Shown piece by piece: positions 1-64,000 of a DNA stretch of 64,000 nucleotides. The translations under genes were made by a program, and so were the position numbers. Position 1 is the stretch's first letter, and every line of letters starts with the position of its first letter. Under the pieces are notes generated by a model that did no database searches, was not told the origin of the DNA, and saw nothing but the letters and a program-made list of their open reading frames with translations. Source of the stretch: Bugula neritina (taxonomy: Eukaryota; Animalia; Bryozoa); NCBI GenBank assembly GCA_964035545.1, contig OZ037767.1:23762628-23826627 (forward strand). Reading direction: 5' to 3'.

Positions 1-2623
1 TATGTATTTAGAATAGCTAGTGAGATTTTAAGTGGAATAGTTTATAAAAGAGCAATACAGTCTTCTTACCAACATAACAACTTCTACAAAACTTAGACAT
101 TTGCGGGTAGCATGAAATCTTGGTTTGAAAAATTAGCATAAAATAATCCAGCCAAATTGGTCAATTTACTAAATACAGTTGACCAATAATGGATTATCAT
201 GGCCATTGATTTTGAAGAGTTGGAGTAATTAATAACCACAATTTTGACAGTTTTCTAACCCTTCCTATTTGACTACTTTTATGGATGGGCAGTACAGCCT
301 GGGATGGTGTTTGAGACTGGTTGAAGCATGTTAAGCGAGATGGTTGTTTTATGGTGTTGTATGTACTATTATATCTCAGGTTATATACATATAATTTACT
401 ATTGATATATCCTATGCTATAAGTATATTGTAGCATATTATCTAGCAAGCATACATATTCATATTATATATCATAATGTGACTGTTATTACAATAATATA
501 TATAATGCAGATTCACATATACACATATATCCATCATTTCTATTACAATACTTGCACCTATTGTGCTTCACATGTTGAACAATCAGACACGGCAACATGT
601 TGTATAGTTGAAAGTAGTTATAATACAAGTACTTGCCATACTAGATATGTGTATAATATAATATGAAAACCTCTTTTGCTCAAAGCTGGTAGTTTAAGCA
701 ACACGTGAAAGCCTGAAATGAAGTCGTCTAAATTTACTTATAATTCAAGATCAATAAATTCAATTTAATTATCAGTTTTCATTAAAGTTGTACACTTTTT
801 GCTGCATACTATAAAAGTACAGTATTTTAGCTTAAAGCAAACTCGTCTATGCTACAACTTTTTGCTTTAAATCATCTTTGAAAGGGTGAATCTCACACTT
901 ACACTAGTTACATAAAAAGCGTTGCAGTGGCTAGTTTATTGCATGAAATTAGTTCTAATGAAATGTGTTTTGCTGGTTTTGCAACATAGGACATAGAAAG
1001 GCTTCTTTCAATTTCTTATAACTACAAGATTTTCAGACATGCCACTACTATATTAGCATATCTGCTCTGCCATTGCAAAAAACAGAGATTTAATTGGCTA
1101 CAAGAGAATAAACCCAACTGTGTCACACCTCAGCATATGCCCTCCAAACTTTCATACATGCATATGTTGGATGTTACATGTTTTCAAGCATATGTTCTTT
1201 TATCAAAGAGTACTAAGCTAAGCCCCTTAAGTGTCTAAAACTCTAAAATGGTGTATAATATATTTTTACCAAGTAGAAGCTCAATCACTACTGAGTGTTG
1301 ATTAACTAAAGTATAGATGGATGCTATAAATATAATACATTTTCACGCTTTTATATAAAAGTAATATTCTAACAGGACACTGTGTGATAAATATAGCCTT
1401 CGAGTTGACATCTGCTTGACATTGTTATAAACTTATTATAACCAATAACTTGGCACTGCAAGCATTATATACTTTGAACATAACAGTAATTATTTTGAAT
1501 GCTATTTTCATGGCAAATTTTTTTTGAAGGCAACATTGACAACTGGGTGGATGCAATAAAATAGCTTCGCTTTTTATTGCCAATCAAAATGATTTTAAAA
1601 TATTGTTACTGGTATCTTTTAGATCATTTTACATCAATTTTGTAAACATGGTTTTGAATGTATGCATTACAAGAGCTAAAAGAAGTCAACCAACAGTTCC
1701 AGACTATTGGTTGATAAAAGTGTGGAGGCAGTCTTTGCATGCCCATTCTATTAACAAGCTTTTGATCAGCACTTTATAGAGCCCAACCAAAGAAGTATAA
1801 TAGTTTTTGGATCTGTGAGGGTGGGAAGTTATCTCTCACATAATCAGGATTATCCCACATAGATAATCTAACACTCTTAACTAAAACTTAGTAGTTGATG
1901 CTAGGAGGGAGTGGCTTGTAAACCTGACTGTGATTATCACTGAGATTAGCACTTGAAGAAATAAAACTAGCTTAGTTACAAAACATGTGCATTCAACAGA
2001 TTATAAGGTTGTATAAGTTTTCCAGAAGTATCAGACAGATTTCAAGAGAGTACCCTAATGCTATTGGTTATATAAGTTAATTTATAAACAAAAATTGGGT
2101 GAAATGATCAAGTGAGACAATTGACTGATTAAATGCCTAAATATCTTGAACTAATAAATGTGGTGATGTGGTTTGTCTACAATTGATAGAACACTTCTAT
2201 GGAGGAGATTATTTAGAATTACCAATAGGATTCCAACCAACTTATCTCAAATACCTGGTTTATCTTCAATTCAGCAGGTTACACCAAAACATAACAATGT
2301 CAATATGACTTTCTGGGAAACCTATAAGCAGCATAGGATTATTATATAGTGAGATGGCAAGTTCTGAAGCAGGTTTTCTGTGCTTGCATGTTTTGCCCAT
2401 TATATAGCAACTAGAGAATCATTGGTTGAAAGCTTAAGTCGGCCTAAGTCGACTCGATGAATCCTAAATTCAAATTGAAGATTAGGCTTAAAAGCTTTGA
2501 AACTAATATAGATTATAAGTCATAGACACATGTCCACCTTTCTCCATGTTTTAGGATCTTTCCAGCAACTACAAATTACACATGTGCACATGACTTTTTA
2601 CTATATTTATTTCTAATTGATAG

Positions 2624-4435
2624 GCAGTTTACTAACAACTAGATCAAGTAGAGGGAGAAACCACAACACTAGAGTGACAGTCACTAATCCAGTGACAGCA
2701 AAGCCAGTCCAATCAAAAGGAGTAACATTTGTTATACCTATTTTAGCCACTCTCTTGTTCTGCACCCTTGCTCTAATTGTGACTACCACCCTCTACAGGT
2801 GAGGTCATGGAACTATTTAGTATAATATGTTCTATAATGATACTTGGTATCCATTATCCAATATAAGAAATTTGGCATCAAGACACTATACCTAGTGGTA
2901 TAATGTTTTTACGATGCACTCTAATGCACACTGCATGACTGAGTGATGTTGGGGATGATGGGTAATGTGCTGGTTTAGGTAAAAGTCTTCTCATCATAAT
3001 AAACATATCAATGTGCTCATTTTTCTGGTTTTTAGCATTAGTTTGATAACCTTGATCAGCTATGATGACAACAACATTTCCTCATCATGTTGATGGCAAA
3101 TTTACATTCTGAAGCCTAGTTCTGTATGCACATACCGCCTAGGAATGTTATAATTTAGTATATGCACGTTCATCAATTGAACAAGTTAATGAACATGGTA
3201 GAGTCATCTACAAGGTATGTTAGAAGCATTGCAATTATGCCACGGTTCCCTGTCATTATAAGTTTATGTTGTTGTTCTTAGACATGGTGTATGTAGACGG
3301 CAACCATGGAAGCAGAGGGTAATAATGAGGGTAGCTAGATACTCAAATCAACCTCCTGACCATTCACATCAAAGAACTAGTTCTAGAAAAGATACTGGAC
3401 CTAAAGGGAATAACCAGTACAGCCTCAATAGCTCTAGGCTAAAAGATTTTGAGAAAAGACTCAATAACTCTCCAACAACTAAAGCACCGTCAAATGACTA
3501 TTTTCAAGATCTTTCCTTTTCTTGCCACGAAAGGTAATGAGACATTGGCTATTACACTAATGTATGAAGATGCTATAGTTTTCGCCTGTAGTTTCAGTTT
3601 TAATGGTGAAGCAAACTTAAAGATCAGAAAAGCAACTGTTCGAATTCAAGTTTGTAATTGTTGAAGCATTATACACATGGGATTTTATATTTTCCATATT
3701 TCAATTCTTATTTTAAAATATGTAATCCGTAATGTCATAAAACAAAGTTTTAATAATTTTGTTTTTAGATCTCTTCAGACCATGGATCCAAATAACACCA
3801 ACTCACACACCTCATCAGCAAAAACTAGACGGGGATCCTTAAACTTGCCAAATTCAGTAGGTCAACTACTTCCACCACTGCGACACTCTACTGCAGATAT
3901 GTATTTCAGTGATACGTCAGAATCTACTGTAGCAGAACACGAGTTTGATCATAATGGCAGAAGGAAAAGACGCCGAATAAAACCTCTTCCCCCACTGCCA
4001 CGTCCGATAGTCTCACACAGTGAGGTCTACTTCACCGAAACTGAGACTGAGAATGACGCACCAATCAGCAGTTCTCAAAGCAGAAAAGATGATCTTCCTA
4101 AGCTGGATCCCCCACCTAGAGTTTCGCGTGATAAGCCAAGATTAAACAGGCACACTAGACAGGCTAGCAAACCATTACCTGTACATACTAAGTTTGCCTC
4201 TGAAGAGAAGACTGTGAACAATCATAACAAACAAAGCTTAGAACTAGCATTGACTAAAAGTGCAGCTAAAAAACTGGGCACCTCGCACTCTCAGGACTTC
4301 AAAGAGAGGGTAACTCACAGGCGTCCAGTAACGAAACCTCGGCCAGTGTCAAGATGTCGATCCTCCAAATCACCTGTATATGCAAATTCACATGTACTCT
4401 TAGGTAAAAACTTAGAAAATACTGACAGAGTTTAA
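2624..4435 (+). CDS. Orphan single-pass membrane protein, 3' part (5' exons not resolved)
   Basis: Phase-consistent exons 2624-2798 (TM segment VTFVIPILATLLFCTLALIVTTTLY), 3282-3533 and 3769-4435, all GT-AG. Long basic, Pro/Ser-rich disordered cytoplasmic tail. AATAAA near 4528. Confidence 0.7.
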
Positions 4436-4758
4436 TTAATTAAACATTTTTATATTCAACGCCCTTGACTCAATCATACCTTAGCTGTCAGTAGTACTAA
4501 ATACTGTGATTATTGCATGCTGTATCAAAATAAATAATTTGAGTCTTTATTCTAAACCCTCACAATATCTCATACAGTCTTTTCATACTGTGCAGTGAAT
4601 TGTCCTACAAGATAAATTTATTGGGAGATCAGTTATAATTATTAGAAATAAAAGTATGGCATAATATATCAATGAGCATAATTGAAAGTTTGGCATATTT
4701 CATCATGAAGTCTTGTTGTTTGGTAAGCGTCTGTCAGTGTTGACCATGCATGGCATCT

Positions 4759-5095
4759 TCAGTGCTGGTGTCTTGCACGTCTAGCCATAAGACTCTTAGC
4801 GTTGTTATCTGAGTCAACTGTCTGTCCGGTATGAAGGTTTTTTCTCCATTTAGCACAATCATAGGAAAGTGTGGTAAAGCTGCTGGGATTTATATGAAAG
4901 TCTCCGAGATCTTGCTTCAAGACATCTTTAAACCTTAGATAAGGTCTCCCAGGTTGACGGGATCCTTCTGACAATACACCATGAAGCAAGATGTGTGGCA
5001 TGCGGTGCTTTGGCATGCGGTTTAAGTGACCAGCCCAGCGAAGGCGGAGAAATTTTAGCTTTGAGGAGAGAGGACCTGAACCTGTGAGTTGAAAA
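4759..5095 (-). mobile_element. 5'-truncated non-LTR retrotransposon (RTE-like LINE), C-terminal ORF fragment
   Basis: Translation LRLRWAGHLNRMPKHRMPHILLHGVLSEGSRQPGRPYLRFKDVLKQDL matches the typical post-RT C-terminus of RTE-clade LINEs. Confidence 0.8.
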
Positions 5096-6564
5096 ACATG
5101 AAGTCACACAAACATTTAACTCTCAAGGCTGCTATTTATTTGTTACTCAAACTGAAGGATTCAGTACTTTATGGTTCAAATATATTTTGAGTTATGCAAT
5201 TAATCAAAATTACTTTTGAAATTGAGCAATCTGTGATCATCATAATGTATATTAGGTAAAATTTCCATTCAACTGTGACCTTCTAAATATTATAGCACTA
5301 ATTACAGCTTCCATAACTTTAAACACAATCTGTGTAGATCAAAGCTGTAAATCACATGAATCAGTAACAACAATATACTTACAATTTGTTTGTTACCATG
5401 GTAAGAGGCTTGTCGTAAGATCCTGCTTTATATGCATGTAAAATAGCCAGATTAATAGGTGAAAGAACTACTTAACACTGCTTATAATATTATAACCAGC
5501 ACTAAAGGAGAGACAAACATTTTCTGCAGATACACACCATTTTAACTACTATTGTGTAAATTAAACTGCCTAGATGACCAATCTCTTCATTAGAAACAAT
5601 AAAAAGTGTTAATTTGGCAGCTTTTGTTTTTGGAAAAGTCATTGTGAACTTCTATAGCAGGAATAAGCTTATGTGCAGGGGAGATAACTATCAACAAAAT
5701 ATCATAAGGAAGTAAAACTGTTTCATGTGTTCTAACACCTAAAATCTATACTGAATAAACCTATCCATGGCTTTTACAACAGATTATAACAGATGCATCA
5801 CAATTATACATTCTTTACTATCCAAAAAATTTGAACTCACAAAGCAATTTACTTTAGCACAGTTATGCATATAATAACTGTAATATTATGCATGTTATAG
5901 ACATTGAGCTCATTTACTATCGTGTCATTTTGTTGAGAAAATGCATAAATTTATGAAGAAGTTATTTCACCTTTGTTGATTATTATTTAGAAATATCTGT
6001 GATTAGGATGCTCTGAAATAGTATTGTGTTCACCAGGGTTAATAAAGGGCAGCTTTCTCTAACATGGTTTTAATGCCGTGACCATCCATGCAGTTAAGTG
6101 CTTTCAGTTGGTTGACAAACCAATGGACCTAAATAAACTACTCGTAGTTTCTAAACAGTACACTAATCAGACAAACAGCTTATGCATTATATTAATGTAT
6201 TTTCATACTTTTATCTTCCTGCAATCACATATTATGTATATATGTAAATGTGTTTACACTCAAGGCTTATACAATAATCTTATGATTAATGCATGGCTCT
6301 GGATACACTAAAATGAGCAATCCATTGACCAATTACAGAGCTGTCAAATTAAGCCTCTATAGATCAATTGTTTTACGATTCAAGCAGATAAGATCATCCT
6401 ATGTTTAGGATTAAGCTGGTTCTGTTATGGTTTGCCAGACTACTTCTGTGCAAGTATGAGGACATATTAAGCTGGGCTGGTGAAAAAGAAAAGATGTATT
6501 TATTATAATACAGGATGTATAATAGACTTTACCTCTCAGTTCGCAAAAGCTGTTCGTGGACTAG

Positions 6565-6800
6565 ATTTACTTATTACATAAACTATAATACTTATAGCAT
6601 AAAGTATACTTACTTATTGCATTCACTATACTTACTCATAGCATGGACTATATTTACTTATAATATAAACTAAACTTACTTATAGCATGAAGTACATTTA
6701 CATATAGCATGGACTATATTATACTTGCTTATAGAATGGTTCATACTTAACTTACTGTATAGACTATAGAACATGAGCTATACTTATACCTATAACATTG
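6565..6800. repeat. Degenerate ~22-23 bp minisatellite (TACTTACTTATAGCATGGACTA-like)
   Basis: Roughly ten imperfect tandem copies visible. Confidence 0.7.
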
Positions 6801-8209
6801 ACATTATACTTACACAGTGGAAAGTGTTATTTACTGATAAATCAAATAAGCAATGAACCGTTAGACAAATTGTCTTTTTAAACAAACAATTAGCAGAATA
6901 AACTAAATGTGTCACTTTGAAAAAATTATGCAACACTTCCAATAGCGAAATATTTCTTGGCACAAAGTATTATTATTGAATTCTTTTGTCAACATCAGGT
7001 TTTAACCAGATTGCTATTCTAAATGAAGTTGTTGTTATAAGTATATGCGCAGTAATAAAAAAATTTCCAAGTAAATGTCATTTAAAATTTGTGCATTCAT
7101 TTAATTTTAGTTTCTCCAAATGATTTCTTTTATGAAAGGTAGGCATAATAGTATGACATGCTTTACTTTATAGCACAGAGGAGAGAATTTTAGAAGACTG
7201 ATCAAATGTGCCTATTAAGGAGATCTGATGAAAGTCAATTTTTCAAGTTGCTTAAGAATAGTCACATTGTAATCACTTTATTTTAATTAGGACACCTGAA
7301 ATGAAGACAGTATGACAATATAAAACAACATTGAAAACTGAATAAATAAATGATAATTATGTTTTATGTTAAAAACTGTTCTATTTTAGCACTTTATGTG
7401 TGATTTTATGAATGTGACTCTAGAAGGTGCACATTTTGACATCCACTACTGCACAGACATGCAAATACAACAATATATTATTCACTATTTAGATGTAATA
7501 ACATTGTTCTTAAGGGGCAAAGTTGAGTTTCAATTGAAATGTCAGTTACAGGCTATTAAGCATGTCACAGAAACAATATATACACATAGTATTTAAAACA
7601 CTTAACAAATACTTGAAAATATATAAGGATTAATAGCACTATAAGGCATAAATAAATGATTGAAAAAGCTTACAGGGCTTAGAGAGCTTCAAAAAGTAGC
7701 TGATCATTATAAAATAGTCAGAGCTGATGTGCCAAACATAAACACAGAATTACGTGGTAGAGTATTACAGTCTATACAGAAAGTTTAATGAACAAAATTT
7801 AATAATGCGTGGCTGCTCAAAAAAATTAATATTGCTACAAGACAAAAAATTACAAACGTTTAAGGAGTTGTCACACCTAATTTGAGATGATTTTCGTCAG
7901 TCCATCAATGGTTAAAACAAGTTAGAAACTTAACGAGGCAGCCCCGAGTTAGGGGTGACTGGGTACATCATAGTTTGGGTCTCGAATGTAGAGTTGGGGT
8001 TTGAAAATTACAACCTCAACATATAACTTCAATCTTCAGAACTTTAAACTACTGCAAACAACCCCAACTTAAGGCTGCTTATAGGCTATACTTATAGCAA
8101 CTTTTTATAAGTTGTCGGTTAGACAAGTTTTATACATTATTATTATAGGCTGATGACAATAAGCAACTAGAACCCTGATTGTACATTACTACATCAACAT
8201 GTCGTATAT

Positions 8210-9010
8210 CTATAAGTTATAATTAGTATATTATTATTATATTGTTGAAAGATTATTAGGAATATTCAATTTTATTCATATTCATAGTGTTGTAGCTATT
8301 GATGGAATAGAAAAATAAAATAAAAATTACTATTACTATTACTATTAGTATTAGTATTACTATTAGTATTAGTATAAGTATTACTATTAGTAATAAACTT
8401 TAAGTTGAAGTTAAACTTGAGGTTAAAATTTACAGTAAACTTATACTGGTAGTGATACTGATACTGATACTCTGATAATAATACTCACTATGATACTAAT
8501 ACTCATACTCATTCTGATACGCATACTCATCACTCATAGACCATGGTCATGGTCATACTCATAAGTCATCGTCTAAGTCACACTTATACTGATACGCAAT
8601 CTCATACTGATACACTTGCTGAGTAGTGATTACTTACTCTGAGTCATACTCATAGTAATAGTTATACTTATAGCCTATAGGCATAGTGATACTCTTACTC
8701 AGTGATAGTCGTAGTCATACAATATACATGTAATCGATTTCAAACTGATATTCATACTCATAGTGATAGTCACTATGATGCTGACTATGATGATGATAGT
8801 GACTGTGATAGTCATAGTGATGCTCTGATACTGATAGTGATACTAATACTAATAGTAATGGTCAAACTCAATTAATATCATGATTGTTATCATGGTGATT
8901 CATTGACCGTGACTGTGATAATCATATTAATATTGGTATTGATACTTAAAATTAGTTACTATTAGACACATGAAGACTGTCACTATGAGTACATACACAT
9001 AGTCATAGAA
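8210..9010. repeat. Degenerate 6-bp-periodic (ATANTN)n tract upstream of the first coding exon of BLOC1S3
   Basis: Runs such as ATACTG ATACTG ATACTC, ATACTC ATACTC, ATAGTC ATAGTG, ATTAGT ATTAGT. Confidence 0.8.
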
Positions 9011-9376
9011 AAATATCTAGTGCTCATGGAAGTGGTATAAAGCAGTAAAAGAGAATTAATGCAAGATAAATATAATAATAAAAAGCAGTAAAGTTTATGC
9101 AAATGATTGACATTGTTTTTCTTGTGAAAAAGTTAAAAGAAGCAGAAGTATAGCATTACGATGAATATTATGAAGAAATGCAACTGTGATTAATAGATAA
9201 TGCACTTACAGCCATAGCGCAATCGGCAATAGAAGTCCCTTTAGCTAGCTAATTGCAGTTTTACGCTGATGGTTTTTAAAATATTGAAAATAAATGTTTT
9301 TGTTTTAGTCATGTCTCCAATATTTATATTTTCATTTTGTTGTTTCGCATTCTCATTAACAGTTCACACTTCAGAC

Positions 9377-12313
9377 ATGGCTACTATAGTGTTGGGGGAG
9401 GCGTCTGAGTCTGAGGATGAGTTGGATGAGGAGACAAGCTGTACCCCTACAATATCACAAGTCAGTGTATGTCAGTCTACCTGTTTGTATGCTTCGTAAT
9501 ATCTACCTCCGTCTACATGCTTCACACACGCACACTAGTGGACGCACATTTATACTCACTGCGTGCATAGCAAAGGTGTAAACTTACTACTATGCATATC
9601 TATATTGCAGAGTAAAGACACTCCCTCTCCTGTTACATCCACCACACATAGAAACAGCTCTTCCAGTTTTACTAAGGGCATATCAGGTATAACTTATTTT
9701 AGTATTGCTTCTGTTTTACTGTAACATTAGCATGTGTTATATGCATAACTTGTACTACTTTATTATATATCACTGCACCATATGGTACTGTACCATATAT
9801 TTTGCAATCTATAAAACTCACGCAACTTTACAGTCACTATTCCCGTGATAGAAAGATTTTTTAAAGCGGGCTAAGGACTTATTTATATATCACTGTACCT
9901 TATATCACTGTACCATAGATTGCTTAACCATATATTGCTGTACCATATACCTAATCTGCATTACATACCATCGTAACCAGTATAATATATTTCATACTGT
10001 CATGCATAGTATTATAAAATATTATGCTTGCTTTAGACACAGAGGCATCTCTGGAAACATCAGCTGAAGGCCCTTCAGCTGCACAAATGGTTATTAATCC
10101 GAAATATAAAAGGTATGTTGTGCAAGCTGGAATATACTGGGTTACAAATAAGTCACATGTGTTTTCAGTACTCGCATATAATATTGTCAAGACATCTGGG
10201 ACATACATATGTTTTATTTTTGTAAAAAAATTCAATTAGTAATTTAATTATAACCCGAGTCTCGGTAGTGATTGCTATTAAAGGCAGTAGAAAATTTCTG
10301 TATACAACATAAAGTTTGGTTGTATTGAACTTTCAATTTTATATTTCAAACACATTTAATATGTTAATTCAAAAACATGCTAAAATTTAGTTTGACTTTA
10401 TTAGCTAGATATTGTGTTGAAAAAAAGTTAATTATCTTGTTTATTGTTTTTATTTATCACTCTTATTTTACAAATACTTGTCAGAGTAAAGAGCATTTAC
10501 TTCATGTTGAAGAGGGTACTAGCTGTTGTTTAAATACTAGTATTAAATAAAAATTATAATAATGTAAATATACCACTTCTAGTCATAAAGGATCTTACCC
10601 TAATTATTGTTTCAATATTTATATGTCAACTGTTTTATTGTATTTTAGCCTATTTCAAAAGCGCCTGGGTAAGTTATAAACGTATTGCGAAATCACTATT
10701 AAAAGTCTATTAAGTCATTCTCTTTAAAAGCTGATTATTGAACTCAACTGTCACTAAAACAGCTACATTGATCAGTGCCATTTTTTAACTTGGTATTTTC
10801 TTGCTGGTAAAAGTTTTTTGCATTAACGAAGAAGGACAAAATGTTGTGTATGGCACTTGTTGAAGTATGTTTACAGCAAATTTTGTAAAAAAAATATGCT
10901 TGGTTGTTTTATAAGTACATAGTTTCAAATCTAATTAACTCTACTATTTTGAATGTGCGAACTGTGATGGCCAAATGTGACTGTGTTTTCAGAGAGACTT
11001 CCAACATTAACAGACTTTTGAAGCTCCTAGCACTCCTGTACTTATAAATATTTTTTACCAACTTTTAGCAGTAAAAACTGAAAGTTAGACCCTGTAACTT
11101 GGGTTGAGGCTATTGGTCTAGTGGCTAGCTGAATGTAGTTTTATGATACTAGAGCTCATCTGCTGGAGAACCATAGTAGTCCGGCCATAAACTTTAAACT
11201 TGCAAGGGCTTATTCCTAGGGCATGTTCTCTATATAACATCTCACCCAATAACTTCAAGTAGTACTCATAACAATTATTCTGTGCATTTTGTCCCTGCAG
11301 TTCTCTTACCGAGTTGCTTTTCACATGTTTCAGCATGTAGCATGTGATGTATTCTCTTTACTGATTGGTTCTCTACTCATTGAATTAGCCTATCATGTGT
11401 GTCGGTACATATATCTAATCGGTTCTATTACAGTGGAAGAAATGTTTACTCTACGTGGTCAAGCAGAATCTATTGCTCACAAATCTTATAATGATTCAAC
11501 TAAGCAAATTAAACAGCTTGGGAGAAATACAGACCACCTCATCACCAACTTGAAGGTCAGTCATGATCACTGTTGTTCCATGCATTCAATTTGTAGAAAG
11601 CATTTATAGAATGTATCTCTACATTCATTGGCCACTGCTCAACCCACCTGACTTTGAAGTATTAAAATGGAAATGTTTAGGTGTGAAATATAATCATAGC
11701 TGTAGGAGAAAGAAAAGTTTTTTGTACCAAAAAGTAGCCTTAGTGTGCGTCCTTCACTGATGTGTAATTTATGAATTATGTAACCTGTTGGTTGTTGTGA
11801 CATAATTTTATAACATAATATTTCTAAGCTACTTCAACAACTAGTAATGTATCAGGCCGCTAAGCGCTGGCTTCTGTCATTAAAATAACTCAATGAATTG
11901 AGAGCTATAATTTTAGTACTAAAGTTTTATCTACTCTAAATTCAGGAAATGTAAGTATGCTTTTTTCAATTATGTTAAATCTTGCTCCAAGTTAAAACAA
12001 TAAAATACAATTATAATATACCTATTGATCCAGTTCTCTTAGATAGGTCATTTTTACTCTGATACAGTTTTATTATATAGTTGTTCACTGGTGTGCTGCA
12101 CATATGTACATGTAATAGTAGGCTAGAATGTCTATCCCTGCAAGATTAGTGAAATGCATTGTTACTCATTACTGTTTTTTGTAGAAGTCAGCCTATCAGC
12201 TGCAACTTCTTACTAACGATCTCTTCAGACTGGAGGATACCATAGACTTAGTAAACTCTAACCAGCCCTTCTCTAAACTCTCCCCTGCGGATAAATACAC
12301 ACCAAAGACCTAG
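9377..12313 (+). CDS. BLOC1S3: Biogenesis of lysosome-related organelles complex 1 subunit 3
   Basis: Exons 9377-9460, 9611-9686, 10037-10112, 10649-10668, 11434-11555, 12185-12313. N-terminal V.GEASESEDE motif, SLFQKRL, and C-terminal LLTNDLFRLEDTIDLV are characteristic. Confidence 0.8.
9811..9885 (-). mobile_element. SINE 3'-end fragment (same family as 23184-23397)
   Basis: Shares AAAACTCACG..CAGTCACTAT.CC.GTGA and GGCTAAGGACTTATT with the copy at 23184. Confidence 0.65.
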
Positions 12314-13774
12314 CCAGCCAATCAGATGTGCACAATTAATATATAACATATACCTATGCTTTTTTCAAGACAGCTAGTCTAATTGTGCTCTATTAACTTA
12401 TTAATTTGTTTTTATTTATGATTTATATACAGCCCTTGATATTTTTTTAAAATCATTGTGTACCCTACAAATAAACATACTATATAAATTTAAAAACTAT
12501 AATTTGTTTTAACCTTTAGTGTAAGTTAGGACTTTGCTCAATACTTGTTAGTTAAAGAGGCACTTTAAGTACTTTCACATTTAGCAGCTCATGGTCACAA
12601 ATTAGCCACTGTTGCCACTTCTATATTATCCATTAAAATAGGAGGAGGCCATTTGTAATTTACCAAAAGATATAGCAACATAAAATTTTCCTGAAATGTT
12701 TTCTTCTCTTTTCTATATTATATTGTGTATTTTTCATGTTTCTATAAGGGTGTTTGTGTGGTAAGCTTTTAGCGAAGTATTTCTGCATGAAATAGTAACT
12801 GCATTGATCTAAAAAAAGTACCTCATGTAGAAGAGGGTTGCTAGTTTCATTGTTGTGCTTTAAGAATACCTAGTTTATAACTAAGCCAGTAATGATAAAC
12901 TGATTAATAGTATGCAGTGCTGCTTATAAAGATCTATCTGCTTTTTATATATTGCAGTATATTATACTGTAGTCTGTATTTATAGTCTTCAACTTGCATA
13001 GTCATTGGGTGGGCCTTGAACTTTTAAACGATAATCTGGGGTAAATGTTGAGCCACTTGAAATGTTCATAGAGTTATAGGTGGAATAACTCCAACATGAG
13101 TATTAGAAGAGCGTAGTGAATAGTGGCATAATGAAATCTACCATTGTCTTGTCTTGTCTTGATTTAGTTCCAAGACCCCAAATAGGGGAGAGGTGGAACT
13201 ATCGGATGTTCAGGTCTTTTTTTATTAGTCTGCTAGTGTTTCTCCCGTGCGTAGTTCACGGGCTGTTCTAATGAGGAAGCTATGCAGGAAATTATTAGTA
13301 TTACAGGATAGTGAATTAAAAGAGTTACTGTCCCCAATATTGGTATTACGGAGAGATTTCATGGAGTTAAGAGTGTTAATTAGGTTAGGGAAGAATGCTT
13401 CATGCTGCAACATTACAAATAAGTGCACTGATTATGCATTTAGATGGTAACTATAAATATTGGCAAACAATTATTTTATCTAAAATTTAATAACAACAAT
13501 GCTTAGAAAAGTAATCTTTAATGCTTGTCCGCATACAATATTGCTGACTAAAAATTTAAATCGTTTATTTCCGGTGTCCGGAATTGTTATTTGTCAATTT
13601 CTGTTAAACTGTCGTGTCCTAAGAGTAATGGTTCAAGAGCAATGTAAGCTGAATTATTGTCTGTTGTTAGGCTAAACTGTTATTTTCGTTGTAAATTAAT
13701 TACGTACTATTTTAATAAATAAAACATACAAATGTTGTTAACCTGTCAGCATAAATCATTATGATTAAACGATC

Positions 13775-14000
13775 TAAATTCAAATTGAAATACTAATAGT
13801 AATACTTATAGTTATACTAGTAGTACTAGTAGTAGTAGTTATAGTTATACTTATAGACTATAGTTATATTATAGTTATACTTATAGTTATACTTTTACTA
13901 AGTCCAAGTGTAGCACTAACTGTTAGTCCATTATTATTAGTATTACTATTACTATTAGGTCTAACAATTGTTATTTTCATATTGAATTTCATTTATACAA
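13775..14000. repeat. 6-bp-periodic (ATANTN)n tract in UBE2J1 intron 1
   Basis: ATAGTT ATACTT ATAGTT runs starting about 130-150 bp after the donor at 13644. Confidence 0.8.
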
Positions 14001-14312
14001 TTATTTATTTTGTACTAGGTTACTGTGAGTGTGGTAAAACCAGCTTAATAGTATATATAAGCACTAGTAGTTATGATAGGTTTTCTGACCTAATGTTTGA
14101 AGTTCTACTACCATAATAGCAAACCACTTACAATTAGACAACCAAAATACATGAATTTTAATTAAAATAGTAGCCAAAATGAGAAAAAATAAGATAATAT
14201 TGTTTACTAACTGTTCTCCCCTGCCTTTCTGTAGTTATAGTACCAATATTTTTGTTTTGCAGGATTCTCACTCACCATTTTGCTTATTTTTGATAGAATG
14301 TGAAGCTGTAGA

Positions 14313-17300
14313 ATGGAAGGACAATATAATTTACGCAGCCCTGGTTAGTGCATGTGAAATTGAAAAATTTGTTAATTGTATATAAGCATTTGGTGTTAGA
14401 TCAAGTTTAATAAATTACCAATGAGTTTGTAACGTATTAGATGTAAGCTGATTCAAGTGAAGATATATATGTTTACAATAAATATTTCATATTTATGAAG
14501 CAATTAATTTTATAAAATCACCCCAAATTTTCTGTAAAAAATATTTTGTTATTAAATTATTTCGTCATACAAACCTAAATTTTAACCAACACAATTTGTA
14601 GATGTTTTGCTGTTAATTTAGTTTGTTTTAAGCCTTAAGAAAATTTATAATATAAGTTTTCTCATAGATTTGTTTATAATATTATATTAATTGTAGCTGT
14701 TAAGCGCTTAATGAGAGAAGCTCAGGAGTTGTCTAACCCTACTGAACAGTACTTTGCTCAACCATTAGAAGTATGTGTGTTCATTTATTTGTAGTAATCC
14801 AGTTTATTGATTTTATAATAAAATTCTGCACAGATATTTTCTATTGTTTCGATTATTTGATATACAACTGTAGTTTTAACTTGTTTCTATTTTACATTAG
14901 GATAATCTATTTGAATGGCATTTTACAATTCGAGGGCCAAGTGATTCAGATTTTGACGGTGGGATATACCATGGCAGAATTATACTGCCACCTGATTACC
15001 CTATGAAGCCACCTTCTATAATGTTCCTCACAACAAATGGAAGATTTGAATGTTTCACTAAAATCTGTCTGAGCATCAGTAAACACCACCCTGAATCTTG
15101 GCAGCCCAGTTGGTCCAGTGAGTATTGACTGGTCTATGTAATCTACTTATAATCACCTTATCTAGTTTGTATCTATATAATCATCTTATCTTATGTTTAT
15201 TTTTATACTTAGCTAGTCTAGTGTGTTTCTATATAATCAACTAGTCTATATAATCAATTTATATCTACTCGTCTAGTGTGCGTCTATATAATCACCTTAT
15301 CTAGTCTGTCGGGTGTCTGTATAATCAAATTATCTAGGAAATATATGCAAAAACTAGTATAATATTTATATATACAATCTTATTTTTAGCCTCTATCTAT
15401 GCAATCAGCTATTCTAATTTGTATCTATATAATCAAGTAGTATAGTGTCTATCTATATAGGCATCTAGTCTAGCATGTGTCTATATAAGTATCTAGTCTA
15501 GTGTGTTTATATAACCAACTAGTTTGGTGTGTATTTCAGTAAGAACAGCTCTGCTGGCTATCATAGGGTTCATGCCCTCTCCTGGCCATGGTGCTATTGG
15601 CTCACTCGACTACACCCCTGCAGAAAGACAGCAACTTGCGAAAAAGTAAGAGCACCTCTTTCATCGACTCCCTACTCTTTCTCTCATCGTGGTGAAATAA
15701 ACATGACATTGAGTTCAAAACAGCAATTTTCTAACTAATTAATTTTCCCAATCAAACATAAATCTCAAACAGCTGAAGGAAACTGATTGGTAATAGACAT
15801 GTTCTATAGATAGCTAGCTATCATAGTTACTTGCTCTCTTATCTTAGTTGGAACTTTTCACTATTGCATCTTACTTGGATTACCCGGACTTTGCATTACT
15901 AAAAATGAAAAGAAAACTCCTAATTTGGAAGTATTTTTGTATGTCATTTATAAAATGAGTTCTAAAGACAAACTCTAGAATAGGAAAGAAAGTAAAGACA
16001 ATGTATCTTCATCATTTATGTAAAAGTAAATTTATTAAAGGTTATGTTTAAGGCTGCATGACATTGATGGGTTTTTTATCAAAATTTTGATTTGCTAACT
16101 CTTATCTTTATAGCCAGTGACTATGCTATACGGTTTATTGGTAAAAGGTACATTATTTCCTGATTGCATAGTCTGCAAGTTGAGATATGCACCGTATATA
16201 TATCTAGTGTGGTATTTAAAAGACATAGGAATCCACTCATTTACCACTGTTAAATGTTTATATAGTATTTGGTTGCTGTAATAGTTTTTTATACAATTTA
16301 TAACACATAAATACTAGTAAGTTGGAAGTGGAAGTTGCCCTGTAGGCAGTATGGTAAATGCAATATATGTATGTATATATATATATATATATGTATGTAT
16401 AAGTGCTCAATAAGCAGCCGTATTTGCTGTATACAGGTCAAGGACATACAAGTGTGAAATCTGTGGTAACGTGTGTGACAAAGTCTTGCCTCTCACATCA
16501 AAGTCTGAGGATTCAAGGCAGGAGATGATGGATCTTGCGGCTCAACTGTCTATGGTTGGTGAAAAGGAGAAGATATCTCGGCAGCAGGTAGTGTATATGC
16601 ATAAGATATCTCGGCAGCAGGTGGTGTATATGCATAAGATATCTCGGCAGCAGGTGGTGTATATGCATAAGATATCTCGGCAGCAGGTGGTGTATATGCA
16701 TAAGATATCTCGGCAGCAGGTGGTGTATATGCATAAGATATCTCGGCAGCAGGTGGTGTATATGCATAAGATATCGAAAGTTCGAATCTGTAGGAAATCT
16801 GCTTGTTAGTGAATGGTGACTCGCATATCTGCAAGTCATCTACAGACTGTTTAACTGTTCTTATAGAATTTCAAAATGATCATTTTTTGAATTTAGAATG
16901 TTTTAAATAGAAGAAATCTTCATTACCCTTGAAATAGTCTAAATAAATATCTATTTATATGTGACAATTTATAGCATTAACTTACCAACATGTGTGTTTC
17001 AATTTATTTAGAGAGAACTTGGTGACTGCATAGCCACTGCTCCCTCAACACCCTCAGCATCTTCTTTGAGTAACACAGCGGATCTTAGACAACGGATTAA
17101 TTCCAATAGTTCCGCAGAACCGGGTCAAGAAACCCCGGCTCCATCTACTGCACCTTCTGAGACAGCTACTGTTGCTGCTGCTAGTCCGGATTCAACTACA
17201 GCCGGGCCAGGTAACGCACCTGTTGTGGCTCACCAAGATTCCAGAAACTCGTGGGGAGATTTCATAACTTATTGGTCTCTTATTCTCATTGGTCTCAGCG

Positions 17301-17371
17301 TAGCTCTGTTGTTACTGCGGAGATTTGCCGTTAGTTATATGCACAGCTTTGGTGATGATGACGAGTTATAG
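14313..17371 (+). CDS. UBE2J1: Ubiquitin-conjugating enzyme E2 J1 (ER tail-anchored)
   Basis: Exons 14313-14343, 14697-14770, 14901-15117, 15540-15645, 16437-16587, 17012-17371. MEGQYNLRSPAVKRLMREA, QPLEDNLFEWHFTIRGP, catalytic KICLSISKHHPESWQPSWS, C-terminal TM. Upstream exon ends at 13643. Confidence 0.95.
15130..15525. repeat. Degenerate ~28-30 bp intronic minisatellite (CTAGTCTAGTGTGTNTCTATATAATCA)
   Basis: Imperfect tandem copies fill the UBE2J1 intron between 15118 and 15539. Confidence 0.65.
16570..16775 (+). repeat. 33-bp tandem repeat (6 copies plus partial) spanning a UBE2J1 exon-intron junction
   Basis: Unit AAGATATCTCGGCAGCAGGT(A/G)GTGTATATGCAT at 16570, 16603, 16636, 16669, 16702, 16735. 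Confidence 0.95.
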
Positions 17372-18568
17372 CAGTCAGCTATGGGGCCAAGTCAATAGTT
17401 TGGAGTTGTCTGATCTGCTATTGAATCGTCTTGGCAATCATAATTAATCTAGGTAATGAATAGTTATACCAGTTATATTCTCAAGTTACAATATACTCTA
17501 TAAAGCAAATATTTTACTAAGCTAAAGACAGTCGATTCTCTATTAGAACACAGTTTATATTGTTTAGTTTATATAGCATAAAATATAAAATATCTTCTCA
17601 GATGCTTTCTGAAAGTTCTCATAAACTAATATATGTATGATGACAACTTATGTTTATTCTTTTTATGTCAATATTTTTAAAGTAAAATTTAAAAAAAAAC
17701 AGTTGCCTGCACACCTTGCCTCTAGCTATATGATTGAACTCAATAAAATTATAGTCCAATACTGCATTCTAGTCTGCTAAAACAGTCTATTCAATGCTTC
17801 TGGTTTCCTTTATGTATGCAAGCATTATTTTCTTCTGACATCAAATTTTTATTCGAGAATAAGATATATGGTGAAAATCGTTTCAATATGATTTAATCTT
17901 ACACACACACCACTCACACACAAACCCATGCATCCGCTAAACATACAGTCTTTGAGCATTTTTTGGGGCGCACCATATATGGGGTCAACCATGAAGCCCA
18001 AATATCAATATTTGGTTGCTTGAATAACTAAAAATTAGTGCCTTGTCGTCATTTATTTGAATATAATAGCTTGAATAGAGAATAGCCAGTGAGCTGCAAT
18101 GTCTGGCACTCAAGCATTTGTTTTCTTTGCCTTATTTTAGTAATCTGGGGCATTATATTTTTTCTAAATGGTGCTAACTACAAAAGACGGTGTGTTTGAA
18201 TGTCGAAAAAAGTGCATGGTCATAGTTTACTTAAATCTTGCAAGTACAGCATAAATACAAGTTGTAGTGACAGTGATATTTGTTGGTCAAGGATGATGTA
18301 GGCATTTTTGTCGCTGAATAACTTTAAAATTTATTCTTGATAGTTCATACCATTAGCAATAAGCTTTGTGGCCGTCATTGATCAATTTACACCTCATTCA
18401 TTTCATTGTTCATAACAAAGATTTACATTCTTGCGGTTACCATTTTACCCCACTGCGCCTGCGACAGTAGTCTGCTGTTTACACTAGTTTGTTAATAATG
18501 ATTAATGCCTCTGCTGGCATACAGTCGGTATTCGCTGCGCAGTGCGGTAGGAGTAATCAGTCTCGCTC

Positions 18569-21500
18569 ATGATACAGTGTAGGCGTCTGTTCAAGATTTC
18601 CTGTTCGACGCTTATACTTACAAGAAATAATAAACAAAGAGTACTTCAAATGTCTTCAGCTGGTAAAGATACCAAGTATAATGCTATCAAAGGAGCATTT
18701 GTGAGAGGTGACTCTACCTTCAGAAACTGGATCAAAGGTAGATTTATAACTAAACCGTACCAACAATGGCAATGTCAATAGTAGCCTACCTACTGCTTAT
18801 TGCATTGACTGTTAGATTTAAGCACAAGTTTAGAGCAACGATTCTTTGACTTGGTTTACATAATTATTTTGCCTGATTAGTCCAAAGTTTGCACGTATAC
18901 CATATTTATATATTATCTCAGCTGATGGCAGCACTCAGTTTCCACCAGAAGCTAACAGATACCATCTCTATGTTAGTTATGCCTGTCCCTGGGCCAACAG
19001 AACTCTTATTCTCAGAAGCATGAAAGGTCTGCAAAAGATAATCACTGTTGATGTGGTTGATTGGCTGCTAGACATGAGCAAAGGGTGGCAGTTTAGCCCA
19101 GAGGTAGCTATAGATAAACCTGATTCAAAATTACCCAGTTTTTAAGTGACATGAAAGATTATGTGCAATATTTCTGTTGGTTTGTTTAGCTACTTAATTG
19201 ATCGGTTCACTAAAACCAATACTGCACAAAGATCCTTTTGCATGCAGAGCATGCTAAGCTGACTTATCGCATTTACTTATAGAAAAAAGGTTGCACGCCT
19301 GATACAGTCAAAGGCTGCAAGTCTCTCAGAGGTGTCTATGGCGGGGATGGTAAGATATAATAGTTATCTTCTAGTAGAGGCCATACTGATACTGTTATAC
19401 TGTCTTAAATGCATTGGTACCAGCTATTGTCATTGTAATGTTTATTTAGAACAGGGTTAAACCGAAAGAGTGTCATAAATAGGTACCATAACAAAACCCA
19501 AAAAGTGATACCAATTCGTTTAGAACGTTTACAAGTTCCTTTGGCTAAATAAAGCTAACATAAAGAGTAATATTATTATGATGTATTTAAAAGTGCTGAT
19601 CTGATTTTCATATTAAATTGTACAATCAGAAAGTTCATGTTTTGCAGGCTACACCGGCAAGGTAAGCGTCCCTGTCTTGTACGACAAGAAGATGAATGTG
19701 ATTGTTAACAACGAGTCCAGCGAGATTCTAAGGATGTTGAACTCAGAATTTAATGACTTCTGTGAGACACCTGAACAGCGTGATTTGAACCTCTACTCTG
19801 AGTCTCTGCGGGGGAAGATAGATGCCATCAATGAGTGGATCTACCCGTAAGTCTGTATTAACGTTTACAGTGTTTACCTCCCCATCTTTCATAAAGGTAG
19901 CTGCAGTAATGGAGAAATTGAGATAGCCCAAGTTCTTTACTTTTATTATTGAATTTTTGGTTTGGGGCAAGGGTTGAAATTTTTTATTCATGTTACATTT
20001 TTAATCTGGGGCACGTGCTTTTCTCAATTTCTCCATTGCTGCACCTACCTCGTTTATTTACTCTAAGCTATTTGCATTTCTCACATTGAAACTGAATAAG
20101 ACATTTTCGCACCAGTGAAGCTCAATATACACACCGGGTAGATCACTAATGATTTGAGCCAGAAAAGACATTGTCTAATGCGCTGCTTGCAAGAAAGTAC
20201 CTAAATTTACAAAAATATGCCTCATTCATATACACCATATAATATAAAACTATAATTTTTTATGGTTCTTGAACTGTCAAACTATTTTTTACATGTTGAA
20301 GATTTATGTGCCAAATGCCAATTGGCTAATGTTCTTACATAAAATGACGGCAGTTCCAGAGTTGTTATAAATAATATATTTTTCCGCAGGTTTCAGTATC
20401 TTATGAAGTTTTACTATGTTGACTTGAAACTCATTAAAGCTGAAGTAGTGGTAACTGTTCCTCAGTCAACATGTGTTGTTTGTACAGTTCAAGTTTTCAT
20501 ATTATGTTAATAACTTGTAGAATGGTAAACAATGGTGTTTATAAGTCTGGCTTTGCTAAATCTCAAGAGGCGTATGACGCAGCAGTAACTGAGTTGTTTC
20601 AAGCACTAGACCAGGTATATATTATCATTAGACCAGGTATATGTTATTATCATTAGACCAGGTTGTGCTACTCATTCTGTACTACTCACTCTGTACTAAT
20701 CACTCTCTACTACTCACTCTCTATCACTCACTCAGTACTACTCACTTTGTACTACTCACCCAGTGCTACTAACTCTGTACTAATCACTCTGTACTACTCA
20801 GTCCGTACTACTCACTAAGTACTACTCATTCTGCACTACTCATTCTGTACTACTCACTCTGTAGGTAGAGGAAATTCTCAGCAAGAACAGATACCTTACT
20901 GGAAATAGTTTGACTGAAGCTGATATCAGGCTGTTTGTCACGCTGGTCAGATTTGATGCTGTCTACGTACTTCACTTTAAATGTAACCGAAGAAGGATTG
21001 TGGGTGAGTGGCTTGATTACACGATTACTTTAATGTTCACTCATTTTAGTAGTGCAACAGCATATTTTGGTCCAAAAATTCAAAATAACTATAACTTGTG
21101 GTATTTTGAAGTAGCTATTGGAACTAATTTATTAATATAAAGTCACTGTTAGCTATAAGTTTATAGTATGTTGTACAGTACAGGTAGAAGCGTTATAATA
21201 TACAATTTCTTAATGTTCTATTTATTTTGCATGAAGCTGTTGACTACACATGTTTATGCTGTACTATTTAGACTATCCCAACATGTGGGGTTATGTAAAG
21301 GAAATATACCAGCTTCCTGGTGTGGCCGAAACTATAAATATGGAACATATTGTTAAACACTATCATGTAAGTTTTTATCACCCTTGTACAGCATGCTTAG
21401 CGTAGGGCCACACGACGCGTTTTTACACGTTCGTGGCGTGCGAGAAAACCCATTCAGACATGCCACACACAATGCGTGTGTTGCGAGTGAGGAAATTTAT

Positions 21501-22480
21501 TAGCTAATGATGTTAGCGTTAAACTTTACTGCTCGCCTACAGGCGTTTGTTTATATAAGACTACGTCCTCGGCAAAGTGACTTTAGATATTATAAAAGCG
21601 GAAATGCATTGTGTGTGGCATGTCTGAACGGGTTTTCTTGCACGTCACCAAAGTGTAAAGCTGGTCGTGTGGCCCTACGCTTAGTGTGCGTAATAATATG
21701 CAGATAGGACTACAGCACCTGTGAATGTAAACTTTCATCCTGCTTTTAGTGTAGAATATCATATGATACAGTAAACATAGTAAACGAGTAAATGTAATGA
21801 ACTCGCACAGCACCAGATCTCTTGGTAACTCGTTACTTCCTTATTCACTGTACCATTTATTAGCCCCTCAAAGGATAAGCTGATTGGCGCACTTATAATA
21901 ACAAGCCTATCTCTACTCAGAACTGATAGCTTTCATCATTATGTCTCTATGAATGTTAGTGCCGAAACTAAACAATCCCACCATTTCTGTATAAAACACA
22001 TTACTATGTCATTATACAATGACATAGTGATGTCTGCATTAACAATTCTATTTTTGATATACCAAATGACATACCAAACATTTTACTCATAGACACCACA
22101 ATGAATATTGACTGTTTTGTTGTGTAAAATGCCAGTATAATAGTAAAATAACTAGTAGCCTAAGCTGGTATTTGCTTTTTCATATCAGTATTTGCTTTTG
22201 ATGTTTGCTTTTAGTATCTTAAAATATCATAGAAGTATAATTCATAAATCTAAAGCATCAGTTTATAAGTATATAAAATGCAGTGTACCAATACTGTATA
22301 TAAACTGTATATATACTGTGTATAAACTGTATATAAACTGGATATATACTGTATATATATGACCTGTATAATTCCTAGTATACTTTGTAGATGAGTCACC
22401 CTTCTATCAACCCGTTCAGAATTGTTCCCATAAATCCTATAATTGACTTCAATGAGAAACATGGCAGAGATCAACTCTGA
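18569..22480 (+). CDS. Glutathionyl-hydroquinone reductase (GST Xi/omega-like; YqjG/ECM4/PcpF family)
   Basis: Exons 18569(or 18650)-18737, 18922-19103, 19283-19349, 19648-19846, 20521-20614, 20865-21003, 21272-21366, 22391-22480. Motifs [91 protein letters not shown]. Confidence 0.93.
19895..20050. mobile_element. Small MITE-like inverted-repeat element
   Basis: ~33-bp imperfect TIRs AGGTAGCTGCAGTAATGGAGAAATTGAGATAGC / GCTTTTCTCAATTTCTCCATTGCTGCACCTACCT. A related, decayed right arm lies at ~36091-36117. Confidence 0.65.
20606..20864. repeat. Triplicated donor (TAGACCAG|GT) followed by a 14-bp minisatellite (TACTACTCACTCTG) filling the intron
   Basis: GT at 20615, 20637 and 20662; the 14-mer array runs up to the acceptor at 20864. 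Confidence 0.85.
21400..21680. mobile_element. MITE, probably PIF/Harbinger (Tourist-like)
   Basis: Termini GCGTAGGGCCACACGAC / GTCGTGTGGCCCTACGC, imperfect inverted repeat extending ~75 bp, TTA duplication on both sides (21397-21399, 21681-21683). Confidence 0.85.
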
Positions 22481-23183
22481 GCATCCACTGGATATCAGTT
22501 ATTTAAGCTGGCATGTGTCTTAGAATGGATTAAATTTATTCATGATTATTTATTTGGCATATTGTGATGAAGTAAAGACAAATTGTTAATCATATTAGCT
22601 ACTTTAGTTTGATGTTACTAGCTGCAGGCTTATAATATGTTGAAAGAGTGTATTGTGGTTTAATAAATAATGTTAGTTTTCATTTTTGACATGAAGTTAT
22701 ACTCTACCAGGTTTCCTGGATAATTTATAGTTTTATATTGACGAGTGCTGTAAGCATAAGAATAAGAATGATAATAATAAGAGTGAATATTAGTATAAAC
22801 ATTTCAAATATCAACCTGTGTATAGCAGGTATAAATAAATATGTATATGTTAATAACTATGTATATATTATGTCTAGTTATGTGGTGTGTTCCTTAGATC
22901 AGTAAATGCAGACCTAGCCAGACTATTGATCCTAAAACTATATACGAAAGACCTACTAGTTACTAGTTACTGTATAAGTTGCAGCACTGAATGTGTATCA
23001 GAGGTAGAAGCTGCTGTGTTGCACATAAATTAAGGTCATGACATGTGTATATAATCTAACAACAAGTGCTGCATTCTGTTGATGAAATTATTATTTAAAA
23101 GTTATAATTTATATTTTCAAACCATAACATGATATGATATAATATATCATATTATATAACATAATATATTATATTATATAATA

Positions 23184-23397
23184 TAAAAACTCACGGAAGT
23201 TTATAGTCACTATCCCTGTGAGAAACCCCGGTGGAAAATTCTTTTGTTGAATAAGGCTAAGGACTTATTCAGATGAGGCACAGGAGCAATTATGACTTGA
23301 TGCTCTTCCTAACATCACCAATGGCCTTTGTTGGTTCTAACCCATGACTTGATGTTAAATAAGCGAACGCTCTGACCCCTAGACCACAGCTACTCCC
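23184..23397 (-). mobile_element. tRNA-derived SINE
   Basis: Minus strand begins GGGAGTAGCTGTGGTCTAGGGG (A box) ... GGTTAGAACC (B-box-like) and ends in a TA-rich tail. Partial copies at 9811 and 24315. Confidence 0.7.
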
Positions 23398-24314
23398 TAT
23401 TATATTATATATACATTATATGTATTATGATGAACACTGAACCATTATTGCACAATCTGATGAAATTGAGAATAGTGACTGACAGTCATTGCTATACAAA
23501 GAATTGTCTACACTCTACACTTAAATTACTGGGTGAGCAGAATAACTTACAGGTTTGATGAGTAAAGGTAACATAGGAAGTAGCCTGCATGTTTTAAGTA
23601 ATAAATCTAAGCACATAAATCATAGCAACCTAAGCATTACCATCATGTGCTACCTGCATGCAATTATGTGATATATTATTTAGCATTTATATTCCTAAGC
23701 ATTACAGTCTGCAAGTTATAGCTAGATACATATTCCTTCATAACAATATGCCAAAATAATTGGCACACGCATGCTAATGTTATAGGTTACCTGAATTAAC
23801 CTGGATATATGGGTAGTAGAGTAAGATAAATCTTGCTAGAAGATATCGTAATTTTTTTGAGCCGAGTAGTAAGTAATTGCGGTATAAATGTTTTTTCAAT
23901 TTTTATGTTAAATGGTTAATTTTGATGAAAACACTACAGTTGCTGCTAAAAAGTTTAAACAAAATAGTAATATCATAAATTTTAGTTGATTAAGATGTTA
24001 AATACAGATAATTTTTCTTCTTTCTCCTGCATTATTGCTATATCACTAAAGCGCTAGGACGGAATATTTCTAGTTTCAAGTTGATGTCAAACCAATCTAT
24101 AATGTCGCCCACATATTCTTTCTCTGCTTATGGTCAATATATAGTTAATATTTACTATTTATATTTGTGGTAATAACAACAAACTTGAAATACACTGCAT
24201 AATTAACAATAAACTGATCCCTGTCAAAACTGGCGTGGTTACAAGGGCTTGCAAGCAGGCTACAAACTGTGCCTCTTATCATGCTGGCAACATGGTTTGG
24301 GGACTTTCAAAGTA

Positions 24315-24400
24315 GCACAGGAGCGATTGTGACTTGATGCCCTTCTTGAAACCAGTAGGCCAGCACTCTAACCACTAGTGACCAGACTACAGCTGTTCCC
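24315..24400 (-). mobile_element. Internally deleted copy of the same SINE
   Basis: GCACAGGAGC.ATT.TGACTTGATGC.CTTC and CTCT.ACC.CTAG..AGAC.ACAGCT..TCCC shared with 23278-23397. Confidence 0.65.
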
Positions 24401-25200
24401 AATGCGCTGCATAATTAGCAATAATTTCAATCAATAATTTCTACTCAACGAAATTGAGATATGATGTACATTACAGCTAATGCGTGTTTAGTGTAAGTTG
24501 TAACATCGTTATTTTGCTAAAATTAACTTCTAGCACTATATTATGATGCTATATCACCTGTTACATTAAAATGATTAAATAAATTGTATTAGTAACGTTT
24601 TTGAACCCATGCTAACAGCGTTGGGTCATGTAATGTTTAAAATAGCATGTTGAGTGAGGCTACATGTAGCAAAGCTGAAGAGTTATCTACTTTCAAAATC
24701 ATGCGTTATATAAGGGTCAAGGTTGTAAAAGCCTCTGTTTTATAATATAAGATTACTTTTGGCGTGGTTTTATAAATGATAAATCATATTATAAATGTTA
24801 TCTATGCTAGTTATTAAAATGAACAAATGTATTTTTGATTATTAACCAGTATATTCATTGAATTTATCATACAAAATAATAGCTACCTAAACATAAAAAT
24901 ACTAAAGTAAAATTTAGTAACTCTAACTTTATATAATTTACGAAAACTTGTGCTTTGTGCTGGACTGGATTCTTGGGCTACACATCTACTTCTAGCTAGT
25001 AAATTAATCACGTTTTTACAGAAGTCGATTTTCGTGTTGCAATAGTTTGCCAAGTACAATTACATTTAATTTTATTAATAATAATAATATTATTGCAATA
25101 AGACCTCCCTGCACATATACAGTTAATTTCGTAACGGTTATTACTATAACTCTAAAGGGATATTATCCAGTTTTATAACTGCTAACAATATAAGCTCAAA

Positions 25201-28200
25201 ATGCTGCGAAATGCTGGATTTGCCGTGGCATCAAGCCTGAAGAAAACTTTCGCAGTTACTGCCGATCCAGCCACAGCGGCCATCACATCAAATGTCAATG
25301 TGATGCAAAAAGCAGCTTACCACGAGAACGTAAGGATTTTAACAAAAACTAGTTGTAGTATTAGTAAACAAATATAGTTCATTACTTAAATAAAAGGAGG
25401 ATGATTATGATCTTCATTATATCGATTATCAGAGTGAGAGTTACTTACTCTTAGTCTTAGAGTTACCGTTAGTGATACTCTGAGATGATACTGAATAACT
25501 GATACTGATAGGGATAGTTAATGTCATTGTCACTATCATAGTGATACTCTGATGACTGATAGTGATACAGATACTGTTGGGTAATGTGAATGCCATACTC
25601 ATACTGATCTGAGTGTGATACTCAATCTTGTAGTAATTTGTGCAATTACTGAGCGTGAGTTATTTACTTGCGTATAGTTAGCTGGTTATTCTGTTATCAA
25701 TTACTAGGGTAGCTGTCGAGTAATTATATTTATTATCCACAATAAAGCATAAAACAAACATCACATCAAATTATCCTATACAAGAGTCAACTACTAACAC
25801 ATGTTACTACTACAAGCCTCCGCTTACAACAACGTGATATAATGTTAATAACCCGGGAAGTGTCACGTGAATCGGAAGCATATCTTCCGGAGCTGCTAAT
25901 TGGTTGCTACATAAGGGTCTAAGTATTCCAAGAGTAGGGAGAGGGCGATTCCTGTATTTGTACTTGCACTACTCACTACACCGTCCCCCCCAGCAGAAAG
26001 CCCTACTTTCTGATAACACAATAAAAAAACATAATGAAAAACCATACAATAATCCAAAAAGAAAAACATATATAAGTAAACCCACAAAGAGTAAGAAAAG
26101 AAATAGTTGAGCACGACAACGTTTACATTAGAAGACAACAGGGTGATCGATCACACACATCTAGTCAGCTATTAAGAGAGAGGGTGCTTACCAGCACGCG
26201 GGCCAATGTCGGAGCGCTCGTCACATTCCAAACGAGTATCGCTCAACGAAGGTGCCTACCCCAGGCATTCTCATTGGTTGGGCTCTGATTCTTGTAGCGA
26301 CCGTGCTCGGTGTCGAGCCTGTCGGGCACGTAGCCGCCTCTTCAATCGCCCCACTGAGTCCTTCAACTGGTATAGACCTGTCGTCGTATCCAGCAGGTCA
26401 GGGGCAAGTTGTGTGAACTCGGCTTGTAGTCTTATAAGCCGCTCTTCTACGTTAGCCAGCTGGCTAGGCCTTGGTGGGGTTGTAGTGGTCTCCGTTAGAG
26501 GGGATATGGTTGTTTCTTTTACTTCTGGGGTGTTGCTAGGGTTGACGGGGGTAGGAGGTGGGCCCTGAACCATAGGGGACTTATGGCGGGCAGATAGTAG
26601 CAGTACGTGAAACCCTGACGTTAGTGCGGCCAGGGTGATAGCCTTCCTGATGACTGGCTTGCTGGCATCCAGGTATAGGGGGAAACTGTCTTCATCAACA
26701 GTGTGGTTCTCTCCGGCGAAGCAGCTTAGTTTATGTACTGTCACGGGATACGGGTAGACGTCGTGGAACCCGCAGGGACAGAAGTGGAGTAGGAAATGGG
26801 CGTCTACATGTAAACGCAGGGAGCGGTGTGACGGGCACTCCTCAAAGCAGACCTGGCAGGTTCGGTGTGGTCCACTGGGTCCCCAGGCTTCTTCAATTCT
26901 CCTCTCTGTCGTGGGTGACACCCAACGGTGTCGTCGGCGGAGCACTACGGGTATGCCATTCTCCATTACAGGCTCTTCTTTCATAGACAGAGAGGTTGGC
27001 TGGTCCCGTGACCGGGAGGTGGTCACTCGAGTGTGATCTGAAAGAGTAGCAGTGTTAAAGATTATACACTGAGGCACCGTCGGCGTGTACAGCCTGACCG
27101 GTACTCTGTTCAGTTACACTCGTGAGATTCAGGCTAATGAATAGTTGATGGAGAACACACTCGCTATGGCAGATTATTTAAAATCAAAGTCGACGTGTAT
27201 TCCCACCACTGTTTATCATTATCGAATCTCCAGCTAGCTAGTGTAGCTAAGCTGACTGATGCAGTCTAGTTATCGTACCAAAAACATAATTAACTCACCC
27301 TTCGATCCAGAATAGTAAGACATTTTGGAATGAGAGTGGTAAATGATTACTGTTTACTGGTACGTCTACTCTCGACTGCATCAACATAGGAAAAGACCGG
27401 ACAGCGTGGTTGTGAAACGTGACTAGGGCTTTTTACTTCCAGCGGATGAATCTCGTGTGAGATTCCGCCGAGGCAAAAGTTGAGATTTTCGTGGTGATCA
27501 CAACTCCCACGGCTCTTTGCCTGTTTTCCCATGCAAGGCCTCTCTAGACTTTCGTTACTGCCGCTTATACCGCGGTCACGTACACAGTCTCTGAGACACG
27601 CTGGAAGTTGCCTAGTGTGTGGTCCTGGTCCTATGTTGGTATCTCCTTGCGGAGCCCCTCCCACGGGGGGTTTTTGCACTTCCGGACCTGTTTCTGGTTC
27701 CGGAAGTGGTGATGATGGCAGGCTTGACGTTGGGGGCGGTGAGCGCACTTTCAAGGACGGAAGTGGCCTTTCTCGCCTCGCCAAGTCTTCCTGACGTGTC
27801 ATGGAGGTGTTTCCGGCCAGGTTGACAGTCTCCGCCTGCCGAGACCTTCTCGCACAATGCGTCTGCCGCCCCGCTTCACCAGGGAGACGGCTATGCTTGT
27901 TGGTCTGGCAGACTTTGCACCGTCTCACTCTGCGTCGGATATCCCGTTCCATGTTAGGCCAGTACCACCGGAGTTGTAGCTTGGTGACCACCCCTTGGAC
28001 TCCTCCGTGAGTCTCCTCGTGGGTGTCTTGTATCAACTTCCGGCGGATGGCAACTGGGCAGACAACCCTCTTCCTGGCTGGCTGTCTGCTGTTGGCGGCC
28101 AAGGTCATGGTTAGCAGACCATCTGGCCCGACCCGCAGAGAGCTCCAACGTTGACAGTACAGCCGTAACTCGGCGCATCCCTGTCGCCGTTGTGTACTAC

Positions 28201-31200
28201 TGGGTCGTCGCCCTTCCTGTTTCGCTCGGTACACGTCGGCTACCACCCCAGGAAGGCATTCCTGGAGCTTCGGCAGCTCCCTAACGTTACCAGCCCATAC
28301 AGGTTTGGCGCGGAGGCTCTGGGCAGCCTCCGGGGGCGTGTCAGCCCTCTGTTGGAGTAGCTGAGCAGGGGCGGTCCTCGCCGCCCGTGGTACCTCACGG
28401 CAGCCTGCTCTATTTAGGCGGGCTCCGTGGTCTGTGTGGCTGAACGCCTCACTGTACCCATGTGGCAACCTAGCCATAGCCTGGCGCTTCCCGTTGCCTG
28501 TGCAGCCACGCGTCCCTGGAGGAGGGGAGGCGTGGGTTGGGACGGTCCTCCGCCCTCGAGACGGGCTCTGCTGAGGACCTTCCGTCGTAGCTCCCGACGA
28601 CGGCCCAATGGCTTCCTCCTGGACAGGATGGAAGCGACCCAGCATGGATCTGGGTGGTAGGTCTACTGTCTCTGAGAAGGGGTTGACACACTGCACTGAG
28701 ATCTCTCCTTGTCCCGTAAGCCGGCTAAAGCTATGGGCAAGTTGGACTCTCGAGTGCGTACTTTCGACAACTCCCAGGTTTGGCCACCGTCTACCTTGCA
28801 GCGGACGGTAGCCCGGGAGTGGCCTGGTATAGTACAGCTCCGTACTACCTGCACTGCTCCCGCTAGAGGACGACCAAACTTATCGACACAAGCGAGCTCC
28901 TTGTCGCCCATGATCATCGCAGATTTACTGAAATCGATGCGACAACCGTGTCGTTGTAAGAATGGCATCCCGAGGATAGCATCCTCGTTGAGCTGCCCGA
29001 CGATAAACGTCTCTTGGATGGCCTGGTTACGGACGTAACCAGTTAGCTCAATAATGCCGTAGAAGGGAATGCATGACCCGTCTGCCAGGGTGCCATGATC
29101 CCCCTCATACGGTGCCAACCTGTCCTTGACCTTAGCGCTGAGGGTGTCAAAGAACTGACGGCTAAGGAGGTTGGTGGTGCAGCCTGAGTCCAGGAGGAAG
29201 TTGGCAGGCTTGCCGGCTAGCTTTCCTGGTAGGAAGTAGCTACTTCCGTGTGGCTGCAATTGTGTGTGCCGTGGTTGCACCTCCCTCGCTGTGGGTCGAG
29301 GGGTCCACGGTTGGCGGCGACTATTGACCAGCTGCCGAGGTTGGGGCGGTACGCCTTGCGGCGCCTGTACCGTTTCCCTCGCAGGCTCTGTGGTCAACCG
29401 TCTGCCGGTTCCGTGTTGGTGCCGGAGTGGCGTAGAGGACCCAGGTGGCGAGTGGCTGGAGCCTACTTGCCACGGGGGTCGCCACTTCACAGCATCTCCG
29501 CGCGGCGCCCAGCGGGGCGACAGACGCGCGGGCCTCCCTGGGTGATTCACAGACGGCCCGCAGGAGGTGGGAACATCTGCGGGCCGTGGTAGTTTAACCC
29601 TTGTGGGAGCTGAGGGCAGTCTCTCTGGAAATGTCCTGGCCTTCCGCATTCCCAGCAGAAGTGGTGCCCCATGCCTGGTGATTGTACCTGCGGCCCGCTA
29701 GGCTCACGGGCAGTATCTACCTGGCTTGGGGAAGCTAATGTGGTGACCAGTTTATCTAGCATGTCAGTCATCTGTGAGATTTTTGACGCTAGTGACATCT
29801 GGTTCACATTAGCCACCGCGGAGGGTTCCCCGTCTAATTCGGCGTGAGCAGTAGAGTGCTCCGTGGTCACCTGGCGGGAGGCCACGCGGTTGCGGTGCAT
29901 ATGAGTCGCCAAGAGGTAGGCTTCTCCCACCGCAAGTGCATCTTCGACTGTGGTGACTCCCCTCGCTTGGAGTTGATGGTGGAGCCCCAAGTCGTTGATG
30001 GACTGCACGAAGGCATCATAAGTATACCTCTCACGGTGTACCGGAGGCAGATCGCGGAATGCAATCTGCGCTAGTGGGTACACCGTGGCAGCGTGCTCTT
30101 CTAGTGACGTGTGAGGATCACGCCGCATCCTCTGTAGACGGGCCCGCGCATCTATGGGAGAGATGCCAAAACGGGCCCGCAGGGAAGCAAAGATTCCGTC
30201 TATGTCAGGTCCCGCTCCGTACGGCTTAGCTTTGCCCGTCAGCGCCATCCTGAGCTTGAGCAGCGCCACCCTTGGCGGCCACTCTGAAATCTCCATCACA
30301 TCTTGGAATATTTGGATAAACTGCTCCACTGCTTCTTCGCCTGCGAAGGTGGGCGCCTTCATCCGGTATCTGTCTTCACCATACTCTCTAAGAATTCTCA
30401 CTTCTTCATCTAACACCACTGGTTCCACAGGTATATCAACATTATCTCTCTCACCTTCATTCAGTGGAATGGGTAGCTCCGTGCCGTCTTCTGCCATGAC
30501 TGCTATACGCAAGATCCCACCGCTGCCACCACTGTAGTAATTTGTGCAATTACTGAGCGTGAGTTATTTACTTGCGTATAGTTAGCTGGTTATTCTGTTA
30601 TCAATTACTAGGGTAGCTGTCGAGTAATTATATTTATTATCCACAATAAAGCATAAAACAAACATCACATCAAATTATCCTATACAAGAGTCAACTACTA
30701 ACACATGTTACTACTACAAGCCTCCGCTTACAACAACGTGATATAATGTTAATAACCCGGGAAGTGTCACGTGAATCGGAAGCATATCTTCCGGAGCTGC
30801 TAATTGGTTGCTACATAAGGGTCTAAGTATTCCAAGAGTAGGGAGAGGGCGATTCCTGTATTTGTACTTGCACTACTCACTACAATCTTATTAACTTTAA
30901 GCCATAGTGGTGGTAATACTTATAGTAATAGTCATGCTCATAGTGATACTATTACTATTAGTATTACTAATACTAATAGTAATACTGCTAGTGCTAGTGA
31001 TAATCATACTTGTACTGATGATCCTACTAATAGTGATTCTCTGGTACTGGCAGTGCTACTCAATCTAAATCTCATACTCACAGTCAATGTCATAATGAAA
31101 ATGATGCACTTGAAAATAATCTAAATCTTGGAGTATTGAATTTAATAATGGTTATACTTATAGTTAGTGATAAGTAGAAGTACAACATTGAAATTGGTAC

Positions 31201-33736
31201 TAAAAATGATAATAAAAGGATATTCAATGATTTCACTGTGGTTTGTACTAATGGTTATATTAATACTTAGAGACTATAATTTTCAAATAATTATACTACT
31301 TTGGTACTTGTACTTGTAGCTATTATTGATACATACTGTTTTAATTTAAAAAATTGTATTTGTAACTTACTAGTAGCTCTAAGTAAAACATAAGTGACAA
31401 GACTTGGTTCAAATGCCAAAAGTATTTTAGTAGTTTGAAACTTTAAGTTTGAGACTCAACATAAACATAAGCAGCTTCTTTCATTGTTTTATGCTATCAT
31501 GTTATTGGTGCTTGGGTCATACTCTAGAAATGTTTTTATTGCTTTTAGTAAATTTACTATTTGTGATTACAAACGCTACTACATCTTAACTATGTGTCAT
31601 TTACCATGCCTAAAAGTGCGACTTCTGAGTGAAAAGAGAATTGGATATGATATTTGTGTACGTTTAATCATTGCATTTTAAAAAAGCGTGTGATTATGTA
31701 AAAATAGCATAGAATTTTACGAATATTAAAAATATGTATTATTGTTTTTACATTTTTCATGTTCTGTCAATATTATTGCATTTGCTTTCATTATGTTATA
31801 CATCGTTACATGTGTATTACTTTGTAGCGCTATTTTAATAATTTAATAAAAATATTGTTGTTGGTTTTTAGATACTGTATAGTTTGAGAATTTTATTTAC
31901 GTAAAGAATCCCAAATCAATTCAACATGTAGGCCCACAAAATTTATTTTAAAGCAAAATTATTTGAGTATACAACCCTAAAAGAGAATGATGATGAAAGC
32001 TAATATACATAAGAATATTTTAGTGTATCATGGATTATTTAAATATAGACTTGGCTCAAAGAAAAAATATGTGTTTATTTGGTTACTTGATAGTATGTGT
32101 CGCAAGTGGTCTAGTGATCATGTTTTATTTCAATTTTTCTTATAGCCTCGTACACTATCGGGTCTGATATGAAGCCTGATATTGTATTCAATTTATTCTC
32201 ATTTAACAAATTTCGTAGGTGATTGATCATTATGAAAATCCTCGAAATGTTGGTTCTTTGAACAAGAAAGAAGTTAATGTTGGGACCGGACTAGTGGGTG
32301 CCCCGGCTTGTGGAGATGTGATGAGGCTGCAGGTATGTTACTTTATTGGCTATCAACTGAGAATTGCCTCCTCTTAATGCTAGTTCAATTTATCCCTACT
32401 AGTAAAAGTGAAGTCTAGGTTTTGCAAATATACTGCAATTACTGCTACATATACTGTTTAAATTAATTAATTAAAATTAATTAAATATTTGTAATATGAG
32501 AAGTTTTTTTTATATAAACTAAAGCAGGTGTGTTTCTAATTTGAATATCATGCTAAACTCTCAAGTTAGTCTCTACTCTACATTATTTACATTATTCAGT
32601 ATGAATTTGGCTGTTGTGTAGATTTTTGGCCGATTGAAAACTGATTTGGGCATCTGAATTTCTGCTAAACTGAATGTTTTTACATACACAGTATTTCTCA
32701 CTTTTAGTTTCCTTTAACCTTTAGATTAGGCTAGGTTCTCAAACATTATGTGTATTCTGTAGAGTAGACTAAGTTCTCACCAGTTATGTGCATTCTATAG
32801 ATTAAGGTTGATGATGATGGGAAGATTATTGATGCCAAGTTCAAGACTTTCGGTTGCGGGTCAGCTATTGCATCTAGTTCCCTGGCTACAGAGTGGATCA
32901 AAGGAAAATCGGTAGCTATAAAATAAATATCACTTCATTTTGCACCATTTAGAAATCTAATTTTATTCTCCAGTTTCCAAATATGAAACTGGTGTTTTTC
33001 AGTTGACATTCAGATTTCAATGCTATGAAGTTAATTGATGGTTCTTGATTGTTGTTGATAAATTTATACAATAACACAAGTAATGAAACATCACCTCAGC
33101 TTATATGTATAATGTGATAGTAGTAATACTGATCTTACTAGATAGTAATACTGTATCTACTACTAGATCTAATACTTAGTAATACAGTATCTACTACTAG
33201 ATCTTACTGGATAGTAATACTGTATCTACAACTCTAAAGTCTTCTTTTTTACTAGATGGATGATGCTGGAAAAATAAAGAATACTGAGATAGCGAAGGAG
33301 TTGTCTTTACCTCCAGTCAAGCTGCACTGTTCCAGTAAGCTTAAGATTTGTTACTGTATTCTATGTGCACCAGAGTTTAAAGCATGCTGTTATAATTCAT
33401 GACTTCTAATACCATAAAATTTGTAACAGTGACAATGAACTGTAGCAGATAGGCATAGTTGATAGTAAATATAGATATGCGTTTAGCTGTGTTGAATTTC
33501 TTTATACAAGTGAGGACCTATAAATGACATGTTCAATCAATTTTTTTCTTCATAAATTTGTTTGTTGGCTTGAAAGTTAATTTCAATAGTAAATCAGAAA
33601 TATGTATGTAATGTGTATTATGTAATAAGTGTGGGTGTTAAACACCTATCTGTGTGTTGTAGTGCTGGCTGAAGATGCTATTAAAGCTGCTATCAAAGAC
33701 GTTGCTAAGAAGAGAGGGGCCAATAAGAAGGAGTAG
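25201..33736 (+). CDS. ISCU: Mitochondrial iron-sulfur cluster assembly scaffold
   Basis: Exons 25201-25329, 32219-32332, 32801-32911, 33256-33334, 33663-33736. [63 protein letters not shown]; N-terminal presequence. Confidence 0.97.
25420..25628. repeat. 6-bp-periodic tract in ISCU intron 1, left part (continues at 30885-31330)
   Basis: ATACTC, ATACTG, ATAGTG units; split by the LTR insertion. Confidence 0.75.
25629..25980 (-). repeat. 3' LTR
   Basis: No difference from 30533-30884 found by eye. Contains ETS-like CCGGAAG/GGAAG sites, CACGTG and a minus-strand AATAAA. Confidence 0.95.
25981..25991 (-). other. Polypurine tract
   Basis: Minus strand GGGGGGGACGG directly abuts the 3' LTR. Confidence 0.8.
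26271..27323 (-). CDS. Spliced accessory ORF3 of the LTR element: C2H2 + C2HC zinc fingers, leucine zipper, Arg-rich tail (~263 aa)
   Basis: Exon 1 27323-27299 (MSYYSGSK+G, donor G|GTGAGT), intron 27298-27038 (TTTAAC...CTACTCTTTCAG), exon 2 27037-26271; phases match (G|AT = Asp). C-X2-C-X12-H-X3-H and C-X-C-X12-H-X3-C at ~26858-26721. Confidence 0.75.
27347..28780 (-). pseudogene. Internally deleted pol remnant: post-protease linker fused to the integrase HHCC zinc finger; no RT, RNase H or DDE core
   Basis: Frame [16 protein letters not shown]...VQCVNPF continues into HEETHGG...[21 protein letters not shown]. No YxDD or DDE motifs. Out of frame with the protease (shift near 28780). Confidence 0.8.
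28663..29598 (-). CDS. pro: Retropepsin aspartic protease, in the -1 frame relative to gag
   Basis: [12 protein letters not shown] active site, GTLADGS flap, and [15 protein letters not shown]. Confidence 0.88.
   Translation of the reverse strand, partial: VKLPRPADVPTSCGPSVNHPGRPARLSPRWAPRGDAVKWRPPWQVGSSHSPPGSSTPLRHQHGTGRRLTTEPARETVQAPQGVPPQPRQLVNSRRQPWTPRPTAREVQPRHTQLQPHGSSYFLPGKLAGKPANFLLDSGCTTNLLSRQFFDTLSAKVKDRLAPYEGDHGTLADGSCIPFYGIIELTGYVRNQAIQETFIVGQLNEDAILGMPFLQRHGCRIDFSKSAMIMGDKELACVDKFGRPLAGAVQVVRSCTIPGHSRATVRCKVDGGQTWELSKVRTRESNLPIALAGLRDKERSQCSVSTPSQRQ
29547..30497 (-). CDS. gag: Gag (capsid-like domain plus CCHC zinc knuckle)
   Basis: Uninterrupted ORF from ATG 30497. [19 protein letters not shown] capsid-type motif; [14 protein letters not shown] knuckle. 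Confidence 0.9.
   Translation of the reverse strand: MAEDGTELPIPLNEGERDNVDIPVEPVVLDEEVRILREYGEDRYRMKAPTFAGEEAVEQFIQIFQDVMEISEWPPRVALLKLRMALTGKAKPYGAGPDIDGIFASLRARFGISPIDARARLQRMRRDPHTSLEEHAATVYPLAQIAFRDLPPVHRERYTYDAFVQSINDLGLHHQLQARGVTTVEDALAVGEAYLLATHMHRNRVASRQVTTEHSTAHAELDGEPSAVANVNQMSLASKISQMTDMLDKLVTTLASPSQVDTAREPSGPQVQSPGMGHHFCWECGRPGHFQRDCPQLPQGLNYHGPQMFPPPAGRL
29553..29598 (-). other. Programmed -1 ribosomal frameshift signal
   Basis: G_UUA_AAC heptamer (29598-29592) in the gag frame, 4-nt spacer, then a perfect 11-bp stem ACGGCCCGCAG/CUGCGGGCCGU with a 13-nt loop. Confidence 0.75.
30514..30531 (-). other. Primer-binding site complementary to the tRNA-Leu 3' end
   Basis: Minus strand TGGTGGCAGCGGTGGGAT, 1 nt from the 5' LTR; complement of the metazoan tRNA-Leu(AAG/TAG-type) 3' end ATCCCACCGCTGCCA-CCA as recalled. 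Confidence 0.85.
30533..30884 (-). repeat. 5' LTR
   Basis: 352-bp direct repeat of 25629-25980. Confidence 0.95.
30885..31330. repeat. 6-bp-periodic tract in ISCU intron 1, right part
   Basis: ATACTT ATAGTA ATAGTC ATGCTC ATAGTG ATACTA runs. Confidence 0.75.
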
Positions 33737-35096
33737 TATTTTCATGGACTGTAATGTTGGGCTGGCGTATAACATACTGCATGGTTATTCTCACCTATTG
33801 TCAAAGTATATACCAAGTATTCATTTACTCCTTTCATGTTCATCTATCACTGAAGCTGGCTAGCCCTCAACATACAATTATACATCTTATAATTATGGTA
33901 ACGTGATTGGTTTGTATGAGTTTTCAATATTGTTGATATTTATTTTTGTTATAAAACCTTTTGCCATTTAAGAGAATAAAATATATATCATAGTTTGACA
34001 CCTCGTGAGTTGTCTTCTTTTATTATTTTTATGTAGTTCTAATTACTCAGCTGGCTCTCCTTAAATTCAACCAACCAGGTCTCTATCTATGTGATAGTAT
34101 ACCTAATATGTACTATAATGTCTTCGGATAAAAATAGATAAGAAAATCATAAATTCACTAAGCGATGCATTTTCTACAAATCGCATTGGGCCGGAAAATT
34201 TATCATAAAAGTTATAGATCCTCTACATCTATTCAAATAATCTGCCAGGATTTCCTGCCATCCAGTGTAACTATGTAGATAATTATTCTATCATGCATCT
34301 CGATCTTCCTACAACACATACTATCTAGTACGCTAAGAATTTAGTGAGAACACTATTGTAGGAAAACCCAACAGAAACTTGTGCATCACATAATGTTTAA
34401 CACAACTATAAACAATCGGAATTTATTCAATTTAAAATTTCTTGACCGAACTTTTTAAAATATTTACCAGCTCTGGCCTCCGAGAGTATGTATCTTATAA
34501 TTATATTATATACTAGTTAGTGCTGCTAGTTTTTCTTCCTGTTGCTCAACATATGCATGCTATTCTTAGAGTCATCTCAATTTTTCAAGCAATAATAATG
34601 ACATAAAGTTCAACACTTTTAAAAAAAGGTATACCTATATCTTATTTTTGCTTGAATATTTTGCATTCTATCATGATCAATTGCAAAGTTATATGTATGA
34701 AAACATGTCAGTCCAATATAGGTCTAAGCCCGAACGCATTTATAAAAAAACTTAAATTAAAAACTTTTGTAGTTTTATTTATTAATATTAGCATTTCAAC
34801 ATTTCTCATTTTCTCTTTTCCCTCAACTTCTATTACACTTGTGTCGGACAGTCTAAACATACCAGTTTGTTTGTCCTTTTTTAATATCACGCAGTAAGTC
34901 TGTTAAATGTGTTAACACTGCAATAATGTGCATAGCCATTATTTGCTATTACTGCCTGCAGGTAAACAAAACTTACATATGACCTCACAATTACAGTTAC
35001 TGTATCTACAGTAGCTCTTAATATAATATAATGTCTTATAACACTATAATATATATGTTATATGGGATATCATTGCGTGATTACCAACTGTTATAG

Positions 35097-37284
35097 AAAG
35101 AAATTTATGTCCTGTGGACACTCTATACCGTCAGGTCGGTGTAGCTAAAGTAGTTCCAAATGAAAGCTTAGCCCTGACAGCAGAAATCTACTGTGCACAA
35201 GGTATAATATTTACTACAAGTTGTAGTGTTGAGTTTACCCAGTGGCCCCGTGGTGTAAGGGAGCGTGCCTGCTAGCTAGCTGGAGGTTTCAGACTTGAAT
35301 CCCAGTAGGGGCAAAATTATTTTTATGAGCTAATTTGGCTTTTAGTGAGGTGTGGTAGTAGTACTCTGAGAGATTTGAGAGGCCAGGAGAGCCTGAAGGT
35401 GTAGTAGATAGGCCAGAGGAATTATTGAGAACTGGGTGGGATGTAGTGTTGAGTTTATCCAGTGGCTTCTGTAGTGTAATGGTATTGCGTCTGCTTGCAA
35501 GCCGAATGTCTCGGATTCGAATCCTAGTGGGTGCAAGATTACTTTTTATATGCAGACATGACATGCGTGCGTGTGTGTGTGCGTGCATGCGAGTGTGTGT
35601 TCAGCAATTGTCTCTACAGATGTTTTTCTACTCTTTTCTTTCGAGTTCAGGCTTGAGAGTTGCTGGAGAAGACACTCATTTCCTGTCGCCTTACGCCAAC
35701 CCGCATTTAGCTCAAGTCTTGTGTGACCTTGAGAAAGGAACCTGGACAACATTACCATATTGTGTTGAAAGTAGGTATAGGGTGTACACTGTGTTTCCAT
35801 TGCTTCGAATAAATCCATGGATGGATTTGTGGTTGTGTTTTGCATTAACTTATGGTTGTGATTTCATTCACTGCAACTATTCTAAAACAATGAATGAACA
35901 TCCATCCAAATAATGATAAGCAATGGAACATCGTGATAGTGAGACCTGTGGAATCTCATTAAAATGTAGCAGTGGGAGAATTTTACTATAGCTTAATTTC
36001 TTTAATTTTTTTAAGAAAATTTTGGTTTATGGGGCTGTAATTACCACAAGAACATAGCTACTTTTGCCATATTTTTGACATAGAACACAGGCTTTTCTCA
36101 ATTACTCCACCTACCTCTGCAATGTGTACGATGTAATATTTTGGATTGCCATGCTGTGAAGCAATACCATGGTCTATTGATAATATTATAATTGGATTTG
36201 AATGATATTAATTGTAGTTACTTTATTGTGCAGCTGTAATTAAAAAGACATAATAGATTGCCTAAAAATTCTTTAGAGTAGCTATCATTGGAATAATGTC
36301 ATCTTTGTATATATATAACTTTTTATAAATTTAAAATAAGTCAAGGGCTTGAAAATTAAGACTTTCATTGACTATTTTTTAGAAAGTGTTGAAGAGAAAG
36401 CTGGTGAACAGTTTCGAGATATTTTTTACCTTTTCCTGTCATCAACATTACTGGCAGTGGTTCTCATAAGTGTGATAGGAAGTTGCTGTTTGAGTGCAAG
36501 AAAACAGAAGTAGGTCTTGTAACATTCTACCATATACATCTACATATGTCATTTGCATATTAAATTCAAGCTGTACTACCATCAATCTATGGAATGTTAT
36601 ATTTATGAAATTTTCAAAATTAGGTTTTGTCAGCTACAAATGACATTTCTAAGTAGTACCACGTTATAATAAGCAGTCACAAAGTTTCAGATGTCACCAT
36701 ACTATAACCAAGTACCTCTACAATTTGTGTCATGTCACCATAATGGTCACTTGCTAGAACTATAGCGAGCACGTTAGCTTACTTATTATGTACATCACTT
36801 GGTGCATGAATAAAAAGTCCCATACTTCTCTCACAGGTTGAATAAATGGAAAAGGCTGTTTTTGCAGTACGGGAGAGGTAGGTCAGAGTTGAAAACTGTT
36901 CGCAGTGACGCTGCATACCGTACTACAGGGCCGCGTGTATCCTCATCTACCTCACAGTATCTTGAACCACCAGCTGACTTTGCAGATGCAAAAGTGGAGG
37001 TACGTAGCAGAACCCGCAGACATTCATTTCATGAGGAAAAAGAGACACGGGGTAGGGTTCACAAGCGTGCAGCTGGCAGACAGGGTCATTTGGACAACCA
37101 TTCTGGTATCAAAACTCGAAAGACAAACTCTAAAAAGTCTTTACCACTCACTGCACAAACCGGAGCAAGCAAAGGGAAACACAAAACAAGTCAACGCAAA
37201 AGTAAAGGGCAACGGCCTTCTGTAAAATCAACCAGCAAATTGAAAAAATCAAGTAGAGTAGCATCTGCAGTGATGAAAGAATGA
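35097..37284 (+). CDS. Single Sushi/CCP-domain type I membrane protein with a basic tail (N-terminal exon unresolved)
   Basis: Phase-consistent exons 35097-35201, 35651-35770, 36383-36509 (TM), 36837-37284. Pattern CP...IYCAQGLRVAG...VLCDLEKGTWTTLPYC fits the four-Cys/Trp Sushi consensus. Confidence 0.7.
35222..35549 (+). repeat. Two diverged tandem tRNA-like (pseudo-tRNA or SINE-head) copies
   Basis: Copies 35222-35326 and 35442-35549 share a TGTAGTGTTGAGTTTA.CCAGT leader, an A box (TRGTGTAA.GG), a B box (GA.T.GAATCC) and a T-run; stems are mismatched. Confidence 0.6.
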
Positions 37285-37624
37285 ACCATTACTTGAAACT
37301 ACTTGGCTAGTAAGCCAGAAATGAGAATGGAGACAGTTTATTATCGTGCACATGGTGAGACTGCAGCTAATGACTGAGTATTGTCTACTGTTGCTTAAAC
37401 ACAACTGCTTAGCAGATTGATGTTTATAGAAATTAACTGAATCAACAAAATTCAGAGATTGTTCAAATTTATTTATTCCTAATGATATTTTTATTGATAT
37501 TATTACACACAATCAACCCATACTACTATAACAAAGTTTATAAAAAAAACAGTGCAAAAGTCCTAGCAAAGCAAAGATAGCATAATTAACGCGAACTGCA
37601 GGTAAGATGGACAACATGTCCGCC

Positions 37625-40600
37625 CTATGTTGACTCGGATGATAGCACTTGACTAGTGACCGCCATTTCACTAATCTCAGCGGTAGACTGAGGTAACTTT
37701 TCAGGCTGTGTAGGCGACACTGATTGGCTAGAGTCCGTAGTACCTTCCTGTTCTGTAGATGACTCACTGTGCTCATCTGTTAAACAAACCACACTCTTTA
37801 TTGCTCACTTTTATATAATAATTATAATGATAAACACTTGTAACATATGTGGATATAAGTCTATCAGATCTTACATTACAATAGCTATACTGCACTGGCA
37901 CACACTAAACCCTGTGCTAGTATTTTCATCACAAAAATAACATCTTTATATAATCTTTCTAGAATCTAAGATACATAGCAAATACTGTGTACTCACTAAG
38001 CTCAAGGTAGATAACTAAATACCTGTAACCATGACTACATACACCATATGTTATGTGAATAGACAATATCAATATATGTTATAATCTCAAACACCTTTGG
38101 TAGACTTTTCAACTGGAACAGATTCAGCTAGTTCTGGTTCCGTTGAACTTTGACCTATGGCTTCAGTGCAAACCGATGAAGGTTCATCAGTTGAACTTCC
38201 CGTCACCTGAAATTAAGAATATTTCAGCATTAAGTCACTGTTACCATAGCAACTGCTTCAGTGATAAACACTGAATATAAGTCATACATGAACTGCACAG
38301 TGAGTGTACATATTACAAATGCTAGGTAGTACATTGTTGGACATCTGTAACATGTGATGTGTTTCTACAAAAGTACAATACCTGTTTGCCACTGGAGCTC
38401 CCGTTGACTGCCTCCAATGAGCCATTTTGTTGTTGATTCTCACAAGAAACACCTTCAGGAGATTGAGCACCTGTTGCTGCTGATTGGGTTGGGGTGGCTG
38501 AGCCCTCACCATTAGCTCTACTTTGTAAAGCACGGCAAAGACTCTCTAACTGCCTATTCTTTTTTGTCTAAACACAGAAAAAGAGCACAACTATATTACA
38601 ACCTTCTGTATGTGTAAGCAGCACCTCAGGTCTATCCCCTCAGGTCTATCCAGAAACTCAACTGGCCCAAACTATCAACTTAATAAGTAAATAATTCAAA
38701 TACCAACTGGCTATATGATCGAGTAACATCACTGAGAGTTTTAACTAAAGGTTATAGTACAACTCTGTATTTATGATTATATTATAACATCGTGAGGCTC
38801 TAACTACCACCCACACTATCCACAGATCTTATTTAGAACACACAGTAGCTGTAGAGATCATTGAGAACATACAGTAGCTGTAGAGATCATTGAGAACATA
38901 CAGTAGCTGTAGAAATCATTGAAAATAGACAGTAGCTGTAAATCTCAATGAGAACACACAGTAGCTGTAGATCTCATTGAGAACACAGAGTAGCTGTAGA
39001 GATCATTGAGAATACACAGCACATGTAATATTGAACAGGACAGACCTGCGTATCAATAAGCTTTTCATGGAGAGTCTTCTGTTCCACCATCTCCACCAGG
39101 GCTCTGTTGGTGTTCTCGTACCTCTGTTTGTACATCAGTGACTCTTTCTCCAACTTCCTTATCTTCTTAGACATCTGAAGGAAAGAAAACATCAATTGAG
39201 TAATACAAAGACTTCACACATGAGAATATCCACTTATATTTCAACACATACAGGTACATCATTACAGGCAGAACACAACAGATATTTGTACCTTCTCCAT
39301 TTCACTTTTGAAGGCAGCAAACACCTCGTTGCTCTTATTCAATGTGGTTTCAAACTCGGCATATTTCTGCGTGTATATCTGCAGCTGGGTCTTGAGGTGA
39401 ACCTCTGTCTGCGCCATGGCTTCCTGTGTTGTCTTACTTTCTATTAGTTTCTCCAGAAGCTGCAATACACCACGGTAACCATGGTAACCAGTGAGACAGA
39501 GGAGATAACCAACAGTATAAACACATGCCCAAATTAGTTAGTATGCAGAGTAAATTATACTTCAACTATTCAGTTTTGTGCAGAATAGACTTAGTGAGTC
39601 AGTCCAGTGTGAGTTACTGACTGCGATAAATTGAGAATCCCAGCTTAATTTTAAGATATTTTAATCATTAAAAAGCTTGAGGCTCCAAGAATTTAATCAA
39701 CGCAGTGTTTTGCACACTGCAAGCAGATATTTTCCGATGTAGGAAGACAAATATGTTTAGAACAATCGTCAAGGTACTATTCGACCTTATGCCGTTCATA
39801 TATGCTGGTGTTCATTTAATATTTGCATATCTAATTAATAGGTATATTCTTGTAAATGGTAATATAAATTATAAATTTTAAAGAATAAGCAAAAGAAGTT
39901 TACATAACTTTCATAACACTGAAGTTTCTGCAATGGCATTGTTGAAGTATCATAGAAGTGTTACTGCAGCCAATTTTAGACTTCAAAGTAAAAATTACAG
40001 AAGATCTTAAAACAGATAGCACTGAGGTGTGTAGACACAGTATACAGAGAAGCTGTCCAACACTTACACATGCCAATGGCATGTACACACTATGCTTAGA
40101 CCTTTATCTCCGGTACACACTGAAATGATTAAACGTTGCCATAAGGAAAGTACAGCTTATTTCCATATCAGTATTTGTTACTCATCAATATCATTACTAG
40201 CTCACCGCTAGGGATAATTAGTTAATTAGTCATTATCGTTAATATCATTGTAATGATGATTATTAATGATGACACCATGGCCTACATGCCTACCAGATAT
40301 GTATGTAGCTTAGTAACCTGCAAGATAACTGAATATATAATTGCAGCAGCATAGCTAAAGCATTACACAAATAAAATAAACTCGTCACATTTCACTGCAC
40401 ATAAACCTCTCTGAAACTATGAGAGTTTAATTATCCTTTGGGAGAGATAAATATACAGAATAGCCTACACAATGATAGCATCTCCGGATATTTTAGAATA
40501 ACAAATCATCCAAGAAAGTTGTAAATGGGAGCCTTTTGAAAGGCTTCAATGCAAAAAGTAAAAAATCAACTGAAGATTCCGTGTTGACAACTTTGCAATA

Positions 40601-43600
40601 TATTCCAAAGTTGGGCTTCTAAACAGACAATCCTCACGTATCTTAATCACGCCACAAATTAACAAACCTAATATCTTAAGCCACATAAAAAGAAAGCAAA
40701 ATGAACGGCATGCGCAGGAGAAGGGGCTGTGAAACTCGCATCACAACTGTGTTGGCAGTGGGTATATTATGCTGCCTCAGACAGACCAGTAACTATGAAA
40801 CTCATGCATAAAGGAAAGAGCTAAAAACATAGGGCTACGCCAACCAACCATTTGCTTCTCCGCACCGGCTTTTTCCTGCTCTTTCTCGAGGATCAGCGTA
40901 CACTGACCAATCTTGGCTTCCAGCAGCTGCGTCTCCAAGTCTTTCTGTTGTAACAACTTCTGAATGTGCTACAGAGAGAAACAGTATTGTATTACATTGC
41001 ATAAGGAACAAAAGAAGTCCAGTATGTATTACTGTAGTAATAACACAGTAACAGTATGTATTACTGTAGTAATAACACAGTAATAGTATGTATTACTGTA
41101 GTAATAACACAGTAATAGTATGTATTACTGAAACAACAAAAAAGACACAGAAAACCATATGCAGCTGTAGCAGTGAACATCGAAGATATAAATAAACTAT
41201 GGTTGGCTTGACTTCTAATTTACCTCTTCACGTTTTTCATATTCTTCTAGAAGTGTATGAAGTTTACCAGTCAGTTCTTTGTTATCTTCTTGTAGTTGGT
41301 CATTTCTCTTACTGTGGGTTTCCATTTGGGTCTGTATGTCTCCAATAGTAGTCTACAAGTATACAGTATAATATACTATACTGTCTGTCTGTCCCCTATA
41401 GTAGTCTACAAGTATACAGTATAATATACTATACTGTCTGTATGTCCCCTATAGTAGTCTACAAGTATACACAGTATAATATACTACACACATTATATAT
41501 TGCTATTTCTCCTTAGTGTACTCGTATATTGAGCCTAATGTTAGCATAAACCTATCAGCCAAAACTTGACAAGAATGCTATAGCTCCAAGACTTGTTTAA
41601 TCATGCTTCACTTCCCAGTATTGTTTTTGATGACATTTCCCATATTTTTGTCAGTCTAGTCAAATATGCCAGTAGTGTATTGGACAGTGGCTAATGTATC
41701 TACACTTTTGGTAATAACCCTCTCAGTTTCATCATTTCTATCACTAATAAAATAGTTAACGTTCTCTGTCTCATCACCCATCTTGATGCTATCATTCTAT
41801 TTAGACATGTATTCAGATGCTTGCAAAAAGCTCATTTTCAAAATTATTTCATTACCTGCTTGATTAGCATTTCATCAGCTGTCACTTTTTCCTTTCCTTA
41901 ATCAATAAGATCACTATTCGTAATTATCATATACTACCCTACCATGGCAACCGTTGCTATGGTGAATTTACTGAGAGGAGGCCTAAATAATTCAACCTAT
42001 AAAACTACTGAAAACAGTAAAAGTTACCTGAAACCGATTAGACACTTCTTTTCTCCTTTCTTCATCTTCCCTTTGCCTTGCCATGCTCTCTTCCTATAAT
42101 AGTCATATAGCTTGTACTAAATGGAGTATAACGTGACAAAACAGCACAAGTTACGCACTCTAAGCTAGCAAGTATACGGTTAGGGAGATTTCACTGCTTT
42201 ACTAGAATAACAGCAGTTAACGCTATACCTTTACTAATTTGGTGAACAAGACAGTTTTATTCAGCAACAATAATCCAGAGACAGCATTTTACTGTTAGTA
42301 GGAAACAGTGAAACCACTAATTCGACTAGCAGTTTCTATGTTTAAAGCTGCAGATATAAGTTCTGAAAATAACAAGTTACTTTATAATATAAATCTAGTT
42401 TTATGAGATCAGAGCTGACATAGTTAAACAAAAAAACAACTATTTAGCATTTCTAATCCTAATAAAACTGAAACTTGTTAGTTCTAGTATAAATATTGGC
42501 TCAGTTACCATCCTAAGTGCGGTTAACCTGAATATGAACAATCGGAAGAGTGTTGAACTAGGACTGTAGGTGTTGAACAAGCGGACTGTAGGTGTTGAAC
42601 TAGGACTGTAGGTGTTGAACAAGCGGACTGTAGGTGTTGAACTAGGACTGTAGGTGTTGCTATACCTTGACCACTTTGTTGTGTCGCTGAAGTTCGCGGC
42701 ACAGATTTTCCAGTTTACTTTTGGCCAGAATGAGTTTAGAATTCTCAGTCTGCAGGCTGTCCCTCTCTCTGCTCACTGTGCTCAGCTTCTTGGCATTACT
42801 CTTCACAGCAGACGCATGTTGCCTGTTCTCATCTAGCAGGTCGGTGTACTTCTTACAGAGGGCTGCCAGCTTCTCCTCAGGTGTAGAGAGAGAGCTTAGT
42901 GCCCGGAGGACATAATCTACAGCATAAGTATTGTTAGTTCTACACAGCACACACATCTCACTACACAACACACACATCTCACTACACAGTATACACATCT
43001 CACTACACAGTATTTACAGAACTACTACACAGTATACAAAGACTCGCTACACTATGCTAAAATTGAGTAAATGCAGTAAACTGGATGTAGAAAAAGCTCC
43101 ACAATATTAACCAGAGCCTAACACTCTGTAAGCTCTACCAGCTTATAGCACACAAAATAGTTTGTATACTAACCCATATTTCTGTCTTCTCTTTTCTTTA
43201 TTTTTCTCTCAATAGCGGCTGTTAAAACTTGCTCCTTTTTAACAGCAGCAGTATTTAGATCAGGCCTGGGAGAGCTTTCTTTAGAGGAATCTGCTGTGCA
43301 AACAGTACGACTTGCATTTTATAAAAACCTTTTTAGAACATAGTAACAAGCAGAGCCTAGCTTTCAAGTTTTAGCTCTTGAGAAATATATTGCTAATATT
43401 AAAATGTATCATACTGTAAAAGTAGGCCATGAAGCCTTCAATTGACTAACTTATACACAAAATAAAATGAAAAAAACATAGCATAGCTTATTGGCAGCAT
43501 ATCTATGCTGTCGAAACTATATGTACATAAAATTTCTAGATCCAATCTCGTTAATCCTTGCTAAACCATAATTGGAAAATTTTCAAGTATTAGGCACTAA

Positions 43601-43737
43601 CCACTACATGGAGGTGAAACTTCTGCTTTTAGTGGAAGTTGATTAGCAGAACCACTTGAAGAATCCAACTGGACTTCTTCTGCTTTAGGCACTGACTGTG
43701 GAGTTGTTCCATTTGAGTTAACAGTTACTGAATCCAT
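37625..43737 (-). CDS. TXLN: Taxilin family coiled-coil protein
   Basis: Exons 43737-43602, 43290(or 43293)-43174, 42916-42666, 42093-42028, 41352-41224, 40968-40849, 39459-39292, 39174-39046, 38567-38382, 38206-38095, 37776-37625. KSKLENLCRELQRHN, FETTLNKSNEVF..FKSEMEKMSKKIRKLEKE, LESLCRALQ. Confidence 0.93.
38835..39012. repeat. ~29-30 bp minisatellite (GAACATACAGTAGCTGTAGAGATCATTGA)
   Basis: About six tandem copies in a taxilin intron. Confidence 0.85.
41020..41130. repeat. 33-bp minisatellite (AGTATGTATTACTGTAGTAATAACACAGTAA..)
   Basis: Just over three copies. Confidence 0.85.
41345..41485. repeat. 53-bp tandem repeat duplicating a taxilin splice acceptor
   Basis: Copies start at 41345, 41398 and 41451; each contains minus-strand TTGTAG|ACTACTAT. 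Confidence 0.85.
42550..42660. repeat. Alternating 20/22-bp minisatellite (GTGTTGAAC..GGACTGTAG)
   Basis: About five units adjacent to the donor at 42665. Confidence 0.85.
42940..43052. repeat. 21-bp minisatellite (CTACACAG.ACACACATCTCA)
   Basis: About five degenerate units just upstream of a taxilin acceptor. Confidence 0.8.
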
Positions 43738-44139
43738 ACTCTATCAATTAAAGTTGTATATAATATAGATGTGGAATAAATGTAGAAATGTATTTAAAGA
43801 AATCTAGTTGATCCAAAGTAATCAAAAGAAAGAGACTCATAGCCAGCATTTCATTGAAGTGTATAGTAAAACATATTAAAGTAGCTATTGCTACCATGTC
43901 CACAGATCCCAAACTATGAAAAAAAACACTACATATGTATACAATTTACTGCAATTCTATAAAAACTTATATTCACACAAAATTGGAGAAAAAAATGATT
44001 TTAACTTTTTTCCAGCTCCCAAGTGATATTAAAATTTCATAAGTTAATTTATAATAATTATAAAGACGCCAACAATTTTTTCTGGCAAACCATTAATACG
44101 ATTATTTTGCAATTTTATTTAGTTGGTCTTTTACATATT

Positions 44140-44460
44140 ACAGTAACAGTATTAGTATTAGTATAAGTATTACTATTGGTCATTTTGATTAACTTTTAGT
44201 TTTACTTTTACTTTTAGTGAGTTTAGTCAATTTCAATTTGAATTTGAACTTGTATTACTATTAACTTTAAGTTTAAAATCACAGCCACAATCTTGCATCA
44301 TTGTGAGTCATTTTTGCAAAATAAAATCATAACAACAATGAAATATGACTTAGATATACTAATGTTACTTACTCTAACTGCAAGTTTAAGTGTTGGTGAC
44401 TTTTTTCAATTAGAATTACCAAGTTGAAGTTACAATGATAAATTTAAAGTAAGATCTAGA
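44140..44460. repeat. 6-bp-periodic tract in taxilin intron 1
   Basis: ACAGTA ACAGTA TTAGTA TTAGTA; TTTAGT TTTACT TTTACT; AATTTC AATTTG AATTTG AACTTG. Confidence 0.65.
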
Positions 44461-44611
44461 TAGCCGCAAATGAGCTACTTGTAATTAAAGACTAGGTTTT
44501 ACAAGTAGCAAATAGTTGTATCCAATAATGGGGTCGGGTTTTGTTATTTTACAAGTGTTTCTGAAAGACATTAGGTTATGGGTGTTACGACAGTACAAGA
44601 CGTATAATTCA

Positions 44612-44808
44612 CCGTACGCATTATTTAAAGAGTTATCTCCCTAATATTATTGCAATGGGTGAAGTGTCGTAATAAAAGACAACTCCGTGGGTAACAACTG
44701 CAGCGAGGATGTTTTGAAGTGTATGTATACTATAGGAATCCCCAATGAGAACTTGTTATCGCCGAATGAACAACGCGGAGCATTTTCCTGAGACCTCAAT
44801 TACAAGCG
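44612..44808. promoter_or_regulatory. Probable bidirectional promoter, taxilin / NDUFB5
   Basis: Head-to-head genes; CpG-containing island between a putative minus-strand donor (CG|GTGAAT, 44612) and the NDUFB5 ATG at 44809. Confidence 0.65.
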
Positions 44809-47800
44809 ATGGCGACGCCGGTTTGGAGGAGCTTGCAATCACAGTTGTTCAGGTTTTGTAAGTTAAAACCTGCAACAAATAACTCTGTATCTTTGAGACC
44901 AACTATTCAAGGTATTAATTTAAACTGAAATTAAAAATCATTTAGTTATCCACAAGGCATTTTTGTGCGTATATTTGCTCAGAGTAATAAATAAATATTA
45001 AATTTAATATACTTAATCTTATAGTTATACTTATAGTTATACTTATACTTATAGTTATAGTTAGTGTTACTATTACTATTAGTATTAGTATCACTATGAC
45101 TATCACTATTCACTATGAGTATGAGACTATGAGTATGTCTCTATGATAGTCGATTCTATGACTATTACATTTAGTTTTACTATGAGACTATGAGTTTGAG
45201 TGGGAGCGAGACTCAGGCTAAGTTTAACTCTAAGAGTTAAGCTTGTAGTTAATCACTTAATCATAATGTTATACAGTATACTCATTCTGAATAATTTTAA
45301 TACTCTTACTCCTAGAAGTAGAGTTGATCTTATGACTATATTTATAGTTATAGTTATACGTATAGTTATAGACTATAAGTTCAACTTGTAGTTGTAGTAA
45401 TCAGCGTCACTAATCTATTTCAGTGTCATCTTTGCTATTTGATAATACTTAATAGGGATACTGTTCTTTGAATATTTAAGCAAGTTGCCACATCTACTTA
45501 GTAAATAATATCTTTTAGACATTTGTGAGAAACACATATTTCAAAAATATATTTCATGTAACGTTTCTTTCTATTATTCTTTTTGTTTATTCGCCACATT
45601 GTATTTTATAATCTTGAACAGCATAAGGCAATATGTTTCCCCTATTACGAATCCACATTTTAATTATTTGTAGATTGTCTCTAAACTCAAATACTCCGCT
45701 ATTATGACTGTTCATTTAGTGACTTGTATTTTACCCTTTTTTGTTTACTCTACTTTTTTGCTTTTCTTGTGCTCTTTATTACTTGGTCCTTTTTGTAAAT
45801 GTTGTTAGAAGTCCGTTATATATATTTTTTAGTCTTTTTGCTATGTTATGACTGTCTCTGTTAATCTTACAGTTTCAATCCTTCACACACTCTTTTTGAT
45901 ATGTTGCACCTACCTCATTGGCCCTATGGCGTGGAGCTCGGTTTATTGTCATTTCCCATATACATTTTGTAGTTCTTTCTTGTAACTAAGGGTTCTTTTG
46001 GAATATCTGAATACAGCTAAAGCTCATGCATTGAGTCCAAATCCTTCTTTGCATTTTATAATTTAACTTAGGATTAAATGTATTCTTTACATTATAGGAT
46101 TCTCTTTCACAATTATCATTTTGATCTCATTGGACTCTAACACTGCTAACACTTGTATCCTCCTAGGTTTTTCATTACTTCACCATCTGGTCACAACACT
46201 CCTTCATCTTCCTTCATTTGCAAGTGATAGTGTAATTTCTGCTCTTGTCCGCTATATAACTCTTTTCTTGGTCAGACATGGTTATAGTTATGACAAATAG
46301 TTAATTTAAGGTCTTTTATGAAGGAGAAAGCAACTCCCAGTAACTTTTTCAAACGAAACATAATATAAAAAATTCACTATTTTTTTCAATATTTCGTATG
46401 TTTACTAGTTACTTAACTTCGTGTAGGGTAATGACAGACCCTCTAATTTTATTTTTTCAAGGCAGTTTTCTATTTAAGTTATTGCTTGTATATTATAAGT
46501 GTCTTTCTGGTGCTGTATTGAATATATTTGCTGAACAGTAGCTAGTATTATGCATAACATTTAGTATCAAAGTAAATGTTCAACAGTTGACTATGGCCAG
46601 CACTGCAGTCGTAATTGTGAAGCAAAGGTGATTAGGTTGATAGATCAATAAAAGACTTGAAATAGAAATCTAGGTAAAACTTTAATGTTAAATCTTGATA
46701 TAGTTATAGGATATTATTTAATTATTCCAAACCAGTTGAAAGACATAATTGTATTATATTATGGTTGTGTTCTCTTGATTTTTAATTCAGGATGCCTGTC
46801 AAAAAGAATGGCTTCAGGGAGAACTATGGAAGTTGCCCCTTCTGATTTTAACTGGACTCGATTCAAAAATGAAGCTCACTTTTACGTACTTCTGGGAATT
46901 GTTCCTTTGGGATCTATTATTTTGTATTCAAATCTGATAATTGGTAAGTAGTAATTTATTATGGTGTATTTTTGTAGCAGCTAGTGTGTGCTTTGATTAT
47001 TTGTGTTTACACTGCTAAGCAGTCCTAGGTTGTTATTAACTAAGGCAAAGAAAGCAAAACTTTAGTTGTAAAATTTAATTGGGTTGTATGAATGATGAAA
47101 GATTTTGCTCATTGTTAATATTAATGTTATGCAGTGCTGGCATGTGTCTATTGTGTGTAGTCTGGAAGATTAAATTTTATAGAGACAAGGTTTGGTTTAC
47201 TAAGAAAATCTCGAAAAGCTTAGTTCAGTTTCTCTTTAGTTGTTGTCAGCATTTGTTGATAGGAATATGTGGACAGGCTATTGTAACACTTTCAAGTCAC
47301 CTGTATGCTTTGTTCTTGTGTCACTTTATTCAAAAATATATGAGCAGCAAAAAAATTGGGTCAACAGTAAAAGTTATTTTATTCTGTGTTGTAGTTTTGT
47401 ATTATCTGTACCAACATCAGGATCTTATTATTTATAAATAATATTTAAAAACTTACTTTCAAGCTATGAAAACCGGGTTTTTTATTGGGTATGCAGCAAT
47501 CAGACAATGTTTAATATTTTCAGAGCATGCCATGAAAATTGTTAATATGGTTTCCATCAGTGTAGTTTCGTAACACACCACGATAAATAAAAATAACACG
47601 TATTCTAACCTGATGGAGATTATGTTATTTTAAAACATATTTGAGTAATGTTTAAATATTTGTATTACTAAAGACAATTTTATGCTTTTTTAGTAATTAT
47701 TTCTGTGTCATGTTTTTATTCTGGTTGTATATACTCTATTTATTTTAAAGGTCAATCTGAACTTGCTGATATACCAGAGGGTTATGAACCAAAGAAGTGG

Positions 47801-49404
47801 GAATACTACAAGGTGAGTCTTCTTCGTCATATTACATGATGTGTAAAAATGTCTGCAAAAGCTTCCGTTATTCCCTGAATAATTGATAGAACAGTTGTTT
47901 ATCATTGAGAGTTGTGTCATCTTACCAAATGGTCTTGGGGGGGGGGGGAGGACTAGTAGGTTCCTTCCTCTCCAGTTGTTTTTACTATTTTACTGTGCTT
48001 GACAAGTATAATGTTTCTCATTAATATTCTGATTGTGCAGTCTTGCAATGGCAGCTGGTTGTAAAAGAGATAGTTTGTTTCCTAGGTCTTAGTAATAACA
48101 TTCATTGTGGTGAAAAATGTGGGATTCACTATTTTAGATTGAAATCTCAGTACTAGAATGTTAAGTGGGAGGGATATTAGAGTGCAGATATCTTTAGTTT
48201 AATACTATTTTAGTAGAACTCCTACGAGTAAAATTAGCTACAGCTTAGTTCTATAGTAGATCTACTAGCAAAGCATCAGCTTGTTCAGAGAGAATTTAAA
48301 AGATGACAACTTCTAACCATGATTGTCAACAGAGACGACTAACCAATTTTTAAATGTTTATTCTTTAGAACTCTCAATGAAAATTCTGATTGGAAAATAT
48401 TTCACAGCCATTATTGATGTTTATAAGTGTGGTAGTCAATATACATGATTCCTATGTATTGTTTAGTCTTTACTACTAGTCTACTACAGAATATATGGTG
48501 CATTTCTATACATTTGTTAGTGTAATAGTTTTACATATTATTACAGCATCCCATATCCCGATGGTTTGCTAAATATATCTTTGATGATCCTATAAAACAG
48601 TACGAGATGGAGGCCTGTAAAGCTGCCCACACATTTGAAGCTGCTCGAAACAAGTGAGAATATGGCCATATATCTACAAATATGTAACTTGATTTCATGT
48701 TGATGATTATTTTAGTAGAATTGGCTTTTACAGCTGTTCTATAAATTTCACCATGAAAATGCTCTTATCAAAGTGTTTTTGTTGGTCTACAAGTTGTGAA
48801 TTAGCTCAGGAAAAAACCGTTATATTGTAAACTATAAAAGGTCACTGGGTAGTTTAATAAGTAAGAAGGGCTTAAGTGTAAGGTGCCGTAATGGTAAAAC
48901 ATAGATTATAAAAGTTCAACTATATGTTGACTCATGGTCATTTTAACTAGTTTCTATATGCTAACCCTCCTCTCTCTGCAACAGTTTATTCACCTAGTTT
49001 TATTACCTGATGATCACTAATATTTTATTTCATTTCAAATGCAAGCAATAGTATTTCTGTAATACACATTTTCGCGTCAAGTCAATGATTCTGCTGAGAA
49101 CTTTCAAGTACTTTATGCTACTAATACTTGCAGAATATTATCTCAGTGGCCTACATTATGAAATTATAAATTTCAATGATTGATAATATAAGTCATTCAC
49201 TGTATCTCATTATAGCTTTTGAAAACTAATGCATTGTATTTTTCTGCTGGTTGTAGTGCTAGAATCGCACGAGTTAAAGATATGATACATAGAGATGACG
49301 ATTACAGAGCATTTTACTTTGTGCCTGCTGTTGATCCCAGGGCATCTGACAAGGTTGGAACGGAGTTCAAAGACTATAAACTTAACCAACAGGGCAGTCA
49401 CTAG
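44809..49404 (+). CDS. NDUFB5: NADH dehydrogenase (ubiquinone) 1 beta subcomplex subunit 5
   Basis: Exons 44809-44911, 46791-46943, 47751-47812, 48547-48653, 49257-49404. Presequence, [44 protein letters not shown]. Confidence 0.93.
45000..45400. repeat. 6-bp-periodic tract in NDUFB5 intron 1
   Basis: ATAGTT ATACTT ATAGTT; ATCACT ATGACT ATCACT; ATGAGT ATGAGA. Confidence 0.85.
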
Positions 49405-50247
49405 AGTCTGTTAGCAACTCTCTATATATTTACTTCTTCATATGTTTGAAACATCAAGACAATTGCTCTTTGCTATACTAGATTCATGTGACTGAAATTA
49501 TGACGTGTGATGCCAAATTGTAGTTGGAGTTGTGTCCTTTTTTATGCTAATTAACTGGCATACAATTACTTTTTGTATTCGTTTGCAAAGTAGTGTTGGT
49601 AATAAAATGCAGGAATTGAATATAAAATAATTGAAAATTATTTTAAATCTGATATTCTTAAAATTGAAAAAAAATAAGTATATATTTATCATATAGGCGC
49701 CTCAGTAAACTATTTTGTGTGTTAATTGCATTTAATAACTGTTCTCTAAACGCACCAGTCCATGTGTTGGTAGCATATTTAAACATTTATTGACTACATC
49801 TTTTGAAGTACACATCAATGTAGTTGAAATTGATTACTGGTTAACTAAAATAACTATTACATATATATACAATATACGATTTCTACCAGATTCCAGTTGA
49901 TAAGCATCAAGCGTCTCTTAAAACATATTGAAATGGATAAAAATATAAATCAGAACACAGTGGACGGAAATTCATTCAAGCTTAATGAGGGTACAGGAAT
50001 ATAGTGTAGCCAAACCAGAATAGATAGATTTAGGATACTCTAGTATACCTAGTGAAATTTACAGAGAGATAAACATGGTACACAAAATGTGAAAGTGAAA
50101 TAACATAAGATGTACTGGGAATATAGTTTACAACAATTACATAGAAACTGTCACAGTTGGTCATAATTTGAACACGTAGTAAAATAGAAATGATTGGATG
50201 ATAACAATATTATCTGTAAGATTCACTTTTCTTGGAGCAGAAAAATG

Positions 50248-53513
<3,266 letters not shown>

Positions 53514-54019
53514 AACTGCTGCGTAAGCTAAAAGATCAGACTGTGTTTCAGTGTTTCCTGGCTTGAAAACTGTAACCACCACAGATGGAACTTTGCCTGG
53601 TGAAAAATATCAAGAACTACACAGAACCAGCCATAATGCAAATTAAAAACTCTTTTGAGATAAACACTGAAAAAATAGGTTTAAAATCAAATATATGATA
53701 TGCATTGTCAGCCTATTCCACTCTATTAGGTTATATTCTGTTTCACAAATAAGTCGCAGGATATTTGTAACGTTTAAAAATGCTGTGAATATAATTATTG
53801 AACACGGTTAAAAATTGTGATAATACTTAAATGTACAATATAATTTATAAAATATATTATGATACAAAATTGTGAGAAATATGTTAAGAAGTGCAAAGCA
53901 AAGTTTGATAACAAACATGTAAAACATATCTCTACAGGCTGTAAGATGTACACATGATTGTGAGTGATAGAAATGATAAAATATTAAATTCTAAACATCA
54001 ATACATTTTAAATTTTAAT

Positions 54020-54360
54020 AAATACTAATACTTATACTACCAGTATCACCATTATTAGTATCACTATAAATATGATTATCATCATAATTATTTACCAATC
54101 AGATTCATATTAATATTGAACCAGAACTAGAAGCAATAATTAAAATACAAAACTTTAACAAAATGAATTTAATATATTTACAAAACTAAATAACAAATTA
54201 TAAATATAATTATATTTATATATAATAATCGTAAGCACTTTGACTTTATTATAATGATATTGAAAATATAAATTAAAAAATATATATATTAAATTTAATA
54301 TAAATCAATATCAATATGAATATGATTAATCATTATGAATATGAATATAATTGAATATAA
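54020..54360. repeat. 6-bp-periodic AT-rich tract in PDE6D intron 1
   Basis: AATACT AATACT TATACT; AATATC AATATG AATATG. Confidence 0.65.
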
Positions 54361-54442
54361 ACAACGTTTTTAGTTGTTCGATAACTATTCACATTCAAGC
54401 CACTAGCTCTGGTGAGAATACTGAACAGTAAACTCAACTCAC

Positions 54443-54890
54443 GTACCACTAATAATAAGAATCAGCACGCTCGGTCACCACACCAATTCTAAATCAAGTA
54501 ATCGGTATGGCTATTGACAAAGGAATTGATAATCCTTGGATCCTAAAGTTGTTTACATCACTAACGGGAAGACTCGTCAAATGCGAGGTTTAAAATTGAC
54601 GTGTTTTAAAAGCTGAATGTTTTCAATGACAGAAAACTGTGAGAGGTTAATCTATGAAATTTTTTAGTGCTATTGGGAGCGATCCACAGATCCTTTCGAA
54701 CTGCTTTCCACAAATTAACTACTTGAACCAAAGTCCATGATGAAACATTATTGTTGTAGAGTTATCTTCTCCGTCTTGGTCTTGCAAGCAAAATGTTATG
54801 CAACTAAATATTCATTTGACATTTCACTTTTCAGTGTGATAAGACATCTGGCTCTGGCTCTTCTAGAAGTAGACTAGCCCCAAGGGCTAT
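54443..54890. promoter_or_regulatory. Probable bidirectional promoter, PDE6D / C1orf50
   Basis: Head-to-head genes; minus-strand donor AC|GTGAGT at 54442; non-repetitive, CpG-containing island between two periodic tracts. Confidence 0.6.
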
Positions 54891-54899
54891 GGCTATTAA

Positions 54900-55900
54900 A
54901 AATAATTATGATGTTGAGATTATAATAATATTATTATACTCTAAATATCATATCCATGCTATTATTATTATTACTATTACTACTATTAGTATTAGTAATA
55001 TTAAGTCTAATAAGATTTTCATAATCATAATATTAATCATAATGATAATGATATTCATATTGTCATTGATAATTAATTAATTGAATTTGATATTGATAAT
55101 ATTAATCATAATGATAATGTTAAGGGTTGACATTTCAAAGACAAAAGTGTTAGTCACTACCGCTACGACTACTAGTAGAGCAGCACGACTGGTAGTACTA
55201 GTAGTAGTAGTAGTAGTAGTAGACGTAGTGCTTAGAGATAGAGTTGCTGTTGCCGTTGGTGTCATGAACTTGAAGTGTCTGTGATGACTGACTCATGAGT
55301 TGGAGCATCAAATGAAAATGCTGTTGGTGTTATTTATTTTTTATTCAATATCATTATGAATATAGTATTACTATTAGTTTAGTATTAATTAGATATTTAA
55401 TTAATATTTAATATTTATATTGATATAAATATTTATTTTCAATCATATTGATATTCATACTGGTAGTGATGTCTATAAATTTACTAATTAAAATTTAATA
55501 ATAATAATAATCATATTGATATTCATAATCATAATGATAATGATGATTATCATTATTGTTATGGTAATCATATTGTATTTATAGCAGATTCATATTCATA
55601 CTGATAATCATATTGATGATAATATACATGTCTATGGGAGGGTGATTATATATATGGAAGTCAGAGACACGACACAAACTAAGTGTATTATAAGTATTAG
55701 TAATAATAATTAATACTAGTAGTAGTGGTAGTAGTAGTAGTGGTCTTGAAGTTAATTAATAATGATGACCATGATATAAATTTCTAAATTTAATTCTAAT
55801 ATTAATTATATTGTTTTCACATTTTCAAAATCATTTTGTATTTAGACTTTAGATTGAATAATAAATATTTCATATAATTAAATTAATCATGATGATGATG
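54900..55900. repeat. 6-bp-periodic tract upstream of the first coding exon of C1orf50
   Basis: ATAATC ATAATG ATAATG ATATTC ATATTG repeated, plus (GTA)n. Confidence 0.85.
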
Positions 55901-56052
55901 GTTTGTCATTTGGCAAAAATTAGTCAAAAAAATGTAGAAATCAAGTTACTTAGCTAGCATGACTTGAACTGGAATTGTTGATAACTTTTTTATGATCTTT
56001 GTCACTATTTGTAGCAACTCATAGTCAGCTCAGAATCATCGGTTCCAAATTT

Positions 56053-57459
<1,407 letters not shown>

Positions 57460-58551
57460 TGTAGTTGTTGTTAACAATCTGCTTTATTTTATATAAGCTT
57501 TTTATTCGTTGCTTTCGTTTTATATTCAATATTTTCAGAAAATTTTAGTTGGCATTTAATTTAAAAAAATAAAATTTGTATCCAAATCCATACAAAATTT
57601 CACAGTATTATAGCAATATCTAAATGAATGAAACATCGTTATAGCAAAACTTGTGTCAAGTGAGTTTGTTGGGAGTTGAAATAGCTGGAGTGTTTCAGAA
57701 ATTTGTACAACGACTTATTGTAGTGTTTTATATTTCTTCTTTATTTGATCAAAACTTTTAAATAGATAGTGACTAGATACAATTGTTTCAGTGTTTAAAA
57801 TTTAAATACTCATTTCCCAATACCCACAAACATGTACATACATGAGTAAATGGCAATTATAATTAATAAAAACTATAATTTTGTAAGATATTTAGGAATT
57901 GTCTGTCTACGCAACATTGTCATCGTATCAAAATATGCTCTGTTGCAAGAGTCCTAGTATTCGCATAGCGGTTTTGCCGCACATGTTTTTATTTCATAAC
58001 AACCGGTGTCAAGTAAAAGGCAGAAGAATTTTATGGTTTTAAATATTACAATTATTTATATTTAAAATGATGTAATTGAACAAGAACACTGATCAGTAAT
58101 TAGCATTTTAAAAACTATTTTTAATTATTGGTTAAAGTGATACATACGGTGTTGTCAGATATTAATGACGTAAGTAATTTATACCATTACTTGTAGTTGT
58201 TAGTTGATATATTATTAATCATGTTAATATTTTCAGCATGAGACTGAGCATCACAGTCACTTTTTACCCACTAATTTATTTTTATTTATTGAGAATTTAT
58301 CAATTTTATTTAGAAAAAAATTGTATAGATAAATGAAAGTAAAGCCTAAAATATATTTTCTTTTTGCACCACTAAGCTTTGAATTGGTAGAGACTATGAG
58401 GAAAATATTGCTTGCACTTATTACACTAAACGAAATTACGTTTTCAGTATTCAAATGAGCTTTTAAGTAATCTTATTTCAAATAATTTAGTGACAGGTTT
58501 AAATTTAACTTGCTATGTAAAAATTAAATTGGATTTCTTGGTATTTTTAGC

Positions 58552-61500
58552 ATGAGTGAAGAAACGTTGGAGGAAAAAGCTATTCGTCTAGCCACAGCTC
58601 CAAAGTCTCTCAGAAAGGTGAAGATAATACTGATCTAGGCACAAAATTTAATGAAATTGTAAAAATAAATATTTATTCAATTATTACGTTTGAACAGTTG
58701 AGTACAGAGTTGTGTGTTCTATAGCAGCAATACACTGCATATAAGAAACTTGCAACTTACTAAAGTAAAAATAGTTGTTCAGATTTTAAAAAGCTACATG
58801 TAGCTTTATGGGTCATCATCAGGAATAACACTTCTGATGATGACTCATTAAGCTGTTTAGTCAAACACTTGAGGAATTGCTTTATGCAAAAATCTTATTT
58901 TATAGAAACTTTGTCTGAAATTTATTTCAGTATGTTTTGTTGTAATATGATTATGTAAAGTGCGTTTTTGTAAGGTGTTACAATATTCAATTAATCTTAT
59001 AAGTTTCTTCTAGGAGTCAGTTACTCTAAAGTGCTGAAGCACCTGGGCTATATCTAATCAGTCAATGCACCTGGGCTATTTTGAAACATGATCTCTAAAA
59101 GCCTATCATGATACTCCTTTGATATGTCTAGCCTATATGATAGCTATCAATATTATAACTTATCAAATTATATCAATAGTGACAATAATGATAAGCCATG
59201 TTATAAAATAATATTATTGACATCCAAGGATAAATTCGGTCTTTTAGATATGCAAGGTTGTATTTTTGACATATTCCAGGTTCTAATAAATGAGCAAACC
59301 ACTGAAGAAGCCAGAATATCTGCTGCTATAGAAATACAGAGGATTGCTAGAGGTTATATAGTGAGGTATGTTGGCGAACCAGCTGTATGGAAATTTGCTA
59401 GAGTTTTACTCTATTTTCATTATGTTCTCCCGAAATATCAAAACTTTGAAATGTGTATATGTTTTGGCATGTACATGATGAATTTATTGTGTCTACAAAA
59501 AAAAATGAAAACATAATTTGTAAAAAAATAGTTTATATGCAAATTATGGTGTTTTTATAGAAGAGTATACTAAAGTTGTTTTTTATGAAAGATTTTGTAT
59601 GATCGTTTTTTTTAGAAACTTAGGTCCGAGAGCGTACCAGGCATGGAGAGATGAATCTAACTTTACATTGCCTGTAGATGTTAATAGCCTTAGTTCTGTA
59701 CGATTTGTTGAGTCAAACAGAAGAGCTGGTCACCACAATCCTTCACCTACTAGTGAGCACCGAGCTAAGCTAAAACCAAGTTTAACAACAACTGAAGCTG
59801 CTACTAAAATTCAACGATGTTGGCGCAGGCACATTGACATGCAGGTATAAAAAGCTATAGTTGGTTGATTCCACATTCTACTTGACTATTAATAAAGATA
59901 GCATTTTTTATGAACCAGACAGAAAACTTGCTGCTATAACTGGAGAAGATAGTTTAATATTCACTACACTTACACTAAATATGATGCATTAAGTACACAT
60001 ATAATTTCACTTTCTATTCACTACTAAATCTCTTTTACAACTCTATGCATGAGCAGACAATTTTAAAACAGCTAAAACTCTAATGAGTTGTGTTTTTACA
60101 TTTCTTCATAAAATAGCAAATTGCTGTTGATGACTCATGCCTAATTAGTGTTTGGTTAAAACGATTAACATCGTCGAAAGTTAAGCTATAAATAAAAATT
60201 TTTTATCAAGTTGGATTTTTTGGATTGAATCGCTTATTAAGATTTGCATCAGAATGTGTTTTATTATTCTATCAATGAGTCTTCAAAATTAAATTATACA
60301 TGGATAAACATTTTGTGCAATTTTTCAACTGGTTATGTGTGTTGGTGTTTAGGTGTACAAATATTATGAAGATTTGATAAAGTTTAGGAATCAAGGTGAT
60401 CCAGCCCTCATGTTAAAGGCAGTGAATCCTAAAGAAGCTGCTTTGCTAGATGCTGCTTCAGGAACTCATGTTAAATTTAGATTAGCCGGGGTAAGTGGTT
60501 CGGGCTAGCAGAGCTGGATCTAAGTGAGCTAGTAGAGCTGGGTCTAAATCGTATAGACTCTCAAATACTTTCTTAGTTAGGTACTTGAAATAATTTGGTT
60601 TGCCAATGTCACTGACTTGATTTGAATTGTAAATATATATAATTGAATTGTTGCTAGTTTTTGAAATCAACTTATTTTTAACATTCATTGCGATAAAAAA
60701 TTGGGCCAATTAGATAAATCTTCATAATTTATTAACTTTTCAATAAAAATGACTCAATGAAACTTGATTATTTAACACCATTCCAATGCTATAACAGCGA
60801 CTTAACAGTTTTCTGTAATTATTTGAAATTTCAAATTAAATCTAGCTACTTATATAAAATCTGTTATCTACATATTATGAACATAACTGCAAATTTAATA
60901 TACATAGCTAGACTTGACTAAAATCAAATATACAGTTTTATATTATATTATCTATATTCTAAGTTGTCCACATACCTTGTTACAGGATAGATTTCCACCA
61001 AACATATACTACAAAATATACACTCACAGGCCTATTCAAGATCTCTGTGCCAATGCACCAAGAGACTACACAAAGTCTGGCAAACAGAAGGATATGAGAG
61101 GACAGCACAACAGGAACTTCTCTTCACTAAACACAAGCCTAGGTGAGTGGGTAGAGGACAAGTATAATGTTTCTGTGTATCTCTACGGGGCTGAGTAGCC
61201 ACCTGGAGCAAGGGTGGGCAAGAAGGGCAGCAGCAAACAAAAAAGGAGAGTCAGCAAAGAGAGTAGGTTACAACCTGAAATGGTCTAAAAACTAGGGGTG
61301 CTTTAGCTCAACTAAAAACAATTTCTGTAGATTTCTATGGCCAACTAACAGTTAAGTATAGCCTTTAATTTTAATAAAAATGTTCATGGGTGAGGCAAGT
61401 ATCTTAAACCATTGACACTAATAATATGATACTAGTAATGTGACAATATTTATGTGACACTAGTCATAATACATTAATCATGTGACACTATGCTATGCTG

Positions 61501-63891
61501 TAGAGGTTGCATAACTTTGGAATTTGTTCTTCACACATAAAGGTGATTTATTATTGTTGAATTTGACATTACAATGTTGAACATTACATAGCTTCATTAA
61601 AAATAGTTATATAATTTTAATTGTAGCTTCTGTAGAGATACTTTTGTGTTTTATCCTTCTGTAGGTCAAGGTGTTTTTCCTGTAGTAATTATGCTGTCAT
61701 TTCTCTATAGAGTACTTGTTTATTGTATCTATTTATAGGTAAGCATGTAGCATGTTTATAAACTATGTTTTACTATAATGTAGTGTCGTATCTATATAGT
61801 AGCTTTAAAGTTACTTGTACGTATATTATATGTATGACAGAAAGTACAGAAGACTGGTATAAGAGGATAGAAAACAATGGCTGGAGACTCGTCTCTGATA
61901 GACTCATACCCCACATGCTGAGTGACCCAGTCACATGGGCCACCCACAACAAAGTCCTTCCAACCTTCCATCATTCTAAAGTACAGTACTTAGGCTAATT
62001 ATCATTCTGCCTGACTTCACATTTTCTGCATGTAACTTATGATTCCAGCGACTTCGCATAATATAGCTGTTTCAAGGCATACGGCATATATGTTTTGTTT
62101 TATAATTTGTATATTTAGGGTCAATTATTGAGTTTGAAGTTGATTATATGTTATCAGTGTTGCACTTTTCTATATTATAATTTTTGCAACTGAGCTCATA
62201 ATCAAGCAGCCATTGTAGTTGGTTAATTCTTTCTTCTATTACAAAATATTTATCGCTTTTATTTCATACAGATGGGAATTCGGTTTTTGCATTACAAAAC
62301 CAATTGACTATTTGAGGTTTTATTCTTGACATGCGTTTCTTTTTTGCTTCGATCTTCCGTATTTAAGGTTTTTCGTTAACTGTAGCTGGTGAAGACAACT
62401 CTACAAAAGCTGTTCTATAGTCACGGTTGTTTACAGTGCATGTTTAAATAAACTGAATAAAACCACTGATGTTACGCTATAACTTTTCTATGTCATAAAC
62501 TCAAAATATAATACATATATGTTTATCGGGCTGATTATTTTGTGTTTGTAGATGCTAAGAATTCAAGATGTGGAAAAACTTCGCAAGAAAAGAAAAATTG
62601 ATTGGATGAAAAAGCTGTAAGTTTTGCAGTTCTTGTCTAACAATTGATGCATTAGTCAGTGCAACTGCTCTATATCTGTAAATCATCATTTTACTGACAA
62701 ATTTTATTATTTTAAAGTCTATATAAAGTATTTTATCTTTGCAGTCCAAATTTGTTTTTTTTTCTTGGAAACTATGGTACACAAAACGTCTTTAAATTAA
62801 TTTTATGCACTTTTCAAGTACATTTTGGTGCTTGCTCTAATAAATTTAAAGTGCCAAAATTTCTATAAAGAGACTAGCTTAGCAAATATGTATTCCCGCT
62901 ATGCACATGCTATAGTGTTATGTTAGACTTCTACCTATTATACAATAATGTACCATTAATTATAATATATACTAATATACTATTAGTATATATTATACTA
63001 TTAGTATATATTATACTCTTAGTATATTATACTACTATCACACTATAATACTAGTTTCTACTATACAACTGATCAGGTATAAAGAAGGAATGCTGAAGGC
63101 AAAGACGGCTGATCCTGACACAATGGCGCTGGTAGAGGGCGCCACAACCGGCATGGTGGCCACTCTAGAACTGGAAGGAGAGGAGGCCGTAGCCGAGTGG
63201 GAGGTTAGACTCATGTGTTTTCCTGCCAAATGTTTTACAGTTCTGTTTTGTCTGAGTTATATAGTCTAATTTTGGAGTAGATTACAAAGTTATTTATAAT
63301 GCTTTTTAGAGCCCTACATAAAATTAATTAACATGTTCATTGACAAAAGCTACCATTAAATTTTGTCCTCTTAAATATAAGGAATTATACTTTTTCGGAG
63401 GTAACTAAAAGCAATATATTTCCTAATTACTAAATTTGTATACCGGCTAATCACTGTTGAAATTATTTTCTCAAACTACATTTAATATAGAAGATTGAGC
63501 TTGATTGAATTCACTAAAGATGTATGTATGTTACGTCATTGTGTAAAGCAACTAAAAAGAGAGAACGTATATAAAAAGATATTTGCTAATCCCTGCCCTG
63601 TATTGTGAAGCAGTTTTATTAATGTAGCATTAAGATTTCCTGTGCAAGTCTTGAAATTTCTTCCAGGTTGATGAGCTCCTGGATTGGACAACCAGTTTGA
63701 ACTTTGAAGATTACGTTACATCCTGGAAACAAGTGGGCACGAGCTCATTATCCGAGACTACAGTGGAGAAGAGGTACTTTTTTACTTCCAACGGTAAAAC
63801 TGGTGATCATAGAAATACAGAGTCTTTGCCAGTGAACAAGGTCGTACAAGAACATATTAAACCTTCTACAGCAGAAGGCACTGTTAGATAG
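58552..63891 (+). CDS. C11orf65: C11orf65 / MFI homologue with IQ motifs
   Basis: Exons 58552-58617, 59280-59365, 59616-59844, 60353-60490, 60986-61142, 61841-61980, 62552-62616, 63077-63203, 63667-63891. AATKIQRCWR, NPKEAALLDAASGTHVKFRLAG..FPPNIYYKIYTHRP, WYKRIENNGWR, VDELLDWT..LNFEDY...W. Confidence 0.88.
58802..58866. other. 23-bp inverted repeat containing a CTGATGA hammerhead-like core
   Basis: Arms 58802-58824 and 58832-58854, 7-nt loop, three mismatches of which two are G-U compatible. Confidence 0.6.
60116..60182 (+). ncRNA. Degenerate type I hammerhead-ribozyme-like relic
   Basis: CTGTTGA - stem II (TGACT...GGTT) - AAAAC - GAT TAAC ATC - GTC. Two core substitutions and a poor stem I. 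Confidence 0.4.
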
Positions 63892-64000
63892 CGTTATATT
63901 TTTGGACTCGATGCTTCAAGCTTATAGGATTGTTTTACTAACCTCTCAAGTAATTCTGAATTATTTTATTTCAACAGCAGTTCCATCCTGTGCGGCTTTC

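What the first reader, a model, noticed from the sequence alone, without database searches (positions are those of the whole stretch)
26271..27323. LTR retrotransposon carries an intron-containing zinc-finger/leucine-zipper/Arg-rich accessory gene in the env position
Seen: 23 nt after the pol-remnant stop is a mini-exon ATG TCT TAC TAT TCT GGA TCG AAG G|GTGAGT, preceded by Inr-like TCATTT/TCATTC. A 261-nt AT-rich intron ends in TTTAAC...CTACTCTTTCAG and joins in phase to a 255-codon exon; the ORF track misses this and starts at a GTG inside the intron. The ~263-aa product has a canonical C-X2-C-X12-H-X3-H finger, a C-X-C-X12-H-X3-C finger, a Pro/Thr linker, seven hydrophobic residues in exact heptad spacing (L-L-F-L-L-V-L, ~26459-26333) and [13 protein letters not shown]. 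It has no signal peptide or TM, so it is not Env. Known: a sense-strand intron survives reverse transcription only if unspliced genomic RNA is packaged, and complex retroviruses use spliced Arg-rich regulators (Rev, Tat) to control export and transcription. Inference: this is a dimeric nucleic-acid-binding regulator (Rev/Tat-like, anti-silencing, or integration-targeting), kept intact while RT was lost. It is the best candidate for an undescribed system here.
Basis: partly seen in the sequence, partly recalled or inferred. Interest (0 to 1): 0.9.

Follow-up and report, generated by a model that had tools for sequence, protein, structure and literature searches.

The report
Spliced zinc-finger gene in Gypsy retrotransposons
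A young jumping gene that has lost its copying enzyme still carries, where retroviruses keep their envelope gene, a conserved intron-containing gene for a two-zinc-finger, coiled-coil protein of an unnamed family, which likely acts as the element's own transcription switch, much as Tas does in foamy viruses.

Summary
A 5.26-kb Gypsy-type element (identical 352-bp LTRs, gag, protease, no RT) carries a third gene in the env slot. One contig of public run X1 (RNA or DNA unknown) skips exactly the predicted 261-nt GT-AG intron. It is kept in 47 of 50 gag relatives, and one relative (P0013) is already joined that way, as in CERV of Cer1. A 125-nt hairpin is predicted to hide the mini-exon donor in full-length RNA. 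The protein has 133 close relatives, with fingers, zipper and basic tail conserved (75-82%) and the linker not (36%). It belongs to a wider unnamed family (acidic N-terminus, C2H2 + CxC finger pair, terminal coiled coil) that includes bryozoan annotated genes. Function is untested: I favour a Tas-like DNA-binding activator (0.4) over CERV/Rev-like RNA export (0.25). The scan noted a similar C2H2 third ORF in a sea-urchin Gypsy element; kinship untested. New variant of a known kind.

The parts
30533..30884 (-). 5' LTR, 352 bp, TG...CA, identical to the 3' LTR; 4-bp target-site duplication ATCT outside both LTRs
30514..30531 (-). primer-binding site (tRNA-Leu-like; the tRNA identity is recalled, not tested)
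   Evidence: sequence
29547..30497 (-). gag, 316 aa, one CCHC knuckle
   Evidence: PF00098, E 8e-6; 118 relatives
30455..30497 (-). gag leader = alternative first coding exon of the third gene (43 nt, phase 1, donor at 30454; would skip 3417 nt to the acceptor and give 269 aa)
   Evidence: donor 8 of 9; G/S-E motif in 47 of 50 gag N-termini against 9.0 in shuffles; relative P0013 is leader joined to exon 2
28663..29697 (-). ORF with aspartyl protease (about 29229-28960), in a frame overlapping the end of gag
27347..28879 (-). pol remnant, open for 510 codons, in another frame than the protease ORF; integrase H2C2 finger (about 28057-27890) only; no RT, RNase H or integrase core
27258..27382 (-). 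predicted long RNA hairpin (48 pairs with p > 0.5) that encloses the mini-exon and pairs its ATG and donor
   Evidence: (z -4.55, 0 of 200 shuffles as stable)
   Evidence: joint
27038..27298 (-). 261-nt GT-AG intron; its acceptor is shared by both donors
   Evidence: S or L before the first D of exon 2 in 32 of 33 relatives
26271..27037 (-). exon 2 of the third gene: Trp-containing helix, C2H2 finger (26858-26796), CxC-H-C finger (26780-26721), helical region, Pro/Thr linker, coiled coil (26459-26331), Arg-rich tail (26339-26301)
25981..26270 (-). T-rich 3' untranslated region (290 nt) ending in a polypurine tract (about 25991-25981)
25629..25980 (-). 3' LTR with one AATAAA (25734)

Best explanation
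The element is a young Gypsy-type LTR retrotransposon without reverse transcriptase whose third, spliced gene encodes a conserved two-zinc-finger, coiled-coil protein that likely oligomerises and likely binds the element's own DNA to switch on its transcription, as Tas does in foamy viruses. Shown: the element's anatomy; two in-phase donors and one acceptor; a joined form for each route (mini-exon in one X1 contig, gag leader in relative P0013); domain-wise conservation; linkage to this gag family. Predicted: in LTR-started RNA a 125-nt hairpin hides the mini-exon ATG and donor, so the small intron mostly survives into genomic RNA, while the gag-leader donor gives an env-style subgenomic mRNA; an RNA starting inside the hairpin's 5' arm would free the mini-exon donor. 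Inferred: an internal promoter near 27340; nuclear location; DNA binding by the basic helix of finger 1; activation by the acidic N-terminus; oligomerisation by the coiled coil; the Arg-rich tail as nuclear signal or second nucleic-acid contact; a feed-forward loop in which a little protein from the internal start activates the LTR. The element would borrow RT and integrase from autonomous kin and keep the gene because it raises the output of packageable RNA. The gene itself is real with about 0.95 confidence; the value below is for the activator mechanism.
For: Splicing: 1 of the 10 skip joints shown has CT..AC ends and it matches both predicted boundaries; acceptor signature in 32 of 33 relatives; P0003 (68% identical) begins at the donor GTG and implies a 265-nt intron; gag donor motif in 47 of 50. 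Selection: identity to 120 relatives is 0.75 and 0.79 in the fingers, 0.81 in the coiled coil, 0.82 in the basic tail and 0.36 in the linker; metal ligands 86-99%; 5 of 8 listed differences inside domains are synonymous against about 0.31 expected. Linkage: 7 of 25 ORF3 hits on contigs of 4.5 kb or more share an exact contig length with a gag hit, chance mean 0.23. DNA-binding activator: the family profile matches classical C2H2 fingers of HIC2, SALL3/4 and ZBTB proteins (best E 5e-6); helix positions 2, 3 and 5 are basic in 88, 72 and 74% of 74 proteins; N-termini are net acidic in 33 of 39 distant relatives, 22 with a strongly acidic, hydrophobic 30-mer; a coiled coil follows in 34 of 55 against 2.0 expected; AlphaFold gives one long helix at 192-250. 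Hairpin: donor unpaired probability 0.06 in long RNA, 0.25-0.29 when RNA starts at 27346-27325; its 3' arm is the best kept intron block in P0003 (10 of 13 residues against 3-8). Precedent: Tas is made mainly from an internal promoter, binds DNA and activates that promoter and the LTR (PMC13220597, passages).
Against: No functional data at all. The window's own N-terminus is short and not acidic (exon-2 residues 1-30 net 0; close family mean -2.2; the gag leader adds -4). C2H2 fingers also bind RNA and proteins (established knowledge), and two fingers give little sequence specificity. The joint rests on one contig with 29 letters on the short side, laid at 85% likeness and marked 'between: not known'; it is absent from X4, X5 and X6, and the gag-leader joint is not among the 15 joints shown of 123. 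No relative among 120 starts with a mini-exon peptide. The internal promoter rests on 2 of 4 TCAKTY words that are also the donor's pairing strand. Even without the 5' arm the donor stays mostly paired (0.25-0.29), gag windows fold as strongly (z -5.6 and -7.3), and no covariation test was possible. Relatives are kin, so the counts are not independent. Gypsy linkage of the distant family rests on three proteins only (P0353, P0376, P0382).
Confidence: 0.4

Rival explanations
1. CERV/Rev-like export factor: the protein binds the unspliced genomic RNA, perhaps at the 27382-27258 hairpin, oligomerises on it and licenses its export or blocks its splicing.
For: Same layout as CERV: env slot, spliced mRNA, N-terminus shared with Gag, a zipper and a cysteine finger (PMC10309623, sections 4, 9, 15). 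Genomic RNA keeps two donors and one acceptor. Arg-rich tail kept at 82%. A structured, conserved RNA element lies in the retained part.
Against: Finger 1 is a classical C2H2 of the transcription-factor type, whereas CERV's is a candidate C4 loop. Acidic N-termini in the wider family are not explained. Leucine-rich export-like motifs fall inside folded regions (73-83, 135-147). The hairpin alone could protect the small intron.
Confidence: 0.25
2. Anti-silencing or chromatin factor: the fingers bind element DNA and the coiled coil recruits or titrates host chromatin or piRNA-pathway proteins, so that the family stays transcribed.
For: Fingers plus coiled coil suit an adaptor. Retention in a lineage without RT fits a cis- or family-wide benefit. 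Fast-changing low-complexity linkers in the wider family.
Against: No enzyme or chromatin-reader domain in Pfam for the window protein, 44 close or 82 further relatives. Hard to tell from plain activation without experiments.
Confidence: 0.15
3. Integration-targeting or particle-associated factor that tethers the cDNA or integrase to chromatin, or helps RT-less RNA enter helper particles.
For: DNA-binding-type fingers and an oligomerising helix; the gag-leader form shares its first 14 residues with Gag.
Against: The window element lacks an integrase core, so it would act on a borrowed enzyme. The shared leader is very short. Acidic N-termini are unexplained.
Confidence: 0.1
4. A captured host transcription-factor fragment that rides along without benefit.
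For: Annotated bryozoan genes carry the same domain, and the tree gives no direction of transfer.
Against: Domain-wise conservation across copies down to 49% identity, kept splice signals and kept reading frames.
Confidence: 0.04

Closest known systems
CERV of Cer1, C. elegans Ty3/Gypsy element (PMC10309623; abstract, sections 4, 6, 9, 15 and passages read)
   Same: [quoted passage not shown]
   Different: CERV is 517 aa with five exons, H, M and G domains and a candidate C4 loop, has no homologues outside nematodes per the paper, and sits in an element with full pol. This protein is 263-269 aa with a C2H2 + CxC-H-C pair and a C-terminal coiled coil, has a second mini-exon, and sits in an element without RT. 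Sequence or fold likeness to CERV was not tested (no CERV sequence on hand).
Tas (Bel-1) of foamy viruses (PMC13220597, passages; PMC7828637, passages)
   Same: Accessory gene 3' of the structural genes; Tas is made mainly from an internal promoter, binds DNA and activates that promoter and the LTR through an acidic domain. Proposed here as the working analogy.
   Different: Retrovirus, not Gypsy; Tas has a C-terminal activation domain; no sequence or fold match to Tas appeared. Internal promoter and activation are unproven here.
Spliced env of insect errantiviruses, idefix subclade (10.1101/2023.08.03.551782, passages)
   Same: Third ORF spliced to a short Gag peptide in a subgenomic transcript: the same logic as the 30454-27037 splice.
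   Different: Those ORFs are F-type envelope glycoproteins; this protein has no TM helix and no Env match.
Non-Env ORF3s of bdelloid LTR elements (PMC5408684; abstract and passages)
   Same: Diverse third ORFs in the env slot of invertebrate LTR elements, said to be typically expressed from spliced messages.
   Different: Those are Env-like, GDSL esterase or DEDDy exonuclease; 'zinc' does not occur in the main text.
Uncharacterised bryozoan proteins XP_067944745.1, XP_067940963.1/64.1 (Watersipora subatra), KAF6040922.1, KAF6040923.1 (Bugula neritina)
   Same: True homologues of the finger-pair domain (E 4e-35 to 1e-5 for their cluster representatives), several with a terminal coiled coil.
   Different: Annotated as host genes, 416-644 aa, some with two copies of the domain; no function known; whether they lie inside retroelements was not checked.

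Membership tests
Ty3/Gypsy LTR retrotransposon | Two LTRs with TG...CA ends, target-site duplication, PBS and PPT | tested here: met
   352-bp identical LTRs, ATCT duplication, PBS and PPT
Ty3/Gypsy LTR retrotransposon | gag, protease, then RT-RNase H before integrase | tested here: inconclusive
   gag knuckle, Gypsy-type protease and Integrase_H2C2 lie in that order, but RT and RNase H are absent. Gag relatives run into RT_RNaseH (P0177) or rve (P0236).
Autonomous element | Intact RT, RNase H and integrase core | tested here: not met
   No Pfam match at E up to 1; no likeness to P0177 or P0236; relative P0229 has the same gap
Env / errantivirus envelope | Signal peptide, fusion peptide and TM anchor | tested here: not met
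   Highest 19-mer hydropathy 1.43; no Env family in Pfam
Classical C2H2 zinc-finger proteins | C-X2-4-C-X12-H-X3-5-H with the conserved leucine | tested here: met
   Finger 1 pattern, ligands 86-98% kept; family profile hits solved C2H2 proteins, E 5e-6. The window protein itself stays below Pfam cut-offs.
bZIP | Basic region N-terminal to the leucine zipper | tested here: not met
   The basic stretch follows the heptads (233-245 after 193-235); no bZIP Pfam match
CERV-like export factor | Env-slot ORF spliced to a Gag-shared N-terminus | tested here: met
   Donor at 30454, P0013, motif in 47 of 50 gag relatives; joined form seen in a relative, not in this copy
CERV-like export factor | Homology to the CERV H, M, G domains | not tested
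   No CERV sequence or model on hand
CERV-like export factor | Required for export of unspliced genomic RNA | not testable with these tools
   needs experiments
Tas-like transactivator | Expressed from an internal promoter | tested here: inconclusive
   Two TCAKTY words within 25 nt of the ATG, 4 in the element; no RNA 5'-end data
Tas-like transactivator | DNA-binding domain plus acidic activation domain | tested here: inconclusive
   C2H2 with basic helix; acidic N-termini in 33 of 39 distant relatives but weak in the window's own protein
Tas-like transactivator | Activates the LTR | not testable with these tools
   needs reporter assays

The most novel reading that the evidence does not exclude
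A widespread, unnamed lineage of invertebrate Gypsy elements encodes its own zinc-finger transcription factor in the env slot and runs a foamy-virus-like circuit: a mini-exon from an internal start makes the activator first, an RNA hairpin locks that exon away in genomic RNA, and an env-style splice from gag makes a second, more acidic form. RT-less members keep the switch and so out-express their helpers, and hosts such as bryozoans have exchanged the domain with these elements.
Probability: 0.2. Interest if true: 0.85.

Novelty: new variant of a known kind. Interest (0 to 1): 0.62.

Why it matters
Regulatory accessory proteins are a mark of complex retroviruses; for Gypsy elements my searches found one characterised case, CERV, which acts in RNA export. 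A second, unrelated-looking and much wider family built on C2H2 fingers would show that LTR retrotransposons gained trans-acting regulators more than once, and possibly a self-encoded transcription factor. It also offers a small, testable answer to how a sense-strand intron survives reverse transcription (a donor hidden in a hairpin), and gives a lead for uncharacterised bryozoan genes. The tests are cheap: RT-PCR, 5' RACE and reporter assays with one 263-269-aa protein.

Tried and rejected
No whole genome is held for the window, so copy number, dN/dS on DNA and covariation of the hairpin could not be done. Scans for DNA loci found nothing: metagenome contigs with ORF3 and gag alignments, viral contigs, genome contigs. 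The one locus returned (L001) is a chance match in a bacterial contig whose main ORF is an unrelated enzyme on the other strand; rejected. No RNA holder listed, which says nothing on expression; runs X2 and X3 were never laid, so no habitat is claimed. The complex predictor was not available, so oligomer formation was not modelled. AlphaFold models are weak (mean pLDDT 64.7 whole, 60.8 finger domain with the fingers under 50); Foldseek gave no match at E up to 0.001 in PDB or viral structures, and VIA-align gave only generic helices (best Z 6.1; 3.5): no fold assignment, and no proof of a new fold. ESM Atlas gave unnamed clusters and C2H2 families only. Rfam: no match in the element. No homology between ORF3 and gag. 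Pfam ATG16 (E 0.047) is a generic coiled-coil hit. The quick tree of 81 finger domains leaves 38 of 78 inner branches open and gives no direction for host-element exchange. Summed contig depth was not used as copy number. Literature searches with no paper on this family: 0 papers; listings only, no matching title; Repbase and most subscription journals are not covered, and no supplements were read.
Full report
The element. The finding lies in a 5,256-bp element on the minus strand, between two identical 352-bp LTRs (30884-30533 and 25980-25629) with TG...CA ends and a 4-bp target-site duplication. Identical LTRs mean a recent insertion. A primer-binding site follows the 5' LTR and a polypurine tract precedes the 3' LTR. 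Gag (316 aa) has a CCHC knuckle; a protease ORF follows; a 510-codon pol remnant holds only the integrase H2C2 finger. RT, RNase H and the integrase core are absent. Gag relatives that run into RNase H (P0177) or integrase core (P0236) show that fuller elements exist in the family. The loss is older than this copy: P0229, with 77% gag identity, has the same gap in nearly the same place.

The observation. The intron is 42% GC against 56% in exon 2.

Splicing of the small intron. Laying four public runs on the element gave a joint from 27037 to 27299 that skips 261 letters with CT..AC ends, in one contig of run X1. It is the only one of the 10 skip joints shown with such ends, and it hits both predicted boundaries. 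Limits: one contig, 29 letters on the short side, 85% likeness, 'between: not known', 108 joints not shown, not seen in X4, X5 or X6, and X1 is not on record as RNA or DNA. If X1 is DNA, the joint is a reverse-transcribed copy of spliced RNA. Protein relatives agree: of 120 listed relatives, 33 have gene calls that reach upstream of exon 2, and the residue before the first Asp is Ser or Leu, as a YAG acceptor demands, in 32 (one search counts 27 S, 4 L, 1 E, 1 P; the P is a pattern slip in P0063, which reads L-S-D). P0003, 68% identical, was called from the donor's GTG and implies a 265-nt intron.

A second first exon. The 33rd relative, P0013, begins with the Gag leader joined directly to exon 2. 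In the window the matching donor is at 30454, 43 nt into gag, in phase 1 like the mini-exon; these two are the only sites in the element with 8 of 9 donor matches. The donor is read as Gly-Glu or Ser-Glu in the gag frame. That pair is kept at the expected place in 47 of the 50 gag relatives (of 118) whose call includes the N-terminus, also where the leader has otherwise diverged; 43 have Gly-Glu; shuffles give 9.0, at most 19. One of the 47 (P0218) is probably chance, and the proteins are kin. This is the splice that idefix-type errantiviruses use for env (10.1101/2023.08.03.551782, passages) and resembles CERV, which shares its N-terminus with Gag (PMC10309623, section 9).

A hairpin over the mini-exon. 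RNA folding gives a long stem-loop from 27382 to 27258, 48 pairs with probability over 0.5, z -4.55 with 0 of 200 shuffles as stable; in a scan of 51 windows across the element it is one of three below -5.5, the other two lying in gag. It pairs the mini-exon ATG and donor; the Inr-like words lie in the pairing strand. The donor's unpaired probability is 0.06 in long RNA (lowest 6% of 9-mers) and 0.25-0.29 if RNA starts at 27346-27325; the ATG goes from 0.07 to 0.23-0.60. The 3' arm is the best kept intron block in P0003 (10 of 13 residues in an arbitrary frame, others 3-8). This is a prediction found after the fact, with one relative and no covariation test. It offers a protein-free reason why the intron survives in genomic RNA.

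The gene is under selection and tied to this gag. There are 133 relatives at E up to 0.001, the 120 listed all unnamed. Identity to the window protein is 0.70 in the helix before the fingers, 0.75 and 0.79 in the fingers, 0.60 in the helical region, 0.36 in the linker, 0.81 in the coiled coil and 0.82 in the basic tail; the eight metal ligands are kept in 86-99%. Of the 16 exon-2 differences among the 40 shown (of 656), 5 of 8 in domains and 3 of 8 elsewhere are synonymous, against about 0.3 expected; the sample is small. P0096 joins the same kind of pol tail to ORF3. Whether elements with RT also carry the gene is unknown.

A wider family. A profile search of 1.84 billion representatives gave 125 hits; many of the weaker ones match only the Trp helix and finger pair. 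Six Cys/His positions are invariant across 43 diverse members. In 55 distant proteins (some near-duplicates) a coiled coil follows in 34, against 2.0 expected under my simple heptad score. Among 50 hand-picked distant proteins, N-termini of 40 aa or more are net acidic in 33 of 39 and C-terminal parts net basic in 35 of 42. The family profile matches classical C2H2 fingers of HIC2, SALL3/4 and ZBTB proteins (best E 5e-6) and, weakly, GCN4-type coiled coils. Of 20 distant clusters looked up, 4 hold named proteins, all uncharacterised bryozoan proteins. They fall at several unresolved places in a quick tree, so capture and domestication cannot be told apart. Only three distant proteins hint at a Gypsy setting (the integrase-tail motif is recalled). 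Structure models are weak and gave no fold match beyond a long C-terminal helix.

How it most likely works. An acidic N-terminus, a C2H2 finger with a basic helix, a coiled coil and a basic tail are the parts of a small transcription factor. With a possible internal start and an LTR-derived splice, the layout recalls foamy-virus Tas, which is made mainly from an internal promoter, binds DNA and activates that promoter and the LTR (PMC13220597, passages). I give this 0.4. The CERV/Rev-like export role gets 0.25: same gene layout, retained donors, Arg-rich tail and a structured RNA, but a different finger type. Anti-silencing gets 0.15, targeting or particle roles 0.10, a passenger 0.04. Against my choice: the window's own N-terminus is short and neutral, C2H2 fingers can bind RNA, and nothing functional was measured.

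Novelty. Extra ORFs in the env slot are common and mostly unexplained (PMC10309623, section 4; PMC5408684, abstract and passages), and CERV is a described spliced regulator, so the kind is known. My ten literature searches found no paper on this finger-pair family, on two alternative first exons for such a gene, or on a hairpin-gated donor; Repbase, most subscription journals and all supplements were out of view. The scan's own notes hold a sea-urchin Gypsy element with a C2H2 third ORF and another with a spliced zinc-knuckle ORF (e1-8075350, e1-7496323); sequence look-ups found no look-alike, so kinship is untested. Verdict: new variant of a known kind, interest 0.62.

Noticed in passing
window 29885-30184 (minus strand, inside gag): The most stable RNA folding in the element (z -5.6 and -7.3 in 200-nt windows); a candidate packaging or dimerisation signal.
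   Followed up: no
window 27347-28879: The pol remnant stays open for 510 codons although RT, RNase H and the integrase core are gone; relatives P0229 and P0096 show the same kind of remnant. Why it stays open is unexplained.
   Followed up: partly
window 28663-28879 and 29547-29697: The protease ORF overlaps the end of gag in another frame, and the frame changes again between protease ORF and pol remnant in this copy.
   Followed up: no
window 27119-27500 and 25973-26163, runs X5 and X6: Summed contig depth is far higher over the intron, mini-exon and 3' UTR than over exon 2. It may mean short conserved non-coding blocks; the tool warns against ranking by depth.
   Followed up: no
proteins P0376, P0382, P0353: Distant family members that begin with a motif like the tail of Gypsy integrase (recalled) or carry a short post-protease pol peptide (E 0.003): hints that the distant family is also Gypsy-borne.
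   Followed up: partly
proteins P0256/P0371, P0367, P0300: Two tandem copies of the finger-pair domain; the Bugula genes EB796_000763 and EB796_000764 have consecutive locus tags.
   Followed up: partly
window 21422-21659: 54-nt inverted repeat, 91% complementary, 130 nt apart: MITE-like.
   Followed up: no
window 16537-16800, 20635-20900, 38784-39056, 40989-41144, 41330-41488, 42550-42675, 6589-6742: Minisatellites with units of 33, 14, 29, 32, 53, 42 and 22 nt.
   Followed up: no
window 59524-59850 (+): ORF with an IQ calmodulin-binding motif at the Pfam cut-off (E 4e-4); possibly a host exon.
   Followed up: no
window 3665-4435 (+): 256-codon open frame with no Pfam match.
   Followed up: partly
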